A DNA stretch of 64,000 nucleotides. Source: an uncultured Thermoplasmata archaeon (GTDB lineage: Archaea; Thermoplasmatota; Thermoplasmata; UBA10834). Both the position numbers and the translations under genes were made by a program. Below are positions 1 to 64,000 of the stretch, piece by piece. The stretch lies in assembly GCA_963748615.1 (NCBI GenBank), contig CAVVJQ010000003.1, forward strand, positions 194,258 to 258,257, in the 5' to 3' direction. Numbering within the stretch: position 1 is the first letter of the stretch; each line of letters starts with the position of its first letter. Under the pieces are notes generated by a model. That model did not search any database. It was given only the letters and a program-made list of their open reading frames with translations, and had not been told where the DNA came from.

Positions 1-337
1 GGCTGAGCACTTCCCTTATGGTCTCCTCGGATGCACCCTTGGCGACCATCAGACAATGCTTGACCGGGACGATGACTTCGCCGGATATCCCAAGGTCGTG
101 GTCCAGGAGAAGGTCATTGACCTGAGTGACACTTCCCTCTATCGAGTTCTCGACAGGGACGACTGCATGGGTGACATCATCTCCCTCCACCGCCTCGAAG
201 ACGGACTGGAAATCGAGATAGGGCATGGTATTCACCTCGGCTCCGAAGTATTTCACACATGCGTCTTCGGAGTATGCACCTTGTTCACCCTGGAACGCTA
301 CTACGATGTTCTCCTTCACGAATACCACCAGCCTCAT
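1..337 (-). CDS. pheA: prephenate dehydratase, N-terminal part (gene runs off the left edge)
   Basis: Absent from the ORF track because it is open at the window edge. The reverse complement of 1-337 reads without stops: MRLVVFVKENIVVAFQGEQGAYSEDACVKYFG...THAVVPVENSIEGSVTQVNDLLLDHDLGISGEVIVPVKHCLM. This is the classic PDT-domain N-terminus. The + ORF 56..436 is its antisense shadow. Confidence 0.75.
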   Translation of the reverse strand, partial: MRLVVFVKENIVVAFQGEQGAYSEDACVKYFGAEVNTMPYLDFQSVFEAVEGDDVTHAVVPVENSIEGSVTQVNDLLLDHDLGISGEVIVPVKHCLMVAKGASEETIREVLS

Positions 338-608
338 ACAAATCACATCATATTTCTACCCTTCCAAAGTGGCATGAGGAGTGCCATCGAAAGCATTGTA
401 CAGATGTGTCCGGAAGCGAGGTGCGACCAGACATAATGGCGTCGGCAAAAGTTTATATCAATCGAGACCATGCAGAAGATTGTCACGCCCAAGAAGAGTG
501 TGACCCCACTATGACATGGAGGCAAGGAATGGCACAAGAGAATAAGATTCAGCTTATTCTGCCCTTGGGGCTGCTTATCCTAGCCTAGATGCTGCAGTGT
601 AGGATTTT

Positions 609-2264
609 TTGGAGAGTGTTTTGATGCCCACACAAGCTCCGAGTGAGAATGCTAAACAAGAAGAAAATGCCGCGTTCAAGGTCCCAGACAAAGGGGTCTT
701 TGTTAGTGAATACAATAAGCAGATCTTTCAGGCGACCAGGATGCCTGAGAGTGTGAAGATCCTGGATACGACCCTGAGGGACGGCGAACAGACACCCAAT
801 GTGGCGCTCTCGATCGACGACAAGCTCAAGATCGCACAGGCGTTGGATGAACTGGGAGTGGACATAATCGAAGCTGGCTTCCCCGTCAACTCAGAGGGAG
901 AGGCAGAGGCGGTCAAGAAGATCGCTGCGGCGGGACTCAAGAGCGAGATCTGCGGACTCTGTCGCGCGGGCAAGCCAGATATAGATGCCGCGTTGGCCTG
1001 CGATGTTGATTCGATCCATATATTCCTCGCGACATCCAAAGTACACCTGGAGAAGAAGCTAAAGATATCCAGGGAGGAGGCCGTTGAAAAGGCGGTGACG
1101 GCGGTGCAATACGGAAAGGAACATGGACTCATAGTCGAGTTCAGTTGCGAGGACGGCACGAGGACCGACCTTGGATTCCTCAACACCGTGCATAAGGCGA
1201 TTGAGGAAGCAGGTGTCGACAGGATCGACATACCAGATACCGTGGGTGTCATGACACCGCAGGCGATGATGCAGTTCGTCACGGAGATCAAGAAGACCAC
1301 GAAGGTCCCTCTCGCAGTGCACTGCCATGATGATTTCGGACTCTCTGTCGCAAACTCCCTCGCGGGCATACTCGGGGGCGCGGAAGAGGTCCATTGCACG
1401 ATAAACGGTCTTGGAGAGCGTGCGGGAAATGCCGCCCTCGAAGAGGTCGTGATGGGACTCCAGGCGTTCTACGGGATCAAGACCAGGATAAACACGAGGA
1501 AGATGGCTTTCGTATCGAGACTCGTGTCACAGCTCACTGGGATAGCTGTCCAACCGAACAAGGCCATTGTTGGCGAGAACGCGTTCTCGCACGAAGCGGG
1601 GATACATGTCCATGGGGTGCTGAGCGAGAGCTCGACTTACGAACCAATGAGACCAGAGATCGTCGGCAAGGAGAGGGTGTTCGTTGTTGGCAAGCACTCA
1701 GGAGTACACGCGGTCCAGAACAAACTGAAGGAATACGGACTTGATCTCACCGGGGACCAGCTCAAGGAAGTGGTCGCGAGGATCAAGAAGTACGCAGAAT
1801 CCGGGAAGAAGCTGGATGATGCGGAATTGCTCGCGGTCGCCTATGACGAGATAAGTGAGGAGAAGGAGCCTGTGATCAGGCTTGAGGAATTCACGGTCTT
1901 CACCGGATTGAACTTCACACCAACAGCTACGGTCGTTCTCAACATAGATGGAGAGGTCAGGCGGGCATCGGAAACTGGTGTTGGTCCGATAGATGCGAGT
2001 TTGAGCGCGATAAGAACAGCTGTATCGAAGAATATCGTGTTGAAGCAATACAGGCTAGAAGCGATAACAGGTGGGTCCAACGCGCTCTGTGAGGTCACAG
2101 TGAAGCTCGGAGACTGCGAGGATTCTCAACTCCTCGCACTCGGAAAGAGCGTCGGTTCGGACATAGTCACGACCAGTGTGGACGCCACCGTGGAAGCGTT
2201 GAACAGGCTCTGGATGCACAAACTTGGCGCAAATGGCGACAAGGTCAAAAGGAAGGCTTACTGA
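609..2264 (+). CDS. leuA: 2-isopropylmalate synthase / (R)-citramalate synthase family (LeuA/CimA) with C-terminal LeuA-dimer regulatory domain
   Basis: [42 protein letters not shown] motifs, followed by leuC-leuD-leuB. TTG at 609; ATG at 624 (MPTQAPS) is the more likely start. Confidence 0.9.
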
Positions 2265-2292
2265 AAGGTGGTGCGTGACATTGGGAAAGACC

Positions 2293-3534
2293 ATGGCTGA
2301 GAAGATATTGTCAACGAAGGCTCAGAAGGACGTTCGCGCAGGAGAGATCGTCGAAGCCGAGGTCGACTATGTGATGGTGAATGACATCACGGCTCCAGCA
2401 GCGTTCGATGAGTTCGAAGGTTTCTGCACCCCACCGTTAGAGAAGAAGATGGTCCTGATCCCTGACCACTACGTTCCGAACAAGGATGTGGCATCTGCGA
2501 TCCAGGCGAAGAAGATGAGGGATTTCGCATCCAAGTACAAGATACGCAACTACTTCGAGATCGGGTCCGGCGGCGTCTGCCACCAGCTGATGATCGAGAA
2601 GGGATTCGTCGCACCCGGGAGGCTGATAGTCGGAGCCGATTCACATACATGCTCATACGGGGCAATGGGTGCGTTCGCTACAGGGATCGGAAGCACGGAG
2701 GCCGCGACGGTGTTCGCGAGAGGCGTTCTCTGGTTCAGAGTGCCAGAATCGATGAGGTTCGAGGTCAACGGACGGCTTGGAAGACACGTGTCTGGGAAGG
2801 ACATAATACTCACGATCATAGGAGACATCGGGGTCGAAGGTGCACTCTACCAGTCGATGGAGGTCGTCGGTGACACCATCTCCGCATTGCCCATCTCTGA
2901 AAGGGTGACGATATCCAACATGGGCATAGAAGCAGGAGCAAAGGCCTGCATAGTACCACCGGATGCTAAGGTGGATGACTATCTGAAGAGCCGTGTCAGA
3001 GGCACCTATGAGAAGGTCTATGCGGACAAAAATGCCGAGTATTCAGATATCAGGAAGTACGATGCGAAGGACATAGTCCCATTGGTCGCGAAGCCGTTCC
3101 TGCCGAGCAATGTAGCCCCCGCGAGCGAGGTCGGAGTAGCCATCGACCAAGCGTATCTTGGCTCATGCACGAATGGAAGGATAGAGGATCTCAGGGTCGC
3201 TGCGGCGATACTGAAAGGGAAGAAGGTGCATGAAGGGGTCAGGATGATCGTGGTGCCCGCCAGCAAGGATGTCTTCGATAAGGCGATGGAGGAAGGGCTT
3301 TTCAAGATATTCTCCGACGCGGGTGCGTTCATATCTGGTCCTACGTGCGGCGCATGTCTTGGAGGCTACATGGGTGTGCTCGCTCCAGGCGAGAGATGCG
3401 TGAGCACGACGAACAGGAACTTCGTTGGAAGAATGGGGCACAAGGAATCCGAGGTCTACCTTGCGGGTCCCGCGGTAGTCGCAGCGAGCGCAGTCGCGGG
3501 GAGAATAGTCGATCCATCGGAGGTGACCGGATGA
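2293..3534 (+). CDS. leuC: 3-isopropylmalate / 2-methylmalate dehydratase large subunit (aconitase family)
   Basis: MAEKILSTKA..., GADSHTCSYGAMGAF, GSCTNGRIEDL, NRNFVGRMG aconitase-family motifs. The ORF-track start 2224 overlaps the leuA end; ATG 2293 is preferred. Confidence 0.9.
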   Translation: MAEKILSTKAQKDVRAGEIVEAEVDYVMVNDITAPAAFDEFEGFCTPPLEKKMVLIPDHYVPNKDVASAIQAKKMRDFASKYKIRNYFEIGSGGVCHQLMIEKGFVAPGRLIVGADSHTCSYGAMGAFATGIGSTEAATVFARGVLWFRVPESMRFEVNGRLGRHVSGKDIILTIIGDIGVEGALYQSMEVVGDTISALPISERVTISNMGIEAGAKACIVPPDAKVDDYLKSRVRGTYEKVYADKNAEYSDIRKYDAKDIVPLVAKPFLPSNVAPASEVGVAIDQAYLGSCTNGRIEDLRVAAAILKGKKVHEGVRMIVVPASKDVFDKAMEEGLFKIFSDAGAFISGPTCGACLGGYMGVLAPGERCVSTTNRNFVGRMGHKESEVYLAGPAVVAASAVAGRIVDPSEVTG

Positions 3535-4034
3535 AATCGCATTTCGCCGGGAAGGCGTGGGTGTTCGGAGATAATGTGGACACCGACCAGATCATACCAG
3601 CCGAGTATCTCATCACGATGGACAGCGCTGAGCTTGCCAAACACGCATTCGTGAAGGTGATGCCAGAATTCTCGGTCAACGTGAAGGACGGCGATGTGGT
3701 AGTCGCTGGCAGGAATTTCGGATGCGGCTCGAGCCGAGAGCATGCACCAAGAGCATTGATAGGAGCGGGAGTGTCCTGCGTCGTCGCGGAATCGTTTGCC
3801 AGGATATTCTTCAGAAACGCGATCAACATAGGGTTACCAGTCATCGAAGCAAAGCTGGAGGCCGACCAGGGAGACGACATCGAAGTGGATATATCGAAGG
3901 GTGTCGTCAGGAATGACAGCTCTGGAAAGGAGGACAAATTCGCCAGCTATCCGCCTTTCGTGATGATGCTTATGGAGAAAGGGGGTCTAGTCCCCTACAC
4001 CAAGGAGAGATTGGGTTGCACGAGATCGGAGTAA
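3531..4034 (+). CDS. leuD: 3-isopropylmalate dehydratase small subunit
   Basis: MKSHFAGKAWVFGDNVDTDQIIPAEYL..GRNFGCGSSREHAP. ATG 3531 overlaps the leuC stop (ATGA) and follows GGAGGTGA. The track start 3345 lies inside leuC. Confidence 0.9.
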   Translation: MKSHFAGKAWVFGDNVDTDQIIPAEYLITMDSAELAKHAFVKVMPEFSVNVKDGDVVVAGRNFGCGSSREHAPRALIGAGVSCVVAESFARIFFRNAINIGLPVIEAKLEADQGDDIEVDISKGVVRNDSSGKEDKFASYPPFVMMLMEKGGLVPYTKERLGCTRSE

Positions 4035-5134
4035 TCCCCGGAGACGGGATAGGACCAGAGGTGGTCAGGGAAGCGCGCAGGGTTTTGGATGTCATCTGCG
4101 AAAAAAGGGGCATCCAGCTCGATTTCGAAGAGTTCCCGTTGGGCGCAGCGCACTACCTGAAGACAGGAGAGGTGCTCTCTGACGAAACCATATCGAGATT
4201 GGAAGAGAAGGAGTCCATCCTGCTCGGCGCGATGGGTGACCCTCGTGTCAAACCAGGAGTGCTTGAGAAGGGCATTCTTCTACGCCTCAGGTTCCATTTC
4301 GATCAGTATGTCAACCTTAGACCAGTGAGACTGTTCCAGGGAGTGCCTACCGCATTGGCTGGCGATAGGAAAATAGACATGTACTTCATCCGAGAAAACA
4401 CGGAGGACTTCTACGTCGGCCTGGGGGGCCGGGTCAAGACAGGATCTTCCAGAGAGCAGCTCAATCTGATCAGAAAGGCATATGAGGTCAAGTTCGACAT
4501 AGGAATCGACCTCAAAGATGCAGATGTGCTGGCATATCAGATAGGGATTATCACCAGGCAAGGTGCGAGGCGCGTGATCGACTACGCATTCGATCTCGCA
4601 AAGACAAAAGGCCTCGACCTCGTGACATCCGTGGACAAGGCGAACGTCCTCACGGAGGTCTACGGACTCTGGAGAGAGGAAGTGGAGAAAGCATCGAGCA
4701 GCTACGGGATTGAGAAGGAGTTCCAGTACGTCGATGCGGTGGCCCTGCATATGGTCAGGAACCCTGAGAGGTTCAAGGTCCTGGTCACGCCCAACCTGTT
4801 CGGAGACATCCTGACGGATCTGGGTGCGGCCCTGCAAGGAGGGCTCGGCTTTGCGCCATCTGGCAACATCAACCCGAGTGGTGTGAGCATGTTCGAGCCG
4901 GTCCATGGTTCAGCTCCAGATATCGCGGGAAAAGGTCTCGCCAACCCGGTCGGGGCAATCCTCTCTGCGGCGTTGATGCTGGATACGCTAGGATACAAGG
5001 ATGCTGCTCAGGAGATGGAATCAGCGGTCACGAGTGTCCTGGGCGATGGAAAGCATAGAACTGCGGATGTGGGTGGCAAGATGTCGACCACAGCCATGGG
5101 AGATGCAATCCTCAGCATGTTGAAGAGCCAGTAA
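4016..5134 (+). CDS. leuB: 3-isopropylmalate dehydrogenase (isocitrate/isopropylmalate dehydrogenase family)
   Basis: IGVIPGDGIGPEVV, NLRP, NLFGDILTDLGAALQGGLGFAPSGNI, HGSAPDIAGKGLANP. TTG start overlaps the leuD end by 19 nt. Confidence 0.88.
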   Translation: MHEIGVIPGDGIGPEVVREARRVLDVICEKRGIQLDFEEFPLGAAHYLKTGEVLSDETISRLEEKESILLGAMGDPRVKPGVLEKGILLRLRFHFDQYVNLRPVRLFQGVPTALAGDRKIDMYFIRENTEDFYVGLGGRVKTGSSREQLNLIRKAYEVKFDIGIDLKDADVLAYQIGIITRQGARRVIDYAFDLAKTKGLDLVTSVDKANVLTEVYGLWREEVEKASSSYGIEKEFQYVDAVALHMVRNPERFKVLVTPNLFGDILTDLGAALQGGLGFAPSGNINPSGVSMFEPVHGSAPDIAGKGLANPVGAILSAALMLDTLGYKDAAQEMESAVTSVLGDGKHRTADVGGKMSTTAMGDAILSMLKSQ

Positions 5135-5186
5135 CCAAGCCGAAAGGAGAATTAACGAAGGGTTCGACCATACCTTGCCGATCGGA

Positions 5187-5738
5187 TCATTTCTTTGGAC
5201 CTGCTAGCTCATCCAACATCGATATCACTCGGGCATACAGCTCTGCATAGAGTGCTTTGTAACCATTATCGATCCTATCGTCGAGAAGCCATGTGCGAAT
5301 AACTCCAAGCCTCATCTTGACGTGATTGCGGTCTCTTAGAGAATAGGCCAGATTCATTTCCAAGGTTGCAGCCAGATAATGGGCCTCCTCGACCTGAGCC
5401 GGGTCATTGAGAATGGAATCGCGGTCGAGTCGGACACCAAATTTCTTGAGTCCTTCGATCTCAACCAACTCATGCACCACAAGGAGTGGGAACTTGATGA
5501 CCACGTCCAGGGTCATGTCCGCCTCATACGGATAGGCCTCGAAGTATCGCATGACATCGCTTGCTGTCGTGCTGCATTCTAGTCCGTTTGCAGACATCAA
5601 CTCTTTGGCTCGAGCGACCGCAGCCTCTACCTCCGTTAAGCCCACCAAAAATATCCCCTCACAGCATCGGGAAAGGTGAAAATCCGTAAAATACTCTTCC
5701 ATGGGCAACTCATTTGCGCATCCATCACGTATCAGCAC
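5187..5738 (-). CDS. hypothetical protein (183 aa), no family recognised
   Basis: Clean ORF convergent with leuB. Contains HELVEIEGL; I cannot assign a family. Confidence 0.5.
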   Translation of the reverse strand: MLIRDGCANELPMEEYFTDFHLSRCCEGIFLVGLTEVEAAVARAKELMSANGLECSTTASDVMRYFEAYPYEADMTLDVVIKFPLLVVHELVEIEGLKKFGVRLDRDSILNDPAQVEEAHYLAATLEMNLAYSLRDRNHVKMRLGVIRTWLLDDRIDNGYKALYAELYARVISMLDELAGPKK

Positions 5739-5820
5739 ACTGTTTCGGAGCTTTTTTGAGCATAATTATAAGTAATCATAAACAGATTTGAAGTAAAAAG
5801 GGCAGATTAGGAGAGATGGG

Positions 5821-7272
5821 ATGCCACAGCAGATGACGCCAATTTCGAAGGCCAAGACAGAAGAGATCGGAGAGTTCCTCACGAACAATGTATCGAGAGC
5901 AGTAGTCTATACTCTGCTGCACAAACAGCCGCTCACGCGCAGGGAGATCGAGAGGAGTCCGCTCACCGACTCCATGAGAAGAATATCGCTCAGCGCTCAG
6001 ACCCGGTCACTAAAGGACAAATCCAATGTTCAGATGAGGACTCTGCTCGCCAAGGGCGTGAACTGCGGAGTGCTGATACCAATCACCTCCAAACGCCAGA
6101 ATTACTACTTCCTCAACTCCGACCTCAAGATAGACCCTGCCCCGATAAGAGAAAATGTCGATGACGAAGAAAGCGTGGCACTCACCGCACACCTAGACCG
6201 GACAGTGACCCACACTCCTGGCCATGCGGTTTTACCTGCATGGGGCACAGCTGCAGACCACACGATTCTGCCGGTCCCATACATTGACTCACCAAAATCG
6301 TTCACCCTTTGGATGAGTTGGTTGATAACCCCTACGAGGAGGAAGATACTCAACTACATCAACCAGCAGGGGGCAGTGACTCGCCCGAAACTTCGAACGG
6401 ATCTGGGGTTCTGGGCAGACAGGATTGTCGCGAAGGAGGGCATTCCTTCAGGCGTGCTGGAGGCCACGGACGGCAAGATTAGGTACCAATTCTCGACCTT
6501 CTCGTTCTCCAAGTTGAAGGTCAAGAAGGAAGACGAGCCTGGCAAGAGGAAATCATGGACCAACTTTCCACCGTCATTCTGGATGACACGCTCCTACGAG
6601 CCACTCAAGTGCATAATGGGTGCGTCCAGGTACTTCACTGACACAGTGAAACCGAATGCGACGCCAGTCATGGTTCTGGAAGAGCTGCAGAAGCAGAATC
6701 CCACTATTGTCGAGAAGAACAGGAAGGAGTTCCTTGAGGTCAACTTCCTGGAAAGAATGAGTTTCTATGCGATCTATCACTCCTCGGGAGACGCCGCGAC
6801 GAAGATATCCGTTGATTCACTCATGCCTGAGAAGGTGACTTTCAACTCCCCGGAACATCCGCTCCTCTGGGCATCCAAGACGGACGAAGAGCACGCGAGC
6901 GCGAGGCTCGATTTCAGAGAGGAGGCAGCGAAGATGCTTCAATCAATGAAGACCAAGGAGGAGCAGGTCAACTTCCTCGAGAACATGCTCAGAAGCATAG
7001 CGATGGAGCGGATAGGTGCCAAGATAGAGGAACATGAGAGAGTGCTTTCGAAGGATCTAGACAAGCTCAGAATGGAGTCGTTCGGCCTTGGTTCGGAATC
7101 GATAAGCGCCATGGCCAATCTTGAAACCGAAAGAGAGGGAGTAGTCAGTGAGAAGATGTACTTCGAGAAGTTCATGAACATCTTGATCCCGGGTTCGATG
7201 AAGAAAGCGAAAATTCCAGAATCAGCGGATACTGAAAAGGCGGATGAAACGCTCCCTGAAGAAGAATCCTGA
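5821..7272 (+). CDS. hypothetical protein (483 aa), possible double winged-helix N-half and acidic coiled-coil C-half
   Basis: Two wHTH-like segments: VVYTLLHKQPLTRREIE and RRKILNYINQQGAVTRPKLRTDLG. C-terminal 120 aa are K/E-rich helical and end in an acidic tail. AT-rich upstream region 5739-5820. Confidence 0.55.
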   Translation: MPQQMTPISKAKTEEIGEFLTNNVSRAVVYTLLHKQPLTRREIERSPLTDSMRRISLSAQTRSLKDKSNVQMRTLLAKGVNCGVLIPITSKRQNYYFLNSDLKIDPAPIRENVDDEESVALTAHLDRTVTHTPGHAVLPAWGTAADHTILPVPYIDSPKSFTLWMSWLITPTRRKILNYINQQGAVTRPKLRTDLGFWADRIVAKEGIPSGVLEATDGKIRYQFSTFSFSKLKVKKEDEPGKRKSWTNFPPSFWMTRSYEPLKCIMGASRYFTDTVKPNATPVMVLEELQKQNPTIVEKNRKEFLEVNFLERMSFYAIYHSSGDAATKISVDSLMPEKVTFNSPEHPLLWASKTDEEHASARLDFREEAAKMLQSMKTKEEQVNFLENMLRSIAMERIGAKIEEHERVLSKDLDKLRMESFGLGSESISAMANLETEREGVVSEKMYFEKFMNILIPGSMKKAKIPESADTEKADETLPEEES

Positions 7273-7572
7273 TCGGAAGACATTCCAAATGGTTCTAAAC
7301 AAACCACTTTCACGAGTTTTCTCGATGATTCCACCGATTTCTTGAGCGATCAGAGCATCCGCGGCGGATAGACGCCCACCGTGTTGCGTCATGCGAGGAT
7401 GAGACGGACATTACTTATGGGTTGCACGAACGTTTAAGCAAGATTCTTGTCAAATCTGGCTATATTCACGAAGGATATTTCTGGGTGCAATACATTACCT
7501 CATTACAGACCGATGTATAAGCACATATTAGTTTGCATAAGTGCCCACTAATACATCACTTATGGGTGTGAT

Positions 7573-7881
7573 ATGATGGAACTAACCGATAGAGAACGAC
7601 ACATCGTGGAAATCCTCAGAAGAGGTACCAATTCTCCAACTCGCCTCGCAAGGGAACTCGGAATCACTCAATCGGGAGCTACCCAGGCCCTCCAGAAGTT
7701 GGAAAAGAAGAATGTTGTAGAGAGGAACAAAATTGGCAGAAATGCCATGTATCGCCTTATCATAGAGGAGAAGGTGGAGCCAGTCAGGGATTTCGATGAA
7801 GATTTGGAACTGATTCGGGAGTCATATCATGCGTTATCGAGGGTATGGTCCCACGTTTCTCAGACTGGATCTGACCCATGA
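7573..7881 (+). CDS. small MarR/ArsR-like winged-helix transcriptional regulator
   Basis: ERHIVEILRRGTNSPTRLARELGITQSGATQALQKLEKKNVVERNKIGRNAMYRL. Confidence 0.7.
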   Translation: MMELTDRERHIVEILRRGTNSPTRLARELGITQSGATQALQKLEKKNVVERNKIGRNAMYRLIIEEKVEPVRDFDEDLELIRESYHALSRVWSHVSQTGSDP

Positions 7882-7998
7882 TGAACTGGCCAAAGTCAGG
7901 GATGCGAGGAACCACCTGGAGGAGATCCTGGTCAGAAGAGGAAAAAGCCTGGACTAGGAATCATTGAGGAATGACGCTCCATCCCGATGCCAGACTGT

Positions 7999-8487
7999 TC
8001 ATCGGAGTGCTTGTTCAGCCTTCCGCAGGTTATCGACGGTGAACGCCACCTCAGTCATACCGTCGTCCTTTCCCAGGATGTAGATGGAATCCACGTTGAC
8101 CATCGCTCTTGCGAGCTTTCTAGCGGTTCTTCCGAGTTCGCCAGGGCGATCAGATATCTTCAGGGATAGGACCTCCCTGAGATCGTAGCTTATGCCAGAT
8201 CGTTCCAGCGCAGAGCTTGCAGTGGTCTCATCGTCGGTCACGACACGTATGATCGGTTTATGGCCGCTGCGTTCGCTGGATATCGCCTTGATGTTGACGC
8301 CATTGTTACCGAAGATCTCGCAGACCTTGGCCAGCTCACCAGGTTTGTCCTGGACGTAGACATCGAATTCCTTCAAAATCCCAATCCTCAGCACCCTATG
8401 ATTCGCCAGGGTAAAATGTGTATCGGCGAACGGGTCAGACAGAGGGATTAGGCGCCTTTGGGCAGGTGGACCCACCGCTTGACCCAC
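7999..8487 (-). CDS. tandem ACT-domain protein (amino-acid-binding regulatory domain)
   Basis: Two ACT-like units: FDVYVQDKPGELAKVCEIFGNNGVNIKAIS and LSLKISDRPGELGRTARKLARAMVNVDSIYI. The longest ORF overlaps the corA-like stop by 40 nt. GTG at 8394 (VLRIGILKEF, 131 aa) is a plausible true start. Confidence 0.7.
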   Translation of the reverse strand: MGQAVGPPAQRRLIPLSDPFADTHFTLANHRVLRIGILKEFDVYVQDKPGELAKVCEIFGNNGVNIKAISSERSGHKPIIRVVTDDETTASSALERSGISYDLREVLSLKISDRPGELGRTARKLARAMVNVDSIYILGKDDGMTEVAFTVDNLRKAEQALR

Positions 8488-9650
8488 CAGTATGCAAGAT
8501 AGGTGGCGTTAATGGTGCACAGAAATAGAACCGTGATGTACCACATGAGAGTATTGGCATCCATCCCAGCTATCGAGCCTACCACGGTAGCAATGGTATT
8601 GGGGACCAGGACGGCGGTACCCAGGATCGTCAGCCAAGTCATCGTCAATGCCATACGATTATTAAGTGTTTGAAGCTGGTTGTTGTAGAGCGCCTGCAGA
8701 ACCTCCAGTCCCGACGCGAGCACCTCAGACATGTGCTCACTGAGGGATATCTGTCGGTTGACATCCTCGACGAGAAGGCCCACCTTCGCCAAAACCTTGG
8801 GATTGTCCGTTATGAGTTCCGCATCGCCATACCTGAGCGAATGCAGCACATCCATCGTCCTCCACAGACTGTTAAGGTAAGTTATCAGGGCGTGCTTGAG
8901 TTCGTATATCTTGCGCCCTATCTCCATCCTGGGTGACTCTGGGTCAAGGAGCAACTCGCTCATGTCATCCGCCTGCTCCTCAATCTCCCGCAGATGTTCG
9001 AAATTGTGAGAGTTGTTCTCATCGAGTATCCTGACGAGCATCATCGTCAACCGATCTTGCTGACCCATGCGCTCAGGCAGCTTCCGCAGGAACACATCAG
9101 CGTAGCGAGAGAACAAGATCAGCCGTTCTATGTCTCGGCTGTGGATGGTGACAATGAGATCCTTCCTGACGAGTATGAGAAGTGGAAAGATGCTGACATC
9201 CAGCTTGGACACCTTGACGGCAGGGACCATGATACCCATCTCGGTATCCCTGTCTTCGAACGCAGAATGATACCCTTTGAGCAGGGTTGGGACCATCGAA
9301 TCACTGAACCCGAACTTCACCGCAACCTCAGCAGCATCCTTCCCGAGGTCGTCCACCATGAAATTTACCCAACCCAAACTGGCAGTCTTCAGTGAGGATA
9401 TGAATTCGGTAGGGTTGTCCCCGAATATCTTCGTGGGTTTCCCTACATGTGGAAGTGCGACACAAACCGCCCTGTGAACTCTGGCATTCAACCCGTTTGT
9501 GTAATTCTCGACCTGTTGGGACGACACCACGGGTGGCGCTGCACCTGATTCACCTCTAGAATCCACGCGAACTAATCTCCTGCTGGGGGAAGGCACCACG
9601 AATACCGTATGGGTCAACGGATTTGTATATTTCTCTAATGAACCTAGCAA
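8448..9650 (-). CDS. corA: CorA-superfamily divalent cation transporter-like protein with GMD in place of GMN
   Basis: C-terminal two-TM architecture LTMTWLTILGTAVLVPNTIATVVGSIAGMDANT...WYITVLFLCTINATYLAYWWV aligns to the CorA TM1-YGMNF-TM2 region. The start is uncertain: ATG 9650 leaves only 58 nt to thrS, and GTG near 9530 is possible. Confidence 0.65.
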   Translation of the reverse strand: MLGSLEKYTNPLTHTVFVVPSPSRRLVRVDSRGESGAAPPVVSSQQVENYTNGLNARVHRAVCVALPHVGKPTKIFGDNPTEFISSLKTASLGWVNFMVDDLGKDAAEVAVKFGFSDSMVPTLLKGYHSAFEDRDTEMGIMVPAVKVSKLDVSIFPLLILVRKDLIVTIHSRDIERLILFSRYADVFLRKLPERMGQQDRLTMMLVRILDENNSHNFEHLREIEEQADDMSELLLDPESPRMEIGRKIYELKHALITYLNSLWRTMDVLHSLRYGDAELITDNPKVLAKVGLLVEDVNRQISLSEHMSEVLASGLEVLQALYNNQLQTLNNRMALTMTWLTILGTAVLVPNTIATVVGSIAGMDANTLMWYITVLFLCTINATYLAYWWVKRWVHLPKGA

Positions 9651-9708
9651 GTTGCCATAGCAGATGAATCATTTTAATACCCAGCTAGTCATTTCAACGC
9701 CGGTTACC

Positions 9709-11547
9709 ATGAGGGTACTCCTCATTCACGCAGACAGCTTCCAATACGACGTAAAGGACCCGACGAAGATGGCCGAGAGACTTGCTGAAGGCCAGCCCAA
9801 AGGCCATTCGTTCGATGAACCCTTGGTGGTTTTCGCAACTGTCGAGTCCTCGGATGACAATGCTGAAGCGATAGCATCGGTCGCTGCAGATGATATTTCC
9901 GAGGTGTTCGGAAAAGTCGAGGCCAAACGCGTGGTCCTTTACCCATACGCACATCTGAGTTCGAACCTAGCGGCGCCGGACAAGGCAATTGACGTGCTGA
10001 AGGCCGTCGAGGCGGCCATAGCTGCAAAGGGTATCGATGTCCACAGGTCGCCTTTCGGATGGTACAAGGCGTTCAAGATCAGCTGCAAGGGTCACCCAAT
10101 GTCCGAGCTTTCGAGAGAGTTCTCGGGAGAGGGGAATGTCACACGTGAGGAAATCGTGGAAAAGATCAGGAGCGAGTTCCTCATCCTTACGCCGGAAGGA
10201 GAGGAGCACCGAATCGATTTCGAGAATATCGATTCCGCCCACATTCTTGACAAGTACCCGTCTCTGAAGACTTTCGTGATATCTGAGGAGGTCGGCCGGA
10301 CAAAGGGCGTCGAACCCCCATCGATCAAAGCTATGCAGAGACTGGAGCTCGTGGACTACGAGGAGGCGAGTGATCGAGGACATTTCAGGATGTTCCCGAA
10401 AGGGCACCTCATATTCAGCCTGCTCGAGAGCTGGGCAGAACAGATCGCTCTCGACAAAGTAGGCGCCATGCAGATCGATACACCTATCTTATACGACTGG
10501 TCGATGCCAGATATTCGGAGCCAAGGGATGTCGTTCCATGAGCGGCATTACACGCTTAAGACCGATGAGAAGAGGGAGTTCGTACTCAGATTCGCCGGTG
10601 ATTTCGGATTGTTCAGGATGATGAAGGGAGCGACTGTTAGCTACAAGAACCTCCCTCTGAGGATATACGAGTTCTCGAAGAGCTTCAGGCTGGAACAGAG
10701 AGGTGAGCTTACAGGGCTGAAACGTCTGAGAGCGTTCCACATGCCAGATATCCATTGTTTCGTCAAGGACATCGACGAGGGCTGGAAGGAGTACATGCTC
10801 CTGTACAGAAACTACGCGGACCTTGCTGATGGAACGGGTGTCGAATACGCGGTGGCGTTCCGTGTGGTGAAGGAGTTCTACGACAAGTACAAGAATCACA
10901 TAATCGAACTGCTGAAGTATTCTAAGAAACCCGCCCTGATCGAAGTGCTCTCAGAGATGAAGCACTACTGGGCGGTCAAGCACGAATTCCAGGGAATCGA
11001 TTCCGTCGGAGGGGCCGTACAGCTCAGCACGGTCCAATTGGACGTCGCAGATGCGGAGAGATATGGGATCGTGTACACAGATGCTGAGGGCAAAAAGAAG
11101 GGGTGCATCATATGCCATTCATCCATCGGCTCCATCGAGAGATGGATCTATGTGCTCCTTGAGGAGGCGCTCAAGCACGAAAAACCGAGCCTGCCATTCT
11201 GGCTCTCCCCGACCCAGGTAAGAATCCTACCCGTTGGCCAGGAGTTCGTTGAGGACTGCGAGAAGTTTGCCGATTCCATCCCCGGAAGAGTGGATATCGA
11301 CGATACGGACGATAAGGTCGGCAAGAAGATCAGGAACGCTGAGAGGGAGTGGATCCCGATCATAATCGTGCTCGGAGAGAAAGAGCGCGCATCAGAGAAG
11401 ATACCAGTCCGATTCCGATCCGGCGAGATGAAGGAGATGACGAAAGAGGAACTCGCGAAGGAGATCGAAAGGTTATCTGGCAGCTACCCGAAAGCGAGGC
11501 TGCCCCTTCCCAGGATGTTGTCCAAGAGACCTGTGTTCCGGGGCTGA
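9709..11547 (+). CDS. thrS: threonine--tRNA ligase, archaeal type with N-terminal editing domain
   Basis: MRVLLIHADSFQYDVKDPTK (archaeal ThrRS editing domain); class II core FRLEQRGELTGLKRLRAFHMPD, GIDSVGGAVQLSTVQLD; anticodon-binding C-terminus. ATG 9709 preferred over 9664. Confidence 0.9.
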   Translation: MRVLLIHADSFQYDVKDPTKMAERLAEGQPKGHSFDEPLVVFATVESSDDNAEAIASVAADDISEVFGKVEAKRVVLYPYAHLSSNLAAPDKAIDVLKAVEAAIAAKGIDVHRSPFGWYKAFKISCKGHPMSELSREFSGEGNVTREEIVEKIRSEFLILTPEGEEHRIDFENIDSAHILDKYPSLKTFVISEEVGRTKGVEPPSIKAMQRLELVDYEEASDRGHFRMFPKGHLIFSLLESWAEQIALDKVGAMQIDTPILYDWSMPDIRSQGMSFHERHYTLKTDEKREFVLRFAGDFGLFRMMKGATVSYKNLPLRIYEFSKSFRLEQRGELTGLKRLRAFHMPDIHCFVKDIDEGWKEYMLLYRNYADLADGTGVEYAVAFRVVKEFYDKYKNHIIELLKYSKKPALIEVLSEMKHYWAVKHEFQGIDSVGGAVQLSTVQLDVADAERYGIVYTDAEGKKKGCIICHSSIGSIERWIYVLLEEALKHEKPSLPFWLSPTQVRILPVGQEFVEDCEKFADSIPGRVDIDDTDDKVGKKIRNAEREWIPIIIVLGEKERASEKIPVRFRSGEMKEMTKEELAKEIERLSGSYPKARLPLPRMLSKRPVFRG

Positions 11548-11553
11548 CCAAGC

Positions 11554-12183
11554 TTACTTGTTGTCCTCATCGCCCCAGATGATCTTGTGCAGTTGAGGCA
11601 TGACGCGTGCGTCAAGACGGTCCTCGAGCACGATTTCCGCCAACCATTTGAGGTCCGTCCCTCCGACAGGGGTGATTATGATCTCACACGTGGGAGAGTA
11701 CTTTCGGATGACATCCTTTGCGTACGCATAATCGACCTCGTCAGAGATGATGAACTTCAGTTGATCCGAGGGGCCGAGCATCTCGATATTTGAGAATAAC
11801 ATCTTATCCGATTCACCTGACGACGGGCCTTTGATATCCATGCTGATAGTCAAGTTCTCGACACATGGGAGGTCGTCCAATGGCATAGCTCCGTTTGTCT
11901 CGAGCACCAGGTGATAGCCCTTGTTCAGGAGCGCCTCAACGAGTCGGATCGATTCGCTCTGGGCCAATGGCTCACCGCCTGTGAGACAGACGTGCGATGT
12001 CTTGTTCCTCTCCACATCATCCAGTATCGATTCGATAGTCATCTCCTCGCCTTTGTCGAAGGCCTGTGGAGTGTCACAGTATGTGCATCTGAGGGGGCAG
12101 CCGGAAGTCCTTATGAAGGTCGTTGGTGCGCCCATGGTTATTCCCTCGCCCTGTATCGACCTGAATATCGAGTACACTTTCAT
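11554..12183 (-). CDS. queE: 7-carboxy-7-deazaguanine synthase (radical SAM)
   Basis: SIQGEGITMGAPTTFIRTSGCPLRCTYCDTP; stop/start overlap with queC. Confidence 0.88.
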   Translation of the reverse strand: MKVYSIFRSIQGEGITMGAPTTFIRTSGCPLRCTYCDTPQAFDKGEEMTIESILDDVERNKTSHVCLTGGEPLAQSESIRLVEALLNKGYHLVLETNGAMPLDDLPCVENLTISMDIKGPSSGESDKMLFSNIEMLGPSDQLKFIISDEVDYAYAKDVIRKYSPTCEIIITPVGGTDLKWLAEIVLEDRLDARVMPQLHKIIWGDEDNK

Positions 12184-12866
12184 TCAATCACCTCATACTC
12201 CAACGGGTCCTTCAGACCGGCTTCCAAGAACCCCTGTAACCTCAGGATACAGGAATCGCACCTGCCACACGCCTTCTCATTGCCTTTGTAGCAGCTCCAA
12301 GTAACCTCGAGCGGCACGCCCAGCTTGGATGCGACGCGCACGATTTCCCCCTTCGACATCCTGATTATCGGGGCTTCGATCCTTATGCCACGACCATTCC
12401 TTCCGGCCTTCGTGCCAACATCGAGCATCCTCTGAAACGATTCGATGAACTCAGGGGTGCAATCAGGATATCCGCTAAAGTCAACCGCGTTTGCTGCGAT
12501 GAACACGTATTCTGCACCCATGCTCTCAGCTATGGACGCACCTATGCTGAGGAATATTATGTTCCTGGCCGGGACGTAAGTGTTCGGAATGCCTTTGGAC
12601 ATCTCATCAGGAGTCCTTCCCTCCGGTATCTTCTCGTCGCAAACGGTGAGTGTGCTGGACAGGAACTCCCCAATCGGGAGACTGATGATCAAATGATCAG
12701 AACATCCGAGTTGGGACGCGACCTTCCGAGCACTCTCAAGCTCTCGAACGTGCCTCTGACCATAATCGAAAGTCAATGCGATTACATCATGGCCCCGGTC
12801 CTTGGCTATCGCAAGAACCGTAGAGGAGTCGAGTCCACCTGAAAGCAAGACGACCGATTTCGTCAT
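12180..12866 (-). CDS. queC: 7-cyano-7-deazaguanine synthase
   Basis: VVLLSGGLDSSTVLAIA PP-loop and C-terminal Zn cysteines CYKGNEKACGRCDSC. Confidence 0.9.
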   Translation of the reverse strand: MTKSVVLLSGGLDSSTVLAIAKDRGHDVIALTFDYGQRHVRELESARKVASQLGCSDHLIISLPIGEFLSSTLTVCDEKIPEGRTPDEMSKGIPNTYVPARNIIFLSIGASIAESMGAEYVFIAANAVDFSGYPDCTPEFIESFQRMLDVGTKAGRNGRGIRIEAPIIRMSKGEIVRVASKLGVPLEVTWSCYKGNEKACGRCDSCILRLQGFLEAGLKDPLEYEVIE

Positions 12867-12884
12867 CTTCCATCACCGCCACAT

Positions 12885-13370
12885 TTACAGGTCGAGGCCT
12901 GTCCAAGCACCTTGACCTCTGCCCTCATCCACTCCGAGCTCCACACGCTTTACATTCGCAGGGAACTTCATCTTGCTCAACAAGGTCCTGAGGACGTATT
13001 CAGCCAACCCTTCGGCGGATGCCACCTCCAGGTCCAAGAACGCGCAGTCGACTTTTGGGAAACTGTAGTGCTTTCCGGAGGCAGCGTACTTCACAGTCTC
13101 ACCCGATATTTCGACCGATGGGTCATTCATCGGGATGAGGATCTTGTGGTCGAGCTCATGCGCCACACCCCTCAAGAATTCCTTCAGACTGATGAAATCC
13201 ACAATGACACCTCCAGCCCCTACCTCGCCAAAAATCGCTGCGTTTATGGCATAATCGTGTCCATGCAGGCGGCCGCACTTCTGATGCCCTGGAATGATAT
13301 GAGTCGCTGAGAACGTTATCTTCGAGCTCCAGCCGTTTATCTCAAGCCTCATCACGGTGGGATAGCTCAA
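12885..13370 (-). CDS. queD: 6-carboxy-5,6,7,8-tetrahydropterin synthase (PTPS family)
   Basis: FSATHIIPGHQKCGRLHGHDY...HELDHKIL. Confidence 0.85.
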   Translation of the reverse strand: MSYPTVMRLEINGWSSKITFSATHIIPGHQKCGRLHGHDYAINAAIFGEVGAGGVIVDFISLKEFLRGVAHELDHKILIPMNDPSVEISGETVKYAASGKHYSFPKVDCAFLDLEVASAEGLAEYVLRTLLSKMKFPANVKRVELGVDEGRGQGAWTGLDL

Positions 13371-13376
13371 GAGGCA

Positions 13377-14141
13377 TTATAAAAGTTTCAGGCCCGTGGC
13401 CAGCAGCACCGCGTCTGAGAAGTCAGATTTCGCCCTGGAAGTGTCTACGAAGATCGCACCGATATTGACGACTGGGGCGCCGAACGCCTCACAGCCACCT
13501 ACGAGGTGCAATGCCCGGAACATGAGATTGCCCGAAATCCCATCGGGAGGAACAACAATATCGCGCTTTTCGAGCGCCTCCTCCAATAGTATCGCATAAT
13601 GCTCAGCATCGACCCCTTCGGCTCTTAGAACTTTGACCATTTCGTCGCCTTCCGCGATGCTCCTCTTGATTTCATCGCCCCTATTGACGTCGTCCATGCG
13701 CCCTTTTGACAGAATGCCGACAGAGAGTGACCAGCCGATGCGCGAGAAATACTCAAGGGTGGCTCGAACAAGCGATATCTTAGAAAAAGCGTTCATTCCT
13801 TCATCTATTCCGACCGGTGTGAGCATAAAAGTGCGTCCATTCAAAGTGCGCATTATCGCCGTGCGCATGATCTCAGGCACATCGAATGAGGACTTCAGCT
13901 CCGACAACAAAGGCGATGATGGAAGGGTGCCACGGACCGCGGCATCGATTGTCTCCGATGACAGCGCATCGACTAGCTCTTTCGGCGAATCGAACCGCAC
14001 AAGTTCGATAGAACATGCCTTCGATGCTAGACGCTCTCTTGTGGATTCGAAAAGCTGCTCGGAGGCTCCGATCCCTATTCGGGCATGAGACTCGCATCCC
14101 CGCCTGAGAATGGCATCGATGTCTATCAGGAGCAGCACCAA
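13377..14141 (-). CDS. phosphate acyltransferase-fold protein (PTA/PTB-like; MtxX / methanogen-marker-4-like)
   Basis: VGILSKGR...PPDGISGNLMFRAL...APVVNIG...VDTSRA resembles the PTA/PTB/MtxX fold. The family call is tentative. Confidence 0.4.
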   Translation of the reverse strand: MVLLLIDIDAILRRGCESHARIGIGASEQLFESTRERLASKACSIELVRFDSPKELVDALSSETIDAAVRGTLPSSPLLSELKSSFDVPEIMRTAIMRTLNGRTFMLTPVGIDEGMNAFSKISLVRATLEYFSRIGWSLSVGILSKGRMDDVNRGDEIKRSIAEGDEMVKVLRAEGVDAEHYAILLEEALEKRDIVVPPDGISGNLMFRALHLVGGCEAFGAPVVNIGAIFVDTSRAKSDFSDAVLLATGLKLL

Positions 14142-14145
14142 CCAT

Positions 14146-15141
14146 TCAGAACTCGTCGTCGGTCATCTGGTCGAAGATGTAGTTATCCCACTCCCGTACC
14201 CCAAGGACGATCTCGAGCTCCTGAGGGGTCAGAAGTGGCTTGTCATACATGGCAACATCATCGATCGCGATCCTCGGGCATGCAGTGGACACATACGCAT
14301 CGAAGCCCAGCGATTTCAGCTTATCTGGATCGAACTTATCCATCATGATGAGCACTGCATCCCTCTTCTTCCACCGCAGGAGTTTACGAAGCTCGCGCGC
14401 GCGTCTGAGCCGACGCTGTCCTATCTTCTCACCTATGATTATCCCGAATGTACGTGCACGCTGAGCCTTCTCGATCACTGCGTGCCTCTGCCTCAGCATC
14501 CTGTCCTTTATCTGATCTATCTCCTGAGGCGCCTCGAGGTTTGGATCCAGTACCACCACTTTCTTGCCCGTTGCCAGATGTACGCCCAGCGCGTGGAACG
14601 TCCCAGATCCGATCAGGAGGTAGCTGTTGACATCATTCCCGATGGATAACGCAGATGTGTAATTGCACCCTAGCACTTCACCTGCATGAGATATCCTCGT
14701 ATCGCCTTCGCCCAGTTTGATCTTAAGGCCCAGGCTTTCCAGGCCCTCTATCACAGGCTCAAGGTCTGTCAGATGAGGGGTCGTCGCTAGGACTCCGACA
14801 GGTTCGGTCAGCATGTCCACGGATTTTTTTAGCTGATCTATCAATGGAACATTGGACCTTGCAGGAACGAAAATGACAGGCTTCGCATACTTGATAGACG
14901 GGATAGAGGAATGCCCCACATTGATAATGGCATCGACCAGATCGAATAGTGAGCTGGGCACATCGCAGGCTCCAAAGCAAGGCTCGGCAACAACGACGAC
15001 CTCGGCGCCCGATTTGTTCTCGATGTCTTCGGCATATTGATACGCCCTCCGCTTCAGCCCTTCGGGCACCTGCAGAGCGACGACTCTAACCTTCAGCCTC
15101 TTTATCTCGGATATCGCGCTGGCGAGGTCAACATCGTACAA
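14146..15141 (-). CDS. dph2: 2-(3-amino-3-carboxypropyl)histidine synthase (diphthamide synthesis, radical SAM-like)
   Basis: YDVDLASAISEIKRLKVRVVALQVPEGLK, EPCFGACD, GSGTFHALG; typical ~330-aa archaeal Dph2. Confidence 0.85.
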   Translation of the reverse strand: MYDVDLASAISEIKRLKVRVVALQVPEGLKRRAYQYAEDIENKSGAEVVVVAEPCFGACDVPSSLFDLVDAIINVGHSSIPSIKYAKPVIFVPARSNVPLIDQLKKSVDMLTEPVGVLATTPHLTDLEPVIEGLESLGLKIKLGEGDTRISHAGEVLGCNYTSALSIGNDVNSYLLIGSGTFHALGVHLATGKKVVVLDPNLEAPQEIDQIKDRMLRQRHAVIEKAQRARTFGIIIGEKIGQRRLRRARELRKLLRWKKRDAVLIMMDKFDPDKLKSLGFDAYVSTACPRIAIDDVAMYDKPLLTPQELEIVLGVREWDNYIFDQMTDDEF

Positions 15142-15267
15142 ACATCCTCACCCCATTCTTGACTCATACCTGTGCAAAGATCAAATCGCTCGGACCGATG
15201 CGCATTTAGGGGTACAGAGACCAACGGTAAAAAACATTGTGCGGAATTGGCACGGCTCAGATGATGA

Positions 15268-15783
15268 TCACTTGGCCGCGCCTGGGCCCTTCTCCACATC
15301 GAGATAGCATGGCGTAGGCAATTTGATGGCCGCTCTCTTCAACGCAAGCTTAGCGGTGATGAAGTGGTTCGCGGTAGTCTCGAGCGTGATGATCTCCTGG
15401 TCAGGCTGGATCCTTGCTGCGGTCCCTATAGGCTTCCCGAAAGCCGCTCGCATGCCTTCGGAGATACGGTCAGCTCCTGCACCGGTCGCAATCTTGTTCT
15501 CCCTGAGCACCTGGTGAGGATATACTCTGATCTTGAGGTGATAGCCAGTCGAACCGATCTTCTTCGCAAGCAACCTGTTGGCGGAGATACGCGCCGCCTC
15601 GAGCGCTATATGTCGGATCTGGCACTGTTCCACGGCCTTGAGCGTTATCCTCACAGGATAATCCGCCTTGACGCCGTGCTCGAACTGGGTGATTCTCGAT
15701 GCTGGAACGCCGCCCATGTACTCTCTGCGGCAGTAAGCCTGCCCTTTTATCTCTCTGTACATGCTTGCTGGCTTGCGTGACAT
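15268..15783 (-). CDS. rpl10e: 50S ribosomal protein L10e (uL16)
   Basis: [37 protein letters not shown]. Confidence 0.93.
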
Positions 15784-15946
15784 TATAACACCTGGTTCGA
15801 TTGTCCTATCAGGTTTGCGGGATAATGGTAGTCATATTTAAACCTCACTGATAGTGGCCGTTTGATTTACATGTCGTCCGATGGCTCTGGCACACGCGAA
15901 TCATCCGGATATGATTATCTAAGACTACTACCTTCCCACGTGTGAT

Positions 15947-16264
15947 ATGGCCCGAAGGCACCTTAGCAGGAATGATGCGAGAGGCATAGCTGAAGAGAGG
16001 GTCGATAGACTATTCGAACTCGCGGAAGAGGCGGGGCTCGCTGGAAATGATGAGAGGGCTCGAAGGTACGTGGGTCTGGCTCTGAAGATGAATGAGAGAC
16101 ACAAGGTCAGGGCAAGGCACAAGAGGAGGTATTGCCCAGCGTGCCACGTGTTCTTCACGCCCCCAAGGAACGTAAGAGTGAGGATCGGGTCGGGCAATGT
16201 TGCGATGACATGTCTCTCCTGCGGCAATGTACTCAGATACCCGCTAAAACCCAAGAAGGTCTAG
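15947..16264 (+). CDS. rnp4: RNase P protein component 4 (Rpp21/Rnp4)
   Basis: RRYVGLALKMNERHKVRARHKRRYCPACHVFFTPPRNVRVRI...MTCLSCGNVLRYP zinc ribbon. Confidence 0.88.
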   Translation: MARRHLSRNDARGIAEERVDRLFELAEEAGLAGNDERARRYVGLALKMNERHKVRARHKRRYCPACHVFFTPPRNVRVRIGSGNVAMTCLSCGNVLRYPLKPKKV

Positions 16265-16277
16265 GGAGCGTGATACG

Positions 16278-16535
16278 ATGGATAAGAAGACGATAAAGAA
16301 CATCAAAGGAAGAGCGCAGACACTGGAACCGTCGATCCACATCGGCAAGGAAGGGATCACGGAGAACATCGTAGCTGAGGTGTCCAAACAGCTCAAGAAA
16401 CATAAGATCGTCAAAGTGCGATTGCTCCAGAACATGGAGATGGACCGGCGTGAGGCCGGTGTTCGATTGGCCGAAGCCGCAGACGCGGTCATGATAGAAG
16501 TAAGGGGAAGAACTGTGGTTCTCGCGAAGAAATGA
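16278..16535 (+). CDS. YhbY-like CRM-domain RNA-binding protein
   Basis: IKGRAQTLEPSIHIGKEGITENIVAEVSKQLKKHKIVKVRLL. Confidence 0.85.
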   Translation: MDKKTIKNIKGRAQTLEPSIHIGKEGITENIVAEVSKQLKKHKIVKVRLLQNMEMDRREAGVRLAEAADAVMIEVRGRTVVLAKK

Positions 16536-16617
16536 GCCATGCCAGACTATTCAGCGCTGCTCACACTTTATATATGAACTAGGTCATTGACAAATGACCT
16601 GAACTCAGGTGATACGC

Positions 16618-17880
16618 ATGCTCGATGCCAGATTCATACGAGAGAACGAGGCCGCCGTCAGAAAATCGTTGAAGGACAGGAACTTCGGCGATTCCATACT
16701 GGAACAGTTCCTCGGTCTTGACGAGAAGTGGCGAGGACTCATCGAAGAGGGCAACGGCCTCAGACGCACGAGGAATGAAGTATCCGAGCAGATACCGAAA
16801 CTGGACAAAGAGAAAAAAGCGGCCAAGATAGCCGAGATGAAGGCCATCGCCCAGCGCATAAAGGAGATTGAGGATGATGTGCGCAAGATGGAGTCGGAAC
16901 GGGATGAACTCTTGCTCAACATGCCTAACATGCCGGACCCTAGTGTTCCAGTTGGCAAGAGCGCCGACGACAACCCCACCGTGAAGGAATGGGGAACCAT
17001 ACGCAAGTTCGATTTCAAGCCATTGCCCCATTGGGAGATCGGCGAGAAGCTGGGGATCATAGATTTCGACCGTGGGGTCAAGATCACAGGGACTGGATTC
17101 TATGTGTTGAAGGGAGATGGGGCTCGGCTTGAACGTGCGCTCATCAACTACATGCTGGACCTGCACAGGGATCAGGGATACATCGAGATCTTCCCGCCAG
17201 TCATAATCAACAGGAAGAGTTGCATTGGCACGGGTCAGCTTCCGAAGATGGAAGACGACATGTATTGGATAGAAAGGGATGATCTATGGCTCAATCCGAC
17301 CGCAGAGGTGCCCGTCACGAATCTATACAGAGATGAGATACTCGAGGGCAATGATCTCCCGATTTATCACACCGCATATCTCCCATCGTTCAGGAGGGAA
17401 GCCGGGAAGCATATCGAGACTAAGGGGATAGCGAGGGTCCACCAGTTCAACAAGGTGGAGATGGTGAAGTTCGTGGTCCCTGAGACTTCTCCGCAGGAGC
17501 TTGAGACCTTGCTCGCAGACGCAGAGGCGGTCGTCCAGGGATTGAAACTCCCATACAGGATCAAACTGCTCTGTACAGGCGATACCGGATTCCATTCATC
17601 GAAGACCTATGACATCGAGACATTCGCTTCAGGAATGGACCAGTGGTTGGAGGTCTCGTCATGCAGCGACTTCAAGGATTTCCAGGCCCGGAGGGCAATG
17701 ATAAAATTCAGAAGGGAGCCACATCTCAAGAGCGAGTTCGTCCACACGCTGAATGGTTCAGGCATAGCCCTTCCAAGGACGATGACAACCATCCTTGAGA
17801 ATTATCAGAACAAGGATGGCACGGTCACGGTTCCCGAGGTCCTCAGGCCATATATGAAGGGAACCGAAGTCATCGGATGA
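16618..17880 (+). CDS. serS: serine--tRNA ligase (bacterial-type)
   Basis: MLDARFIRENEAAVRKSLKDRN, coiled-coil arm, class II motifs FRREAGKH, RVHQFNKVEM, LNGSGIALPRT. AGGTGAT Shine-Dalgarno sits before ATG 16618. Confidence 0.92.
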   Translation: MLDARFIRENEAAVRKSLKDRNFGDSILEQFLGLDEKWRGLIEEGNGLRRTRNEVSEQIPKLDKEKKAAKIAEMKAIAQRIKEIEDDVRKMESERDELLLNMPNMPDPSVPVGKSADDNPTVKEWGTIRKFDFKPLPHWEIGEKLGIIDFDRGVKITGTGFYVLKGDGARLERALINYMLDLHRDQGYIEIFPPVIINRKSCIGTGQLPKMEDDMYWIERDDLWLNPTAEVPVTNLYRDEILEGNDLPIYHTAYLPSFRREAGKHIETKGIARVHQFNKVEMVKFVVPETSPQELETLLADAEAVVQGLKLPYRIKLLCTGDTGFHSSKTYDIETFASGMDQWLEVSSCSDFKDFQARRAMIKFRREPHLKSEFVHTLNGSGIALPRTMTTILENYQNKDGTVTVPEVLRPYMKGTEVIG

Positions 17881-18227
17881 CTGGATGCGCCCCGAGACAT
17901 CAGGTTGAGTACCGTTATTTCTCAATGCTGAGAATCAACCATGATTGTCACATCTCCACCTTTTATACTCCTCGCGTGGGCATATTGTACCATAAGAAGG
18001 AGAAGTTGAGTCAGATGATGAGAAAGGATGAGCGTTTCGCGCTCTTGGTCGGCAAGGCGTTCCTGCGGGAGATCCATGCAGGGCATAGAGACAACGCCAT
18101 AGCCTTCGGAAGGGCATTCCTCCTGTCACTGGGACACGCAGACCCAGAACCCAGTGAATACAATGGGGCCCTCGCGGATCGATCAAGCGGCGACTCCATG
18201 GCCACTGCAACGCACTAAGGCCACAGA

Positions 18228-19451
18228 TCAAATGCTTATAGGCTTGTGGCCACCGCGTCTTAATGTGCGCTTGAGTAGAGGCGGGGTCAACAAAGCCGTG
18301 ACCAGACCCATGAACACGACAACGGAGTAGAGATCCGCTCCGATAAGGCCCTTCGTGAGTCCGTAATATGCGATTATGAACGCTATCTCGAGCCTGGGCG
18401 TCATTCCGACACCGACCGAGATGGCATCCCATTTCTTCATTCCAGAGTAATACGCAGGTATAGCACATCCGACTATCTTGGAAGCGAACGCTACCGCTGT
18501 GAGGGCTATGCTGAGAAGGATCATATCCCACATGGAACCAAGGTTCACTGCTGTGCCCAATGATACGAAGAACAGTGGTACGAACAGCGCCTCCAGATAC
18601 TGCGTGCCCTTCCTGAATCCGTCCCTGAGGGCGGACCCGGAGAATGCCGTGCCCGCAACGAATGCACCGACGATCGCAGATATCTGAATTGCTTCTGCCA
18701 CGAATGCATACATGAAAGCGATGGCAAGCGCGAGTATGAATCCGCTCATGGGCATCTTCCGTCTGTAACCCGAGATCTGCACATTGAAGACCAATTTCGC
18801 AAGGAACTTCGACCCGATCCATGCACCAAGTACGACGAATAGGACGGCTGCGACCACCAGGATGGCGATCCCGATCATATCGAACTCTCCAGAGCCGAGG
18901 CTCTTGGAAATGCCCAGCACAACCATACCGAGTATGTCGTCCACCACCGCTGCGCCGACTATGGCATAAGCCACAGGAGTGCCGATCAGTCCCAACTCAG
19001 CAATCACGCTGGCGGTGACCGCGACGCTGGTTGCCACGAGCGTGGCCCCTATGAACACCGCCTCGATCTCGTACCCGAAAAGATACGCTGTGGCGAAGCC
19101 AGCCCCCCAAGGGACGATGACGCCGCCCAATGCAATCATTATGGATTTCCTGGTGTAGATTTCTTTGAGGTCGCATTCGAGACCTATCATGAACAACAGG
19201 ATGATGGCACCCATCTCGGCGAGCATCATGATAGATTCGGGGAGTCCGGATTCGCCATCCGCTCCTCCCTGGATGATGCTGAGCACGCTCGGACCAATGA
19301 TCACTCCGATCACGATGTAACCTATCACCTTCGGCTGGCCGAACCTGGTGAAGAGGAACGCTGCGACCAAGGCCACCGCTAGAAGGAAGGTGAGTTCGAA
19401 CCAGACATCCTCGAGTAGTCTGTCCAGCAGCGAGTTTATGAACGCGTCCAT
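18228..19451 (-). CDS. cation:proton antiporter, CPA2 (Kef/NapA-like), no KTN/RCK domain
   Basis: About 12 hydrophobic helices; GAAVVDDILGMVVLG and GAFVAGTAFS motifs typical of Na_H_Exchanger/CPA2. Confidence 0.8.
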   Translation of the reverse strand: MDAFINSLLDRLLEDVWFELTFLLAVALVAAFLFTRFGQPKVIGYIVIGVIIGPSVLSIIQGGADGESGLPESIMMLAEMGAIILLFMIGLECDLKEIYTRKSIMIALGGVIVPWGAGFATAYLFGYEIEAVFIGATLVATSVAVTASVIAELGLIGTPVAYAIVGAAVVDDILGMVVLGISKSLGSGEFDMIGIAILVVAAVLFVVLGAWIGSKFLAKLVFNVQISGYRRKMPMSGFILALAIAFMYAFVAEAIQISAIVGAFVAGTAFSGSALRDGFRKGTQYLEALFVPLFFVSLGTAVNLGSMWDMILLSIALTAVAFASKIVGCAIPAYYSGMKKWDAISVGVGMTPRLEIAFIIAYYGLTKGLIGADLYSVVVFMGLVTALLTPPLLKRTLRRGGHKPISI

Positions 19452-19504
19452 CTGTGACCGCGTCTCACATTACCCGGTGGCATTTAAGCCTTATGTGGGA
19501 CGCC

Positions 19505-22500
19505 CTATACACCGTAAACGCGTCCCTTCACCAGCCAAAGGTCCACGAGATCGCCCGTATCCTTCACAAGGAACCCTGAGACATACTCCCTCGGCACACC
19601 CTCAAGATAGACTCCGAATTGAACGGCCCAATTGCCCCATGACCTGCCGACCAACCTACCTAACGCAGGGATGTTGGGGGCAATGGACACGACCATGGTG
19701 AGTCTGTTCTCCAAAGCGCCCGCAACCCCCAGGACCTTCAGCATCTTGGGCGTGCCTATCTCGAACAGTAGCTCGAATCGGATATACAGACCGGAGAAGA
19801 AGCTCGATGGGAATTGAGGGTATGCTATTGGGTTGCTTGCCCGCCCAAGGTTAACAACGAATGTCGCGAAAGTATGGATGAGCCATCGGAGCACGTCCAC
19901 GATCGCGTCTCCCGTCACCACGAAGGATGTCCTGAACCCGAAGCCAGCGGTCCCGCTCGCATCGCTCAGGGTCACCTCGATGTATATGATGATCTCATGG
20001 ATCACCTCTTTCACGATGGACAGCAGGTTCTCGATGAAGTGGGATAGGATGCGCTTGCCCAGAAGCTTCACGAAATCCAAGGACGCCGATACCTCGGACA
20101 GCTTCGTCTCTTCGAATGCCTCCTTGAAAGCTTTGAAGAGAGCCTTCGCTATGAAATCCGATGTGGAGAGGAGCACGGATGCACCGTTCGAATCGCTCTT
20201 GGTCCCGTCACGAAGCAGCCATCTGGGGCCGCCGTCCCATGTACGCTGATGTGTACGTGCATCGTTCGCGCTGTCACTCAGCGTGGGTGTGACATCGACG
20301 ATCTTGCCTTCCGAATCCCTGAGTATCAGAGAGTCGCCGTCATTGAACGGGTCCCCGGAATAGCCATTGTCTATCGATGTCTGCGGGAATGTGAAGACCT
20401 TGAGGCCGTTCGCTGGGATGGTGCCGGATATGGGCAACTCTGTGCTCATGCCATGAGCGGTCTCGATCACCCAACCATCCACGCACCTCGCTTCCGTGAG
20501 CGGATTGTACAGTTCCACCCATTCGCGTCCGGAGTCATCGCCCTGAGGGTTCGCCTCGAACTCGTTGACCACGACATCGGTCGGGAAAGGCGGAGAGTAC
20601 TTCAACCGTAAACCAGCCTCGATCGAAGCGGACATTCCGAGAACGGGTATTGGTATGTTGGAAAGGAAGAGCCCTACACCTGGAAGATCGGATGTCGATA
20701 CCTCGGCGATCTCATATGGCTCTGCTTCGGGGATCACCAGGTCCAGAGCCCAGGTCTCCGCCTTGCAATGGACCTCCACGAACCTCCTCAGGATGATCAT
20801 GAGAGGATCGACGACTACCTCGACGGTGGCATGCTTCAACGATAACGTGCCGTTGACAACGACATCGAACCTTCCGTCAGATAGCCTGGCGATCCTGAAC
20901 CCGAATGATATTCCAGGGCCGAACCTGTCCGTGCATACGATGATCCTGACCAGGTCCTGGGACTTCTTGTACAGCAGATCCGGGAGGTTGGTGCGTACGA
21001 TTATCGTGAAGCCATACATTGTGATGCGCAGCTCCACTGTCCCCACAAGGTCGATGAACAGCTTGACGGCTTTCGCCAGAGCCGAGTCGGCGAACTTCTG
21101 GACGTATTCCTGAAGTAGCTCCACCATCGATTGGGCGGCCTTCGCAACCAATGCTAGCACCCGTGTCGCATACCCCGCGAGCGTCTCGAACGCATCCTGG
21201 AAGAATGTGAAGAGCCGCTCCATGCCATCCTTGATCCATCCGACCAGGGGTTCGATCTTGGACCATAATATCTCATAGAACTTCCTCGCCGCGTTGATGG
21301 CATCCGTCAGAGCGGTGTTCGTAGGATTATAGCCCACATCCTCCAATGGCCATGACGATTGGACAACGACCGGGACGCATACATCCACGAGAATCTGCAC
21401 TCGAGAACTTTCCTCACCGCATATCAGGGAGAGAAGAGAGCAGCTCTCGGACGAGAGCTCGATCTCCACGAGCCCCTTCGCGGAGACCAGCCATTGGGTC
21501 GAGTAGGGAGTGGCGGATGCATTGGACAGCGAAGTCATGTGTGTGTTCGGGTAGTCCTCTTCGGCACGGTCATAATCCCATGGTCGCTTCACCTGGACCA
21601 AGATATCACCCGTGGGAAACAACTGCTCAAGCGAGGAGTACCCGACCGAGGGGTTGTAAGGCACTTCGGTGAGTGGTGGAAGACCGCCTTGGACCACGAT
21701 AGAGAGACTCTCGTTCAAGACGGACGATATCTCATCGGCAGCCTCTCGCTCGCCGTCCCAGAACTCGAACGGAGTGGCCATGTCAACATAGACCGATCGT
21801 TTGTACGAGGAGATGTGACTCTGAGCCAAAGTGGCATTCGCTATGCACTCGATCTGCGCCTCCATGAATGATGCGATCCCAGGGAAACTCCCGGTGCCGT
21901 ATGCGAGCATCGATGCGAATGAATCCACCAGCGGACCAGCGAAGTCATCGTCCGCCTGCCCGATGGACTGATTGAACGCAATCTCGAGGCATTCGACGTA
22001 GATGGAACATCGCGTATCGTAACTCCATGAAGCGGATGTGGACACCCCCCATGCGTCATCGTACCTCACATCGTGCTCGACGATCTCTTCGAGCTGCTGA
22101 CGAACGGACACACCCAGATCAGGTATGTACGAATATCGAGCGCTATCGAGCACCACAGATGCGATGTTGGAGCACATCTCAGTCCTGAGATATTCAGGGA
22201 ATATGCGGGATTTATGATCCTCGATGAAATCGACGAAGCGATCAACCATCTTGTACTGGGTGCTGTACAATGGCAATGATCTAGCCGCGATCATGACGGC
22301 TTCGGGATCGGTACATATGGAGACATCGCCCGCATGGTCGGCCATCATCGAGAACACATCCTCTCCGTCCATTGGGTCGACCGAACAGCTGCTCAAGTCC
22401 ATTGACGATGCGGAGGCGAGATCGAAAGCCAACCTCTGGACGCAATCATACATAAGATCCTTGATCTCCCCCTGGCACTCCTTGAAGACGGGGTAGAACT

Positions 22501-23941
22501 CGACCCACAGATCAGATTCAAGGAGATTGTATTCCGGGACATCGGCATCCACCATGATGTCTCCCACCCAGACGGGATAGAGATTACCAGAGACATCCTC
22601 GACATAGTACACTCTTTCGGGAACTATGACGAGGAAATCAGAGTCGCATGAAAATGTCTCTGAATAGAACCGCGGGGTGTAATCGATCATTTCAAGGCTG
22701 CGCTGCATCCACGAACGGACAGAATCTGCGGAGTCATCTTCCCCGGTCAGGAACTCCATCACGCTGTCGACCGAATTGGATATCGATTCTAGTACCTCGT
22801 CCGCCACGTCAAACAGTCCAAGAAATCCGAGATAGTCCATGTATTTGACCACCAGCATGTCCGCAATACCAGCGATGGCCTGTGCCATCACGATTGTGGG
22901 GTCCAGTCGGAGCTCTCTCAAACCAAGGAACCAAAGGAACAGCTCAGCAGGATCCAGCGAGCACCCCGAGCAGGAGATCATGGCTAGCAGGCCAAGCGTG
23001 CTGCCTCCGCAGACATCGACCACATCCGAGGCAAATGAGCCGTCGATCGACCGGAGCAGCCTTGCCTGCTCCAGAAGCAGCGCGACGGCCACTGCACGGT
23101 ACACATCCACCTCAGTCAGGATCATATCTGTCGTAGAACCGTTGGAATACAACGGCACGCCAAACCCGTCAAGAACCCGATACTGGGACAGCGTCGTCAA
23201 CATGTACATCACCATCTTCCCGATGTCCGAGTACTCTCCGGATGACGCCATCTCGAATGCCCGCAACTTGGATTCGAGGAATGGCAGTGCCGACAACAAA
23301 GGCTTCTCGAAGCACTCATCTCTAGCTAAGACGCAATCCTCAGCCTGGACCGAGACCGAGAAGTTGCCTATGACGACATAGTAAGGATTCGTCGTCTGTT
23401 CTCCGATGGAATCATCCGAGGGAGCAGGGAGGGCTTCGTACTCCATCGATTGATCGTCGATCGTGACTTCGGCGGCCTTCCCATCGTCTGCTGATAGGAG
23501 GTCCATTGTCCTCTTCTCGGCGAAGAACAGGGATCCAGACCAGTTATGGACTTCGATGTTGAAAGCGCCTCGATCACGAGGGAACGAATCGCCGATATAT
23601 GCCTCGACCGTACGAGAATATTCCTCGGATATCAGGGTGTCATTCACCGGATATTCGCTCCATCCAGAAAGGAGTTCGTTGGCCTTGGTCGAAGCGAATA
23701 ATCCCAATTCGGTGTTCACCTCGGATATGGCTGCGTCCATCGATCGAACCATCTCGGCCCTTCGCTCTTCTGAGAGGCGGTCGATCTCCCTCTTCGCGAT
23801 ATATAGACCCGACGCCGTAGATGCGAGAAGGATCACGACGGCTATCACTGAGAACGAGATCTGAGCGGATGTATCGCTCGTTAGTCGATGGCGCACTCTC
23901 CTGCGCGCGCCCGAACCAGCAAGAAGATATTTCACTGTCAT
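19505..23941 (-). CDS. giant (1478 aa) N-terminally anchored protein with one lamin-tail domain (LTD); otherwise orphan
   Basis: Uninterrupted 4.4-kb ORF. Basic N-terminus plus one TM helix (ISFSVIAVVILLASTASGLYIA). LTD signature at aa ~1121-1245 (nt ~20207-20581): VVNEFEANPQGDDSGREWVELYNP..DGWVIE..GDSLILRDSEGKIVD. Confidence 0.8.
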   Translation of the reverse strand: MTVKYLLAGSGARRRVRHRLTSDTSAQISFSVIAVVILLASTASGLYIAKREIDRLSEERRAEMVRSMDAAISEVNTELGLFASTKANELLSGWSEYPVNDTLISEEYSRTVEAYIGDSFPRDRGAFNIEVHNWSGSLFFAEKRTMDLLSADDGKAAEVTIDDQSMEYEALPAPSDDSIGEQTTNPYYVVIGNFSVSVQAEDCVLARDECFEKPLLSALPFLESKLRAFEMASSGEYSDIGKMVMYMLTTLSQYRVLDGFGVPLYSNGSTTDMILTEVDVYRAVAVALLLEQARLLRSIDGSFASDVVDVCGGSTLGLLAMISCSGCSLDPAELFLWFLGLRELRLDPTIVMAQAIAGIADMLVVKYMDYLGFLGLFDVADEVLESISNSVDSVMEFLTGEDDSADSVRSWMQRSLEMIDYTPRFYSETFSCDSDFLVIVPERVYYVEDVSGNLYPVWVGDIMVDADVPEYNLLESDLWVEFYPVFKECQGEIKDLMYDCVQRLAFDLASASSMDLSSCSVDPMDGEDVFSMMADHAGDVSICTDPEAVMIAARSLPLYSTQYKMVDRFVDFIEDHKSRIFPEYLRTEMCSNIASVVLDSARYSYIPDLGVSVRQQLEEIVEHDVRYDDAWGVSTSASWSYDTRCSIYVECLEIAFNQSIGQADDDFAGPLVDSFASMLAYGTGSFPGIASFMEAQIECIANATLAQSHISSYKRSVYVDMATPFEFWDGEREAADEISSVLNESLSIVVQGGLPPLTEVPYNPSVGYSSLEQLFPTGDILVQVKRPWDYDRAEEDYPNTHMTSLSNASATPYSTQWLVSAKGLVEIELSSESCSLLSLICGEESSRVQILVDVCVPVVVQSSWPLEDVGYNPTNTALTDAINAARKFYEILWSKIEPLVGWIKDGMERLFTFFQDAFETLAGYATRVLALVAKAAQSMVELLQEYVQKFADSALAKAVKLFIDLVGTVELRITMYGFTIIVRTNLPDLLYKKSQDLVRIIVCTDRFGPGISFGFRIARLSDGRFDVVVNGTLSLKHATVEVVVDPLMIILRRFVEVHCKAETWALDLVIPEAEPYEIAEVSTSDLPGVGLFLSNIPIPVLGMSASIEAGLRLKYSPPFPTDVVVNEFEANPQGDDSGREWVELYNPLTEARCVDGWVIETAHGMSTELPISGTIPANGLKVFTFPQTSIDNGYSGDPFNDGDSLILRDSEGKIVDVTPTLSDSANDARTHQRTWDGGPRWLLRDGTKSDSNGASVLLSTSDFIAKALFKAFKEAFEETKLSEVSASLDFVKLLGKRILSHFIENLLSIVKEVIHEIIIYIEVTLSDASGTAGFGFRTSFVVTGDAIVDVLRWLIHTFATFVVNLGRASNPIAYPQFPSSFFSGLYIRFELLFEIGTPKMLKVLGVAGALENRLTMVVSIAPNIPALGRLVGRSWGNWAVQFGVYLEGVPREYVSGFLVKDTGDLVDLWLVKGRVYGV

Positions 23942-24078
23942 CCCAGGGGACAGAGACAGCGACTGAGTGTAAACCCCTCCAGCTACATGCAGTATACCAG
24001 GGCCGTAAGGCAGAGTCGAGAAACGACTGGCTCACAATTAAATACGGATTATGATATTCAATCTCCGGATGGGATACA

Positions 24079-25344
24079 GTGGAGACTGAACAGACTCTCG
24101 TCCTGATCTTCGTAGCGTTTCTAGCTGCGAAAATCGGCGGCGAGATCATGGAACGAATGAAATTACCTGCCGTGACTGGCGAGCTGATGGCAGGGGTGAT
24201 ACTAGGTCCATCGATATTGAATCTCATCACTGAACATGACACATTCTTCGATGTGCTCGCTCAGCTGGGTGCGACATTCCTCCTCTTCTCGGTCGGCATG
24301 GAGACCAAACTCTCTGACCTCAAGAAGGTAGGGATGATCGCTGGATCCGTCGCAGTGTTGGGAGTCATCGTTCCGTTCATCATGGGTTATTATGTTTCGC
24401 TGCTCCTGTTCGCCTCATCGATCGAGGCGATGTTCATCGGCGCCGCGCTGGTCGCAACGAGCGTTGGGATCACTGCAAGGGTGTTGCAGGACCTCAAGAT
24501 GATCAATTCGCAGGAAGCAAAGATCATCCTTGGCGCGGCCGTCGTCGACGACATACTGGCGATGATCGTCCTCACGCTCGTATCAGGAACCGCGACCGGG
24601 AGTCTGACCACGCTGAGTGTCGCTGTCGTCATCGCAGAAGCAGTGTGCTTCGTCGCCATCGTTACCATTCTGGGAACGAGAATAGTGAAGTACGCTTCGG
24701 GCAAGAGAGAGATCAGGCATGACAAGAATGTCAACGGAACTTGGGCAATCCACTACTCGACAAGGGCATTCAAGAGGGACAGCTGGTTCGACAAGCTCGT
24801 CCAGAAGGAGGCTCCCTTCGTCATCATCCTGGTGGTCGTCTTCTTCCTCTCGGCTGCGGCCTCGTTCGTCGGTCTAGCCGCCATAATCGGCGCGTTCTTC
24901 GCGGGACTCATATTCTCAGACACCAAGGACACTTACGAACTGGAACGCAAGTTCGAGCCACTCAACGTTCTTCTGGTCCCGTTCTTCTTCGTTGTCATGG
25001 GTGCGAGGGTCGATTTCGGCAACTTCTCAGCCATCGCCCCATACGCGATCATCCTGACGGTCGTCGCGATCCTGAGCAAACTCATCGGGTGTGGACTGGG
25101 CGCTGCGAAAAGGGGCGAGAAGACTGCGCTCATAGTCGGAGCGGGCATGGTGCCCAGAGGAGAAGTGGGCATCGTAGTGGCCATGATCGGCCTGAACATG
25201 GGGACTATAGGCAATGACATCTACTCCATCATAGTCCTCGTATCCATAGCCACGACAATCTACGCCCCGTTCCTCATCAAGACCATAATCAAGGCGGAGA
25301 ACAAGAAAGGGGGCAAACGAGGTTGGCCTCTCTCGAGCAAGTGA
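24079..25344 (+). CDS. cation:proton antiporter, CPA2 (second paralog), no KTN/RCK domain
   Basis: GAAVVDDILAMIVL, GAFFAGLIFS, multi-TM. GTG start 24079 lies ~32 nt downstream of ATTAAATA (a TATA-like box). Confidence 0.8.
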   Translation: METEQTLVLIFVAFLAAKIGGEIMERMKLPAVTGELMAGVILGPSILNLITEHDTFFDVLAQLGATFLLFSVGMETKLSDLKKVGMIAGSVAVLGVIVPFIMGYYVSLLLFASSIEAMFIGAALVATSVGITARVLQDLKMINSQEAKIILGAAVVDDILAMIVLTLVSGTATGSLTTLSVAVVIAEAVCFVAIVTILGTRIVKYASGKREIRHDKNVNGTWAIHYSTRAFKRDSWFDKLVQKEAPFVIILVVVFFLSAAASFVGLAAIIGAFFAGLIFSDTKDTYELERKFEPLNVLLVPFFFVVMGARVDFGNFSAIAPYAIILTVVAILSKLIGCGLGAAKRGEKTALIVGAGMVPRGEVGIVVAMIGLNMGTIGNDIYSIIVLVSIATTIYAPFLIKTIIKAENKKGGKRGWPLSSK

Positions 25345-25378
25345 CCTATCGGTGTTGGGAGGATAAGGAAAATAAGAT

Positions 25379-25407
25379 GTGCGGCCTCACAGCCGCACGG
25401 TTTTCTT
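25379..25407. terminator. bidirectional hairpin plus T-tract between convergent genes
   Basis: GTGCGGC-ctcaca-GCCGCAC (7-bp stem) followed by GGTTTTCTT on + and by ATCTTATTTT on -. It lies between the CPA2 stop (25344) and the C11 stop (25414). Confidence 0.55.
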
Positions 25408-25413
25408 GATCGT

Positions 25414-26814
25414 TTACTCGAAGTCCAGCACGCTCTCGTCGTAGGCCTGTGTGAACGTGAACACCATCTCGTCCCACCAGGTGTCGACCGTGAAGGCCAT
25501 GCCGTAATAGAGCGTGTTCAGACCGTAGAGCTCAGCGTCCTCGATGTCCTCGAACCAGTATGCCGGATTGATCCAATGGCTGCAACAGGTGAAGTAGATC
25601 GATATGCCCGAGGTTCTCAAGATGCCTCCGCCAGCAGCGGTCACATGGTTCTCATACACGACGACTTCATCCACACCCTCGACAATCGCGGTGGTCAGCG
25701 GGAGGAGTTCCGGTATCTTCTGGCCGAGGAGTTCAGCGTACAGACCGAGGTCGATGAACGGCAGCTGCTCTCCCTCGTATGTGGGTATCCTCGGGGTCTG
25801 AGATTCAGCCGACTCGATCGCACCTCTGTAGCTGCTGTCATCCATATAGCCACCCTCGAACATCTCCTTCGCCAGCGCATCGATGCTCTTGACCAGGTTC
25901 GTCACAGGCTCTCCTAGGCGCAGGAATGAAAGCGTCACGTCGGCGCAGTACTCACAGCCCTGTCCAGACTCGGAGACCAGGTTTTCGTAGAAGTCGATAT
26001 AGGAATCAACGACAGCGATTCCCACTTCCTGGACCGTCGGCGAATCCTCAGTCATCACTTCCAGGAATCCAGCATAGCCCATTCCTGGACCAGGCACGAG
26101 GTTGATCGATGCGAACATGTAGTCCGCGATGTACCTGTTCTCGTAGATGACCTCGATCATTGCGTTCAGACAGGCATCGTAGCCGAGGATCGTCAGCTTG
26201 TAGTCCGTATCAACAGTCTCCCTGAGCTGGGTCTGAGCGGCAGCCAATGAGGCAGCGGTCTCAGGAGTTGTCAGCCTTGATACCCAGCCATCAGTGCCGA
26301 TCGCAGGGGAGCTGTCATCGTAGCAGACGCCCCTCCATCCACCGCCGTGGTCCCAGAGCACGAGCATGTAGTAATCAGCCGGGGCGTATGTGAACGCGGT
26401 CACGACGGCCCAAGTCAGCTTGGTGCCATCACCCATGTCCACCTCGCCAGGGCAGTCTGCCTCAGGGAACAAATCGCAGTCACAATCCAGTTCCTGTGTC
26501 TCGGCATCGTAGTGTGATACTCCTTCTTCGATCAGGAGCCAGTGGGTGCCTTCAACATACGACCATGTATCCAGCAGCACGATGATGGTCACGCCGTTCT
26601 TGGATCCGACGGATTCCATTTCGAGCAGATCGTCGATCGCATAGCTCTCAAGGTTGTTGTCCCCGTCCAAGTAGACGAAGACGGTCCACGTGCCTGGCCC
26701 TTCTTCATCCACGGCTTTCGGGGCGCTGCCAGCATTCGCGATCATGCCGGTCATCGCCATCGAAGCGGACAGCAACAAACCCATAATCAAAACACAAGTT
26801 GGTGCTCTTCTCAT
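25414..26814 (-). CDS. secreted clostripain-like cysteine peptidase (family C11), paralog 1
   Basis: Signal-like MRRAPTCVLIMGLLLSASMAMTGMIANA. Motifs WTVFVYLDGDNNLE, HYMLVLWDHGGGW (His) and LTILGYDACLNAM (Cys). ATG 26814 is preceded by GGGGGAAG; the track start 26922 is probably too long. Confidence 0.75.
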   Translation of the reverse strand: MRRAPTCVLIMGLLLSASMAMTGMIANAGSAPKAVDEEGPGTWTVFVYLDGDNNLESYAIDDLLEMESVGSKNGVTIIVLLDTWSYVEGTHWLLIEEGVSHYDAETQELDCDCDLFPEADCPGEVDMGDGTKLTWAVVTAFTYAPADYYMLVLWDHGGGWRGVCYDDSSPAIGTDGWVSRLTTPETAASLAAAQTQLRETVDTDYKLTILGYDACLNAMIEVIYENRYIADYMFASINLVPGPGMGYAGFLEVMTEDSPTVQEVGIAVVDSYIDFYENLVSESGQGCEYCADVTLSFLRLGEPVTNLVKSIDALAKEMFEGGYMDDSSYRGAIESAESQTPRIPTYEGEQLPFIDLGLYAELLGQKIPELLPLTTAIVEGVDEVVVYENHVTAAGGGILRTSGISIYFTCCSHWINPAYWFEDIEDAELYGLNTLYYGMAFTVDTWWDEMVFTFTQAYDESVLDFE

Positions 26815-26840
26815 TTCTCTTCCCCCGTTAGTAACCATCC

Positions 26841-26860
26841 GATGGACATTTATGTCCATC
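26841..26860. promoter_or_regulatory. perfect 9+9 inverted repeat between the TATA-like box and the C11-1 start codon
   Basis: GATGGACAT-tt-ATGTCCATC. A TATA-like box (minus-strand TTATTATA) lies at ~26893-26900, so the palindrome falls at or just after the predicted TSS. Confidence 0.5.
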
Positions 26861-26953
26861 ACAGGTGTACTGACTCGCATGTTACATTGAGCTATAATAA
26901 TCTTCCTCGCTCCAAGCACCAATATAGGACAAACATGGAACGTGAGGACTATG

Positions 26954-27700
26954 TCAGGACTGGCGGTCGGACATTATCCTCAGGAATTCCTCAAGGTGTG
27001 CAGCGAGCGATTCGTTATCCGTGTACCCACATGCTGAGAGATCGGCAGCGGCCAAGAGTGCCGCCTTCCCATCGCTAATCACATCTGTCGCTATGAGACC
27101 ATCTCTGCGGACAACCTCGATATCCTTGGGGGCTTTCACAAAAGGGGTCGTGATGACCTTCACATGGACCCCGCGACTGACTGCGCTCCCGAACCTCTTG
27201 CCCAAACGCCTTCGGATTGCTGGAAACGATGGGGAGGATATTATGAAGGTGTGCTCCGCCTTGTCGATCATCTCACCGATCTTATCGAGCACACGGTTCT
27301 TCCCCAATATGGTGTAGACCAGCTGGGGGACGCCTTTGTCGGAGAGTATGTTGCGGACCGAATCTATTTTGGAGAAGGAGTTCTTGATCTCCACGATGAA
27401 TCGTTCGGAGAGCTCTGAAGGGGATATAGGAGAGAATATCCGAGGCCTACCTTGCTTCGGTTGAACAAAACCCTTGTCGCTGAGGGATATCATGACCTTG
27501 TACGAAGATGTCCTTGGAATCTGCGCGACGTCCGCTACAAAATTGGCAGAAGAAGGGCCGAGTGCCACGAGAGCGATATATGCTCTGGATTCGTAATCGG
27601 ACAACCCCAGTTTCGAAAGCGCTCCAGATATCTTGAGGTACTCCGCCATGAGTTCGTCAGCATTGCCACCTAGTCGTGCAATAGTCGCTTTGAGGTCCAT
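26954..27700 (-). CDS. TrmB-family transcriptional regulator (copy 1)
   Basis: LGLSDYESRAYIALVALGPSSANFVADVAQIPRTSSYKVMISLSDKGFV..GRPRIFSPISP wHTH plus TrmB-like C-domain. Confidence 0.8.
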   Translation of the reverse strand: MDLKATIARLGGNADELMAEYLKISGALSKLGLSDYESRAYIALVALGPSSANFVADVAQIPRTSSYKVMISLSDKGFVQPKQGRPRIFSPISPSELSERFIVEIKNSFSKIDSVRNILSDKGVPQLVYTILGKNRVLDKIGEMIDKAEHTFIISSPSFPAIRRRLGKRFGSAVSRGVHVKVITTPFVKAPKDIEVVRRDGLIATDVISDGKAALLAAADLSACGYTDNESLAAHLEEFLRIMSDRQS

Positions 27701-27768
27701 TTGTAGCAGTAATAGCTACATAAGGTTTAAATCATTGCCTGAAAATCTATCTCCGGGATAGGGATATC
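27701..27768. promoter_or_regulatory. divergent promoter region between trmB-like gene and tes
   Basis: Inverted repeat TGTAGC-agtaata-GCTACA (27702-27720) abuts the trmB start codon. TTTAAAT box at 27726-27732 sits ~37 nt upstream of the tes ATG. Confidence 0.45.
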
Positions 27769-29322
27769 ATGCTGACAAAAGACTCATCGTTAGCAAAGGG
27801 CTTGCCAAAGACCACGGAGAGCCTGTGTCCGGAGTGTCTGTCTATCATCCAAGCGACCATCCGCGAAGATAACGGGAAGGTCATTATGGAGAAGACATGT
27901 CCGCAGCACGGCGATTTCAAGGACGTCGTCTGGTCAGATGCAAAGACATACCTGAGGGTCGAGAAGTGGGCAAAGGATGGGGTGGGAGTCATTGATCCTG
28001 CCATACCAAAGGCGAAGCAGTGCCCGTTCGATTGCGGCCTCTGCGATCTTCACCTCAGCCATACCGCGCTTGCCAATCTCGATCTCACGAACAGGTGCAA
28101 CCTGAAGTGTCCTATATGCTTCGCGAACGCCAATTCTGCAGGTTACGTGTACGAACCGGACTATGACACAGTCGTAAAAATGCTCGAGCTACTGCGATCG
28201 CAGCGACCGGTGCCATGCCCAGCAGTCCAATTCTCCGGCGGGGAACCGACGATCTATCCACACTTCTTCAAGGTCATAAAGGCCGCCAGGGACATGGGTT
28301 TCGCACAGGTCCAAGCTGCGACGAACGGGATAGAATTCGCAAAGAGTCTGGAATTCTGCAAGAAGGCGAGCGAGGCCGGTCTTAACACATTGTACCTACA
28401 ATTCGATGGGATGAGGTCTGAGATTTACGAAAGGGCAAGAGGCAAGGACCTACTCGCCACGAAGCAGAAGGTCGTTGAGAATTTCAGGCAGTTGTCAACG
28501 CACCCATCGATAGTGCTGGTTCCCACGATAGTCAAAGGGGTCAACGACGACCAGGTCTGGCCCATACTCGACTATGCGCTCAGGAACATGGACGTCATCA
28601 GGGGAGTCAACTACCAACCCGTCGCATTCACTGGCAGGATGACCCGTGAGGAATTGGTGGAGGGGAGATACACGCTCACCGACCTGATACACGATGTCGA
28701 GAAGCAGTCAGGTGGGAAGATCAAGGCGTCTGACTGGTACCCGGTCCCGACAGTCGTGGCGGTTTCCGAACTCGTCGGTGCCATCGCGGGGAGGGACATG
28801 GTCACATTCACGAACCACACGCACTGCGGACTCGCGACCTACCTATTCGTGAAGGACAATGAACATGTGGTCCCGCTCACGAAATTCATAGATGTCGATT
28901 CACTGTTCACAGAACTGTACGAGCTGGCGAGGAAGGCAAGCGGTAAGAAGGTCCAGTTGTTCACGAAGCTGAAGGCGTACAGCCTGATCAAGGAACACAT
29001 CAGGAAGGACCAGCTGCCCGAGGGCATGAACGTCATGGAGTTCCTGAACGTGCTGAAGCGGGTCTTCTCAGAGGACACGAAGAAGGGGTTGTCCAAGTTC
29101 AGCTGGAACATGATGTACGTCGGCGCGATGCACTTCATGGACTCGTACAACTATGACATCGAGAGGGTGAAAAGATGCAGCATACATTACACCACCCCTG
29201 ATATGAAGCTGATACCGTTCTGCGCCTACAACTCTGGCCCGGTGTACAGGACCGATGTGGAGAAGCGCTTCTCCACCCCATTGGACGAGTGGAGAAAGAA
29301 GCACGGTGATCAGTACACGTGA
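27769..29322 (+). CDS. tes: radical SAM tetraether lipid synthase (Tes / GDGT-MAS family)
   Basis: N-terminal zinc ribbon CPECLSII...CPQHGDF, CPFDCGLC, radical SAM CNLKCPICF, SGGEPT. About 517 aa, immediately followed by ferredoxin and GGR. Confidence 0.75.
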   Translation: MLTKDSSLAKGLPKTTESLCPECLSIIQATIREDNGKVIMEKTCPQHGDFKDVVWSDAKTYLRVEKWAKDGVGVIDPAIPKAKQCPFDCGLCDLHLSHTALANLDLTNRCNLKCPICFANANSAGYVYEPDYDTVVKMLELLRSQRPVPCPAVQFSGGEPTIYPHFFKVIKAARDMGFAQVQAATNGIEFAKSLEFCKKASEAGLNTLYLQFDGMRSEIYERARGKDLLATKQKVVENFRQLSTHPSIVLVPTIVKGVNDDQVWPILDYALRNMDVIRGVNYQPVAFTGRMTREELVEGRYTLTDLIHDVEKQSGGKIKASDWYPVPTVVAVSELVGAIAGRDMVTFTNHTHCGLATYLFVKDNEHVVPLTKFIDVDSLFTELYELARKASGKKVQLFTKLKAYSLIKEHIRKDQLPEGMNVMEFLNVLKRVFSEDTKKGLSKFSWNMMYVGAMHFMDSYNYDIERVKRCSIHYTTPDMKLIPFCAYNSGPVYRTDVEKRFSTPLDEWRKKHGDQYT

Positions 29323-29333
29323 GGTGATTATCT

Positions 29334-29531
29334 TTGAAGAAGGACCAACTCGATGAGTTCGAAGTCAACATAGACAAGTGCATGCACTGCGGCGCTTGCG
29401 TGGGCTCGTGCCCTCAGAATGCCATCTACCTCAGGGAGGTAGTGCTTGAATTCAATGATAGCTGCACCTTGTGCAAGAGGTGCATAAAGGCGTGCCCGGT
29501 CGGTGCGATCAAACTCGTGGAGAGTGCCTGA
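29334..29531 (+). CDS. 2x[4Fe-4S] ferredoxin
   Basis: CMHCGACVGSCP and CTLCKRCIKACP. Confidence 0.88.
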   Translation: MKKDQLDEFEVNIDKCMHCGACVGSCPQNAIYLREVVLEFNDSCTLCKRCIKACPVGAIKLVESA

Positions 29532-29532
29532 T

Positions 29533-30720
29533 ATGAAGCGAGACTATGACATTGTGATCGTGGGTGCGGGACCTGCAGGTTCCATGACTGCGAAGTGGGC
29601 AGCGAAGAATGGCGCTCGCGTCCTAATGGTGGAGAAACGTCAGGAGATCGGCTCGCCGGTCAGATGCGGTGAAGGGATCTCCAGGGCGTGGCACGACTCC
29701 GTCGGGCTCAAGCTGGATAAGAAGAGCGTGGCGTGGGAAGTCAAGGGCGCGAAACTCGTAGCACCCAACGGCACTCCGTTCTACTTGGGAGAGAAGATGG
29801 CGGGGGACGAGGTCGGCATCGTCATCGACCGTGTCTTCTTCGACAAGCAGCTTGCGAGAGATGCCATAAAGGCGGGCGCGGACCTTCAGCTCAAAGCTTC
29901 GGCGACCAAGCTCATCAAGGAAGGGGACAAGGTCGTGGGAGTGCACGTTAATTCGATGGATGGATCCCGAGATATAAGCTGCGGCTGCGTCGTCGCGGCC
30001 GATGGCTTCGAATCCCAGGTAGGCAGATGGGCAGGCATCGACACTAGCCTCGCGCCAAGGGACATCACCACCTGCTTCCAGTACAGACTCACAAACATCG
30101 ATATCGAGCACGAATACTGCGAATTCGTGCTGGGGAGCAAAGCGCCGGGAGGATACATCTGGCTGTTTCCGAAGAACGAAGATACCGCCAATGTCGGGAT
30201 CGGCATGCAGCTCACGAAGTTGCACGAGACAGCTGACGTCAAGAAGCATCTGGACAAGTTCATCCAAGGTGACCCCAGACTCAGGAAAGGGATGCCACTG
30301 GAGTTAGTCAGCGGTGCGGTTTCGATATGTGCTCCCATCGAGAAGACTATAGGCGATGGGGTCCTCATCGTGGGTGACGCTGCTAGACAGATCGACCCGA
30401 TCACCGGTGGCGGAATATCGAACTCATGCAAGTCGGGAAAGGTCGCAGGAGAGGTCCTTGCGAAAGCAACCCGAGAGAACGACTTCAGCGAGAAGTCGCT
30501 CATGCGATACGAGAACGGCTGGCGCAACCTGATCGAGAACCAGCTTTACAGGAACTGGCTCGCGAAGGAGAAGCTCGTCACCCTATCTGACGAGACTTTC
30601 GACAAGGTGATTGCGACATTGAATGAAGTGGGTGTGGAGAAGATGTCCACACTCGCGATACTGAAGGCGATAGAGGATAAGTATCCGGAACTCGTCAAGG
30701 AATTCCAGGAATTCCTCTGA
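29533..30720 (+). CDS. digeranylgeranylglycerophospholipid (geranylgeranyl) reductase, FAD-dependent
   Basis: MKRDYDIVIVGAGPAGS, RCGEG, PGGYIWLFPK, VGDAARQIDPITGGGI. ATG 29533 lies 1 nt after the ferredoxin stop. Confidence 0.88.
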   Translation: MKRDYDIVIVGAGPAGSMTAKWAAKNGARVLMVEKRQEIGSPVRCGEGISRAWHDSVGLKLDKKSVAWEVKGAKLVAPNGTPFYLGEKMAGDEVGIVIDRVFFDKQLARDAIKAGADLQLKASATKLIKEGDKVVGVHVNSMDGSRDISCGCVVAADGFESQVGRWAGIDTSLAPRDITTCFQYRLTNIDIEHEYCEFVLGSKAPGGYIWLFPKNEDTANVGIGMQLTKLHETADVKKHLDKFIQGDPRLRKGMPLELVSGAVSICAPIEKTIGDGVLIVGDAARQIDPITGGGISNSCKSGKVAGEVLAKATRENDFSEKSLMRYENGWRNLIENQLYRNWLAKEKLVTLSDETFDKVIATLNEVGVEKMSTLAILKAIEDKYPELVKEFQEFL

Positions 30721-30775
30721 TAAGACTACACATATACACTCACGACGGTTCGGATACAGGCGAAGGAGTGACCGG

Positions 30776-32329
30776 ATGAGATTGCTCGAACGCCTGACCG
30801 AGAATAGGCGGAACGTGGTCATAGTAGCGGGCTTGGTAATACTGCTCGCAGCTTCGATCAGATTCTATCATATCGGCTGGAGCTTCTCCAACAACGGAGT
30901 CGACGAGGGCGTCATGCTCCAGCGATCGCTGCTCATTGATTACGGGTTCGACCTCTACACAGAACTCCCCTGCGACCAGGCACCATTCGCATTCTACATC
31001 GGAGCGATATTCAGCGGAGATGTCGTCACACTTCGCTCATTGGAGGTGGCGCTATCAATATTCGCGATACTCGCATGTATGGTCGTGGCCAGGAGGATCA
31101 GCGGGGACATCGCCATGCTCGCAACCGGACTATTCCTTGCGGTCGACTTCGCGTTCCTTCGGGAGTCGCGGTTGTACTCACTCGATGGGATGGCCAGTTA
31201 CTTCCTTGCGTTCTCGTTCTTGGCCCTTGTATACTACATACAGAAGGAGAGCAGATGGGCCCTTGCCGCCGGAGGTCTGCTGATGGGGGTATCCGCTTCC
31301 GTGAAGCTCTTGGGCGCTTTCGGGGTCTTGGGCGTCCTCCTATTCTTCACCTTCGAGGCGATCAAGGAGAGATCCCTCGGCTCGAAGAGGGTCGTGGACA
31401 TGGCGCTGTTCCTCTCAACATCCGTATTGCCCTTGGTTCTTTTCCTGGCGGTCCTGGACACATCGGCGATGCTCCAGGGAATGATATTCAATCAGTCCCA
31501 CAGGGATTTCGAACCGTTCCTGAAGATAGCGATCCTGGCATACCTCGGTTTGAACCTATCGTACATACTCCCGTTCATCTACGCGCGCAGCTTATGGTCT
31601 GCAGGGCGAGAGATACGTCTGCTGATGGTCGTCTCCGCGGTTCTGCTGCTTCTGATGATATTCCAACCATTGGTGTTCTTCCACCACCTGGTCCTGATGA
31701 GTCCTTCCCTCGCCATACTTGCGGGTGTAGTGACTGCCGAGACCGTCAAGACCAAAAAAGGCGTCAAAAGGAGGACCAACCTCGGAAAGATGCTTAAAAA
31801 GAACACCGCGATGAGACGCTTCGCGGCAGCCGTCATACTCATGGACGTGGTCGCATCAGCAGGTCTAGCGTTCTACGGTATCGCCGCCCAGGGAGAGCCG
31901 TCTGAGATAACTTATGCGGAGATGCTACGTGACATAACGGATAGCATCGAGAACCTAACAGGCAACGACACATGGGTGATCTGCGGCGACCCGTTGATCG
32001 CGACCCAGGCCGGTGCGCTCACACCACCACAGGTCGCCAACGTCGCATATAGACGATATCCGCAACTCACATTAGACGATGTGACGAACGCGATAGACGA
32101 ATACGATGTTTCCGTGGTGGTCGTATGCTTCCGCCTGAAGGACATAGGAGGACTGACAGCATACCTTCGAGAGAACAACTACTCGATGATATTGCCCAAG
32201 TACATCGGTAGCGGAAACGACACCGTGCTGGACCTCTTCGAGGACAGCATAGACCCGGTATACTTCTACATCAAGAACGATCTCGCATTCGCGCTCGATA
32301 TACCTGTCCTGATGAGGATCAAGCCTTAG
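30776..32329 (+). CDS. GT-C fold membrane glycosyltransferase (GT39/ArnT/PMT-like)
   Basis: The N-terminal two-thirds is polytopic (more than 10 hydrophobic helices) with an early-loop DEGV motif after IRFYHIGWSF. Soluble C-terminal domain. Confidence 0.6.
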   Translation: MRLLERLTENRRNVVIVAGLVILLAASIRFYHIGWSFSNNGVDEGVMLQRSLLIDYGFDLYTELPCDQAPFAFYIGAIFSGDVVTLRSLEVALSIFAILACMVVARRISGDIAMLATGLFLAVDFAFLRESRLYSLDGMASYFLAFSFLALVYYIQKESRWALAAGGLLMGVSASVKLLGAFGVLGVLLFFTFEAIKERSLGSKRVVDMALFLSTSVLPLVLFLAVLDTSAMLQGMIFNQSHRDFEPFLKIAILAYLGLNLSYILPFIYARSLWSAGREIRLLMVVSAVLLLLMIFQPLVFFHHLVLMSPSLAILAGVVTAETVKTKKGVKRRTNLGKMLKKNTAMRRFAAAVILMDVVASAGLAFYGIAAQGEPSEITYAEMLRDITDSIENLTGNDTWVICGDPLIATQAGALTPPQVANVAYRRYPQLTLDDVTNAIDEYDVSVVVVCFRLKDIGGLTAYLRENNYSMILPKYIGSGNDTVLDLFEDSIDPVYFYIKNDLAFALDIPVLMRIKP

Positions 32330-33527
32330 GTTTGAACGTCATCTCCTTTGAGAAGGTCCACAGGGAGTTCGCGAAGAAGTTGAATGTGCTGACCAGGAAG
32401 ATCACTATCACTTGGGCGAGCAGGAGATACACGCTGGCCTTGTCTTGACCGATCCCGATCGCTGGGAATACGCTCTCCACGAACAGATACAACAGGATCA
32501 GGTTCAGCATGAGGCCATCGAGACTGACCAACAGGAACTGGGGATACTGTATGCGTATCTTGCCCTTCGATCGGAAAGTCCACCACCGATTCCAGATGAA
32601 ATTGTTGGTGTCCGCGATGACGAACGCGATTGCCTCCGCCAGAAGATAGTAGAGCATGAACAGCTCGACGCCGGCCCACAGGATCGCAAGGTTGATGACC
32701 GTGCCGATCCCGCCCACGAAGGCGAACTTTATGTACCTCGCGAGCCAGGGTTTCTTGTGCTCGTAGAGCTTGATGCAGTGATCGATGTACTTCAGGGTGA
32801 CCGAAGTCCCCAGTTTGCTCTTGCCAGCCTTCCTATCTGCGAATGTGATCGGAACCTCGTCGACCTTCTTGATCCTTCCCTTGACGAGTATCTCAAGGGC
32901 GATCTTGTAACCGATAGGGTTCAGCTCGACCCCATCTATCACTTCGCGTTTGATGGCGAAGAAGCCCGACATCGGATCCTTCACCTTGGTCAGGCCCTTG
33001 GCCAGGAGGGTAGCACACTTGGATATCATGCGTCTGTGGAAGGGCCAGTTCTCCACCATTCCACCCTTTATGTACCTGCTCCCGATGACCATGTCAGCAT
33101 TCTCGTCGACCAATTTCGCGATCATCGCGGGTATCTTCTCTGGGGGATGGCTGAGGTCTGCGTCCATGACCACGAGAATCTCGCCCTTCGCAGCATCGAA
33201 TCCCTCGAGCACGGCGGTGGAGAGGCCGAGCTTGCCTGCTCGGTGTATCACCTTGACATCGTACTTCTTCCCCAGGTCATCGGCCAACTGGCCAGTGCCG
33301 TCCGGGCTGTTGTCATCTACAATGACCATCTCGACCTCGATGCCCGATGTCGAGCACGCAACGTTGGTTCTCCTGACCAGTTCCTCGACATTGTCCCGTT
33401 CATTGTATGTCGGGACTATCACGGAGATCGTATTGGTTCCCCCCTGAGCCGAAGCCGTCTCTTGTAGATTAATGATGCTACAATGCTCACAGAGATCACT
33501 ATCAGGACCGCCGCGATGGCGACCCAT
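32319..33527 (-). CDS. polyprenyl-phosphate mannose/glucose synthase (GT2, Dpm1-like) fused to a GtrA-like membrane domain
   Basis: ISVIVPTYNERDNVEELV, VIVDDNSPDGTG, VVMDADLSHPP; C-terminal FAFVGGIGTVINLAILW GtrA-like helices. Start ambiguous: ATG 33527 overlaps dedA by 109 nt, while GTG 33422 forms a GTGA overlap with the dedA stop. Confidence 0.8.
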   Translation of the reverse strand: MGRHRGGPDSDLCEHCSIINLQETASAQGGTNTISVIVPTYNERDNVEELVRRTNVACSTSGIEVEMVIVDDNSPDGTGQLADDLGKKYDVKVIHRAGKLGLSTAVLEGFDAAKGEILVVMDADLSHPPEKIPAMIAKLVDENADMVIGSRYIKGGMVENWPFHRRMISKCATLLAKGLTKVKDPMSGFFAIKREVIDGVELNPIGYKIALEILVKGRIKKVDEVPITFADRKAGKSKLGTSVTLKYIDHCIKLYEHKKPWLARYIKFAFVGGIGTVINLAILWAGVELFMLYYLLAEAIAFVIADTNNFIWNRWWTFRSKGKIRIQYPQFLLVSLDGLMLNLILLYLFVESVFPAIGIGQDKASVYLLLAQVIVIFLVSTFNFFANSLWTFSKEMTFKPKA

Positions 33528-33964
33528 GTGGCGAGGTCCGCCCTCAGGTTGTCATAACTGAGCCATGACAGGACCACAACGACCGATGACTTGGCAACCG
33601 CTCCGATGAATATGAAGACTGCGCATTTCCTTATGTTCCAGCCGCACACGGCCATGAACGCACCGGTATACGGGACGACCGGCGCAAGTCGGTTCAATAA
33701 CAGCAATCGCTCGTCCTTTACAATGAGGAAATCCGTGTATTGTTTCATCCTCTTCTCGATCCAATGAGGCAATCTCGCGAACTTGACCAGAGAATACAAC
33801 AGAAAGTTCCCGCAAAGGCTGGAGACGCTAGACACGATGACGATCATGACACCCCATACGAAGGAATCCGAGTGAGCACCGAATATGAAGACGGTCCATA
33901 TCTCAGGCAGTGTCGGGAAACCCGTACCATCTATCAATATGATCGATGCGATGGCGAGGAGCAT
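33419..33964 (-). CDS. DedA/VTT-domain membrane protein
   Basis: FPTLPEIWTVFIFG..., LLLNRLAPVVPYTGAFMAVCGW pattern of DedA/SNARE-associated proteins. Confidence 0.6.
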   Translation of the reverse strand: MLLAIASIILIDGTGFPTLPEIWTVFIFGAHSDSFVWGVMIVIVSSVSSLCGNFLLYSLVKFARLPHWIEKRMKQYTDFLIVKDERLLLLNRLAPVVPYTGAFMAVCGWNIRKCAVFIFIGAVAKSSVVVVLSWLSYDNLRADLATWVAIAAVLIVISVSIVASLIYKRRLRLRGEPIRSP

Positions 33965-34004
33965 CCCGGGATCACCCAGGGATGAGAAGGTATTGATGAT
34001 ATCC

Positions 34005-35051
34005 TCACCTATCAGCCCTGATACCTCCTTCAGCCAGTTCCTCGTACATCTCCTTGAGCATCTTGGCGCACTTCTTTATGTCATGCTCCTCTGCGAGGGA
34101 TTTCGCGCCGGTCACCAGCCCCTCACTCAGCACCGGGTCATCGAGGATCTGCTCCAGCTTCGACACGAACTCCTCATCTGTCTTGGCCTTCAGGCAGTGC
34201 GTGCCGTCCTTGACCCATTCCTCATAGACAGGTATGTCTCTGATCAGCAACGGACAGCCGCAGCTGGCCCCCTCTAGCATGACATTGCCATAGCTCTCGG
34301 CTCTGGTAGGGAACACGAACACGTCCGCAGCGGAGTAGACCCCTACTATGTCCTCGAAGGGGACGTGCCCAACGAAGGATACTCGACCGGTTGATCTCTC
34401 GTCGAGAGCATCCTCCAAAAGCACTTCGGATCCGCCGACCCATACGAACTTCACATCCGGTCTGTGAGCCATCCGAGAGGACATAGATACGAAAGTGTCG
34501 ACTCCCTTTCTGGGGATGCGCAGGCCCACACTGACCACTAGCTTCTCATCGGGCTTGACGCCCCAACGCTCCCTGAAGACTGCACCCCTTTCAGGATCTC
34601 TCACGAACACTTCCCTGTTGATTCCGTTCGGAATGATCCTGAAAGGTCCCTTAACTCCGTCTCGGGAGAGCGATTTTGCCACATAAGGCGTCGCACCCAG
34701 GACAATGTCGCCCAGGTTGTAGAAGAGCACTGAATAGGCGCGGACGAAAGGATAGAACAGCGAACCCCCGACGAAACCGCCCTTGACCAGCTCAGGCAGG
34801 TGCCGGCCATGTACGACCAGGGGTTTTCCAGATATCTTTCTCTTGATCGCCCAGAGAAACGAGTTTGGCAGAGGACTGTGTATGTGAAGGACGTCATAGT
34901 CCTCCTCCGGCTTGTTCAACACAACCCTACACCCTAGCTTCTCGAGTTCCCTCGCAACCATCGGTGCGTTCGTTCCCATCCCGCCAGGGTTCTTGTAGGG
35001 TATGATGCCCTTGTAGGATTCGAGCTCAGTGAGCATGCATACTGACACCAT
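34005..35051 (-). CDS. glycosyltransferase family 4 (GT-B, group 1)
   Basis: VLHIHSPLP, FVFPTRAESYGNVMLEGASCGCPLLIRD (E-x7-E region). Confidence 0.82.
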   Translation of the reverse strand: MVSVCMLTELESYKGIIPYKNPGGMGTNAPMVARELEKLGCRVVLNKPEEDYDVLHIHSPLPNSFLWAIKRKISGKPLVVHGRHLPELVKGGFVGGSLFYPFVRAYSVLFYNLGDIVLGATPYVAKSLSRDGVKGPFRIIPNGINREVFVRDPERGAVFRERWGVKPDEKLVVSVGLRIPRKGVDTFVSMSSRMAHRPDVKFVWVGGSEVLLEDALDERSTGRVSFVGHVPFEDIVGVYSAADVFVFPTRAESYGNVMLEGASCGCPLLIRDIPVYEEWVKDGTHCLKAKTDEEFVSKLEQILDDPVLSEGLVTGAKSLAEEHDIKKCAKMLKEMYEELAEGGIRADR

Positions 35052-35214
35052 TTGAGATCCGACCTGAGAGTGATCAGGGGCAGTTAGTCGCGCACCCCAG
35101 TGCCGCGAACATCTGTCTGCGTGGATAAATAAATAACCCAGATGACCGAGCGCAATCGCGTCGAGGAAACGAGGAGGGCCAGTTCATTTCAAGAAACGTA
35201 TTTATAGATAACCG

Positions 35215-35676
35215 ATGCTCGACGGCTCCGTGGAGAAGAAGACGATGGCGACCTATGCATTGATGTTCGCAATAGGCACGTTCATACTGTGGGGTACAAC
35301 TAACTTTCTGATAGGTTATGGTGAGAAGAACCAGAAGATCGACCCCAACCTGTTCACCGCGATAATGTGGATGGCTATGGGCGCATTGGGAGTCACCCTC
35401 TTCGCGTACATCTGGTTGACGGGCAAGTACGAATCGATCGATACGAAGATCGTGTTCCCCATCGCCGCAGGCACATGCCTGGGCATCGGCCTCCTGTCAT
35501 TCGTCTACGCGATGTCGCACTCGGACATGGGCACGGGAGCGACCGCAGCCATAGCCACATCGAATGCGGTCTTCACGACCATGCTCGCATTGATCTTTCT
35601 CAGGGAGCAGCTGAGCATGAAGGAATGGATCGGCATCGGAACCGTCGTGCTCGGGATAATAATCCTGAGGTTCTAG
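35215..35676 (+). CDS. small DMT-superfamily (single EamA domain) transporter
   Basis: 153 aa, about 5 TM helices, ends ..KEWIGIGTVVLGIIILRF as typical for EamA. Overlaps the hutI stop by 4 nt (convergent). Confidence 0.55.
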   Translation: MLDGSVEKKTMATYALMFAIGTFILWGTTNFLIGYGEKNQKIDPNLFTAIMWMAMGALGVTLFAYIWLTGKYESIDTKIVFPIAAGTCLGIGLLSFVYAMSHSDMGTGATAAIATSNAVFTTMLALIFLREQLSMKEWIGIGTVVLGIIILRF

Positions 35677-36965
35677 GATTGCATTCCAGCATCCTTCCGC
35701 CATACGACCTTGCCATTCTTCATCACGAGTGAGCATAGGTTGGTGCCGAATCGGTATGGCATATGGGCGTATGATGGCACATCCATGATCACGATATCCG
35801 CCCTCTTCCCGTGCTCCAGCGACCCTATCCGTTTCTCAAGCCCGATCGCAGCTGCGGCATTGATCGTGGCAGCGGTGATGGATTCCTCTGGAGTCATTCG
35901 CATCTGATAACATGCGAGGGCAATGGTGAATTGCATTGATTCATTCCAGCAGTTCGGATTCATATCCGTGCCGAGCGCTATCGGCAGTCCCAGATCGATC
36001 AATCTCCGCGCATCCGCATAGATGCCGGTCATCGATGTGAAGGGCGTGCCTGGCAGCATCACCCCGATGACGTCCTTCCGGGCCATCGCCATTATTCCAT
36101 CATCCGATGGCTTCGCCAGATGCTCCGCCGAGACCGCGCCGCACTCCGCCGCGAGCTCGGCACCCCCGGTGGTAACGAACTCGTCCGCATGGACCTTCAG
36201 ACCGAGTCCAAGGTCCTTGGCTGCCAGAAGGACCCTGCGCGACTGGTCCACATCGAACACTCCACGTTCGCAGAAGACATCGCAGTACTTGGCCAGAGAA
36301 CGCTTCGCGACCTCTGGCAACACATCGTCGACAACGAATGAGATGTAATCATCGGGCCTTCCTTCGAATTCTGGCGGTACGGAATGGGCGCCCAGGAACG
36401 TAGGGACGATGTCGACAGGGTATGCCTGGTCGAGCTTCCGGGTCGTCTCCAGAATACGGAGCTCCACTTCCCTGTCAAGGCCATATCCCGATTTCGCTTC
36501 GATCGTCGTAGATCCGTGAGCGATCATCGACTCCAGCCGTCTAGCAGATTGAGAGAACAATTCAGCCTCAGATGCGGCCCTGGTGTCCTTGACGGTCCGT
36601 GATATGCCACCACCCATCGATAGGATCTCCAGGTACGATTTCCCCTTCAGCTTCAGCGCAAGTTCGAACTCACGCGATCCCGCGAACACGAGGTGAGTGT
36701 GGGGGTCTATAAGGCCAGGCATGACGACCTTATCGGATGCATCAATCATCTCCATCCCTGTGGCACCATACTTCCGGAGTACTGTCTCGGAGCGACCGAC
36801 ATCCACCACGATGCCATCGGATACGACCACGGCTCCATCTTGGATTATGGATAGATCGGCCATCTCAGCACGGGTCCTAGACCTCTTCGGCCCCCTCAGC
36901 GTGAGAAGCTCTGACGCATGCATGATGATTGTATCTTCGCCCATCCTGACCATCGCAGTAATCAT
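35673..36965 (-). CDS. hutI: imidazolonepropionase-type amidohydrolase
   Basis: PGLIDPHTHLVFAGSRE.E, GGGI..TV..TR, KVHADE, GTDMNPN, RADIVI; full-length match to the HutI pattern. Confidence 0.8.
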   Translation of the reverse strand: MITAMVRMGEDTIIMHASELLTLRGPKRSRTRAEMADLSIIQDGAVVVSDGIVVDVGRSETVLRKYGATGMEMIDASDKVVMPGLIDPHTHLVFAGSREFELALKLKGKSYLEILSMGGGISRTVKDTRAASEAELFSQSARRLESMIAHGSTTIEAKSGYGLDREVELRILETTRKLDQAYPVDIVPTFLGAHSVPPEFEGRPDDYISFVVDDVLPEVAKRSLAKYCDVFCERGVFDVDQSRRVLLAAKDLGLGLKVHADEFVTTGGAELAAECGAVSAEHLAKPSDDGIMAMARKDVIGVMLPGTPFTSMTGIYADARRLIDLGLPIALGTDMNPNCWNESMQFTIALACYQMRMTPEESITAATINAAAAIGLEKRIGSLEHGKRADIVIMDVPSYAHMPYRFGTNLCSLVMKNGKVVWRKDAGMQS

Positions 36966-36995
36966 GGTCGGTGCCTATAAGAGAATCGGATGGGC

Positions 36996-38588
36996 TCAGA
37001 CTCGCTTGCCCAGCAGTTCGTTTATGACGTATTGATATGTGTCCTGTGGATTGAGCATCTTCCTGAAGTATCTATAATCATCGGAGTCCAACTCGCCAAG
37101 GAGATATGCGACTGACCCGTAGCTTATGATCCCGATGATTGCAAGGAATATCAGTGATATCCAGTCGATCGATGGCACCACCAACCATCTGACGACATAC
37201 ATGGACGCAACCATGGCGATCGCGCTCAGCAAGTGTCTGAATGACCGCGAGTTCGGGAGTATCCTGCCTATCCGCCACGCCATGTATCTGAGGATGAAGA
37301 AATAGAATATGGATGTCGCTAGCAATGCGAGTCCGGCCCCAGTGCCTTTCAATCCCAGCATGGGTATTCCCAGGAACGTCTTCGGGACCAGTATGATCAT
37401 CAGTGTCAGCTGCACAATCAGTCCGCTGATCCCGACCATGAAGAGAGTGACAGGTTTCCCCACTCCTGCAATGACTGACCGGAGCGGAAGGACCAACGCG
37501 AGAACTGCGCCGGCGAGAACAAGGATGTTCATAGTGGTGATCGCTGATGAGAATTCCTCGGTCAGGAAGATCCTCAGGATATCGGATCCGAAAACCAGGT
37601 AGAAAGCAGCGGTAGGGATGACAACCAAGGACACATACCTCTCGGCCTGGTTGACCACATCCCAGCTCGCTCCGACATCGTCCTTAATGAAATATGTAGT
37701 GACGGATGGGAGGATGAGTGTAGCTACGGATAACGAAAAGACGCCGACGAAGACAGCCATCCTCTGCACGCCGAAATAGAGTCCCAGCTCCGCTTCCCCC
37801 CAGAAATAGCCGACAATCCATTTATCGAGATACAAGTCCAGTATAATCGTCATCGAAACCACGAAAACCGGTACGAGCGAACGGATGTAGCTCATCATCA
37901 TCATCCGGTCCGGAATCGAAATGGGATAGCGACGCATGAGCAATGCCACAAGCAGGACAGAGGTGATCATTCCGGCGGCGTACGCTGCGGACAGAAGGGC
38001 GGGGCCATTATAACCGCTGCCCATCACAGATGTGGCAACATAGATTACGAACACAACCCGCACGATGAGCTCCAATATGGCGGGTACCTGCACCTTCGCG
38101 CTCGCATCCAAAGCATCGAACGTGTGAGTCGCGATCTGACTGATCCCGAGAAGGACGTAATATACCAGGAAGACGTACATCGAATCTACGAGCTGGGTCA
38201 GGACATATGGGTCGGTTGGCATGCCCGCACCCATGTATCCTTCCTTCCACAGCTCTATCATGAAGAATGTCACGGACGCGAAGATCGCCAGTAGAGTTAG
38301 CCGTATCGCGGCATACGCTCCGATGCATTTTGCGACGTCGATTGAATGCTTGATGTGGGTCCTGTGCACCGAGCCCATTCCGAAGTCTGAAAGGAAGCTC
38401 AGGATGCCCACAGATGCCATCGCATAACCGAGTATGCCGAGGACGGAAGGCCCCATGTTCTTCGCTATGAACACGAGTGCCGTGGTTCCGAGTACTGCGC
38501 CCAGAACACTGTTCACGACCGAGAGGGCTGCCTTAGAACTCATTAGCCTATCAGGGGTGGCGGTAGTGCTGGCGCCCTCCTCTGGCAT
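36996..38588 (-). CDS. MOP-superfamily oligo/polysaccharide flippase (Wzx-like)
   Basis: 530 aa, about 14 TM helices, N-terminal VNSVLGAVLGTTALVFIAKNMGPSVLG typical of Polysacc_synt proteins. Confidence 0.7.
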   Translation of the reverse strand: MPEEGASTTATPDRLMSSKAALSVVNSVLGAVLGTTALVFIAKNMGPSVLGILGYAMASVGILSFLSDFGMGSVHRTHIKHSIDVAKCIGAYAAIRLTLLAIFASVTFFMIELWKEGYMGAGMPTDPYVLTQLVDSMYVFLVYYVLLGISQIATHTFDALDASAKVQVPAILELIVRVVFVIYVATSVMGSGYNGPALLSAAYAAGMITSVLLVALLMRRYPISIPDRMMMMSYIRSLVPVFVVSMTIILDLYLDKWIVGYFWGEAELGLYFGVQRMAVFVGVFSLSVATLILPSVTTYFIKDDVGASWDVVNQAERYVSLVVIPTAAFYLVFGSDILRIFLTEEFSSAITTMNILVLAGAVLALVLPLRSVIAGVGKPVTLFMVGISGLIVQLTLMIILVPKTFLGIPMLGLKGTGAGLALLATSIFYFFILRYMAWRIGRILPNSRSFRHLLSAIAMVASMYVVRWLVVPSIDWISLIFLAIIGIISYGSVAYLLGELDSDDYRYFRKMLNPQDTYQYVINELLGKRV

Positions 38589-38638
38589 GAATCCTAAAGA
38601 TATGGGTATCCATATAAATCTATGGAATTGTACCAGGT

Positions 38639-39763
38639 TCAGATGGATTCTGCGACCTGTTTCACTATCTCGAGCCCTTTCTCTATGTTCTCCTCAGAAT
38701 TCGCATATGAGAACCTAAGGTGACCCTCGCCCAGGGACCCGAAGGCGCTCCCTGGAGCGCATATGACCCCCTCCTTCAGGATCCTCATGGCGAAATCGTC
38801 CGATGCCAGATTCTGCGAGTATTTGGGGAACGCGTAGAACGCGCCTCCAATGGGAGTTGTGGAGAATGTCGGTATCTCCCTCAGTTTCCTCAGAGCGATA
38901 TCCCTCCTCCGCCTGAAGGTGCTCTGGAGCTGAGTCTTGAATCGTTCACCGTGCTTCAACCCCTCGAGCACCGCATATTGGGTAGGCGTTGATGGGCACG
39001 CGAGTGCGTAATATTGCACCTTCGAGAGCTGCTGGACTATCTCCTTGGATGTCGCTACATATCCGATCCTCCATCCCGTGGCGGCCAATGATTTCGAGAA
39101 CGAATCGATGATTATGGTATCGTCATGGAAACGAGCGAAGGACCAATGATCACCATCATAGATGAAATTGTGATACACTTCGTCCGAGAGGATATAGAGG
39201 TCGTGCTCAGCCGCTATGTCGCAAATCGCTTTCACGCATTCCTTCGGGAAGACCGACCCGGTCGGATTGGACGGGCTGTTGACGATTATCGCTTTGGTCC
39301 TGGGGGTCACGAGGGACTTCATCTCCTCTATGTCGGGCATGAAGGAGTTCTCATGCGTCAGTGAGTATTCCACTGGACGGCCCCCTGCAAGCGCAACGTC
39401 CGGACCGTAGACGATGAAACCCGGGTTGGGCACGAGGACCTCGTCACCCTCGTCAATGATCGTATCGCATGCGATCATCATACCCTCGGTCGCTCCCGCA
39501 GTGACGATTATGTTCTCAAATGTGACATCGTGCCTGAAGCGCTTGAGACTCTTCGCTATGGACTCACGCAGCTCCGTGATTCCAGCACTTGGCCCGTACT
39601 TGTTCCGGCCAGCGTCCAAAGCCATCTTGAACGCCTCAATCGCCTCAGGTGGGGGCTGGACGTCTGGCTCTCCAAGACCAAGGTTGATGGCGCCTGGTGG
39701 CGCTGACTCGAACAACTTCCTTATCCCGGACACCTTCAGCGATGCAACTCGCTTGGGAAACAT
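38639..39763 (-). CDS. class I/II PLP-dependent aminotransferase (AspC-like)
   Basis: MFPKRVASLKVSGIRKLF, LGLGEPD, NPSNPTG, SFSKSLAATGWRIGY (PLP lysine). ATG 39763 preferred over 39844. Confidence 0.85.
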   Translation of the reverse strand: MFPKRVASLKVSGIRKLFESAPPGAINLGLGEPDVQPPPEAIEAFKMALDAGRNKYGPSAGITELRESIAKSLKRFRHDVTFENIIVTAGATEGMMIACDTIIDEGDEVLVPNPGFIVYGPDVALAGGRPVEYSLTHENSFMPDIEEMKSLVTPRTKAIIVNSPSNPTGSVFPKECVKAICDIAAEHDLYILSDEVYHNFIYDGDHWSFARFHDDTIIIDSFSKSLAATGWRIGYVATSKEIVQQLSKVQYYALACPSTPTQYAVLEGLKHGERFKTQLQSTFRRRRDIALRKLREIPTFSTTPIGGAFYAFPKYSQNLASDDFAMRILKEGVICAPGSAFGSLGEGHLRFSYANSEENIEKGLEIVKQVAESI

Positions 39764-39992
39764 CGAAGAGGTTAATGTACAAATCCGCACATTAATAGTT
39801 CGGGGATACCAGCGCATAGGATATGACGTGATAGCAGGGAGCATGAGGCGAAATCAGAACCGCTCTAGACACGGGCATGCAAGAACGACTGGCCGAATCG
39901 AGCCACGATAACATTGAACTAGCGCCGATGCATTCCGGGTATTGCGAGATGAACAGACCGCATAGGTTCTCATCTTGCATGGGGGGAAAATC

Positions 39993-41315
39993 ATGATAGG
40001 TAGGGGGATAGCATTAGCCGTTGCCTTGTGTGGATTGTTATCAACAGCATTCATGGCAGGTGGTGTTCCTGCCCAGTTCGCATCGATTTCGATGGATGAT
40101 TCTCTGGCTAGCGTTCCTGATGATCAAGAATTGCAGGAGAGAGATTCTGAGAGATCATGGACCATCGGAATGTATTGGGCGGCCGATAACAACTTAGACA
40201 GCATGACTGAAACCTTCCTCGACATCTGGCTTGATAATATCTGGAACCGTGATGATGTCGCTCTGGCGATATTCATCGACAGGTTGGAGCTTCCAGCGAA
40301 CATAAGCACGGTCACCGAGGAAGGGTGGGTCGAAAGAGAATATCTTGGAGATGTGAACTCATCTAACCCACAGACACTATCAGACTTCATCGAGTTCTTC
40401 ATGACTGCGGAGTATCTCGAAGCTGAGCACTACATGCTCGTTGTTCAAGACCATGGCCTCGGCTACCTTGGCATCTGTGTCGATGAGGGTGAAGAGGGTA
40501 GACCATGGATGAGCATCGACGGACTCGGAAGAGCTTTGGATATGGCAACAGTTGCGACGAGCAAGAAACTCGATATAATCGACCTCGATGCATGCACGCT
40601 CGCAACGGTCGAAGTGGCCTACGAGCTCAGAAATAAGGCATCATACCTTGTTGCTTCTGAAATTGCAGTGCCATTCGACGGGCTCAACTATATTGCTCTC
40701 CTCGATGGGTTGTCGAAGGAACCAGACAAACTGCCGCTTGACCTCGCGTGCAAGATGGTAGACGATTACGAGGAGTGGTACTCTGCACCTCTGGGCACAT
40801 ATCCCACACTGTATCCGTACATGCAGGATTTCGCCACGCTTTCTGTGATGGACCTGAGTGAGATGGACGGCGTCGGGACCGCATTCGCGGCGCTCTCTGA
40901 AGAGCTTCTTCCGAAGGACGGGACATTGATCACACCATTCAATACTGCAGCCCAGCAGCATTTCGTCGCCATGTGGGAGAACAACATGGGCTGTGGATTC
41001 AACTCGGATATCCGTGGGATGTTCGGAGAACTCGCAGAGGTCCTCGCAGAGTCCCATCCGGTCGTTGCATCTCTGTGTGAGGACATCGTGAGCGCAGCAG
41101 ACGATGTGATCGTGAAGAACTGGGAGAGCTGGAGGACGAGGGATAGGCTGTCCGGGATGGCCGTATTCGTGCCACCGTCTATAGGCATATATGATGTGAA
41201 TTGGGACAGTCTCTATCGAGTATACGACACGCTGGGACTTGATTTCGTGACCGATAGCGGGTGGGACGAAATCATCCTGAAGTATTTCTGTACGATGAGA
41301 CAGCACGGGACATGA
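39993..41315 (+). CDS. secreted clostripain-like cysteine peptidase (family C11), paralog 2
   Basis: Signal-like MIGRGIALAVALCGLLSTAFMAGG; WTIGMYWAADNNLD, HYMLVVQDHGLGY (His), LDIIDLDACTLATVE (Cys). The track start is TTG 39975. Confidence 0.75.
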   Translation: MIGRGIALAVALCGLLSTAFMAGGVPAQFASISMDDSLASVPDDQELQERDSERSWTIGMYWAADNNLDSMTETFLDIWLDNIWNRDDVALAIFIDRLELPANISTVTEEGWVEREYLGDVNSSNPQTLSDFIEFFMTAEYLEAEHYMLVVQDHGLGYLGICVDEGEEGRPWMSIDGLGRALDMATVATSKKLDIIDLDACTLATVEVAYELRNKASYLVASEIAVPFDGLNYIALLDGLSKEPDKLPLDLACKMVDDYEEWYSAPLGTYPTLYPYMQDFATLSVMDLSEMDGVGTAFAALSEELLPKDGTLITPFNTAAQQHFVAMWENNMGCGFNSDIRGMFGELAEVLAESHPVVASLCEDIVSAADDVIVKNWESWRTRDRLSGMAVFVPPSIGIYDVNWDSLYRVYDTLGLDFVTDSGWDEIILKYFCTMRQHGT

Positions 41316-41392
41316 TGAGTTCGAGCAATATCTGGTGAACGGCCCAACTGGCCAGTGCCTTCAAATAACCTCAGGTCTATTGCGGAATTACA

Positions 41393-42910
41393 ATGCAAGG
41401 TCCATATCCGAAAAAGAAGCCTCTGAAGACATTTATTGGGACCTTTGAGCTCTTCGGACAGGAGATCGTCGAGCTATCACCATCGTTCTTCAAATCCTTC
41501 GGCAGATTGCCGAAACTGGTCCAGAGGTCGATCAAGCTCATACTTCCGTTCGTTGCGCTTTTGCTGATGACCATTCTGCCACTCCCGGTGGACCAGCAGA
41601 TACAGTATGCGCTCGCGATCTTCGTATGCATATCCATGCTGTGGACATTCGGAGCTCTTCCACTTCCGGTGACCGCTCTGCTAGTTCCAGTCCTGCTGAC
41701 TTTCTATGGCATATTCCACACGACAGAGGCTTTGGTGCCCTTTGCGGACCCAGTAGTCTATCTGCTCATGGGTGGACTCATACTGGCCGAGGCTTTCCGA
41801 AAGCATGGCGTGGATAGGAGACTAGCATACCTGATAGTCTCGAAATTTGGAGGAGAGATCAACAAGATACTCTTTTCGTTCATGCTCGTCGCGGCCTTCC
41901 TGTCCATGTGGATATCGAACACTGCGACCGTCGCGCTCCTCATTCCAGTCGTGCTCGGCCTTGCGTCAAAAGCAGGAGAGGAGAAGGGACGACTCTCAGT
42001 ACTCTTCCTGCTCGGCATAGGCATCGGATCTGCGATTGGAGGCATGGCAACCGTAACGGGATCGGCCCCCAACGCAGTCGCATCATCAATACTAGCAACC
42101 AAGTTGGCAGAGAGCGGTATGACATGGACTTTTGTCGATTGGATGAAGATCGGCCTACCGACGAGTATGGCTCTGTTGGTCATCGCGTGGCTGCTCCTCC
42201 AGAAGGTGTTTCCAATCAAGATCAAGTCATTGGATATATCATCTGTCAGCAAGGAGCTTAAGGAGATGGGGCGCCTGAGCGCAGGAGAGAAGAAGACTCT
42301 GGGCATCTTCCTGCCGACCGTCGCCCTGTGGATCGTGGGTGCGAATATAGGAGAGATGCTCGGATTCCCTGCGAGTTTTATGAGCGCCACTATAGTTGCG
42401 CTCGGGGCAGTGGTCATCCTATTCGCCACCAGGACCCTCGATTGGCAAGATGCGCGCACCATCTCATGGGACATATTCCTGATAATCGGTGCAGGCCTGG
42501 CATTGGGAGAGGGATTACAGGTATCTGGAGCAGCTGGTTGGATGGCCGAGCAGATAATCAGCGTGACTCATGGCTTCCACATAATCGTGATCATGCTGAT
42601 AATTGCAGGAGTATCTGTGGCACTGTCCAATTTCATGAGCAACACAGCCACCGCAGCAATCCTGGCACCAGTGCTTATCGGAATGTCCTCAGCGCTCGGC
42701 GTTGATCCGAAGCTGCTAGTTCTCGTATGCGGGTTATGCGTGTCCTTATCATTCATGACGCCAATCGGAACTCCGCCGTTCACTCTTGTGTTCTCAACTG
42801 GGATGGTATCGAGAAGAGACATAGCGATCGGAGGGGCGAGGGTGACGATCCCTGCGATATTGATAGTGGTTCTGATGGTGTACATATTCGTAAAGTTCGG
42901 AATAGTCTAG
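41393..42910 (+). CDS. DASS/SLC13-family anion (sulfate/di-tricarboxylate) symporter
   Basis: Duplicated SNTA hairpin motifs: SMWISNTATVALLIPV and NFMSNTATAAILAPV. Confidence 0.8.
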   Translation: MQGPYPKKKPLKTFIGTFELFGQEIVELSPSFFKSFGRLPKLVQRSIKLILPFVALLLMTILPLPVDQQIQYALAIFVCISMLWTFGALPLPVTALLVPVLLTFYGIFHTTEALVPFADPVVYLLMGGLILAEAFRKHGVDRRLAYLIVSKFGGEINKILFSFMLVAAFLSMWISNTATVALLIPVVLGLASKAGEEKGRLSVLFLLGIGIGSAIGGMATVTGSAPNAVASSILATKLAESGMTWTFVDWMKIGLPTSMALLVIAWLLLQKVFPIKIKSLDISSVSKELKEMGRLSAGEKKTLGIFLPTVALWIVGANIGEMLGFPASFMSATIVALGAVVILFATRTLDWQDARTISWDIFLIIGAGLALGEGLQVSGAAGWMAEQIISVTHGFHIIVIMLIIAGVSVALSNFMSNTATAAILAPVLIGMSSALGVDPKLLVLVCGLCVSLSFMTPIGTPPFTLVFSTGMVSRRDIAIGGARVTIPAILIVVLMVYIFVKFGIV

Positions 42911-42929
42911 GAGGACGGGTGGTTATTCG

Positions 42930-43271
42930 ATGAGAGTGTTGGTGATAGGTGCGGGGAAATTCGGCGTGCGAGTGATAAAGCAGTTGCGTAAGAATCCGAG
43001 ACTCGAAATAGTAGTGGCGGATCCGCATGAGACCCCGGAGGCGGTCGCGCAAGGACTCATACCCAGAGTTGACATCAGAACTCACGTGACTGCGATGAAC
43101 TTCGATGAGGTGGTTGAGAAGGTTCACCCAGATTTCGTAGTCCTCGCCAGGACGCTGCAAGATTGGGAGAAGACGGATACCCCCATGGGAACCCAGTATA
43201 TGATCGGCATGGAGAGGGAGCTTACGAAATCAGACGTCCCAGTCTTACCCATATCAGAAGATGCACTATGA
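42930..43271 (+). CDS. small Rossmann-fold (KTN/TrkA-N-like?) protein
   Basis: MRVLVIGAGKFGVRVIKQL..LEIVVADPH; 113 aa; starts 19 nt after the DASS transporter stop. Confidence 0.5.
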   Translation: MRVLVIGAGKFGVRVIKQLRKNPRLEIVVADPHETPEAVAQGLIPRVDIRTHVTAMNFDEVVEKVHPDFVVLARTLQDWEKTDTPMGTQYMIGMERELTKSDVPVLPISEDAL

Positions 43272-43320
43272 TCAATGGCACATCAATGCCCGATGATCGA
43301 CCCATCGAACGGTTCGCATG

Positions 43321-44205
43321 TCATATCACTCCGAGATGACCAATTGCCAGCAGTCCAGGCGGGAACGGATCAATGGTCCTCGACGATCGAGAGACTCGGA
43401 CAACTCCGTCGGTCATCAGCGAGAATCCTTCATCCGAGAAGATTTCTTTTGCCAGCTCGTTCGACGAGGATACCCCAACATCCGTTCTGCGGTCGGGCAA
43501 TCTCGCAATCGCATATCTGAGCATCGCACGAGCCGTCGTCTTATCGGGGTGATTCATGAACCATGGACCAATTGGATTCAGGTCGGAACCCGTCCTAGCA
43601 ACAAGCATCGAGGTCATTGAGCGCCCTACAATCCTCCCGACAGGATACTTCGGAGGATCTGTCCTCAGGGCATATCGGAAATCACTCTCAGGGTAACCCA
43701 TCATCCTCTTTTGGCATTCAGACACGGACAGGATCTCTTCAAGATTCAGCAACTTGAACTCATCGTTCGAGGAGGGAGCCACTACGTCATGCAGTCCGCC
43801 AGTCCCTGGATGTCTGCAGAAGAATGAGATCTCTTCGATCCTCCTGAATCCGAATTGCGTATAGAACTCCGCAGCGTCAGGCATTGCATGCAATTCCACA
43901 TTGTCCACACCCAGAGAATCTAGGTTCTGAAGAGCGTCGCGCATCATCCTTGCACCAATCTGCTTCTTCCTCCAACCCGCTTTCACTATGACATGGACTA
44001 TGAATGCAGTCTTCCCGAAATTGATCAGGGTGATAAGACCGACTAATTCACCGTCGCTCTCCGCAACGATGGAGTTCCTAGTATCGAGAGCAAATATCCT
44101 TCGAATCTCGTGGAACTCCCACCCCCAATTCTCCTTGTCAATTAATACGAAGACCTGTGCGAGATCGGTGTCGCGCATCAATCGAATAGACGGCTCCTCG
44201 GTCAT
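43321..44205 (-). CDS. GNAT N-acetyltransferase with C-terminal YitH-like extension
   Basis: IVHVIVKAGWRKKQIGARMMRDAL...ELHAMPDAAEFYTQFGFR. ATG 44205 (MTEEPSIRL) preferred over 44310. Confidence 0.75.
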   Translation of the reverse strand: MTEEPSIRLMRDTDLAQVFVLIDKENWGWEFHEIRRIFALDTRNSIVAESDGELVGLITLINFGKTAFIVHVIVKAGWRKKQIGARMMRDALQNLDSLGVDNVELHAMPDAAEFYTQFGFRRIEEISFFCRHPGTGGLHDVVAPSSNDEFKLLNLEEILSVSECQKRMMGYPESDFRYALRTDPPKYPVGRIVGRSMTSMLVARTGSDLNPIGPWFMNHPDKTTARAMLRYAIARLPDRRTDVGVSSSNELAKEIFSDEGFSLMTDGVVRVSRSSRTIDPFPPGLLAIGHLGVI

Positions 44206-44372
44206 GATCCCAACGCATGAAATGGACGATACACCTAATATATCCATGCTGACAGGCACGAGCATCGAAGATTTTGTCCATGGCAACCACATGAAGAGAA
44301 CCAGGGTCACTCTTATGCTGCTATGTGGTGAATTTGGGAAAAATCATAGCGCATCTGGCGAAGGAGAGAGGA

Positions 44373-45185
44373 TCAACGACCCTGAATCTGATCCGTCAAG
44401 AGCCTCTCTAAATCCACGCCATCGAGTTCACGGAGTATGTCTTCCGACCACGCAGATGCTTGCGCGAACTTCATCTTGAGATCGTCCATGTCCTTAATCT
44501 GTATGAGTCGCTCAAGCTCATCGGTCACATCTGCTGGTAGCTCATGGTAGATGTATCGCAACTTGAAATCGTGATGGAAAGCGTAATGCTTAATGCGAAG
44601 CAGTTCGAGCAGGAACTCATAGACAAGGACACGATACGCATCGAAGGCCTCGAGGAAGTTGCCCCTATTGATCTCCTTTGGGACGAATATGGTGAAAAGA
44701 TCGCGTTTCGCCTTCAGTCGATCCAACCTCGTTCTCAATCGACCGGCCATTGCTGACGTATCGACAATTCTTTGAGGTATCGAGCCACCCTTGTTGAAAT
44801 GGAAGACAGCCTTTCCATGTATCTCTGGTTCAAGGAACATGTCTGGAGCGCTCGTCGTCAATATGGCTAGATCTATCAGGAGATATTCGCTGGCGTTCTC
44901 TAGCCTATAGAACGCCTGGAACACTCCATCGTTGGGAGTCTTGCCTACATCGAACTTCTGTTTAATGGGCGAGAGGCGTTCTAAGGAGTGTTCCACGGCC
45001 ATGAACGATGCCCCAACACTCTCATCATCGACCACGACATACAGATCAATATCCGACCATTCATCCGCACGGCCAAATGCCACCGCGCCCCCTTCCCAGA
45101 CTGCACGGACATAGCCTAGAGGTTCAAGATCCCTGACTATTGCGTTCACAACCTGATGGTGGGTCAGAATACGTCCTTCGGACAT
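44373..45185 (-). CDS. nucleotidyltransferase-domain protein (KNTase/ANT/Lnu-like)
   Basis: EGGAVAFGRADEWSDIDLYVVVDD (G-x-D-x-D pol-beta NTase motif) followed by a helical C-domain. Confidence 0.7.
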   Translation of the reverse strand: MSEGRILTHHQVVNAIVRDLEPLGYVRAVWEGGAVAFGRADEWSDIDLYVVVDDESVGASFMAVEHSLERLSPIKQKFDVGKTPNDGVFQAFYRLENASEYLLIDLAILTTSAPDMFLEPEIHGKAVFHFNKGGSIPQRIVDTSAMAGRLRTRLDRLKAKRDLFTIFVPKEINRGNFLEAFDAYRVLVYEFLLELLRIKHYAFHHDFKLRYIYHELPADVTDELERLIQIKDMDDLKMKFAQASAWSEDILRELDGVDLERLLTDQIQGR

Positions 45186-45189
45186 CTAG

Positions 45190-45400
45190 GTCACAGACCA
45201 GGTATGAACGTTGGTCGTTGAAAAACCTGAGCATCAATCGTCTGATGGAATCAAGCATCAAATTGCAGGATAGGAATAATCGCTAATGCACCATGGGGTT
45301 CTGTCAATAATCGGGTGGTGGTCATGATGACCACCCCCTCGATGATCGACTCGTTCCATTCGGCTTTGACCGTGCGCCCATGAATGGGTCGCAGAGGGTC
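45190..45400 (-). ncRNA. predicted omega-RNA (reRNA) region of tnpB
   Basis: Inferred only from the known architecture, in which the omega RNA overlaps the tnpB 3' end and the right end of the element. The region holds a stable hairpin and direct GCATCAA repeats. Confidence 0.3.
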
Positions 45401-46545
45401 ATCACCACGTCATGCTGGAACGCGCCGGGGCTGAACCGTAAGCCCCCTGCCATCCCTTCCGGGAAGGCTGTATTCAGCAGGTTTATACCAGCGTTGACAT
45501 GTCTATCCGCACGCCAACCGCACTCACACTCGAAATCGACACCCATTCGGGAATGATTCAATCTCCCACATATCGGGCACCTCCTGCTGCTGTTGTATGT
45601 GTCCACCTTGATGACTGGCACGCCTATCCAGGCTGCCTTGTACTCGATGAAGTCGTGAAGCATCTTCCGAGGCCATGAGTTCAACCGTCGGTTGAGCGAT
45701 TTGCCGCGCTTCCGCGCTGTCATCCCACTCAGATCCTCGAGCACAATCGTCGATCTATGCTCCTCCGCGAGGCCGAGGACCGCATTGGCCACTTGGTGCA
45801 TGCGATACTCGATCCGATGATGCTCTCTCTTCCCCTCTCTGCGACACAACCGCCTCGATGTCCGCCGGTCGTGCGCCTTCCTCTTCTGGAGGCTCCTGCG
45901 CCGGTCATGATGCCGTGCCTGGATGATTGGAACATCTGGATACGCGGCCTGGACTGGCAGACACTCATCTTCGCTCAGGAACACGCCGTCCAAGCTCCGC
46001 TCATTGGTATCGAGCGACAGGACCGTCTCTGGAATGTATGATTTAGGTGGGCTCTTCCTGAAGACTATTATGACCCTGTTTGGAAGTAGGGTCAGTGATC
46101 CAAGGGAGAGAGTTCTGTCGTTCAGATAGATGCGATGGTAATCACTCAGGACGAGCCTCAGCTTCACATGACATCCAGCCCGTATCGGAAGGTCGATCAC
46201 CCCTTCCTCCCGGTCGAGCTTGTAGGCCTGATTCTCCGCCTTCATCATCAATCGGCGGATATATGGGATGCGATGGACTGGCCCCTTTCCCCAACGCCTC
46301 CGCAGGTTCTTCAGCACTGAACACGCGACCTCGAAGGAGGAGACAAGATGCTGAGAATAGATGTTCGGATGCTCCTTCCTGAAGTCTTTGTACGCCAGCT
46401 TCACCAGGGCGTTCCTGGAGGTCACTTTCGCCTGGAGGCCGGCCCTGATCGCGCAATTGGCCGCCAGGCGGAAATCCTCCATGAGCATCCTGGCCTCAAA
46501 CGGGAGCTCCCCATGAATGTGGAGCACTACCGCTCTGTGGAGCAT
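45322..46545 (-). CDS. tnpB: IS200/IS605-family TnpB (OrfB, IS1341-type) RNA-guided nuclease homolog
   Basis: SLDTNERSLDGV (RuvC-I), TIVLEDLSGM (RuvC-II), CPICGRLNHSRMGVDFECECGWRADRHVNAGINL (Zn finger plus RuvC-III). No tnpA nearby. Confidence 0.88.
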   Translation of the reverse strand: MLHRAVVLHIHGELPFEARMLMEDFRLAANCAIRAGLQAKVTSRNALVKLAYKDFRKEHPNIYSQHLVSSFEVACSVLKNLRRRWGKGPVHRIPYIRRLMMKAENQAYKLDREEGVIDLPIRAGCHVKLRLVLSDYHRIYLNDRTLSLGSLTLLPNRVIIVFRKSPPKSYIPETVLSLDTNERSLDGVFLSEDECLPVQAAYPDVPIIQARHHDRRRSLQKRKAHDRRTSRRLCRREGKREHHRIEYRMHQVANAVLGLAEEHRSTIVLEDLSGMTARKRGKSLNRRLNSWPRKMLHDFIEYKAAWIGVPVIKVDTYNSSRRCPICGRLNHSRMGVDFECECGWRADRHVNAGINLLNTAFPEGMAGGLRFSPGAFQHDVVMTLCDPFMGARSKPNGTSRSSRGWSS

Positions 46546-46641
46546 CGAATACGGTATCTGGCCAGGGGCATATCCATCACCTGGCTACATGCATGCTACT
46601 CATGCGATCGACGAGATATTCATGTCATCGGGAAAGGCACC

Positions 46642-48099
46642 ATGGAAAAGAATATCTTCGCGAATATGCTCCACCTCAAGAGAGCGCGAAGGAGGGAGCC
46701 AGCAATGGTGAGCGAAACGGTACAGTATCCTGAGATTCTAGAGAAGGCGCTCCAGAAGGAAAAGCAGGCTCTGGACATGCTAGGCAAGCTGATAGAATTC
46801 CCATCCGTGGCCATCCGAGACGCAGAGAGCATAAACCAATGCGCAGACCATGTCGAAAAGCAGCTCAGGAGCCGCGGGTTCGACGCTAAGCAGTTCAAAA
46901 CCGCAGGTTCCCCGATCATATTCGCCGAGAAGAATGTGGGTGCAGAACGGACCCTCCTGTTGTATCACCACTACGATGTCCAACCAGAAGGATCTCTCGA
47001 ACTATGGGAATCTCCTCCGTGGAAGATGACCATAAGGGACGAGCGGATATACGGGAGAGGAGCGCAGGACAACAAGGGGCCATATATCGCGAACTTGATG
47101 GGGATTACCCTGATCGAAGAGGTTCTGGGAGAACTTCCGATAAATGTCAAGTTCGTGATCGAAGGAGAGGAGGAGGCATCCTCGAAGCATCTCAGTGAAT
47201 TTGCGGAGGCTCGTCAGGATTTCCTACGGGCAGATGGCTGCGCGATTGAGCTACTGACGACCACGCCCGGAAGTCCAGCAGAGATATATTGTGGCTGCAA
47301 AGGCATGGCCTATCTCAACGTGATTGCCGGGGGGCAACCGCATTTTCCGCGGACTGATGTTCACTCGGGATTTGCTAATGCCGTCCCGAACGCTGCATGG
47401 CGTTTGATTCAGGCATTGAGTTCATTGAAGGACGAGAACGAGAACATACTCATCGATGGAATCGAAGAGAGGATCATGAGACCGTCTGAAGACGACCTGG
47501 AGGCTCTGCAAGGATACAAGGCAGACGTCGTTGGGATGTTGATGGGCGATTACGGCCTCGATAAGTTGCTGCTCAATCTAACAGGGATCGATGCCCTGGA
47601 GGCGGTGTTCATGAGGCCCAGCATAACCGTCTGCGGCATAACATCTGGATATGATGGCCCTGGGATTAAGACGATCGTCCCATCGACAGCAAGGGCGAAG
47701 CTTGAGATTCGGCTTGTTCCGGATCTCACAGCTAAGGAAACGGTCATACTATTGAGGAAACACCTCGCGGACCATGGGTTCGACGACATCCAGATACGAG
47801 AAGATGAGGGGAGCAACTACGACCCATCCAAGACCCCGGTGAACGATCCATTCATCAAGTTGATCCATGAGATATCGAGCGAAGTGGCAATGCCCGCGTC
47901 ATCTAGCGTGGTCCCGATGGCGTTCGGGACTGGACCAGGGTACTTGTTCGCGCCTCACGCACCCATGTGTCTGAGCCTCAGCCAATCGGATCTGAAGGGT
48001 GTAAACATACATGCACCCAATGAGAACTGGCCACTGAAAAACTTGACCAGCACTATCGCGTTCGTAGCTATGGTTGCAGATAGAATGAGCCGCATGTGA
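46642..48099 (+). CDS. M20-family metallopeptidase/dipeptidase
   Basis: LLLYHHYDVQPEG, WESPPWKMTIRDERIYGRGAQDNKGP, VIEGEEE. Start is ATG 46642 or 46705; the track start 46348 is antisense to tnpB. Confidence 0.8.
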   Translation: MEKNIFANMLHLKRARRREPAMVSETVQYPEILEKALQKEKQALDMLGKLIEFPSVAIRDAESINQCADHVEKQLRSRGFDAKQFKTAGSPIIFAEKNVGAERTLLLYHHYDVQPEGSLELWESPPWKMTIRDERIYGRGAQDNKGPYIANLMGITLIEEVLGELPINVKFVIEGEEEASSKHLSEFAEARQDFLRADGCAIELLTTTPGSPAEIYCGCKGMAYLNVIAGGQPHFPRTDVHSGFANAVPNAAWRLIQALSSLKDENENILIDGIEERIMRPSEDDLEALQGYKADVVGMLMGDYGLDKLLLNLTGIDALEAVFMRPSITVCGITSGYDGPGIKTIVPSTARAKLEIRLVPDLTAKETVILLRKHLADHGFDDIQIREDEGSNYDPSKTPVNDPFIKLIHEISSEVAMPASSSVVPMAFGTGPGYLFAPHAPMCLSLSQSDLKGVNIHAPNENWPLKNLTSTIAFVAMVADRMSRM

Positions 48100-48186
48100 T
48101 CGGCATGAGCCACTTTCCGCGAAAATGGAATCACGAAGAGGTTTCATGGGTTTGCCCGATCGTCGGTCGTCTTCAGATCCCGGGCA

Positions 48187-49023
48187 TCATGTCGCCTTCG
48201 CATTCTTGAAAGTCAACCAGGCCGTTGTGAACGTCAGGCAGGCGAAACCCAAGAGCGCTACGAATGCGAAAATGATGTCATTTCCTGCAAGCTGATAGTG
48301 CGTCCCCATGGCGGTGAAATTATCCCCGAGGGCGAAGTACCGGATGCCATTGACGAGATATGTCAGAGGATTCACCGATGAGATCGCCTGAAGCCATGTA
48401 GGGAAGGAATCGATAGAGTACAGGGCATTGCTCGAGAACATCAGAGGCAGCGTCAGCAGGGTCATTATGGCCTGAACGCTCTCCATGCTCTCGACCCGCA
48501 TCGCGAATGTGGCTGAAAGGAATATGAAGCCTGCAGAGAACACTGCGATGAAAGCCACGATCCCGGCCACCGATATCAAGACTTCCAAGGCAGATTTTCC
48601 GGCGAAGAAGCTCACGCCCAGAACAAGGCCGAACACAAGGATCAAGCAGACCTGTATGAGCGACTTCGTCACCCCTCCCAACCCGACTCCCAGCTGGATA
48701 TGATAGGATTTCATGGGGCTGGCAAGCATCTCCTTCATGATTCCCCAGTTCCGGTCAAACAGGATGCCCATCCCACCGAACAGACAGGTAAAGAGTGCAG
48801 TCATGGCCATCACGCCCGCGGTCATGAAGGTCAGGTAGTTCACCGAGACGACACCTGGCATGTCCGGTAACTGGAACGCGGAGTTGTCGAAATTACTGCT
48901 CATCGCGACTCCGAAGAGGAGTAACCACAACGCCGGCTGCACCAGGGATGCGAAGAGCATCCCTTTGAACCGGACGTATTTGATCATCTCACGCCAGTAG
49001 ATTGTGAGGAACTCACGAGCCAT
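48187..49023 (-). CDS. ABC-2 type exporter permease
   Basis: 278 aa, 6 TM helices, N-terminal YWREMIKYVRFKGMLFASLVQP typical of ABC-2; 2 nt after the ATPase gene. Confidence 0.8.
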   Translation of the reverse strand: MAREFLTIYWREMIKYVRFKGMLFASLVQPALWLLLFGVAMSSNFDNSAFQLPDMPGVVSVNYLTFMTAGVMAMTALFTCLFGGMGILFDRNWGIMKEMLASPMKSYHIQLGVGLGGVTKSLIQVCLILVFGLVLGVSFFAGKSALEVLISVAGIVAFIAVFSAGFIFLSATFAMRVESMESVQAIMTLLTLPLMFSSNALYSIDSFPTWLQAISSVNPLTYLVNGIRYFALGDNFTAMGTHYQLAGNDIIFAFVALLGFACLTFTTAWLTFKNAKAT

Positions 49024-49025
49024 GA

Positions 49026-50006
49026 CTAGTGCCTCCTTCTTCGAGGGAGTCCGTTCTCAGCAGGCTCATGCCTTATCTCGCGACCAGTGTAATGAACGAA
49101 CACATCGTCCAGGGAAGGCTTCTTCATCTTCACACTCTGGATCACGATACCCTCATCCTCTATCGAGCGAAGGATCAAAGGCATGACCTTGCTGCCATCA
49201 GCATTGAGAATGAGTTCGAGTCCTTTGCCCGACAGGTGCTTCACTTCGGTGACGTTGGACGTCTTTCTAGCGATCTCAGCAGCTTTTGTATCGTCCTGGG
49301 TCTCAAGGTAGATCATGTCGCTCCCAAGGGTGTTCTTCAGAGACTCTGATGTGCCTGACGCGATGATCTTGCCATAGTCGATGATCTCGATTCTGTCACT
49401 GAGCATGTCCGCTTCGTCCATGTAATGGGTGGTCAGAAAGATCGTCGTGCCTTCATCGTTTATGCGTTTGATGTAATCCCACATCCTAAGTCTGGTCTGA
49501 GGGTCAAGCCCAATCGTTGGTTCGTCGAGGAACAGAACTCGAGGCCTTGTCATGAGCCCGCGCGCGATCTCAAGCCGTCGTTTCATCCCTCCGCTGAGAT
49601 TTTTGGTTCGTTCGCCGACCTTCTCCTCGAGCTCGACCAATTCGATCAGTTCCTTCGTTCTTGCAAGCCTCTGGTCCCGTGGCATCGAGTAGATGCGGCC
49701 ATGGAATTCAAGAGTCTCGCCCACGGTCATATCCCTGTCCAAAACCTCGTCCTGGAACACTATCCCGATGCATTTGCGCACGTCTAGTGCGTTAGTCCTG
49801 ACATCATAGCCGCAAACCTTTGCCGACCCGGTCTGACACTTAAGGAGGGTTGTGAGGACATTGATTGTCGTGCTCTTGCCTGCGCCATTAGGACCCAGGA
49901 ACGAGAATATCTCGCCCTGCTCCACATTGAAGCTTATCCCATCGACAGCTTTGAAGTCCCCGAAGGTATGGACCAGGTTCTCGACCTCGATGATATTGTT
50001 AGCCAA
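49026..50006 (-). CDS. ABC transporter ATP-binding protein (DrrA-like)
   Basis: GPNGAGKSTT (Walker A), LSGGMKRRLEIA (signature), VLFLDEPT (Walker B). Confidence 0.9.
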   Translation of the reverse strand: MANNIIEVENLVHTFGDFKAVDGISFNVEQGEIFSFLGPNGAGKSTTINVLTTLLKCQTGSAKVCGYDVRTNALDVRKCIGIVFQDEVLDRDMTVGETLEFHGRIYSMPRDQRLARTKELIELVELEEKVGERTKNLSGGMKRRLEIARGLMTRPRVLFLDEPTIGLDPQTRLRMWDYIKRINDEGTTIFLTTHYMDEADMLSDRIEIIDYGKIIASGTSESLKNTLGSDMIYLETQDDTKAAEIARKTSNVTEVKHLSGKGLELILNADGSKVMPLILRSIEDEGIVIQSVKMKKPSLDDVFVHYTGREIRHEPAENGLPRRRRH

Positions 50007-50081
50007 TCAAATCACCTTAACTCAATCACTTTTCTTCATATCAGTTTCAATCATAGACCAATCGATTGCGGTGTACCCTGT

Positions 50082-50324
50082 TCAGACCTTCTCGCTTTCC
50101 GACATCATCTGACCGAGGTGCTCGGTCATCTTCGCAAACATCTTCTGGAGCACATCGCCTTTTACGAGTCTAACGTGCCACATCCCATCAGGGGCTGATT
50201 CGGCGAGGACCAACAGCTTGTCTCCAGCCTGGATGCCGAATCGCTTCCTGAGCTCGGCAGGCAACACGACCTGCCCTCTCTCTCCAACGGTCGCACTCCC
50301 GAACAGCTCTGGCTTTCCGAACAT
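50082..50324 (-). CDS. AbrB/SpoVT-domain DNA-binding protein
   Basis: VGERGQVVLPAELRKRFGIQAGDKLLVL. Confidence 0.75.
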   Translation of the reverse strand: MFGKPELFGSATVGERGQVVLPAELRKRFGIQAGDKLLVLAESAPDGMWHVRLVKGDVLQKMFAKMTEHLGQMMSESEKV

Positions 50325-50592
50325 GGCAATCTCACACCTCGTAAATGTGGCCGACTATAATACACTATTCATACTAATCACACATTTCACACATATGCGT
50401 CGCGAGCCTTTCTTGATCGAAAGCGATAGAATCCATCGACCAATATGGGGTATGGATTAGAGAAATTGTCTATCCCATATTTTAGTATGGAATAGGTTTC
50501 TCCAGATTGCATTCGCACTTTATTAGACCAATCGCCTCATCTAGACGCATGATGCGCCCAATGTAGGGGAAGGAAGTGAGTCCGAGACAATC

Positions 50593-53571
50593 TCACTTCT
50601 CCTTGAGTGACCGGAACGTCTCCGTCTTACGCCCCTCCCTCTGAAGCGGTCCCGGTGCCCACCAACCCCATTTGCCGAGTACGGTCATCATCGCAGGGAC
50701 TATGTAGGTCCGCACGACCATCGCATCCAACAGTATCGCGAATGCGAGGGCGAAGCCGATCTCCTTGAGCATCATGGTACTTGAGATCATCATCATTGCG
50801 AAGGCCGATCCCATGATCACTGCGAGAGCAGTGATGATGCCGCCAGTCCAATCCAACGATTCGACTATTGCGTCACGGTCGGACTTCCCCTTGTGCATCT
50901 CTTCCCTGATCCTTGTCAGTATGAAGACGTTGTAGTCCATCCCGATGCCCATAAGCATGATGAACAGAATCAGAGGGATGATCCAGAGGATCGGTTCCCC
51001 CATCCCGTATCCGAACAGGCCGACTGTCGCAGCGAAGGCCCAGGATATGCTAAGCATGATCGATATTATGGCGAACAGTGAGAGCAGGAATGCTCCGAGA
51101 ACGATCAACAGGACGATGAATATGCCGATGACCACGACGATCTCCATCAATCTGAACTGCTGGTCGAGATCCTTTGCGAGGTCGGCAATCACAGCTGTGG
51201 AGCCACCGACATATATGACTGCTGATGAGAGGGCAGGATTGTCTTCTCGCAGAGTCGAGACCGTGGCTCGTATGTCATCGATGGTGCTGATTGATTCCGG
51301 AGTCATCGGTCCTGTTTCGAGGACAATCGTGATCAGCACAGTGCGATTGTCAATGCCCACAGTCTCCAACATGAGCTCTTCCTGAGCAGTTCTCGAGTCA
51401 GTGGACAATGCGCTCAGGTTCCTGTAATCGATCGCGGTGACCTTCGGGTTCGTCGTCCCTGTAACCTGCTTCACATTGTCCAGGGAGGACAGCGAAGTGG
51501 TCATTAGAGCGATGGCATCCAGAGCCCCCAGGCTGAAATTGCCATCTGCATAGACGGGAGAGTCGAATGTGACCACGATCTCGGTCGGCATTATCCGGCC
51601 TGCACCGAAACCGTCAGTCATGGCAACGATACCTTCGTTGCTCTCTACGCCAGATGACATGCCGCTGATGAAATCAAAGCTCGTCTCAGCCGTAAGGAAC
51701 ACATAGGTCGTAGGCACGGAAACGAGAAGGGCAACCACCATGACCGCCTTCGCGTGCTTGATCGAGAATGTCGCGGCCTTGTGGAAGTAACCACGATGAC
51801 CCTGAGCCCTCTTGGCCATCACGTTCTGGGCGAACTTCTTCCAACGCTGGCCCCTGGTCGGCCAGAAGATCCTGTTACCCAAAAGGAGCAGCAGGGAAGG
51901 CACAAGGGTCAACGCTACCATCAGAGATATGCCGATGGCCATTCCCAGCACCAGACCCATGGTCCTGATCATGGAGAAATCGGATATCGAGAGGGCGAAG
52001 AATGATATCATGACGGTCGCCCCGCTCGTAGATATGCTCTCACCGGCCCATGTGACCGATGTCCTGACCGCTTCCTCGCGGGTGTGCCCCTTGATCCGTT
52101 CCTCCCTGAACCTGGCGACTATGAATATTGCATAGTCAGTGCCCACACCCATCAGGATGCTGAAAAGCATCGTTACGACGGTGTAGTGTATGTCCGCCAC
52201 GAGGGAACCGACAACGAATACTATCGCCTGGCTCACCCCCAACGCGACCATGACGCTCCCCAACGGAAGGAATTGAGCGACCACTGATCTGAAGAACACG
52301 CCCATGAGCACGATTATGAGGATGATCGTGACCGGTTCGATCAACATCATCTCCTTCCCCATCGATGATTCCATATCTGCAGATATGGCAGCATCCCCAG
52401 TGACATAGGTCGTGGAATCGGAACCAAGATGTGCTGATTTCGCTTCAGACACCATATCTCTAAGGATATCGACATTCACCATGATCGGCTTCTCGCCATC
52501 CTCCAAGTAGCTCGACCCCTTTGAGAATGACATGACAATGAGCATCGTGCTATTGTCCGGGCTCACGAAGCCGGAGAGATATTCTTCAGGGATGGTGATT
52601 GGATAATCCGATATTGTGCCCGATGCGACGATCTGAGTGGCCAAAGCGCCGGCTTCAAGATAATCATAATCAGGACCCAGCGAGTAAACCTCCTCGAGGA
52701 AGGCGATGTCCTCAATCCCTGAGATTCCGGATATCATAGAGAGCGAGAACGAATGAATCGTGCTGGAGTTCGAGAACGTCGTGATATTGAAGGAATACAA
52801 GATGGCAGTCATCATTGCCTTCTCATCGTCTGTAGGCATGCCATCGATGAAGAGAGGCGCTGCATAGGATATCGCGTCCTCAGCCCTTGCCACCGGATCG
52901 GATACGAGGGCGATGTCGTCTGAGGTCGCATTCCATCCGCTTGCGAATAGCGAGAAGTACCCGTATGTGGCCTGCTTGACTGTATCATCCTCTTCCGAGA
53001 GCATCATATCCAGAGCCGCAAGAGTGATCGCGTAGGCCTCGGCATCCCGCGACGAAGTATCGAGGCTGGCATTCGTGTAATTCCAGTTATTGAGATGCAG
53101 CGAAGGTATGCCATAGAAGAGGTTCGCAGTCAGATTGACCTCAGATTCCACGACATAGATCATCGGTCCCATCTCGACAACCGCAGCGGTGATGGCACCC
53201 GTGTAGACCGAATAGACGGTCGTCATCGATTCCAGATATGCAAGACCGTCTTCCACCTTGATGCGGTATTCAAGGTCCAAACAGAAATCTCTCATGGACG
53301 GACTGGTCACATCGGTCCCGCTTATGACGATCATGAGGGTGCTGTTGGGTACGGCCGTGGGGAATTGCTCATCGATGATATCCTGAGCGATGAGGGACTC
53401 CTTGTCACCTGCAACCATCTCGGATTCCTGGTATACCAGCACATCATTCACTTTCAGCACTGCAGGCACCACGAACGCAAGGATGACTATCCAGGCGATG
53501 AGTATCTTCTTGTGGTGACGAATAACCCCGTCAGCTAGTTTTTCGAATATCATCGGTGCACCCTCCGACAT
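50593..53571 (-). CDS. MMPL/RND-superfamily membrane transporter
   Basis: 992 aa with two 6-TM bundles, each after a large loop. MGVGTDYAIFIVARFREE and MGIGMDYNVFILTRIREE are duplicated MMPL motifs. Confidence 0.85.
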   Translation of the reverse strand: MSEGAPMIFEKLADGVIRHHKKILIAWIVILAFVVPAVLKVNDVLVYQESEMVAGDKESLIAQDIIDEQFPTAVPNSTLMIVISGTDVTSPSMRDFCLDLEYRIKVEDGLAYLESMTTVYSVYTGAITAAVVEMGPMIYVVESEVNLTANLFYGIPSLHLNNWNYTNASLDTSSRDAEAYAITLAALDMMLSEEDDTVKQATYGYFSLFASGWNATSDDIALVSDPVARAEDAISYAAPLFIDGMPTDDEKAMMTAILYSFNITTFSNSSTIHSFSLSMISGISGIEDIAFLEEVYSLGPDYDYLEAGALATQIVASGTISDYPITIPEEYLSGFVSPDNSTMLIVMSFSKGSSYLEDGEKPIMVNVDILRDMVSEAKSAHLGSDSTTYVTGDAAISADMESSMGKEMMLIEPVTIILIIVLMGVFFRSVVAQFLPLGSVMVALGVSQAIVFVVGSLVADIHYTVVTMLFSILMGVGTDYAIFIVARFREERIKGHTREEAVRTSVTWAGESISTSGATVMISFFALSISDFSMIRTMGLVLGMAIGISLMVALTLVPSLLLLLGNRIFWPTRGQRWKKFAQNVMAKRAQGHRGYFHKAATFSIKHAKAVMVVALLVSVPTTYVFLTAETSFDFISGMSSGVESNEGIVAMTDGFGAGRIMPTEIVVTFDSPVYADGNFSLGALDAIALMTTSLSSLDNVKQVTGTTNPKVTAIDYRNLSALSTDSRTAQEELMLETVGIDNRTVLITIVLETGPMTPESISTIDDIRATVSTLREDNPALSSAVIYVGGSTAVIADLAKDLDQQFRLMEIVVVIGIFIVLLIVLGAFLLSLFAIISIMLSISWAFAATVGLFGYGMGEPILWIIPLILFIMLMGIGMDYNVFILTRIREEMHKGKSDRDAIVESLDWTGGIITALAVIMGSAFAMMMISSTMMLKEIGFALAFAILLDAMVVRTYIVPAMMTVLGKWGWWAPGPLQREGRKTETFRSLKEK

Positions 53572-53636
53572 GTTGTCATTGTCTTACTAACAAGAATGTC
53601 GTTAATTCCAAACTAACATATAAGTATTTCGCAATC

Positions 53637-53656
53637 ATATCTACACTGGTAGATAT
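53637..53656. promoter_or_regulatory. perfect 8+8 palindrome in the MMPL/trmB divergent promoter
   Basis: ATATCTAC-actg-GTAGATAT, ~12 nt downstream of the AT box ACATATAAGTATTT (53616-53629) and 17 nt upstream of the TTG start, which is preceded by GAGGAGGA. Confidence 0.5.
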
Positions 53657-53673
53657 CCAAGAGGAGGATACGT

Positions 53674-54429
53674 TTGACCCATCAAAAAGTTATTGATAGG
53701 CTCATCTCACTCGGCTTGACAACATACGAGGCAAAAGTATTCTCCGCCCTTACAAGATTGGGAGAAGCCCGAGTCAGCGAGATTCACACAGTCGCCGAGG
53801 TTCCCAGATCAGCGATTTATGAGACACTGGATCGCCTGGAACACAGGGGGATCATCGAGACTTCGACGGGAAGGCCCAAGAGATTCAGGGCATTACCGCC
53901 TAAGATCGCGATATCGAAGATAGAATCTGAGATCATGAGCGCGGTCAAAGACGCCCGAGAAGGGCTTGAGGAACTCGCACACGCGCCGCCTCAGGGAGCC
54001 TCGGACGTTCGCATCTGGGCCATCAAGGGAAAGACAAGGATAAAGGAACGGATAGAACACATGATAGACTCAACGGAATCGGAAATGATTATCGCAGGTT
54101 TCCCAGAGCTGCTCATATCTTTCGAGAGGCTCTGGAAGAAGGCCAAGGCAAAGAAGATAAAGATCCGATTCGCGACGATGGATCCTGATAAGATCAAGAC
54201 ATTGAAAGATTACGGAGAAGTTCTGCGCCCCAAATCCAAGATAAAGATGACAGAGATGAATCCTCCCAAGATCCTGTTCATCCGTTCAGACAAGAAGCTC
54301 ATCCTTCTGGCCAGTGAGTACAAGGACGATAAGCAGATAGAGGACATGACCGCATTCTGGACGGATGATCAGTCGATAGTCGGATTCATCAACTATCTTA
54401 TGGAACCGCTTACGAACCACTATGATTGA
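53674..54429 (+). CDS. TrmB-family transcriptional regulator (copy 2)
   Basis: LGLTTYEAKVFSALTRLGEARVSEIHTVAEVPRSAIYETLDRLEHRGIIE..GRPKRFRALPP. Confidence 0.8.
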   Translation: MTHQKVIDRLISLGLTTYEAKVFSALTRLGEARVSEIHTVAEVPRSAIYETLDRLEHRGIIETSTGRPKRFRALPPKIAISKIESEIMSAVKDAREGLEELAHAPPQGASDVRIWAIKGKTRIKERIEHMIDSTESEMIIAGFPELLISFERLWKKAKAKKIKIRFATMDPDKIKTLKDYGEVLRPKSKIKMTEMNPPKILFIRSDKKLILLASEYKDDKQIEDMTAFWTDDQSIVGFINYLMEPLTNHYD

Positions 54430-54579
54430 ACAGGACTTACTTTTTCCTGCAACCTGATGCAATGAACACATGTGTCCTTCGGACACGCACTGACCTACGC
54501 CAGGATTAACTATCAGAGCGACAATCACGTGGTAGGGGAACCGGTCTGATCGGACCGGATAGCTCGGGGGGAATCAGAG

Positions 54580-55893
54580 TTGAGGACCGTAGGATTTCGT
54601 AGTGAGTATTGTAGAGTCGCAACCGTCTTCGCCACTGCCGTGATCATCGTGAGTTCTATAATGGTAGGAGTATGCCGCGCTGACGACCAGGTGAATGTCA
54701 ATCAAGAGGATAACGCGAGGAAGTGGACCATAGCGATGTATTGGGCCAGTGACAACAGCCTGGACGAATACACGGAATACTTCGTCCAACTATGGATGGA
54801 GTATTTGAAGAACAGAGAGGATGTGGCTCTCTGCGTCTTCATCGACAGGCTGACGATGCCTGCAAACCTGAGCACACTGACCGAGACGGGATGGGTGGAG
54901 GTCCGGAGTTATGAGGAGATCAACTCGTCCTCACCGGACACGCTGAGTTCGTTCATCCAGTACGCCTTGACCGAGCCAACGCTTTCAGCGGACAACTTCA
55001 TGCTTATGATCCAGAACCACGGGAACGGGTACCTCGGGCTCTGCTCCGATGAGGGGCTCCCGGACTCCGAATTGCTCAAGGTCTGGATGTCCATAGACGA
55101 CCTGGGCAAGGGAATCAACGATGCGATCGACAAGACCGGCGAATCGATAGACATCATCTCTCTCGACGCGTGCACTCTCGGAACCGTGGAAGTGGCCTAT
55201 GAATTGAGAGGGACGGCATCCTACATGGTGGCATCCCAGCTCGGGGTACCGTTCGATGGACAGAACTACATAGACATGCTCTCAGGCCTATCCGTGGATC
55301 CGGACATAGAGCCATTGGACTTAGCCTGCAAGCTAGTGGACGACTATGAAGCGTGGTACTCTGCCCCGCTTCACACGCTCCCGACACTCTACCCATACAT
55401 GCAGGATTTCGCATCCCTATCGGTCATCGACCTGAAGGCCTTGGACCCGCTTATCGATGCGTTCATCGATTTCAAGGAGGCTGTGATGCCGAAGGACAAC
55501 GCCCTTGGCAAGTATCTGAAGACAGCCGCCCTGCAGTCGGATGTATCCCTGTGGATGAACAACATGGGTACCTGGTTCTATCCAGACATTACGATCATGT
55601 TCACATTACTGGGGGAGAGCACAGCAGAGTCACATCCAGAGGTCTCGAAAGCCTGCGATGCGATCGTGGTAGCGGCTGACAGAGTCATTGTACATGATTG
55701 GGCAAGCTGGAGGATGCGTGGACTAGTCACGGGTCTCTCAGTGTTCGTATGTCCGTCGATAGGGATCTATGAGGTATACTGGGACTCTTTCGACAGAGCC
55801 TACGACAACGTCGGGCTGGATTTCGTCGATGACACCGAATGGGACCTTGTGCTACAGGCGTACTTCTACACTCAGAAGCAGTACGGTGGATGA
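54580..55893 (+). CDS. secreted clostripain-like cysteine peptidase (family C11), paralog 3
   Basis: Hydrophobic N-terminus VATVFATAVIIVSSIMVGV; WTIAMYWASDNSLD, NFMLMIQNHGNGY (His), IDIISLDACTLGTVE (Cys). Long blocks identical to paralog 2. Confidence 0.75.
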   Translation: MRTVGFRSEYCRVATVFATAVIIVSSIMVGVCRADDQVNVNQEDNARKWTIAMYWASDNSLDEYTEYFVQLWMEYLKNREDVALCVFIDRLTMPANLSTLTETGWVEVRSYEEINSSSPDTLSSFIQYALTEPTLSADNFMLMIQNHGNGYLGLCSDEGLPDSELLKVWMSIDDLGKGINDAIDKTGESIDIISLDACTLGTVEVAYELRGTASYMVASQLGVPFDGQNYIDMLSGLSVDPDIEPLDLACKLVDDYEAWYSAPLHTLPTLYPYMQDFASLSVIDLKALDPLIDAFIDFKEAVMPKDNALGKYLKTAALQSDVSLWMNNMGTWFYPDITIMFTLLGESTAESHPEVSKACDAIVVAADRVIVHDWASWRMRGLVTGLSVFVCPSIGIYEVYWDSFDRAYDNVGLDFVDDTEWDLVLQAYFYTQKQYGG

Positions 55894-56046
55894 CCGCACG
55901 AAGAATGGATCAGCAAGATTGTGCCAGAATCATGGCAGGAATAGCATGGCTAGTCGATGGATATGAGATTGCAGACGATGGCCACCTAAGATTTAAGTCC
56001 ACTTACGGCTTGCTGGCATCATTGATGACAAGGCGAGGGGAGTCAT

Positions 56047-56556
56047 ATGGATGAATCACCGCCCGTGGAGTATCGCAAGTACAAGGACGGCGACCTCGAA
56101 GCTTGCCGTTGCCTCTGGGAACAGCTCACGATCACTCACAGAACCATCTATGACAATCCAAGCATTGGTGGCTCTGATCCAGGCAAGTTCTTCGACGGAC
56201 ATCTTGACAAGGTAGGTGCAGATGGCATATGGGTGGCAGACGCGCAGGGCACGATCGTCGGGCTCATGGGACTCGAGGTGGAAGACGACGAAATGACCAT
56301 TGAGCCGCTCGTGGTAGATCAATCATGGCGAGGGAGAGGTATCGGAAGTCGGTTAATGGAGATCGCCGTTCAGGAGGCAACGAGGCTATGCGCCACGTAC
56401 CTTAACGTAAAGCCAGTTGCTAGGAACATCGAAGCTTTCAGATTCTTCACAGACAACGGCATGTTGAATATCGGCCATGTCGAACTATTCATAGATTTGA
56501 AGAACAGGGAATGGAAGGATGGGCTCAGATTGCATGATATCGATCTGAGATATTGA
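56047..56556 (+). CDS. GNAT N-acetyltransferase
   Basis: LVVDQSWRGRGIGSRLMEIAVQEA (Q/R-x-x-G-x-G/A motif). Confidence 0.8.
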   Translation: MDESPPVEYRKYKDGDLEACRCLWEQLTITHRTIYDNPSIGGSDPGKFFDGHLDKVGADGIWVADAQGTIVGLMGLEVEDDEMTIEPLVVDQSWRGRGIGSRLMEIAVQEATRLCATYLNVKPVARNIEAFRFFTDNGMLNIGHVELFIDLKNREWKDGLRLHDIDLRY

Positions 56557-57018
56557 AGACCGATAACCCTATGATGATGGATTCTTGGCCATGGTCACAT
56601 GTCCTTGCTGCGACTATAGACTCGAATAATTGACACCGTCTCGACAGTAATGACATAATGTGCGTTCTTATTGAACTCGGCTCAGAAGTGAATCAAATGG
56701 CCATGCGTTTATTGAGGTCGAGTTGCTGGATCGTAACAAAACAGGTCAGGAATCAGACGCATCTGTTCTGTCAGAGCAAACTCCGTGGTATGCGATGCCC
56801 GCTGGATGGGATTCCGGGGAAAACAGCGTTCGAACTCAGTAATCATTGTTTTGATTCGATCAGTCACGAAACTGAGCTAGGGAAGATGGTTCGAAGGCAT
56901 CCATGAATTCGACGGAGAATCAGGAATGATCGGATGCGTCAATGATCTTCGCTTCGCCCAAGAACGCAAATGAATAATGCCGTAGCGTCTCAATTCCAGT
57001 TTAACCATTCCGGGCAAG

Positions 57019-58578
57019 TTGGTCCAGACAATGCACACATCCTGCGTCAACCGCCGCTGGGAAGAGCCTTTTTCTAAACCTTTCGCCATCCAGTTTGCAG
57101 GGGAGGTGCCTCGGGTGAAAGGGATCAAACTCAACTCGAACCAAAGGTTGAAAGTCCTGACGGATGACCAGATAGAAATGGTACATGAAGCCGCTCTTAG
57201 GATACTAGAGAGGACAGGTGCCAGATACGACAGTGATGATGCCAGAAAGCGGCTTCAGGACGCGGGAGCCGAAGCCCATCCCACGAGGAAGGGAGTCATC
57301 ACATTCCCGAGATCGATGGTCGACGACGCGATAAAGAAAATCACCAAACGCAACATATTCTACGCCCGAGACCAGAGATGGGATGTCGAATACGATGGTG
57401 AGCACATGTTCCCGTACGCAGGTGGGGGCGACCCGAAGATACTCGACCTTGAGACAGGTCGCCCGCGGCATTCGACATATAGGGATGTCGAGATGGCAGC
57501 CAGACTAGGGGACGCTCTCGAGAACAATCATACTGCATCCAGCCTCGTCATGGCGAACGACGTCCCATCGGAGTTGCTGGTCCTGAAGACCATGGAGGCG
57601 ACCATGAAGAACTCTGGCAAGATTGTCACCGGATACGCCCAGAACAAGGAGACTGTTGATTTCATGGTGAAGATGTGGGCTTGCGTCGCGGGAGGGACCG
57701 AGGAACTCAGGAAGAGACCGTTGTTCAGCCTAGGCGGGTCTCCGAGCAGCCCTCTCACATTTGCAGAACACAATTGCGATGTCATTTTACGGAGCGCCGA
57801 GCAAGGCATCCCGTTCTCCATCCTTTCGTGCCCGATCTGTGGCTCAACTGCTCCCATGACTCTTGGTGGAGGGTTGGCGCAGCAGAATGCAGAACAGCTC
57901 GCCGGGATCATGCTGATCCAGACGGTCACCACTGATCTTCCAGTCTACTACTCTGGCAGAGTCTGCATCATGGATCCCCGGTCAGGAAGAGATCTATGGG
58001 GAGTTCCGGAGGAAGGACTAGTGTCGGTGGCCATCGTGCAGATGGCACGCAGGTACGGAATGATAGCAGATACGAATGGAATGGCATCGGACATCACCAG
58101 ATGGGACATGCAAATGGGGTACGAACAGATGATGACAGCCTTGATGCCGGCTCTGGCTGGCGCGGAGAGCGTCTCCGGGCTCGGATGCGGCTGGGAAGGG
58201 GCCAGCAGCCTCGAGATGATGGTCATCAATAACGAGGTCTTCAATGATATTGCAAGGATTCTGCGCGGGATCCGGATTGATGAGGGAAGTCTCGCGATAG
58301 ATCTGATAGACAAGGTGGGTCACATGGGCAACTTCCTTGCTGAACGCCATACGATGGATAGCATCCGCGAGGGGGAGGCGAGGGCCTCGTCGCTTTGGGA
58401 CAAACGAAACTCGGAGAAGGCAGCGAAGGAAGGGTTCAAGCCCATACAGGATTCCGCAAAGGATCAGGTCAACAGATTGCTGAAGGAACACTCACCGCTG
58501 CCGCTGAAAAAGGATGTGGAGAGAGAGATCGGGCAAATCATCAAAGAGGCTGGCAAGACATTCATATGGAGGCACTAG
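57019..58578 (+). CDS. MttB-superfamily methyltransferase, non-pyrrolysine type
   Basis: LKVLTDDQIEMVHEAALRILERTGARYDSDDARKRLQDAGAE is a typical MttB N-terminus. The frame is continuous with no internal TAG. The true start may be GTG 57115, preceded by GGGGAGGTG. Confidence 0.75.
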   Translation: MVQTMHTSCVNRRWEEPFSKPFAIQFAGEVPRVKGIKLNSNQRLKVLTDDQIEMVHEAALRILERTGARYDSDDARKRLQDAGAEAHPTRKGVITFPRSMVDDAIKKITKRNIFYARDQRWDVEYDGEHMFPYAGGGDPKILDLETGRPRHSTYRDVEMAARLGDALENNHTASSLVMANDVPSELLVLKTMEATMKNSGKIVTGYAQNKETVDFMVKMWACVAGGTEELRKRPLFSLGGSPSSPLTFAEHNCDVILRSAEQGIPFSILSCPICGSTAPMTLGGGLAQQNAEQLAGIMLIQTVTTDLPVYYSGRVCIMDPRSGRDLWGVPEEGLVSVAIVQMARRYGMIADTNGMASDITRWDMQMGYEQMMTALMPALAGAESVSGLGCGWEGASSLEMMVINNEVFNDIARILRGIRIDEGSLAIDLIDKVGHMGNFLAERHTMDSIREGEARASSLWDKRNSEKAAKEGFKPIQDSAKDQVNRLLKEHSPLPLKKDVEREIGQIIKEAGKTFIWRH

Positions 58579-58611
58579 CTGAGCCCTGGGAAGAGGATGA
58601 GAATCTAGAGC

Positions 58612-58700
58612 TTATCACTCCAAATATACCCCTAATTAAAACTGCCAGCTATAATCTTCAAAGCCAAATGTGACCCTTGAATTCTCCGAATTCTTTGATG
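58612..58700 (+). repeat. intergenic repeat copy 1 (box A 58635-58663, variable 24 nt, box B 58688-58700)
   Basis: ATTAAAACTGCCAGCTATAATCTTCAAAG ...24 nt... GAATTCTTTGATG. Begins 34 nt after the mttB-like stop. Confidence 0.85.
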
Positions 58701-58886
58701 GTGACAAGTCATGTATGGCACCTGACGAAATTGGATGCGACCTGAGAGGGGTTCACGCATTCATTTGGCACCTCATTGCATGCTTCTGAGCATGTTGAAA
58801 TAGTCGGGATGGCATTTTCCTCCAGACTCAGAAAAGCAACTGCTTGCGTATTCCTCGATTTGAGGACACCCGACGAGTGGATTGAA

Positions 58887-59774
58887 ATGTCTGATAAGAC
58901 AGGATGCAAATCGGAGAGCGAGCCCTTAATCCCTCGATACGTTGTCAGCATCACCGCATTCATTTGTGCCGGTGCTCTGGCTTTGATGGCGATTCTTGGG
59001 CCCCTGGGGACGGGGACAATACATTATAGAACCTCCCAGTCTGGAATATGGCAGATAGAAGGGGGAGACCTGGTGAATCTCCTTCTCATCACGCCGATCT
59101 TATTGATTGGCGGAACCCTCCACGCAGTTAGGAGGGACAGCTCAAAGTACCTCTTGATACTCCCCCCAATTACATTGATGTACACGGGATTTTCCATTGG
59201 GATTGGTCAGGAATGGAGCAATCCTTCATACACCGGCAACGTCGAGGACTACTTCTGGCTCTACATGATTCTCGTCATTGGCGGACTCATTCTGCTGGTC
59301 GCCAGCCTGTCCATGTTCACTGAGAAAGACACGCCGGTGTTCAAGCCCAGAAGTTTGAGGATTTACGTTGGGGTGATGGGCGTGTTCCTCTTGATGTTCG
59401 CCGCAATGTGGATTTCCGAGCTCTCTCAGGTTGTCTCAACAGGAGACACTTCCTCGGGGTCATATGGGGATGCCCCGACTTTGTTCTGGGTCATAAGGTA
59501 CTTTGACTTGGGAATTACAATCCCACTTGGATTCCTCGCGTTGTTCTTGCTGCTCACGAGGCCAGAGAGATCATACTCCATGGTTCTGCTGTTCTTCGGA
59601 TTCTTCATAACGCTTGGGACAGCCGTCAACTCAATGGGCTGGGTCATGTACATCAATGAGGATCCGGAATTCCAGCCCGGAAGTCTGGTGATATTCTCAG
59701 TGCTGGGAGTATTGTCCTATGCAGGCCTCATCTATCTGGTGAAAGACAAGTTGCGATCGCCTAGCGCGCGATAA
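58887..59774 (+). CDS. polytopic membrane protein (about 7-8 TM), unknown family
   Basis: MSDKTGCKSESEPLIPRYVVSITAFICAGALALMAILG... with repeated hydrophobic helices. ATG 58887 preferred over the track start 58776. Confidence 0.6.
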   Translation: MSDKTGCKSESEPLIPRYVVSITAFICAGALALMAILGPLGTGTIHYRTSQSGIWQIEGGDLVNLLLITPILLIGGTLHAVRRDSSKYLLILPPITLMYTGFSIGIGQEWSNPSYTGNVEDYFWLYMILVIGGLILLVASLSMFTEKDTPVFKPRSLRIYVGVMGVFLLMFAAMWISELSQVVSTGDTSSGSYGDAPTLFWVIRYFDLGITIPLGFLALFLLLTRPERSYSMVLLFFGFFITLGTAVNSMGWVMYINEDPEFQPGSLVIFSVLGVLSYAGLIYLVKDKLRSPSAR

Positions 59775-59817
59775 CCTCGCACAAAGCGCGCTGATCGCGT
59801 CACCGGCAGAACCCGGA

Positions 59818-59906
59818 TTATAGCCCCGAATTTACCCCCGATTAAAACTGCCAGCTATAATCTTCAAAGACTATGCATGGGGCGTCAAACAGTGAATTCT
59901 TTGATG
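59818..59906 (+). repeat. intergenic repeat copy 2 (box A 59841-59869, variable 24 nt, box B 59894-59906)
   Basis: Box A is 29/29 and box B 13/13 identical to copy 1, the spacer length is the same (24 nt) but its sequence is unrelated, and the 5' flank is about 70 percent similar. Begins 44 nt after the membrane-protein stop. Confidence 0.85.
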
Positions 59907-60058
59907 ATACATAACTCGGCTCTGTTGCATAAGCGTCTCTGTAATCCACGGTCCTCGGGATCGAACCTCCTCACATCAGTCTCCATGAGCCTTGAGATTC
60001 GGATATTCGTGCAAGAGCGAAACATGAGTGCGTTTTGTATGCTTTGACCTAACATCGT

Positions 60059-60098
60059 CACTTATAGCATATAAGTATATATATAATATATGCGCTCA
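60059..60098 (+). promoter_or_regulatory. AT-rich TATA-type promoter of the fic gene
   Basis: CTTATAGCATATAAGTATATATATAATATATG lies 10-50 nt upstream of ATG 60109. Confidence 0.5.
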
Positions 60099-60108
60099 TA
60101 ACATCTCT

Positions 60109-61005
60109 ATGGATGAAGGCATACTCACGACGCTGCGCGACTGCCTCCTTACTAGGACATCCCTGGAAAACCTTCCAGAGGATGTCTGGAGACGAGCAAG
60201 CGCTCTAAACACCTGGAGCACGAATGCCATTGAAGGAAACACACTCACGTGGCACGATGTCGAGGTGCTGCTCGTTAAGAAGCGCAGCATCGGAGACAGG
60301 CCAATCGGAGATGTCCTGGAGACTCTGCAACACGAGAAGGTCTTCCGTAACCTTACCCAGCTAAGAGCGCGACCTATTACCCTCGTGACCGTTCTAGAGC
60401 TGCACGAAGCGGTCTTCAGAGGGGTGAAAGAGGATGCGGGAATGTGGAGACGTGTGAACGTTCGAATCACGGGATCGAAGCACGTGCCCCCGAGAATGGA
60501 GAAAGTCGTCAGCGAGATGGAGAAGATGATGAAGGAGTACGAAAGCAGGGATGTCAAAGGAGAGAACGTCTTCATCCTCGGAACATGGTTCCACCACGCA
60601 TTCGAATCCATACATCCGTTCAGCGACGGGAATGGAAGAGCCGGCAGACTGCTATTAAATCTGCACTTTCTCAAGCATAACTGGCCGCCGGTGAACATCG
60701 TTCCACCTGACAGAGACAGATACCTCGACTGCATGGATCGCGGCCATTCAGGGGACCTATCATTCCTCGTCGACTTCGTAAGAGAGATCATGGGCAGATC
60801 CATTCTCGATTTGCTAGATCAGCTCGGCACATCAGAGGATGAACTGAGACCTCTGACGCATTTCGAAGACATGTCTGGGCACTCGGCGAAGTATCTGCGC
60901 CTGCGAGCCGGGCAAGGGAAGCTTCCGGCACTGAAGATATCAGGGGATTGGCATACCAGCAAGAGGGTCATCCGTTTGTATCGGAAGGAAGTAGGCAGAA
61001 GCTAG
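60109..61005 (+). CDS. Fic/DOC-family protein (class II, N-terminal inhibitory motif) with C-terminal excisionase-like HTH
   Basis: HPFSDGNGRAGR (nt 60613-60648) matches HPFx[DE]GN[GK]R. TNAIEG (nt 60220-60237) matches [ST]xxxE[GN]. C-terminal SAKYLRLRAGQGKLPALKISGDWHTSKRVI resembles HTH_17. Confidence 0.85.
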   Translation: MDEGILTTLRDCLLTRTSLENLPEDVWRRASALNTWSTNAIEGNTLTWHDVEVLLVKKRSIGDRPIGDVLETLQHEKVFRNLTQLRARPITLVTVLELHEAVFRGVKEDAGMWRRVNVRITGSKHVPPRMEKVVSEMEKMMKEYESRDVKGENVFILGTWFHHAFESIHPFSDGNGRAGRLLLNLHFLKHNWPPVNIVPPDRDRYLDCMDRGHSGDLSFLVDFVREIMGRSILDLLDQLGTSEDELRPLTHFEDMSGHSAKYLRLRAGQGKLPALKISGDWHTSKRVIRLYRKEVGRS

Positions 61006-61048
61006 ACGCGACTTATAGAACCACCATTTCAGTCGCGTATGCGTAGCT

Positions 61049-61119
61049 CGGATATTGACCCGAAATCTACCGGGGTCTAAATGTCCGAGCTTTAAGATTC
61101 AAGGCGGAATTCTTTGATG
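61049..61119 (+). repeat. intergenic repeat copy 3 (degenerate, spacer deleted; box B 61107-61119 intact)
   Basis: CGGATATTGACCCGAAATCTACC..GAGCTTTAAGATTCAAGG-cg-GAATTCTTTGATG aligns with copy 2 (CGGATTATAGCCCCGAATTTACC..CAGCTATAATCTTCAAAG). Lies 44 nt after the fic stop. Confidence 0.55.
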
Positions 61120-61254
61120 GCAAAGAAATAAGTGAGCAAGTCCGGTGATTGCGCTGTAGAAAATCGCCATTAAAAACAGCTTCCGCCCCAGCGTTGAGAG
61201 GCTGCGTTTCATAGGGATCACGAATAGAAAAGACGACAGGAAGGTTGCTGATGA

Positions 61255-62304
61255 CTATTGTCCTTCTGCGAGATTGATAGCAGTCTCTGCGATATCCGAT
61301 GAATACCCACAAGCTCGTGATACACTCTCAGCTGCAAATGCCAGACCGACTGCAACCTTCCCCCGCCGGGTCATCGCACCCTCAAGGAACTTGTTTATCT
61401 CGTCTTGAAGACGGGATGACCGATCCAGACACTTATTGGCAAGAATAGAATCGCTCTTGAACAAGGCTTCGATGCTGTCATCGAGAATTGAGACCGCACC
61501 ACTACTCAATCGCTCAAGGTCAGTTATCACCGCACGGTCCACCTTCGAAGTCTCCAACAATCTGACGCTGTGCGCGACTCGAACAGCGTGGTCCGCGATT
61601 CTCTCCAACGATTTCGCGGTAGAAAGTAGAACGTCGGACTCCAACCAGCTCATCTTCATCTTGACCGCAAATGATACATTGCGACGGATAGTCGCATGCT
61701 GTTTTTCTACGAACCAGTGAAGTCGATCAACTTCATCATCCCTTGCGATGACCTCATCAGCAAGAGTGACGTCCATACTATCGACTGCCCTCACTGCCTC
61801 CTCGAACATGTTCTTCACCATCAGGTGCATTCGGCGGACGACCTTCCGCATGGCCAGGTCAGCATGGTCAGCGACATCCTGCACAACAATATGATTGGAA
61901 CTCTCTTCGATAATCTCAGGGCCGATCACCCTTCTTGAGAAATCCTGAACAGCCCTTCTAATCTCAGGGAGAATTCTGGAATTGGATCTCACATGAATCA
62001 CGTCATGACCCGTGACATATGCACCGATAAGCTGTCTCAGCAATGCTCGTGGATCAGTCTTGTTATCGACTGATATTTCTTTCGTCAACTTCTCCGTCTC
62101 TCGGGGAGAACCAGAATCTATCGAAAGTGATCCATCACTGCCTATCGTCATTAATAGAAAATCGCCCTTTTTCAGACCGGAGTCCACCACCCATCTCTTC
62201 GGGAGGGAGATCGTGTAGGTCGACCCTCCAGTCTTTTGAATTCGTCTAGATTCCTGCAAAGGTATCAACACCCATAATCGGACTCTATATACACACATTG
62301 GCAC
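61255..62304 (-). CDS. phoU: PhoU-domain phosphate-regulon protein with N-terminal AbrB/SpoVT domain
   Basis: IQKTGGSTYTISLPKRWVVDSGLKKGDFLLM (SpoVT-AbrB) followed by two PhoU repeats (..DDEVDRLHWF.., ..SLERIADHAVRVA..). The start may be GTG 62271 or TTG 62268 instead of ATG 62304. Confidence 0.8.
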   Translation of the reverse strand: MPMCVYRVRLWVLIPLQESRRIQKTGGSTYTISLPKRWVVDSGLKKGDFLLMTIGSDGSLSIDSGSPRETEKLTKEISVDNKTDPRALLRQLIGAYVTGHDVIHVRSNSRILPEIRRAVQDFSRRVIGPEIIEESSNHIVVQDVADHADLAMRKVVRRMHLMVKNMFEEAVRAVDSMDVTLADEVIARDDEVDRLHWFVEKQHATIRRNVSFAVKMKMSWLESDVLLSTAKSLERIADHAVRVAHSVRLLETSKVDRAVITDLERLSSGAVSILDDSIEALFKSDSILANKCLDRSSRLQDEINKFLEGAMTRRGKVAVGLAFAAESVSRACGYSSDIAETAINLAEGQ

Positions 62305-62464
62305 GAGGTGGTATTATTGCTTTCTATATAGAGACTATACTTCTATATATGCGATGGCTTGACACAGTTTGACAACGACATCTAAGCACTGAACATTCAA
62401 GCGCCAACGGTCGCCTGCTGATCATTGAAGAGACAGAGAAAGCAAGAAGATTGCAGGTGATACA
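62305..62464. promoter_or_regulatory. divergent phoU-like / pstS promoter region with repeated boxes
   Basis: TTCTATATA x2 (62322-62330, 62341-62349) and TTGACA x2 spaced 10 nt apart (62359-62364, 62369-62374). AGGTGAT Shine-Dalgarno precedes the pstS ATG. Confidence 0.45.
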
Positions 62465-63616
62465 ATGAGCGAAGAAACTAGTAAAGATTCAACTGATGTC
62501 CGTGGAAGGATTGCAGCTGTTCAGAAGGATCGCGGGAGAATCAAGCCGATGAAGTTGGTGATCGCAGCCGCCATCGTTGCTCTACTAATCGGAGTGGTTT
62601 TTGCTCTGCAGATTCTAAACTCCCATGGAAATGAGAATGTCACATTATCTGGTGCGGGAGCGACCTTCCCGTTTCCATTGATCTCGAAGTGGGTACAGGT
62701 CTACGAAAATGAGACCTCTGTGAGGGTGAGCTATGAAGGGGTTGGAAGCAGTGGAGGAATAAGCAGAATAGTCGATAATCTCGTGGATTTCGCCGGAACG
62801 GATGCTCCGCTCACGACCGACAAGGATGATCTTGGACTACTTCACATACCGGAGACATTGGGAGCCGTGGTATGTGCTTACAATGTACCCGAGATCGGAA
62901 ATGGCCTGAACCTCACGGGAGATGTGATCGCCGGGATATTCATGCTCAACATCACGAACTGGAATGATCCCGAGATTGCATCAATCAATCTTGGCATGAC
63001 CCTTCCGGACGAGCCGATAACCGTAGTCAGGAGGGCGGATGGCAGTGGAACGACATTCATCTGGAGTTCCTATCTCTCGAAGGTGAATGAGACTTGGATG
63101 GAGCTATATGGAGCATCGAAGACCATAGACTGGCCAACTGATACCATTGGGGGTACCGGAAACGGAGGAGTCGCGGGCGCGATGTCCACGACACCATACA
63201 GCATAGGGTATCTCGAACTCTCGTATGCGATTGAGAACGAAATCGATTACGCAGCCATCCAGAATTTGGAAGGGTTCTTCGTGCTTCCGTCGACCGAGTC
63301 CACGGTTGCAGCTGCTGCATCCAGCGCGGCAACGCTTCCGGCAGGGGATGAGAGCTGGGACGGCGTTGAGATACTCAATGCACCTGGAGATGATTCGTAT
63401 CCGATAGCCAGCTTCACATACATACTCGTATACAAGGAGCAGGCAGACAACCAGAAAGGAAAGGCGCTTGTATATTTCCTATGGTGGATGGTGCATGATG
63501 GACAGGAATATTCAGACAATCTCTACTATGCGCCATTGCCATCCGAAGTAGTCGAGCTCAACGAGGAGACTCTGAGATCCATAGTATGCGAGGGGGAGCC
63601 TTTGTACGATGAATAA
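62465..63616 (+). CDS. pstS: phosphate ABC transporter substrate-binding protein
   Basis: N-terminal TM/signal anchor, LSGAGATFPFPLISKWVQVY, YEGVGSSGGI, RADGSGTT. Confidence 0.9.
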   Translation: MSEETSKDSTDVRGRIAAVQKDRGRIKPMKLVIAAAIVALLIGVVFALQILNSHGNENVTLSGAGATFPFPLISKWVQVYENETSVRVSYEGVGSSGGISRIVDNLVDFAGTDAPLTTDKDDLGLLHIPETLGAVVCAYNVPEIGNGLNLTGDVIAGIFMLNITNWNDPEIASINLGMTLPDEPITVVRRADGSGTTFIWSSYLSKVNETWMELYGASKTIDWPTDTIGGTGNGGVAGAMSTTPYSIGYLELSYAIENEIDYAAIQNLEGFFVLPSTESTVAAAASSAATLPAGDESWDGVEILNAPGDDSYPIASFTYILVYKEQADNQKGKALVYFLWWMVHDGQEYSDNLYYAPLPSEVVELNEETLRSIVCEGEPLYDE

Positions 63617-64000
63617 CGAAGAAGGCGGCCCCAATGACCCAGCCCGTAATGGCTGGAATCTTCCGTCGGCTAGAATGGATGGGTTGAGGGAGACACTGAA
63701 TCAGCTCATCCTGACCTCGGACGGCCGGTTCCAGCTATTCTGCGGAACCCTTGCATTCTCAGCGGTCGCGATATTCGCTTGGATCGTGGGCTACCTCATC
63801 GAGGGAGCCTTTCCGGTGCTGGATTCGATGGGGTACAAATTCTTCACAGGGAGCACATGGAGTTTTAATCAAGGGGTTTTTGGAGCGCTTCCGTTCATCG
63901 GTGGAACACTCTACACATCCGCTGTGGCGATGATGATAGCAGTCCCAATCAGCGTAGGGATTGCCATATTCATCTCCGAGATCGCACCCAAATGGATCGG
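63609..64000 (+). CDS. pstC: phosphate ABC transporter permease PstC, N-terminal part (runs off the right edge)
   Basis: Absent from the ORF track because it is open-ended. The frame from ATG 63609 reads MNNEEGGPND...FFTGSTWSFNQGVFGALPFIGGTLYTSAVAMMIAVPISVGIAIFISEIAPKWI without stops; overlaps the pstS stop by 8 nt. Confidence 0.8.
   Translation, partial: MNNEEGGPNDPARNGWNLPSARMDGLRETLNQLILTSDGRFQLFCGTLAFSAVAIFAWIVGYLIEGAFPVLDSMGYKFFTGSTWSFNQGVFGALPFIGGTLYTSAVAMMIAVPISVGIAIFISEIAPKWI

Follow-up and report, generated by a model that had tools for sequence, protein, structure and literature searches.

A strongly conserved, uncharacterised family of giant, probably extracellular membrane-anchored proteins in wall-less Thermoplasmata

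Results

A Giant Gene under Strong Constraint

We analyzed a 64,000-nt stretch of DNA (the window) from an uncultured Thermoplasmata archaeon. The ORF list and its translation place a complete gene for a protein of 1,478 aa at 19505..23941 on the minus strand, free of interruptions, with an ATG start and the stop codon included in the coordinates, exactly as a preliminary description of the sequence had it. A CPA2 cation:proton antiporter is encoded 53 nt downstream on the same strand (18228..19451, minus; Pfam Na_H_Exchanger, E 1.3e-57), while a second CPA2 antiporter gene (24079..25344, plus; Pfam E 1.7e-61) is the divergent upstream neighbor. Also on the plus strand lies a conserved cluster (27769..30720) encoding the tetraether lipid synthase Tes (27769-29322; NCBIfam NF045702, 643.7 bits against a cut-off of 450; PDB 7TOL, GDGT-MAS, E 1.5e-156), a 2x[4Fe-4S] ferredoxin read directly from the sequence (29334-29531), and a GGR of the digeranylgeranylglycerophospholipid reductase type (29503-30720).

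Compared with two ~90%-identical relatives (loci L004 and L029), the giant ORF has a dN/dS of 0.09-0.10, with values of 0.02-0.08 over aa 871-1478. The ratio for the whole ORF excludes a chance reading frame; the gene is real and strongly constrained. The computed pI of 4.42 and the 20 Cys residues agree with the acidic, Cys-containing character already remarked upon.

The Family Extends to the Methanomassiliicoccales

Near-full-length homologues (n = 96; 46-90% identity, 1,441-1,506 aa) were found in uncultured Thermoplasmata, and an alignment of 31 homologues shows invariant residues throughout the length of the protein. Methanomassiliicoccales homologues are 24-29% identical and align over aa ~14-1472. 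The enrichment-culture genome BRNA1 encodes a member of the family (locus TALC_00432), Methanomethylophilaceae genomes also encode homologues, and a profile search for the family returned 306 clusters in total. Given these numbers, the protein cannot be called an orphan, as it had been. The protein is a member of a strongly conserved, uncharacterised family in wall-less Thermoplasmata, including the gut methanogen order Methanomassiliicoccales.

Domain Layout and Interchangeable Modules

The structure was predicted with two AlphaFold2 models (aa 1-1120 and aa 760-1478) of moderate confidence (mean pLDDT 65-72, pTM 0.56-0.57), in which the long helix and the packing between domains are unreliable. 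All segments described here are on the minus strand. The membrane-proximal stalk (aa 50-215, 23297..23794; block pLDDT 57-90 in the model of aa 1-1120) is predicted to comprise a continuation of the transmembrane (TM) helix to aa 93, a second helix at aa 101-119, and, at aa 122-215, an antiparallel sheet whose strands are 24 residues long. Two mainly helical regions with a small beta unit between them (aa 219-430 and 479-710; together aa 219-710, 21812..23287; pLDDT mostly 75-95) match no structure in PDB or BFVD. They are followed by a mixed beta region (aa 717-862, 21356..21793; pLDDT 79-93 in most blocks) that closes with a long hairpin (aa 813-833 and 844-862), and by a very long helix of ~75 residues with a short second helix (aa 876-963, 21053..21316), which DSSP assigns in both models at pLDDT <50, so that its spatial placement is of low confidence. 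Both models then predict a beta-meander or sandwich domain (aa 969-1115, 20597..21037). Downstream of the lamin-tail domain (LTD) described below, the C-terminal alpha/beta domain (aa 1246-1478, 19508..20206; block pLDDT mostly 60-89 in the model of aa 760-1478) is predicted to contain helices at aa 1260-1278, 1288-1313 and 1344-1366 and strands at aa 1314-1343 and 1385-1477; its dN/dS is 0.03-0.07, and it is conserved in distant members. The two helical stretches and the beta-like C terminus of the preliminary description thus reappear in the models as the helices of aa 876-963 and aa 1260-1313 and the alpha/beta domain at aa 1314-1477, where block pLDDT is mostly 63-89 and falls to 45 around aa 1400-1410.

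The only Pfam hit is an LTD (PF00932) at aa 1121-1217, borderline at 34.5 bits against a cut-off of 34.3. The assignment of the lamin-tail domain (aa 1121-1245, 20207..20581), which has an Ig-like fold, is nonetheless backed by a Foldseek probability of 1.0 to the Ig-fold structures of lamins A/C and B1 (1ifr, 7yvd and 3jt0 among them) and by a score of 53.5 bits in a Methanomassiliicoccales homologue. Databases label family members "lamin tail domain-containing protein." Outside the LTD, the AlphaFold2 models gave no significant Foldseek match in PDB or BFVD, and Pfam, NCBIfam and PDB sequence searches likewise placed this part in no characterised S-layer or adhesin family. The LTD had been singled out as the sole assignable module and the remainder left unplaced, and these searches lead to the same view.

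A representative search delimits two modules that recur in other giant proteins. The first, with boundaries taken from best-stretch ranges, spans aa ~22-420 and includes the stalk. The second, formed by aa ~780-968 and aa 969-1115, is under tighter constraint than any other part (dN/dS 0.02-0.03), and aa ~780-1116 is the best-matching stretch in many distant homologues. The LTD occurs in 9 of 29 diverse superfamily members and is an accessory insertion found in part of the superfamily; other members carry PKD, Big_5, TSP3, DUF11, transglutaminase or C39-peptidase modules. The presence of PKD, Big_5, transglutaminase or C39-peptidase modules in place of the LTD points to a surface-display scaffold.

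A Prepilin-Like Motif Precedes a Single Membrane Helix

The N-terminal tail (aa 1-25, 23867..23941, minus) is basic (RRRVRHR) and, from the translation and an alignment of N-termini, variable in length and sequence within the family; the positive-inside rule predicts that it is cytoplasmic. In aa 26-49 (23795..23866, minus), hydropathy and alignment reveal a conserved motif, A|Q-I-S-F-S, and then a single TM helix. The protein has one such helix, since aa 28-49 form the sole strong hydrophobic segment (Kyte-Doolittle, 19-residue window, maximum 2.18; rest <=1.6), precisely where one had been noted; the C-terminal domain, aa 1246-1478, shows no hydropathy peak and no membrane segment. Of 57 homologues, 56 carry the motif D-x-x-[G/A]-Q-[V/I]-S-F-[S/A], the exception (P0012) being called from an internal Met; the superfamily form of the motif is [G/A]-[R/Q/K/N/S/T]-x-[S/P/T]-F, located after charged residues and before the hydrophobic helix. 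The putative -1 position is G or A in all N-termini inspected. Position -2 is K or R in the Methanomassiliicoccales, whose motif, K/R-G|NMPF, is the classical K/R-G, and Ser in the window protein. At +1, R, K or N are frequent in the family and unusual for class III signals by FlaFind-type rules.

We regard aa 26-49 as a candidate class III (prepilin-like) signal or a signal-anchor. The protein might then be a giant, modular type IV pilin-like protein, whose basic N terminus would be trimmed by an A24 prepilin peptidase and whose helix would sit in a short pilus-like fibre or in the membrane, in the manner of minor or tip pilins or of the class III-signal solute-binding proteins of Sulfolobus. 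Consistent with this are the invariant G/A, polar +1 and hydrophobic helix found superfamily-wide, as well as the predicted ~64-residue helix followed by an antiparallel sheet, which recalls the layout of pilins. In addition, one distant homologue (L081) is encoded among clustered genes for small proteins that have hydrophobic helices at their N termini and weak DUF7285, DUF7311 and DUF7266 matches, and another (L078) lies 4.4 kb from an A24-type peptidase gene (weak Arc_PepC_II match). However, the window contains no pilus genes, and genes for a type IV pilus ATPase, a platform protein or small pilins are likewise absent from the vicinity of the giant gene in the close clade and the Methanomassiliicoccales; type IV pilus/secretion ATPases are reported missing from Methanomassiliicoccus (Makarova et al. 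2016). Neither Pilin_N and Class_IIIsignal (Pfam) nor the solved pilins in PDB match the family, and Ser at -2 departs from the classical signal. The motif may therefore be just a signal anchor, and we consider a pilin-like protein unlikely; the earlier hint of a class III signal gains strength from the family-level G/A at -1 and the K/R-G of the Methanomassiliicoccales, and it stays tentative given the lack of Pilin_N and PDB pilin matches and the ATPases reported missing.

Tetraether Lipid Synthesis Genes Are the Deeply Conserved Neighbors

Synteny within the close clade extends over the whole 24 kb. All close-clade loci have the downstream CPA2 gene, which the Methanomassiliicoccales loci lack; close-clade loci L011, L013, L017 and L019 have no upstream copy, and a C11 peptidase gene occurs at the locus only in ~90% relatives. 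A functional link to the antiporters or to C11 peptidases, as considered in the preliminary description, is not borne out, since CPA2 adjacency is confined to this syntenic clade and that of C11 to the ~90% relatives. The deeper conserved neighbor is the Tes-ferredoxin-GGR cluster, which in the Methanomassiliicoccales lies directly upstream of the giant gene and divergent from it: Tes has this position in 27/27 Methanomassiliicoccales-type loci (L043-L073) in which ~1.8 kb or more of upstream flank is retained, and is located ~2.2 kb upstream in the close clade, despite only ~25% identity between the giant proteins of the two groups. On the far flank are SerRS and L10e in the close clade, and NOG1 and PolD in the Methanomassiliicoccales. 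The gene thus sits among housekeeping genes, with no mobile-element context.

This adjacency hints at a lipid-related role, such as membrane-lipid or envelope biogenesis together with Tes-ferredoxin-GGR, in which the protein would act from the outside to organise or stabilise the tetraether monolayer or, where a second, outer membrane is present, would tether or supply that membrane. M. luminyensis has been suggested to possess a double membrane. In the close clade, the cluster has glycosyltransferase and PMT-like genes on its flanks, and the independent distant member L080 is followed after 40 nt by a UbiA prenyltransferase gene, with a CDP-alcohol phosphatidyltransferase nearby. On the other hand, Tes and the giant gene are divergent and form no operon, further distant members adjoin RNA polymerase and MscS genes, and M. 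alvi (cryo-EM) and ISO4-H5 (thin sections), from lineages encoding homologues, have a single membrane and no S-layer or wall. The N-terminal half is predicted to be largely helical, and a continuous beta-groove as in the AsmA/TamB/VPS13 type is absent from the models; the Foldseek hits on porins and LptD (TM-scores ~0.1) and to MTP and vitellogenin (~0.05) were rejected as noise. We find a lipid-related role more doubtful still than a pilin-like one.

A Probably Extracellular and Glycosylated Region

Several observations suggest that the large acidic part is probably extracytoplasmic, as had been presumed: the single TM helix, the basic N terminus, the low pI, the conserved sequons, and the paralogous members with typical extracellular modules. 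Sequons N100, N133 and N193 in the stalk are conserved in 28-31 of 31 sequences, and four N-x-S/T sequons are fully conserved, with S and T interchanging. The ectodomain is probably N-glycosylated, with sequon enrichment not significant (4/17 conserved Asn in sequons vs ~2.4 expected). The suspicion that the lineage may lack a wall is supported by its cultured Methanomassiliicoccales relatives, in which neither S-layer nor wall is seen. A regular surface array (S-layer) built from this large, acidic, single-copy, conserved, membrane-anchored and sequon-bearing protein is very improbable, because the cultured relatives of lineages encoding homologues, Methanomethylophilaceae included, show none, and the solved S-layer proteins show no similarity to it.

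Discussion

Taken together, we propose, with a probability of roughly 0.5, that the protein is a glycosylated component of the cell envelope in wall-less archaea, anchored by its N terminus and serving as a surface or glycocalyx scaffold, or in adhesion or binding, rather than as a crystalline S-layer. The family would be membrane-anchored, giant and probably extracellular. In this model, the gene would belong to the vertically inherited core genome of uncultured Thermoplasmata close to the Methanomassiliicoccales. The short basic N terminus would remain cytoplasmic, and the prepilin-like motif ([G/A]|Q-x-S-F) would lead to the lone hydrophobic helix anchoring the protein in the cytoplasmic membrane. 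Some 1,430 acidic, probably N-glycosylated residues would extend outside as an elongated multi-domain stalk, ordered outward as a helix/beta-sheet base, two helical regions, the long hairpin, the 75-residue helix, the beta-sandwich, the LTD and the C-terminal alpha/beta domain. The invariant chassis of the wider superfamily would consist of the N-terminal module and the aa 780-1116 module, with the LTD as one of several interchangeable extracellular modules. The scaffold role is the default reading, and it makes no use of the conserved Tes-ferredoxin-GGR adjacency. The undescribed surface or envelope scaffold first suggested from the sequence stands insofar as the family is uncharacterised and matches no characterised S-layer or adhesin family.

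Among known families, DUF7286 (PF23957), which is archaeal and uncharacterised and has a profile of 1000 positions, likewise consists of very large proteins, and the start of its profile weakly matches the N-terminal ~25-55 residues of 14/22 superfamily members (best E 1.1e-5, 85-aa fragments). The match is confined to the N-terminal motif, with 12-18 bits on whole proteins, below the 27-bit cut-off, and the window protein has no Pfam match to DUF7286 at E<=1. Since DUF7286 is itself functionally uncharacterised, the comparison has no explanatory value for the giant protein. In L081, the gene directly upstream of the homologue weakly matches DUF7285 (E 3.7e-4), whose Pfam number is adjacent.

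The bacterial AsmA/TamB/YhdP bridge-like lipid transporters share an N-terminal single-pass anchor, a length of >1200 aa, adjoining membrane-lipid synthesis genes and, as is probable for the giant protein, an envelope location. They differ in their continuous hydrophobic beta-groove, the giant protein being predicted to string together domains of mixed helical and beta structure, and Pfam and Foldseek gave no sequence or structure match to them.

With prokaryotic LTD surface proteins (PF00932) the window protein shares a genuine LTD Ig-fold and the usual signature, NEFE..NP.G.D...EWVELYNP. In contrast, the LTD makes up only 8% of the window protein, most superfamily members lack it, and the conserved chassis bears no relation to lamins, nor to the hydrolase domains with which LTDs are usually combined in bacteria.

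Finally, the family differs from class III-signal proteins, such as modular pilins and the Sulfolobus solute-binding proteins, in that the Pilin_N, Class_IIIsignal and solved-pilin matches and the nearby assembly genes are lacking and cleavage is putative. It resembles them in its short charged N terminus, in the G/A at the putative -1 position, in a hydrophobic helix of ~20 residues that would stay on the mature protein, and in the big non-pilin domains attached to it.

A large, conserved family of giant proteins in Thermoplasmata

The giant gene (19505-23941, minus strand) is, as first described, one uninterrupted ORF of 1478 codons with an ATG start. Its product had been called an orphan, a label refuted by a protein search that returned 96 near-full-length homologues, two of them 90% identical to the giant protein and the remainder 46-59%, the complete ones being 1441-1506 aa long. 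Those that are named appear as "lamin tail domain-containing protein" or "hypothetical protein" in Thermoplasmata/Thermoplasmatota MAGs, including Euryarchaeota archaeon RBG_13_57_23. When 31 homologues are aligned, conservation runs end to end (mean column identity, 65%); a repeat search with a diverse alignment (A5) found the same 97 proteins and showed that the homologue P0097 is a distant member. The giant gene is under strong purifying selection, with a dN/dS, relative to the two relatives at ~90% amino-acid identity, of 0.09-0.10 overall and of 0.02-0.08 over aa 871-1478.

Scanning one genome per GTDB species, we found 74 loci with matches to the giant protein. More than half (39/74) belong to the close clade, i.e., the uncultured Thermoplasmata with the closest homologues; isolate UBA10834 is one of these, and the complete chromosomes CP070748.1 and OY970070.1 are also in this group. 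Another 31 are Methanomassiliicoccales-type Thermoplasmata, mostly Methanomethylophilaceae, Methanomassiliicoccaceae, Methanogranum and RumEn M2, whose proteins share 24-34% identity with the giant protein and for the most part align across most or nearly all of it (about aa 14-1472); at the last four, the match is confined to the lamin-tail domain (LTD). A search seeded with a Methanogranum homologue yielded 75 further homologues, among them several proteins assigned to "Candidatus Methanoplasma sp." as well as TALC_00432, encoded by the enrichment-culture genome "Thermoplasmatales archaeon BRNA1." At the locus of Methanomassiliicoccales archaeon RumEn M2 (L071, 5776-9523 and 11178-13234), the giant gene and the gene for the PolD large subunit are split into overlapping ORFs, which probably reflects assembly frameshift errors rather than pseudogenes.

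Using a profile of aa 1-1115, which excludes the LTD, in an exhaustive HMMER search of 1.84 billion cluster representatives, we recovered 306 clusters with E ≤ 1e-3, 146 of them also passing E ≤ 1e-30; the full-length members are mostly 1250-1600 aa and some up to 2145 aa long. The best-matching stretches recurred at about aa 22-420 and about aa 780-1116, which we take, from sequence similarity, as the putative conserved chassis of the superfamily. A literature search found no paper tying "lamin tail domain" to Thermoplasmata or Methanomassiliicoccales. The family is already in databases under a domain-based name, with no characterised member and a chassis that lacks structural relatives.

Domain content and predicted topology

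The giant protein has a basic N-terminal tail, a single TM helix and an acidic remainder (pI 4.42, 20 cysteines). The hydrophobic segment noticed in the preliminary description, aa 28-49, is the one strong segment of this kind (Kyte-Doolittle maximum 2.18, compared with ≤1.6 in the rest of the protein), and the LTD is, as had also been proposed, the sole Pfam family present (PF00932, aa 1121-1217). Its score of 34.5 bits lies just above the gathering cut-off of 34.3; this borderline value is confirmed by the LTD of one Methanomassiliicoccales homologue, which scores 53.5 bits, and by Foldseek, which matches the LTD in the model of aa 760-1478 to the Ig-fold structures of lamin A/C and B1 with a probability of 1.0 (1ifr, 7yvd_C, 7crg, 6ghd and 3jt0; TM-score normalised to target, 0.41-0.51). 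The domain is thus an LTD both by profile score and by its Ig-like beta-sandwich. Whole-sequence searches of NCBIfam and the PDB gave nothing credible beyond Pfam's LTD, and NCBIfam matches to ATP synthase subunit a and to an autoinducer synthase were dismissed as noise.

The LTD is present in 9 of 29 diverse superfamily members, and is an interchangeable accessory module of the superfamily; the modules found in other members are PKD, Big_5, TSP3, DUF11/CLIPPER, InlK_D3, transglutaminase-elicitor, Peptidase_C39_2 and metallophosphoesterase. PKD, Big_5, TSP3 and similar modules are typical extracellular domains. Near the distant homologue P0121 (locus L078, 16396-19960 region) lies the gene for another giant protein (>1533 aa), which combines an LTD with CLIPPER/DUF11 domains. 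Four sequons are fully conserved (N100, N133, N193 and N1030, with S/T swaps at N133 and N193), so that 4 of 17 conserved Asn lie in sequons against about 2.4 expected, a difference that is not statistically compelling alone. Modules, composition and sequons agree, and from them we infer an N-in, C-out orientation. We estimate a probability of about one half that the giant protein is an envelope protein of the core genome, anchored at its N-terminus, whose multiple domains are extracellular and whose LTD would be the interchangeable accessory.

Predicted structure

Two AlphaFold2 models, each built from 57-sequence alignments, cover aa 1-1120 (mean pLDDT 71.8, pTM 0.57) and aa 760-1478 (mean pLDDT 65.4, pTM 0.56). 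The predicted chain begins with a 64-residue helix that opens with the TM segment (aa 30-93), followed by a second helix (aa 101-119), an antiparallel sheet with strands of up to 24 residues (aa 122-215), two mainly helical regions (aa 219-430 and 479-710) and mixed beta elements with a long hairpin at their end (aa 813-862). Next come a helix of ~75 residues (aa 876-951, modelled with a pLDDT below 50), a beta-meander (aa 969-1071), the LTD and a C-terminal alpha/beta domain (aa 1260-1477, block pLDDT mostly 60-89). The helical stretches and beta-rich C-terminus read earlier from the sequence are borne out by these models.

Foldseek found nothing significant in the PDB for the N-terminal 1120-residue model (best E 8e-3, TM-score 0.05), no match to it in BFVD, and lamin Ig-folds as the sole significant PDB matches of the C-terminal model; a search of the PDB with the 31-sequence family profile gave noise alone. 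Among the candidates rejected, matches of the C-terminal model to porin, LptD and BamA (E 1e-4 to 1e-2) have TM-scores of ~0.1 and an rmsd of ~25 Å and are long-beta-meander artefacts; those to complement C3, MTP and vitellogenin have Foldseek probabilities ≤0.06 (TM-scores of ~0.05 for MTP and vitellogenin); and coronavirus NSP2, matched by the family profile at E 0.008, was dismissed as noise. Since the Foldseek and PDB searches are blank outside the LTD, ~90% of the giant protein has no detectable relative of known structure. The initial judgement that it is largely unplaceable therefore stands, Pfam, NCBIfam, PDB and Foldseek identifying the LTD alone.

A prepilin-like N-terminus

The N-terminus had been said to recall, loosely, class III signal peptides. 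In the close family it carries the motif D-x-x-[G/A]-Q-[V/I]-S-F-[S/A] followed by the hydrophobic helix, with G/A, Q, S and F essentially invariant; the superfamily motif is [G/A]-[R/Q/K/N/S/T]-[V/I/M]-[S/P/T]-F, e.g., DESA↓RVPFAMVAVLILML (the arrow marks the putative cleavage site), and that of Methanomassiliicoccales is K/R-G↓NMPF. At -1, every homologue inspected has G or A; the next residue is Q/R/K/N, and the hydrophobic helix comes after it. The layout is that of a class III signal, with a charged N-terminus, G/A at -1 and a hydrophobic stretch of ~20 residues within the first ~50. The classical K/R-G is, as had been noted, missing from the window's giant protein, which reads S-A↓Q (S at -2). 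The likeness thus holds in the G/A at -1 throughout and in the K/R-G of Methanomassiliicoccales, but it does not extend to pilin profiles: 22 N-terminal fragments gave no Pilin_N or Class_IIIsignal match in Pfam at E ≤ 10, and no solved pilin or archaellin was among the PDB matches of the N-terminal profile at E ≤ 10. We regard the N-terminus as a probable prepilin-like signal anchor, whose cleavage is putative.

The sole consistent profile match of superfamily N-termini is to the start (first ~25-55 positions) of DUF7286 (PF23957), an uncharacterised family whose profile spans 1000 positions; 14 of the 22 fragments match it (best E 1.1e-5). Membership of the giant protein in this family was rejected, its relatives, searched as whole proteins, scoring 12-18 bits (profile positions 1-56) against a cut-off of 27 bits; the window's protein itself has no DUF7286 match in Pfam at E ≤ 1. 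A tblastn search of PLSDB plasmids with a distant member, aimed at haloarchaeal DUF7286 genes, gave no relevant match, and a literature search found no paper on DUF7283-DUF7289.

At locus L081 (5932-13993), the distant homologue P0145 (1689 aa) lies among five small proteins with N-terminal hydrophobic helices, one of which starts NRQA↓QLSVF, echoing the giant-protein motif; a 1747-aa S8 peptidase is encoded upstream. The gene ending 564 nt upstream of the giant homologue has a weak DUF7285 match (E 3.7e-4), and other small neighbours weakly match DUF7311 (26.8 bits), DUF7266 and DUF7287. This locus suggests that the giant proteins descended from a cluster of pilin-like proteins. That the giant protein is still a processed giant pilin-like protein is unlikely: the residue at -1, the helix and the K/R-G of Methanomassiliicoccales would agree with it, but pilin profiles do not match, pilus genes are absent from the surroundings of the giant gene, whether in the window, in the close clade or at the Methanomassiliicoccales loci, and Methanomassiliicoccus is reported to lack type IV pilus ATPases (Makarova et al. 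2016, PMC4858521). An A24-like prepilin-peptidase gene, with a weak Arc_PepC_II match, was noticed near one distant homologue alone (P0121, at L078), and a regex scan for the motif in the window and seven related loci recovered the giant proteins themselves and nothing further.

Tetraether lipid genes are the deep conserved neighbours

In the close clade, ~24 kb around the giant gene are syntenic, in the order GT4, GT2-GtrA, PMT-like, GGR, ferredoxin, radical-SAM, TrmB, CPA2 (divergent) and giant gene, then CPA2 (same strand, ~50 nt downstream), SerRS, L10e and Dph2. The upstream CPA2 is absent from four loci (L011, L013, L017 and L019), and a C11 peptidase is found beside the giant gene in the ~90%-identical relatives L004 and L029 only. 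The Methanomassiliicoccales loci have no CPA2, TrmB or C11 near the giant gene, and NOG1 GTPase, the PolD large subunit and RpoD follow downstream. In all 27 Methanomassiliicoccales-type loci (among L043-L073) whose upstream flank extends to ~1.8 kb or more, the radical-SAM gene and GGR are immediately upstream and divergent. The product of the radical-SAM gene is identified as the tetraether lipid synthase Tes by NCBIfam NF045702 (643.7 bits; cut-off 450) and by its match to 7TOL, the GDGT-MAS structure (E 1.5e-156); a 65-aa 2x[4Fe-4S] ferredoxin sits between Tes and GGR. As CPA2 and C11 are missing from the Methanomassiliicoccales loci and Tes-GGR is present in both groups, the Tes-Fd-GGR lipid cluster is the deep conserved neighbour of the giant gene. 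The constant adjacency to CPA2 or C11 genes that the preliminary description had put up for checking does not hold; both are lineage-specific neighbours, and functional coupling was rejected on synteny.

The link to lipid genes is suggestive. That the giant protein acts as a lipid or envelope-biogenesis partner of Tes-Fd-GGR would agree with this adjacency and with the UbiA-family prenyltransferase gene (8286-9302) that starts 40 nt downstream of the homologue P0254 at locus L080, where FtsY lies upstream. We nevertheless find such a role quite improbable, because the link could be inherited gene order and distant members have different neighbours, one having RNA polymerase and EF-1beta upstream and MscS downstream. 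A CDP-alcohol phosphatidyltransferase gene lies 7 kb further on at L080 (15063-15698), and with both genes this locus is a second, independent lipid-gene case beside a family member.

The region 27769-35051 of the window resembles an envelope-biogenesis island and is conserved in the close clade. Tes, ferredoxin and GGR are followed there by a PMT-like glycosyltransferase (30776-32329), an AglJ/DPM-synthase-like GT2 enzyme (32319-33527) whose orthologues have a GtrA domain, a small ORF and a GT4 enzyme (34005-35051). On the other side, the 295-aa ORF at 17935-18822 (minus strand) was treated as a shadow ORF. It runs into the CPA2 gene (18228-19451), which is read from the same strand in a different frame; it matches no family, and its "conservation," of low identity alone, mirrors that of the overlapping gene.

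Other genes of the window

Three paralogous Peptidase_C11 genes lie within 30 kb: 25414-26922 (minus), inserted between TrmB and the upstream CPA2 in the L004 and L029 relatives only, 39975-41315 (plus) and 54580-55893 (plus), the last with an N-terminal hydrophobic segment suggesting a secreted or anchored product. A 407-aa ORF at 45322-46545 (minus) encodes a TnpB-type protein with a Cas12f1-like TNB domain, a kind typically carried by IS200/IS605 elements; at its upstream end, this ORF runs into the predicted start of an M20 peptidase ORF (46348-48099). The window also encodes a 992-aa MMPL-family (RND-type) transporter (50593-53571, minus) and a 483-aa ORF (5821-7272, plus) with no Pfam match at E ≤ 1e-5. 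At 57019-58578 (plus), an MttB-family methyltransferase is encoded by one 519-aa ORF, which is a non-pyrrolysine homologue since it has no in-frame stop. No methanogenesis genes were found within the 64-kb window, and their absence would fit a non-methanogenic relative of Methanomassiliicoccales.

Discussion

By cryo-EM, Methanomethylophilus alvi Mx-05 has a single membrane with no wall or S-layer, and bears fibrillar appendages of up to 300 nm that the authors ascribe to Flg_new adhesins (PMC10673518); thin sections of ISO4-H5 show a membrane alone (PMC5011839), and a double membrane has been suggested, on poor data, for M. luminyensis (PMC4243693). The imaged relatives M. alvi and ISO4-H5 thus agree with the premise of a wall-less lineage, and a membrane-anchored glycoprotein or scaffold fits such a cell. 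Since imaging of these two, which are relatives and not the window's organism, shows no S-layer, and no known S-layer protein matches in sequence or fold (Pfam, PDB, Foldseek), a crystalline S-layer role is very unlikely. The surface or envelope scaffold first proposed accordingly survives as an anchored, largely unplaceable protein of a wall-less lineage with a class III-like N-terminus, but not as an orphan or as a partner of CPA2 and C11.

A bolder combination, to which as a whole we give little credence, would make the giant protein the principal envelope organiser of wall-less Methanomassiliicoccales-type archaea. It would have descended from a DUF7286-related giant prepilin-like protein that lost its pilus machinery, would be co-inherited and co-regulated with Tes-Fd-GGR, would stabilise or shape the bare tetraether membrane, and would tether or supply a second membrane where a species has one, the conserved chassis (~1100 residues) containing folds to which no solved structure is related.

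The guts of humans and animals commonly harbour methanogens of the order Methanomassiliicoccales, which, like their uncultured relatives, have neither S-layer nor wall, and for some of which a second membrane is under debate. The giant protein is an obvious candidate for protecting or organising their membrane, being single-copy, strongly constrained, 1300-1500 residues long, predicted to be surface-anchored and conserved across the order and its sister clades. It is also a possible surface marker or target, and is experimentally approachable as cultured relatives exist. Because most of it lacks a detectable structural relative, it is a source of new folds. A functional link to the lipid genes would make the protein a bridge between envelope proteins and archaeal lipid biology; otherwise, it would simply be another large hypothetical surface protein.

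Compared with known systems, the giant protein differs from AsmA/TamB/VPS13-like bridge lipid-transfer proteins, which have a continuous repeating beta-groove, whereas its DSSP assignment alternates helical and beta domains and Foldseek gives no significant match. We liken it instead to the large modular archaeal surface proteins with prepilin-like anchors.

Follow-up and report, generated by a model that had tools for sequence, protein, structure and literature searches.

Two adjacent genes in an uncultured Thermoplasmata archaeon, one for a TrmB-family regulator (TrmB2) and one for a C11 peptidase (C11_2), are best explained as unrelated neighbours: a conserved regulator–transporter unit, in which TrmB2 is divergent from an MMPL/RND-superfamily transporter, and a peptidase gene that was inserted independently beside it. 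We assign a probability of roughly 0.75 to this reading, which includes the same history for a second TrmB–C11 pair (copy 1) in the window (the whole 64-kb stretch of DNA analysed here). A preceding sequence-only reading had described the transporter, TrmB2, C11_2 and a palindrome, each of which is present where it placed them, as well as a recurrence of the TrmB-then-C11 gene order, which we find at 27700–25414 on the minus strand. It took the recurrence for one module duplicated as a unit. Its observation that both regulators are divergent from membrane, lipid or transport genes, with a palindrome near each predicted start, held up; the duplication did not. The genes concerned are as follows.

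25414–26922, minus strand: C11_1, C11 peptidase gene of copy 1 (ORF)
26954–27700, minus strand: TrmB1, TrmB-family regulator gene of copy 1
27769–29322, divergent from TrmB1: Tes gene of copy 1 (NCBIfam Tes, 643.7 bits versus a cut-off of 450)
29503–30720: GGR gene of copy 1
39975–41315, plus strand: C11_3, third C11 paralogue, facing an aminotransferase gene and without an adjacent regulator
50593–53571, minus strand: MMPL/RND-superfamily transporter gene (992-amino-acid ORF)
53572–53673: divergent spacer between the MMPL and trmB2 genes (102 bp)
53674–54429, plus strand: TrmB2, TrmB-family regulator gene (251-amino-acid ORF)
54580–55893, plus strand: C11_2, C11 peptidase gene (437-amino-acid ORF)
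56047–56556, plus strand: GNAT acetyltransferase gene

The TrmB2–MMPL pair and its spacer

The transporter matches Pfam PF03176 in two stretches (351.5 bits), and two such repeats in a protein of about 1,000 amino acids are what defines the MMPL/RND superfamily. Its NCBIfam matches to actII, HAE3, MmpL3 and HpnN are all sub-threshold, and none of the subfamily cut-offs considered (these four and BstA) was reached. An MMPL orthologue is divergent from a TrmB2 orthologue at many other loci (L001, L009, L080–85, L087–88, L096–102, L104–111 and L114), and in the orthologous loci that we read by protein look-up this order is kept at 42–85% identity. It was found in all 16 informative metagenome loci; the exception among informative orthologous loci is L086, in which only a 375-amino-acid MMPL remnant is left. 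Across TrmB2 orthologues of 42–86% identity, MMPL is almost always the gene opposite. The gene on the 3′ side varies (GNAT, TBP, saccharopine dehydrogenase, SBP_bac_5 or PorA-like), and among the TrmB2 loci read a C11 gene lies directly 3′ only in the window and L001. A conserved arrangement and a conserved symmetric spacer site, as expected of a divergent repressor/MMPL unit, are both present. On these comparisons, TrmB2 and MMPL are an ancient, conserved divergent pair.

The family assignment of TrmB2 is clear (PF01978, 71.3 bits versus a cut-off of 25.6; TrmB1 scores 72.9 bits). The start codon at 53674 is supported by the alternation of TTG, GTG and ATG at the aligned position in orthologues. 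The AlphaFold2 model (pLDDT of 85) finds its best PDB matches in TrmBL2 (5bqt, 5box and 5bpd), followed by TrmB (3qph), and its C-terminal half matches PLD-fold proteins. The modelled architecture is TrmBL2-like, with a winged helix, a long helix and a PLD-like C-terminal domain. The sugar-binding C-terminal subdomain is missing, as the 251-residue model stops after the PLD-like domain, and PF11495 (Regulator_TrmB) covers the protein at profile positions 1–121 of 233 only. NCBIfam cut-offs for TrmB and TrmBL1 were not reached. Tyr49 is kept without exception across 27 TrmB2 orthologues; its counterpart in Pyrococcus furiosus TrmB, Y50, is the conserved DNA-recognition tyrosine of the recognition helix (PMC4158304).

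The 102-bp spacer holds two candidate regulatory sites.

53585–53604: conserved block, part 1, TACTAACA-N5-GTCGTTA
53612–53631: conserved block, part 2, ACTAACA-TATAAGTA-TTTCG
53637–53656: perfect palindrome, ATATCTAC-ACTG-GTAGATAT, over the predicted trmB2 transcription start
53663–53668: GGAGGA, ribosome-binding site of TrmB2

The columns of the block (53585–53631) are invariant or nearly so in nine aligned loci, reaching as far as a TrmB2 orthologue of 42% identity, and they are also conserved in about 17 distinct loci. The single TATA-like box of the spacer (53618–53626) lies inside the second part, and TACT is the half-site common to known TrmB-family sites (PMC4158304). The block, unique within the 64-kb window, is therefore a candidate TrmB2 operator over a shared bidirectional promoter.

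The palindrome that the sequence-only reading had placed over the predicted trmB2 start is borne out, about 11–30 nt downstream of the TATA-like box. By itself it is only marginally above chance: shuffles of the 102-bp spacer yield a perfect inverted repeat (arms of 8 bp or longer, loop no longer than 10 nt) in about 2% of cases, and some 18 repeats of such size occur across the window. What makes it convincing is the conservation of its arms, which are kept around a varying 4-nt spacer in five relatives (L001, L009, L081, L082 and L097); L097 carries a symmetric double change, ACATCTACT-CCAT-AGTAGATGT. The palindrome also resembles the TGM site, TATCAC-N5-GTGATA (PMC4158304). We regard it as a clade-specific candidate autoregulatory operator, to which TrmB2 may bind.

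Beyond orthologues with about 79% identity the palindrome is not kept, and it could therefore be the site of another factor. It might also be a chance or RNA-level feature, with TrmB2 acting through the TACT block alone or in the non-specific, chromatin-like manner of TrmBL2, the best structural match, which binds DNA without sequence specificity (PMC4158304). We hold this to be unlikely, albeit with a real minority chance. TrmB2 loci of no more than 72% identity retain the regulator and the TACT block but not the palindrome, and the 0.02 obtained from shuffles is not negligible. Against these points, the arms are conserved while the spacer varies freely, the change in L097 is compensatory, a TGM-like site over a predicted transcription start fits TrmB-family repression, and a comparable palindrome, likewise positioned and invariant, occurs in the spacer of copy 1.

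Additional copies of the palindrome (up to three mismatches) and of the TACT block were sought in the 64-kb window and found in the spacer only, with other hits at chance level. Because both motifs are confined to the spacer, no sequence evidence links TrmB2 to any C11 promoter. A scan for bacterial-type promoters and terminators, unsuited to archaea, returned nothing beyond shuffle expectation.

By analogy with characterized relatives, whose TACT and inverted-repeat sites are placed at the BRE/TATA region or the transcription start (PMC4158304), TrmB2 dimers would bind the TACT-containing repeats that flank and overlap the BRE/TATA region (53585–53631) and, in the clade of the window, also the palindrome over the trmB2 start. 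Once bound, TrmB2 would obstruct TBP/TFB or RNA polymerase and thus repress both MMPL and trmB2. Relief would come from a ligand that the C-terminal domain senses, for which the hydrophobic substrate of the transporter is a plausible candidate. The logic would be that of the mycobacterial repressors of mmpS5–mmpL5, namely the TetR protein MAB_4384 of Mycobacterium abscessus and the MarR-type Rv0678 of Mycobacterium tuberculosis (PMC5895659). Those are likewise small, dimeric helix-turn-helix regulators divergent from an MMPL gene with a palindromic operator in the spacer, and in the mycobacterial model both genes are repressed until a ligand intervenes (PMC5895659), whereas our case is read from sequence. 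The archaeal unit differs in having a TrmB rather than a TetR or MarR protein, TBP/TFB promoter logic and no MmpS.

Among TrmB-family proteins, TrmB2 is most like TrmBL2/TrmBL3 (P. furiosus PF0496 and Thermococcus kodakarensis TK0471). They share the PF01978 winged helix with its recognition tyrosine, a long dimerization helix, the PLD-like first half of the effector domain, a length of about 250–264 amino acids and the lack of a sugar-binding subdomain, and TrmBL2 entries are the best structural matches. The candidate sites are as in characterized TrmB members (PMC4158304): they contain TACT and a TGM-like inverted repeat and lie at the TATA box and transcription start. However, identity to TrmBL2 is about 20% and the NCBIfam TrmBL2 equivalog score is 35.6 bits versus a cut-off of 530. 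TrmBL2 is a chromatin protein, abundant and for the most part non-specific, whereas TrmB2 looks like a dedicated local regulator of one divergent gene. Nor does its neighbourhood show a link to sugar metabolism.

The peptidase gene, a probable insertion

C11_2 combines a Peptidase_C11 domain well above threshold (PF03415, 120.7 bits versus a cut-off of 25.8) with an intact catalytic dyad, His147 and Cys198 (codons at 55018 and 55171), the two features by which peptidase family C11 is recognized. The dyad is conserved in all three C11 paralogues of the window. Sequence matches in the PDB are C11 proteases (3uws, 4yec and 6n9j), the DAC motif included, and H147 and C198 align to PmC11-type structures. 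An N-terminal hydrophobic signal or anchor segment is visible, and C11_2 is probably a secreted or membrane-anchored clostripain-like cysteine peptidase. The NCBIfam clostripain equivalog is far from reached (35 bits versus a cut-off of 550). Its 129 homologues are predominantly from Thermoplasmata, and C11 peptidases are described as extracellular peptidases in sedimentary Thermoplasmata (PMC6461988, PMC9585477). Those of the Thermoprofundales/MBG-D likewise have the His/Cys dyad, an N-terminal signal-like segment and several paralogues per genome. The hosts on both sides are uncultured Thermoplasmata from sediments and groundwater; the lineage of the window is not assigned to Thermoprofundales. 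C11_2 may serve extracellular protein degradation, the use to which sedimentary Thermoplasmata are thought to put such peptidases.

The paralogue closest to C11_2 is C11_3 (53–56% identity), which the sequence-only reading had overlooked.

Comparison with sister genomes delimits an insertion around C11_2 and several elements within it.

54430–56038, plus strand: C11_2-bearing insertion (1,609 bp)
54441–54445, plus strand: T5 run, possible archaeal termination signal, 12 nt after the trmB2 stop
54488–54495, plus strand: CACTGACC, C11_2 promoter region
54504–54513, plus strand: TATA-like GATTAACTAT, C11_2 promoter region
54541–54558, plus strand: hairpin CCGGTC-N6-GACCGG, C11_2 leader
54566–54571, plus strand: G-rich ribosome-binding site of C11_2

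The insertion is present in the window and L001. The syntenic sister genomes L009 and L081 have 57 bp instead, and in them TrmB2 is followed by the acetyltransferase gene without C11_2; homology to them ends precisely with the stop codon of trmB2 (54429) and restarts at 56039. The GNAT gene is directly 3′ of TrmB2 in genomes without the insertion. Upstream of C11_2 orthologues in unrelated contexts (L002–L005 and L007), CACTGACC recurs 7–9 nt before a TATA-like box, and a variant, CACTGGCC, is found upstream of C11_3 orthologues. The C11_2 orthologues (66–73% identity) have no TrmB gene within 8 kb; in L002, L003, L005 and L007 they adjoin V_ATPase_I. These comparisons indicate that C11_2 arrived recently by insertion, together with its own promoter and leader; the event would have separated trmB2 from the acetyltransferase gene in the ancestor shared by L001 and the window genome. 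Neither terminal direct or inverted repeats, nor unusual G+C content, nor DNA similarity between the two C11 insertions was found, and hence nothing points to a mobile-element mechanism. An Rfam scan of 24000–57000 with E values up to 1 gave no match, so the conserved C11 leaders are not known RNA families.

The Tes–ferredoxin–GGR locus

At copy 1, an ancient unit of the Tes operon and TrmB1 appears to have gained a distantly related C11 gene, which now separates trmB1 from a Na+/H+ exchanger gene.

25308–26959, minus strand: copy 1 insertion with C11_1 (about 1.65 kb)
27701–27768: TrmB1–Tes spacer (68 bp)
27702–27720: palindrome TGTAGCT-N5-GCTACA in this spacer
27726–27732: TATA box ATTTAAA in this spacer

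TrmB1 orthologues (61–71% identity) have Tes–fdx–GGR opposite and Na_H_Exchanger directly 3′, without C11, in all eight places read, with the Tes–TrmB1 spacer fixed at 68–69 bp in each. The arms of the palindrome are invariant in seven loci and its spacer is variable. Homology to the C11-less loci is lost at about 26960 and regained at about 25307. The insertion carries its own promoter, leader and terminator-like hairpin, and the true C11_1 start is probably the ATG at 26814. The upstream elements are conserved in seven other loci; a TATA box, GAGTCAGTA, a hairpin and a ribosome-binding site are common to C11_1 orthologues in unrelated contexts. RNAalifold predicts a conserved leader hairpin in which three pairs show double changes, with a covariation term of about 0; this is too little covariation to favour an RNA element over a DNA palindrome. 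In L065, a close C11_1 orthologue lies away from any TrmB gene, and the sister genome JAHIRF01 has C11_1 and lacks C11_2.

On this reading, the recurrence of TrmB–C11 amounts to two independent insertions rather than a duplicated module. We favour insertion over loss on parsimony, drawn from incomplete metagenome-assembled genomes: one insertion compares with many losses plus relocation. Repeated loss of C11 from an ancestral TrmB–C11 pair was rejected, since C11 would have to have disappeared from all sampled lineages of the two regulator families, and both C11 orthologue groups to have moved to other conserved settings, for example the A/V-ATPase neighbourhood.

Recurrence of the TrmB–C11 order

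A point against our reading is that two C11 insertions, each directly 3′ of and co-oriented with a TrmB gene within 30 kb, are unlikely under random placement; a rough, post hoc estimate for two such tandems is P ≈ 0.005, assuming three C11 and two TrmB genes among about 60 genes and naive placement. The same relative position and orientation occurring twice could mean that the independent insertions were retained because read-through from the promoter of the regulator couples the peptidase to a membrane or transport regulon, as a young, genus-specific regulatory link. Some trmB1–C11_1 coupling is possible: there is no strong terminator between the two genes, no T-rich terminator was found after the trmB1 stop and before the promoter of C11_1, and only the short T5 run follows trmB2. 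We nevertheless consider such retention improbable, as the C11 genes keep the complete promoter and leader known from other genomes, sister genomes manage without one copy (JAHIRF01), the C11_1 orthologue of L065 is remote from any TrmB and the estimate was made after the pattern had been noticed.

A functional TrmB–C11 module, duplicated as a unit and wired to membrane-lipid genes to remodel the envelope, is scarcely credible, although gene order and strand are the same at two loci within 30 kb, both divergent from a membrane-related gene, and the regulators (TrmB1/TrmB2, 24% identity) are about as diverged as the peptidases (C11_1/C11_2, 26%). Upstream sequence was available for 35 archaeal C11 loci; a TrmB gene precedes C11 in 2 of them, both from syntenic close relatives, and in none of 33 bacterial loci with at least 1.5 kb of upstream sequence. 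Beyond syntenic close relatives, no co-oriented C11 gene follows either regulator in the orthologous loci. In the C11 tree, C11_2 is sister to the regulator-less C11_3 and C11_1 falls in a distant clade; by score, TrmB1 and TrmB2 are each closer to other TrmB-like proteins than to one another, so the two are not nearest paralogues and the regulator scores and peptidase tree are incongruent. The insertions share no DNA similarity and no operator: neither regulator-spacer motif lies upstream of any C11 gene, and the C11 genes have their own promoters, with read-through from regulator to peptidase possible. Missing adjacency and incongruent gene relationships were the very outcomes that the sequence-only reading had named as telling against it. 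Recognizing this prevents a false lead on duplicated envelope remodelling.

What remains useful is a TrmB-family regulator tied to an MMPL transporter across Thermoplasmata and a second tied to a tetraether synthase operon, with an invariant 68-bp spacer and palindrome. A bolder proposal, which we regard as rather doubtful, is that TrmB1 and TrmB2 sense lipids or hydrophobes, and thereby the state of the membrane, through PLD-like C-terminal domains and control Tes–ferredoxin–GGR and the MMPL exporter, and that C11 was captured twice, read-through adding surface proteolysis to the regulon in this genus. If this were true, membrane-lipid synthesis and export in archaea would have their first dedicated transcription factors; a narrow literature search brought up no such factor for tetraether synthesis in archaea or for MMPL export, and nothing relevant on TrmB with MMPL, TrmB with tetraether or the TrmB family with RND. 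Both spacers supply concrete, testable operator sequences, and the C11 genes, with their portable promoter and leader, show how secreted peptidase genes may move in protein-degrading archaea.

Gene inventory of the two copies

The sequence-only reading of this DNA proposed that a TrmB-like regulator followed by a C11 peptidase forms an envelope-remodelling module duplicated within the window, each regulator being divergent from a membrane or lipid gene. ORF calls and Pfam searches confirm all of the copy 2 features (the transporter, regulator, peptidase and a palindrome) at the positions listed here, and tblastn of the window with the copy 2 proteins recovers the same gene order at copy 1. The search also returned a third peptidase paralogue, C11_3, which is absent from the earlier reading.

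50593-53571 (-): MMPL, an MMPL/RND transporter, 992 aa; Pfam PF03176, 351.5 bits, two stretches
53674-54429 (+): TrmB2, 251 aa; Pfam PF01978, 71.3 bits, plus a match to the first half of PF11495
54580-55893 (+): C11_2 (Peptidase_C11), 437 aa; Pfam PF03415, 120.7 bits
26954-27700 (-): TrmB1, found by tblastn
25414-26922 (-): C11_1, found by tblastn
27769-29322: Tes, radical-SAM protein facing TrmB1; NCBIfam tetraether lipid synthase, 643.7 versus a cut-off of 450 bits
29503-30720 (+): GGR (Pfam), in the operon facing TrmB1
39975-41315 (+): C11_3, found by tblastn; 56% identical to C11_2

Pairwise identity is 24% between TrmB1 and TrmB2 and 26% between C11_1 and C11_2. C11_3 lies opposite an aminotransferase gene and has no adjoining regulator. 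All three peptidases retain the catalytic histidine and cysteine (H147 and C198 in C11_2 numbering) and have a hydrophobic, signal-like N-terminal segment.

Probable insertion of the peptidase genes

With the C11 alignment as query, a scan limited to one genome for each species gave 79 loci, of which 44 are archaeal and 35 bacterial; every ORF in them was then searched with an HMM of 63 TrmB-family sequences. A TrmB gene was detected in only three, all from close, syntenic relatives of the window genome: immediately 5′ of a C11_2 orthologue (L001; 93–94% identical), immediately 5′ of a C11_1 orthologue (L060; 84% identical) and 7 kb away from a C11_3 orthologue (L009). Among C11 loci whose upstream sequence reaches at least 1.5 kb, 33 of 35 archaeal and all 33 bacterial ones lack a TrmB gene, so the adjacency is not conserved. 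C11_2 orthologues of 66–73% identity (L002–L007 and L011) have other gene contexts, adjoining an A/V-ATPase subunit I gene in L002, L003, L005 and L007, and C11_1 orthologues of 75–80% identity (L043, L056, L065 and L077) neighbour unrelated genes.

The regulators were followed in the same way. The look-ups for TrmB2 covered orthologues of 85, 79, 62, 60, 57 and 42% identity, and scanning metagenomes with the TrmB2 alignment gave a further 19 orthologous loci. The 3′ neighbour of the looked-up orthologues varies (GNAT, TBP, saccharopine dehydrogenase, solute-binding protein or PorA-like) and is never C11 across 42–85% identity; a co-oriented C11 gene follows TrmB2 in 0 of the 19 metagenome loci, and L109 has a distant, convergent C11 fragment about 0.9 kb from the TrmB2 orthologue. 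For TrmB1, five orthologues (61–71% identity) were read in eight places, none of which has a C11 gene.

In L009 and L081, both close to the window, an acetyltransferase gene directly follows TrmB2, and their DNA homology to the window breaks off with the stop codon of trmB2 (54429), to restart at 56039; the window therefore carries a 1609-bp insertion where L009 and L081 have 57 bp. Compared with C11-less TrmB1 loci, homology is lost at about 26960 and regained at about 25307, which places C11_1 likewise within an insertion, of about 1.65 kb. Neither insertion has terminal repeats, G+C content is ordinary in both and no DNA similarity was found between them. A neighbour-joining tree built from 62 C11 sequences pairs the C11_2 and C11_3 groups as sisters and puts C11_1 in a different archaeal clade, a large one. 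TrmB2 scores 84–96 bits with several other TrmB-like proteins and 68.6 bits with TrmB1, which itself scores 71–81 bits with other proteins and 66.6 bits with TrmB2. The two pairs therefore did not arise from one unit duplication, and the proposed module, judged by the refuting conditions that the earlier reading itself set, fails on adjacency, on orthologues without C11 and on discordant gene relationships. C11_2 would have been inserted behind trmB2 in an ancestor that the window genome shares with L001, and C11_1 behind trmB1 earlier, in an ancestor common to the window genome and L060. Both independent insertions took the same place behind a TrmB-family gene, which naive random placement, estimated post hoc, would give with a probability of about 0.005; a young, genus-specific read-through coupling could, with low probability, be involved.

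Divergent regulator and membrane-gene pairs

Two units are conserved, TrmB2 with the MMPL gene that it faces and TrmB1 with the Tes operon that it faces; the earlier observation that each regulator is divergent from a membrane, lipid or transport gene thus holds across relatives. An MMPL gene (~990 aa) is divergent from the TrmB2 orthologue in L080/81, L082 (split into two called genes), L083, L084, L085 and L087/88, and lies divergently upstream in all 16 metagenome loci that have upstream sequence. L086 (5725–6849; JBGLNF01), in which the partner is a 375-aa N-terminal remnant and the TrmB2 orthologue is intact, is a natural instance of the pair uncoupled. The TrmB1 family is large and uniform (812 matches; 248 aa in nearly all of the 120 matches listed), and the order Tes–ferredoxin–GGR(–PMT), 68–69-bp spacer, TrmB1 was found in eight of eight places, followed directly, where the contig reaches, by a convergent Na+/H+ exchanger gene and then a ~1470-aa LTD protein gene. 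The spacer length is fixed across all orthologous loci read, at 61–97% identity (L060, L089–L095 and L134–L136).

53585-53631: conserved block, including the sole TATA-like box of the MMPL/TrmB2 spacer
53637-53656: palindrome ATATCTAC-ACTG-GTAGATAT, just downstream of the block, over the expected trmB2 start
27701-27768: Tes/TrmB1 spacer, between TrmB1 (26954-27700, -) and the Tes operon (27769-30720, +)

Nine MMPL/TrmB2 spacers were aligned and about 17 distinct loci inspected. The block, kept down to the 42%-identical orthologue, reads TACTAACA-N5-GTCGTTA-N7-8-(T/A)ACTAACATATA(A/T)...ATTYCG. Characterised TrmB-family operators share the half-site TACT (TACT-N3-AGTA, TACT-N7-8-GAGTA and ATAATACT repeats) and are positioned at the BRE/TATA or transcription start (PMC4158304). 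The palindrome reported earlier is present and resembles the TGM site TATCAC-N5-GTGATA (PMC4158304); about 2% of shuffled spacers contain one by chance. Its arms are retained in L001, L009, L081 and L082 (spacer variants ACTG, AATT, ATTG, GTTG and CTCG), L097 has two symmetric substitutions, and in this set of loci it is absent at TrmB2 orthologues of 72% identity or less. The Tes/TrmB1 spacer is laid out like that of copy 2, with a single TATA box (ATTTAAA) and then the palindrome TGTAGCT-N5-6-GCTACA, the arms of which are invariant and the inner spacer free in seven of seven loci.

An AlphaFold2 model of TrmB2 (pLDDT 85) combines a winged helix with a long helix and an alpha/beta domain; the top PDB matches are TrmBL2 (5bqt, 5box and 5bpd), then TrmB (3qph), and PLD-fold proteins match the C-terminal half. 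The sugar-binding subdomain is missing from TrmB2, which reaches none of the NCBIfam cut-offs for TrmB, TrmBL1 and TrmBL2; ‘sugar-specific’ is here a family label and nothing more. The simplest reading of each unit is an autoregulated, locally acting repressor or dual regulator, with TrmB1 and TrmB2 each working on a shared bidirectional promoter; experiments on mmpS5-mmpL5 of M. abscessus, which has a divergent TetR repressor, have shown this logic (PMC5895659). Narrow literature searches found no paper that connects regulators of the TrmB family with MMPL transporters or with tetraether synthesis. These pairs are the part worth following, above all that of the Tes operon, for which TrmB1 is a strong candidate as a regulator dedicated to the synthesis of tetraether lipids.

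Beside MMPL, several TrmB2 loci encode a 351-aa protein (L082 1851–2906, L083 2841–3896 and L085 2695–3750) with faint matches to the squalene-hopene-cyclase repeat (prenyltransferase-like). In the window, its gene is missing from the gap between MMPL and an AbrB-like gene (50082–50324); an ABC-2 exporter comes next in the L085 and window clusters. There are hints that the MMPL cluster may handle an isoprenoid or other hydrophobic compound.

Control regions carried by the peptidase genes

54488-54495: CACTGACC, upstream of C11_2
54504-54513: TATA-like box
54541-54558: GC-rich leader hairpin
54566-54571: G-rich ribosome-binding site
26815-26933 (-): C11_1 promoter and 5′ leader, in order TTGTCCTA; TATA box TTATTATAGC; GAGTCAGTA; hairpin; ribosome-binding site GGGGGAAGAGA; ATG

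The C11_2 arrangement, with 7–9 nt between CACTGACC and the TATA-like box and then the hairpin and ribosome-binding site, recurs at orthologues in unrelated contexts; C11_3 orthologues have the upstream variant CACTGGCC. CACTG(A/G)CC lies 7–13 nt 5′ of a TATA-like box in C11_2 and C11_3 orthologues (54488–54513 and 39870–39920; L002–L005, L007 and L008–L010). A common regulator for this peptidase subfamily is suggested by the sequences.

The C11_1 promoter and leader are common to seven relatives (L060, L043, L056, L065, L077, L046 and L024). The hairpin or palindrome, GATGGAC-N6-GTCCATC, is flanked by AGTA...TACT and shows a compensatory change in L046 (GATGAAC/GTTCATC); Rfam returned no match for this region, which could be an RNA leader or a transcription-factor site. 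Because the conserved leader ends in GGGGGAAGAGA-ATG, the likely start shifts to 26814, and the conserved ribosome-binding site and orthologue lengths indicate that C11_1 probably begins at this ATG (about 466 aa). The longest-ORF starts of C11_1 (25414–26922) and C11_2 (54580–55893) are probably too far upstream; in the sequence collection C11_2 is annotated at 417 aa, but a conserved ribosome-binding site, GGGGGG, points to the TTG at 54580.

The motifs of the TrmB1 and TrmB2 spacers were not found near any C11 gene, and a T5 run lies 3′ of the trmB2 stop codon (54441–54445). C11_2 is a clostripain-like peptidase with its own promoter and is probably exported; sedimentary Thermoplasmata have several clostripain-like gene copies for extracellular protein degradation (PMC6461988, PMC9585477). 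A 519-aa MttB-superfamily (trimethylamine methyltransferase-like) gene lies at 57019–58578 (+), scoring 397 versus the NCBIfam equivalog cut-off of 525 bits, and MttB-superfamily paralogues occur near C11 genes in six Thermoplasmata loci (L011, L015, L030, L064, L077 and L078).

Follow-up and report, generated by a model that had tools for sequence, protein, structure and literature searches.

The three short repeats that stand behind consecutive genes in the window, by which we mean the whole stretch of 64,000 nucleotides analysed here from an uncultured Thermoplasmata archaeon, are members of an undescribed family of elements of 100–165 bp. On balance they are probably the junction elements of a gene-cassette array, whose cassettes are exchanged by recombination within the element. 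The element is found at every junction, and the homology between genomes breaks inside it, which makes a cassette recombination site the best supported of the four roles that the original prediction had offered. The anatomy of the elements and their organisation along the arrays can be observed directly in the copies that were collected.

The element family and its anatomy

Whether the repeat occurs outside these three places was a question raised with the original prediction, and it does. An nhmmer search gave 79 hits, 53 of them distinct, and the family counts 50 or more distinct copies, spread over about a dozen arrays in Thermoplasmata MAGs and in metagenomes. A 20-mer of box A matches four Thermoplasmata/Thermoplasmatota MAGs, and a degenerate 22-mer matches 13 metagenome contigs. 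A locus from Bathyarchaeia (L005) was rejected as a member, its 20-mer match being due to chance and its flanks being without similarity. A viral, plasmid or phage origin was also rejected: two of the box patterns had no match in the viral collections, the third gave three chance hits, and no match to the family was found in the plasmid and phage collections.

The full element consists of four parts in the following order: (i) a promoter-like module, gAAcATAAATcc-N9-GAATTAAAATGTGCGAGGGCC, which may be missing, (ii) a middle module from CCGGAT through box A, with hardly any variation in subfamily 1, (iii) a spacer that is free in sequence and fixed in length (24 nt and 2 nt in subfamilies 1 and 2, respectively), and (iv) box B, which includes a small dyad, TTCTTTG-NNGG-YARRGAA. 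The majority of the copies have the full length, promoter module included, and the short forms begin at (C)CCGGAT in at least seven different upstream contexts. Box A hardly varies between genomes in which the genes are 72–94% identical. The two subfamilies are found together within single arrays. All 21 loci with two or more copies have them co-oriented, at spacings of 0.8–12 kb. A cassette consists of one to several genes, whichever way these are oriented, and has one element behind it.

The copies in the window are listed in Table 1. Box A, ATTAAAACTGCCAGCTATAATCTTCAAAG, has two exact occurrences, both on the plus strand, and no extra match in the window at up to three mismatches (chance expectation 0), while box B, GAATTCTTTGATG, has three exact occurrences, starting at 58688, 59894 and 61107, all on the plus strand. 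The identity claimed for the boxes of copies 1 and 2 (29/29 and 13/13) is thus exact, their spacers are indeed of equal length and unrelated (24 nt each, identical at 4/24 positions), and the similarity noticed in their 5' flanks amounts to 87% over a 52-nt unit. The repeats also start shortly after plus-strand stop codons as described, 33–43 nt after those at 58578 (MttB homolog), 59774 (membrane protein) and 61005 (Fic). A location just 3' of genes holds for the window and is incomplete as a general rule, the upstream gene in other arrays often being on the opposite strand. Copy 3 had been taken for a degenerate copy lacking the spacer; it belongs instead to the second subfamily, in which 2 nt always take the place of the 24 nt of subfamily 1. 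It is copies 1 and 2 that are truncated at the 5' end, as the element elsewhere is about 165 nt. A window-wide profile search finds just these three copies, even at E≤10, and none in the other 59 kb.

Table 1. Genes and element parts at the island in the window.
Feature	Position	Strand	Remarks
GNAT acetyltransferase gene (left flank)	56047..56556	+	conserved with L023
MttB-family methyltransferase homolog (cassette 1)	57019..58578	+	uninterrupted ORF; first variable gene past the left flank
Element copy 1	58611..58706	+	subfamily 1, short form, without promoter module; nhmmer E ~1e-30
Copy 1, middle module	58612-58634		
Copy 1, box A	58635-58663	+	
Copy 1, spacer	58664-58687		24 nt
Copy 1, box B	58688-58700	+	
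Membrane protein (cassette 2)	58887..59774	+	without Pfam match
Element copy 2	59812..59922	+	subfamily 1, short form, begins at CCCGGAT (59812)
Copy 2, box A	59841-59869	+	
Copy 2, spacer	59870-59893		24 nt
Copy 2, box B	59894-59906	+	
Fic-domain protein (cassette 3)	60109..61005	+	matches PADLOC SoFic and PDC-S04 candidate-defence models
Element copy 3	61010..61130 (about)	+	subfamily 2, diverged full-length form
Copy 3, TATA-like TTATAG	61013-61018		
Copy 3, ATGCGTAGCTCGGAT	from 61039		
Copy 3, box A homologue	61076-61104		
Copy 3, spacer	61105-61106		2 nt
Copy 3, box B	61107-61119	+	
Copy 3, dyad/hairpin	61110-61127		TTCTTTG-ATGG-CAAAGAA
MazE-PhoU fusion gene (right flank)	61255..62304	-	conserved, convergent with the elements
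pstS	62465-63616		after the MazE-PhoU fusion gene

The pattern of conserved box, variable sequence of fixed length and conserved box is upheld on this much larger set of copies. The spacer of subfamily 1 is 24 nt in 19 of 24 copies, with at least ten unrelated sequences, and that of subfamily 2 is exactly 2 nt in all five distinct copies measured; the two classes differ by 22 bp, about two helical turns. A spacing fixed at 2 or 24 bp suggests that a protein touches both boxes at once on duplex DNA. The candidate would be a site-specific recombinase or an accessory factor, encoded elsewhere in the genome. Identical spacer types recur in different genomes, and the spacer of copy 2, type 2, is also present in L002. 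When L027 is compared with L002, box A and the downstream flank are alike and the spacers are wholly different, and of the informative cases only about half have a spacer that goes with the downstream cassette. The spacers were rejected as a target-site duplication around a cassette, those on the two sides of the membrane protein cassette being unrelated.

Cassettes and their junctions in the hypervariable island

The elements of the window occupy a hypervariable island that is bordered on the left by a conserved GNAT gene and on the right by the MazE-PhoU/pst locus. On the left, where the flank is 83% identical to that of the related, syntenic locus L023, the similarity extends past the GNAT gene by eye, with a boundary estimated at ~56900; BLAST gave no match to L023 between 56544 and 58623, and no element or site was seen at this boundary. 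On the right, the homology restarts at ~61189-61242, 60–110 nt past the end of copy 3, with 94% identity to L023 and 93% to L012. Between these flanks the window has MttB / membrane protein / Fic, whereas L023 has GNAT+152aa / Fic / Fic / HTH+NTase / AAA_14 / MntP with an element after each. In L012 the entire pst operon is flanked by two elements. The content of the cassettes is accessory; Fic and AAA_14/DUF4143 match candidate-defence models, and the others are transporters, catalase and GNAT.

The cassettes recur in different orders in different genomes. Five of them (membrane protein, catalase, MntP, PQQ_2 and AAA_14) keep the left part of the element and change their downstream partner, and the homology stops at or inside box A. 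L014, for instance, has cassette 2 with an identical 3' tail and left part of the element, then a different spacer and downstream cassette. The HTH+NTase and MntP cassettes, and the one that comes after the L006/L013 elements, have in turn a constant spacer and box B in front of them, whichever partner stands upstream. The part of the element to the left of the spacer goes with the upstream cassette, and the right part usually with the downstream one. In the alignments of pairs that share one flank, and in that of the window with L023, one cassette has different neighbours and the junction is always at the repeat, as in a functional cassette array.

The cassettes are probably gained, lost and reshuffled through recombination within the element, with the exchange taking place mainly at or beside box A and at the dyad of box B. 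The upstream cassette would then have modules (i)–(ii) as its right end, and the downstream one would begin on the left with module (iv). Ordinary homologous recombination between repeats of 100–150 bp may carry out the exchange. The breakpoints are not at one nucleotide. They are spread over CCGGAT, either edge of box A, the inside of the spacer and the loop of the dyad, and such scatter is as compatible with homologous recombination or gene conversion as with site-specific exchange. Every copy examined marks a change of flanking genes and none is inserted in an otherwise conserved intergenic spacer, so that no pair of filled and empty sites exists among them. No empty sites were observed, and no excised circular cassettes were found among the short contigs.

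Several findings count against this picture. Among them are the scatter of the breakpoints, the spacers that do not go with the downstream cassette, and the lack of excised circles and empty sites. Pfam scans of the half of the window with the island (about 40–64 kb) revealed no integrase, transposase or other recombinase gene, and no recombinase gene was present in ~12 related loci according to Pfam scans and gene tables; the one gene of a mobile-element type that was seen, a TnpB gene 12 kb off, is unrelated. Furthermore, 30 independent long forms have a promoter-like motif whose distance is fixed, which suggests that the element is transcribed, and a pure DNA site needs no such motif. A bolder proposal, possible if rather doubtful, is that the elements serve as two-part recognition signals for a new orientation-specific archaeal cassette-capture system, with an enzyme that bridges the 2- or 24-bp spacer and moves whole cassettes, the pst operon included. 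This would be an integron analogue with an RSS-like geometry of a possibly transcribed site, and its enzyme, a recombinase or transposase with its gene elsewhere, would be responsible for the insertion, excision or exchange of the cassettes.

If cassette exchange does occur at the elements, uncultured Thermoplasmata own a platform to collect and reshuffle accessory genes, with a cargo of defence candidates, transporters, stress enzymes and even a phosphate-uptake operon. The site being unlike integron attC, this would be a second kind of cassette system in Archaea, and box A would provide a sequence handle for locating flexible islands in metagenomes. It would also raise the question of which protein reads two boxes at a fixed distance of 2 or 24 bp.

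The element as a possible RNA, mobile element or terminator

The promoter-like module also fits an explanation that we consider unlikely as a whole, namely that the element is a family of small-RNA genes or a cis-acting RNA that regulates or insulates the cassettes, recombination being a by-product of the sequence identity. The long forms would be transcribed from their own promoter, and the short forms co-transcribed as 3' UTRs. The consensus of the 30 independent long forms has a BRE/TATA-like motif, gAAcATAAAT, 19–24 nt upstream of a conserved ATG and then an AT-rich stretch, with the intervening 9–10 nt free. A hairpin at the 3' end is 87.6% paired in 37 copies and, owing to G·U wobbles, foldable on the plus strand only, a second hairpin in subfamily 2 has a covariation exceeding all 500 shuffles, and the constant spacer length could mirror a fixed loop or guide size. 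However, the covariation of the 3' hairpin in the larger set is no better than that of shuffles, the RNAalifold consensus is weak (-4.5 kcal/mol, covariation term -0.15), and the helices differ between the two subfamilies. Many copies lack the promoter, and some of these stand behind a gene on the opposite strand (L001, L007). Rfam gives no match to the element: with Rfam 15 there was no hit in the window at the gathering score and none at E≤5 in 58400-61400, and L001–L006 at E≤1 gave a single weak and unrelated sR53 hit. An RNA role alone also leaves one co-oriented copy at each cassette junction unexplained.

The small RNA with a variable targeting segment, one of the roles first suggested, gains from the promoter-like motif of the full-length copies and loses on the segment itself. 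The search for targets proposed at the outset gave no match beyond self in the window or in ~450 kb of related loci, and none in viral contigs for the one spacer compared with them. The spacer types are also common to different genomes, and the spacer was rejected as a guide. The predicted stem between box A and box B can be drawn with 9/10 pairs, but it is unused in the minimum-energy folds, and the distal half of box B varies (ACCGGT, GCCGAC, ACGGGT) while box A is invariant, which means that there is no compensation; the stem thus fails by the refuting condition that came with the prediction, and was rejected. For copies 1 and 2 the stability of the folds does not exceed that of shuffles (z +0.55 and +0.42), and an alternative hairpin between spacer and box B was discarded because the summed duplex energy was not significant (p ~0.065). 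Judged from the sequences by the RUGAUGA and CUGA boxes with 12-nt guides, the elements do not fit a box C/D sRNA: UGAUGA is found in copy 2 only, the family consensus being UGAUGG, and there is no CUGA at the required spacing. Coding was also considered. A leaderless micro-ORF of 14 codons (MCEGPD...) has its stop at codon 15 in 24 of 32 copies, but the entropy by codon position, 0.87/0.65/0.67, has no excess at the third position, and the ORF was rejected for want of a periodicity typical of coding; an open frame through box A, spacer and box B is interrupted by stops in several spacer types.

Short, multi-copy, intergenic and co-oriented repeats with hairpins that may be strand specific are reminiscent of REP/BIME, MITE and IS200/IS605-derived PATE repeats. 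HUH/IS200-IS605-type enzymes act on single-stranded hairpins and give strand-specific, co-oriented copies. A non-autonomous element of this kind, inserted repeatedly between genes, would also account for the sharp 5' boundary of the short forms, and an IS605-family TnpB gene lies in the window (45322-46545). We nevertheless find it quite improbable. The copies are clustered at the cassette junctions of one island, solo insertions were not seen, and neither terminal inverted repeats nor target-site duplications, the marks of a MITE as in the original prediction, were seen by eye. The window-wide profile search took in the TnpB locus and gave no hit there at E≤10, no strong match to the TnpB element was seen, and a link to it was rejected. 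In the alignments the boundaries of the element are fuzzy at the 5' end. An ordinary 3' UTR, terminator or insulator, alike in the three places because the neighbouring genes are recent duplicates, would agree with the short distances to the stop codons and with T4 runs on the minus strand of the element. This is very improbable indeed, as the flanking genes are unrelated (MttB, membrane protein, Fic), the upstream gene elsewhere is often on the other strand, and box A hardly varies where the genes of the genomes are 72–94% identical. The plus strand has no T-run, which speaks against the terminator that had been among the suggested roles.

Comparison with known systems

The cassette array resembles integron attC arrays, and CALINs, the attC clusters that lack an integrase, in having one recombination-site-like repeat after each cassette, all co-oriented, with unrelated accessory genes, some of them inverted, and an order that differs between related genomes. 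The site layout of conserved, variable centre and conserved is shared with attC, and the missing adjacent recombinase gene with CALINs. The term 'Thermoplasmat' is absent from the main text of the study of archaeal integrons by Ghaly et al. (2022; PMC9668308). Contrary to attC, an imperfect palindrome that folds as a single strand and keeps its structure while its sequence varies, the sequence of the element is highly conserved and its structure weak, and its centre is fixed at 24 or 2 nt where that of attC varies in length. Many copies carry a promoter-like module, and no IntI was found. A regex search on both strands of 56900-61300 in the window and of 8000-17300 in L023 gave no pairs of R'' (RYYYAAC) and R' (GTTRRRY) at two ends, 50–150 bp apart and mutually complementary. 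With no such pair, the sequence conserved, the consensus fold so weak and the stem uncompensated, a canonical attC was rejected. A complete integron has an intI tyrosine recombinase and attI beside the array; the scans of the island half and the scans and gene tables of related loci contain no PF00589-type protein.

Tandem integrative-element islands with repeated att sites comprise tRNA-targeting additive genomic islands and tycheposon-type arrays. They share with our island the co-oriented direct repeats that part cargo modules, the common 5' truncation point of the partial copies, a cargo for nutrients, stress and defence, and a fixed chromosomal locus. Unlike in such islands, the repeat here does not belong to any tRNA or tmRNA gene; ARAGORN finds none in the window and Rfam has no hit. 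The majority of the copies are complete, promoter module included, where such islands have one intact gene and fragments. The long and short forms do not alternate as successive integration at the 3' end would have it, and the modules are without integrase genes.

The recombination signal sequences of V(D)J recombination have two conserved boxes and a spacer that is fixed in length and free in sequence, in classes of 12 and 23 bp. The analogy is one of geometry only: the spacers of the element also fall into two discrete classes (2 and 24 bp) about integral helical turns apart, and both are found side by side in one array. The sequences are not similar and a RAG/Transib-like gene is absent; the resemblance is not one of family. 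A CRISPR-like mini-array was rejected, as Tandem Repeats Finder reports no array in the window, box B is no copy of box A and the units are 0.8–12 kb apart; the only cas domain in the scanned proteins is the TnpB/Cas12f-like TNB domain 12 kb away. The Xer/dif core has two inverted arms of ~11 bp with 6 bp between them and is found once per chromosome near the terminus (PMC2958812). The element is multi-copy, and the arms of its dyad are asymmetric in subfamily 2. Box B and the 3' arm together form an 8-6-8 dyad, which is perfect in L003_1067: ATTTCTTT-GATTGT-AAAGAAAT.

Organisation of the repeats and the variable island

The repeat family is new and strictly co-oriented, the copies pointing the same way at all 21 loci that have two or more, among them about a dozen independent arrays, at spacings of 0.8-12 kb and with at most six copies per locus. 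The full-length element is about 165 nt, and it falls outside attC, CRISPR, tRNA-att, C/D-box and all Rfam families; the window has no tRNA genes, tandem arrays, CRISPR arrays or Rfam matches. The window scan recovered exactly the identical 29-nt box A (chance expectation 0) and 13-nt box B of the original prediction, and its equal-length, unrelated 24-nt spacers have 4/24 positions in common. The three copies do lie directly 3' of genes, 33-43 nt past the stop codons, and a profile search of the 64 kb gave no further copy even at E<=10. Copies 1 and 2 are short forms, truncated at the 5' end. Copy 3 had been read as degenerate, with box B kept and the spacer lost; box B is indeed retained, but the copy is a member of subfamily 2 (consensus ATGTGCGAGGGCCCGGATATTGACCCGGAATCTACCGGTGTTTAAAGGTGGGAGCTTGAAGATTCAAGGTGGAATTCTTTGCCGGTAGGGAAT), which has a 2-nt spacer.

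A box A 20-mer found copies in four Thermoplasmata/Thermoplasmatota MAGs, a match in a Bathyarchaeia contig being rejected as chance, and 13 metagenome contigs matched a degenerate 22-mer. With loci collected via Fic homologues added, the copy count that the original prediction asked for came to 79 profile matches, 53 of them distinct. Viral contigs gave only chance matches, and phage and plasmid collections none.

The window's copies lie in a variable segment with conserved flanks, a GNAT gene on the left and a convergent MazE-PhoU gene, then pstS, on the right (83% and 94% identity to L023, the syntenic region of MAG CAVRDX01). Between the same flanks L023 carries six different cassettes, each followed by an element: GNAT with a 152-aa gene, Fic, a second, inverted Fic, HTH with nucleotidyltransferase (NTase), an AAA_14/DUF4143 ATPase, and an inverted MntP. 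There is one element copy per cassette junction in this hypervariable island. By eye, the left likeness extends a few hundred nt past the GNAT gene, yet L023 has no gene call there; the island appears to start where this likeness stops.

Coordinates of features in the window and in related loci (L numbers)
Locus	Position	Strand	Feature	Remark
Window	39975-41315	+	Peptidase_C11 (clostripain-family) gene	
Window	40941/55519		Direct repeat D4	70%
Window	45322-46545	-	407-aa ORF, TnpB/IS605-family protein	Cas12f1-like TNB domain (PF07282, E 2e-17)
Window	54580-55893	+	Peptidase_C11 gene	
Window	56556-61255		Variable segment, gene to gene	~4.7 kb
Window	~56560-56900		L023-like stretch 3' of GNAT gene	
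Window	56658-56906	+	82-aa ORF	No Pfam match
Window	57019-58578	+	MttB-family gene	5' of copy 1
Window	58611-58706	+	Copy 1	Box A 58635, box B 58688
Window	58664-58687		Type-1 spacer	
Window	59812-59922	+	Copy 2	Box A 59841, box B 59894; 5' gene (+) a membrane protein, no Pfam match
Window	60109-61005	+	Fic cassette	5' of copy 3
Window	61010-61130	+	Copy 3	Box B 61107
Window	61045-61090	+	Copy 3 hairpin	GCTCGGATATTGACCC...GGGTC..TAAATGTCCGAGC
Window	61255-62304	-	MazE/AbrB-type N-terminal domain fused to PhoU	Divergent from pstS
Window	62465-63616	+	pstS	
L023	12089-12238		Long form with 14-codon ORF	
L024	14430-14593		Long form with 14-codon ORF	
L023	14535-15917		AAA_14/DUF4143 cassette	PADLOC PDC-S01, E 5e-69
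L029	4562, 14295		Third subfamily	
L030	12822		Third subfamily	
L031	69		Third subfamily	
L019	5963		Third subfamily	

Spacer classes and recombination within the element

Measured from ...CAAAG to G[AG]ATTC, the spacer occurs in two length-fixed classes. In subfamily 1 it is 24 nt in 19/24 copies, 23 nt in four (two after normalising the box A edge), 26 nt in one and 15 nt in one, through an 8-9-nt deletion. In subfamily 2 all five distinct copies measured have 2 nt at the same position. Both classes are found together in single arrays, and they differ by 22 bp, about two helical turns. Among the 24-nt spacers there are at least ten sequence types, with no similarity detected between them, so the length is constrained and the sequence free, a pattern characteristic of two boxes that are read jointly, or of a fixed-size loop. 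The 3' half of the commonest, type-1 spacer (TTGAATTCTCC) is nearly identical to the beginning of box B (GAATTCTTTG), which lies 11 nt farther downstream; a partial duplication in tandem, or an insertion that landed in an older box B, may have given rise to this spacer type. A third, longer subfamily has a box A homologue, an apparent 3' half of the dyad (ACCGGCAAAGAATGAGG), about 20 nt, and then the complete dyad; nested exchanges at the dyad loop, or aborted ones, may have left this layout.

We aligned copy pairs having only one flank in common. The membrane protein, catalase, MntP, PQQ_2 and AAA_14 cassettes were each found twice with different downstream partners; in each case the element's left part, with its long or short state, stays with the cassette, and homology ends at box A or inside it. 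For HTH+NTase, MntP and the cassette 3' of the L006/L013 elements it is the upstream partners that differ; box B and the 3' dyad are retained, and usually so is the spacer. The exceptions are two spacer types preceding the AAA_14 cassette and four different junctions preceding the MazE-PhoU flank. Box A is common to loci L027 and L002, as are more than 100 nt of flank on the downstream side, but their 24-nt spacers are unrelated. Short forms start at (C)CCGGAT, and do so in seven or more different upstream contexts. The element's parts co-segregate modularly with flanking cassettes. Since homology breaks within aligned elements, recombination clearly seems to take place inside them; the breakpoints recur, without one unique position.

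Proposed cassette exchange and a possible RNA function

We infer that the element is the site of cassette exchange, probably with involvement of a protein that reads the two boxes at a set distance from each other, and that it would operate like an integron or a tandem-att array. No canonical attC core pairs were found in the arrays scanned (window 56900-61300, L023 8000-17300). The archaeal-integron study detected attC with HattCI/Infernal and IntegronFinder, and 'Thermoplasmat' does not occur in its main text (PMC9668308). Neither the fetched loci nor the island half of the window yielded a recombinase. Homologous recombination is the fallback explanation. The TnpB-like ORF region had no strong element match in the window-wide profile search.

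Copies bearing a promoter-like module may instead, or alongside cassette exchange, have an RNA function. The module gAAcATAAATcc-N9-GAATTAAAATG is common to 30 long forms with unrelated upstream DNA, and its TATA-like hexamer lies 19-24 nt 5' of an ATG with free bases between; from general archaeal promoter geometry, transcription would presumably start in or just after ATGTGCG. A leaderless 14-codon ORF, MCEGPD[IY]xPE[FS]T[GP]x, begins at this conserved ATG, and its stop position is kept in 24/32 copies (TAA, TGA or TAG), but it was rejected as coding, with no coding-like periodicity and no third-position excess of variation. Against an RNA function stand the lack of Rfam matches in the window, the weak RNAalifold consensus, and the spacer targets, suggested in the original prediction, of which none were found in the window, in ~450 kb of loci or, for one spacer, in viral contigs. 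The box A/box B stem of that prediction is not supported, as distal box B variants occur without a compensating change in box A, and spacer-to-box B complementarity was not significant. The 3' dyad, TTCTTTG-NNGG-YARRGAA, is 87.6% paired over 37 copies, with G.U pairs on the plus strand only and covariation not above shuffles. Overlapping it in subfamily 2 is a second hairpin (GAAGATTC/GAATTCTT), whose covariation exceeded all 500 shuffles with only 14 sequences. Copy 3 alone has a further strong hairpin (105-nt fold, -33.7 kcal/mol, z -2.77), a helix that the other subfamily-2 copies lack in their RNAalifold consensus.

Cassette cargo and neighbouring genes

Cassettes at other loci also carry catalase, EamA, SBF/ACR3-like and ABC transporters, DUF2284 and DUF3795. 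The window's Fic cassette matches the PADLOC candidate-defence models SoFic/PDC-S04, and with the AAA_14/DUF4143 match this suggests that part of the island cargo may be anti-virus defence. At L012 the entire MazE-PhoU/pstSCAB-phoU unit is flanked by two elements, with HTH+NTase and AAA_14 cassettes on the other side, an arrangement in which the pst unit resembles a cassette in its own right. The MttB-family gene, the first variable cassette in the window, is an unbroken 519-codon ORF, and so has no in-frame TAG for pyrrolysine; other mttB paralogues lie near arrays in L018, L024 and L026. Direct repeat D4 is explained by the two Peptidase_C11 genes, which are paralogues 14.6 kb apart.
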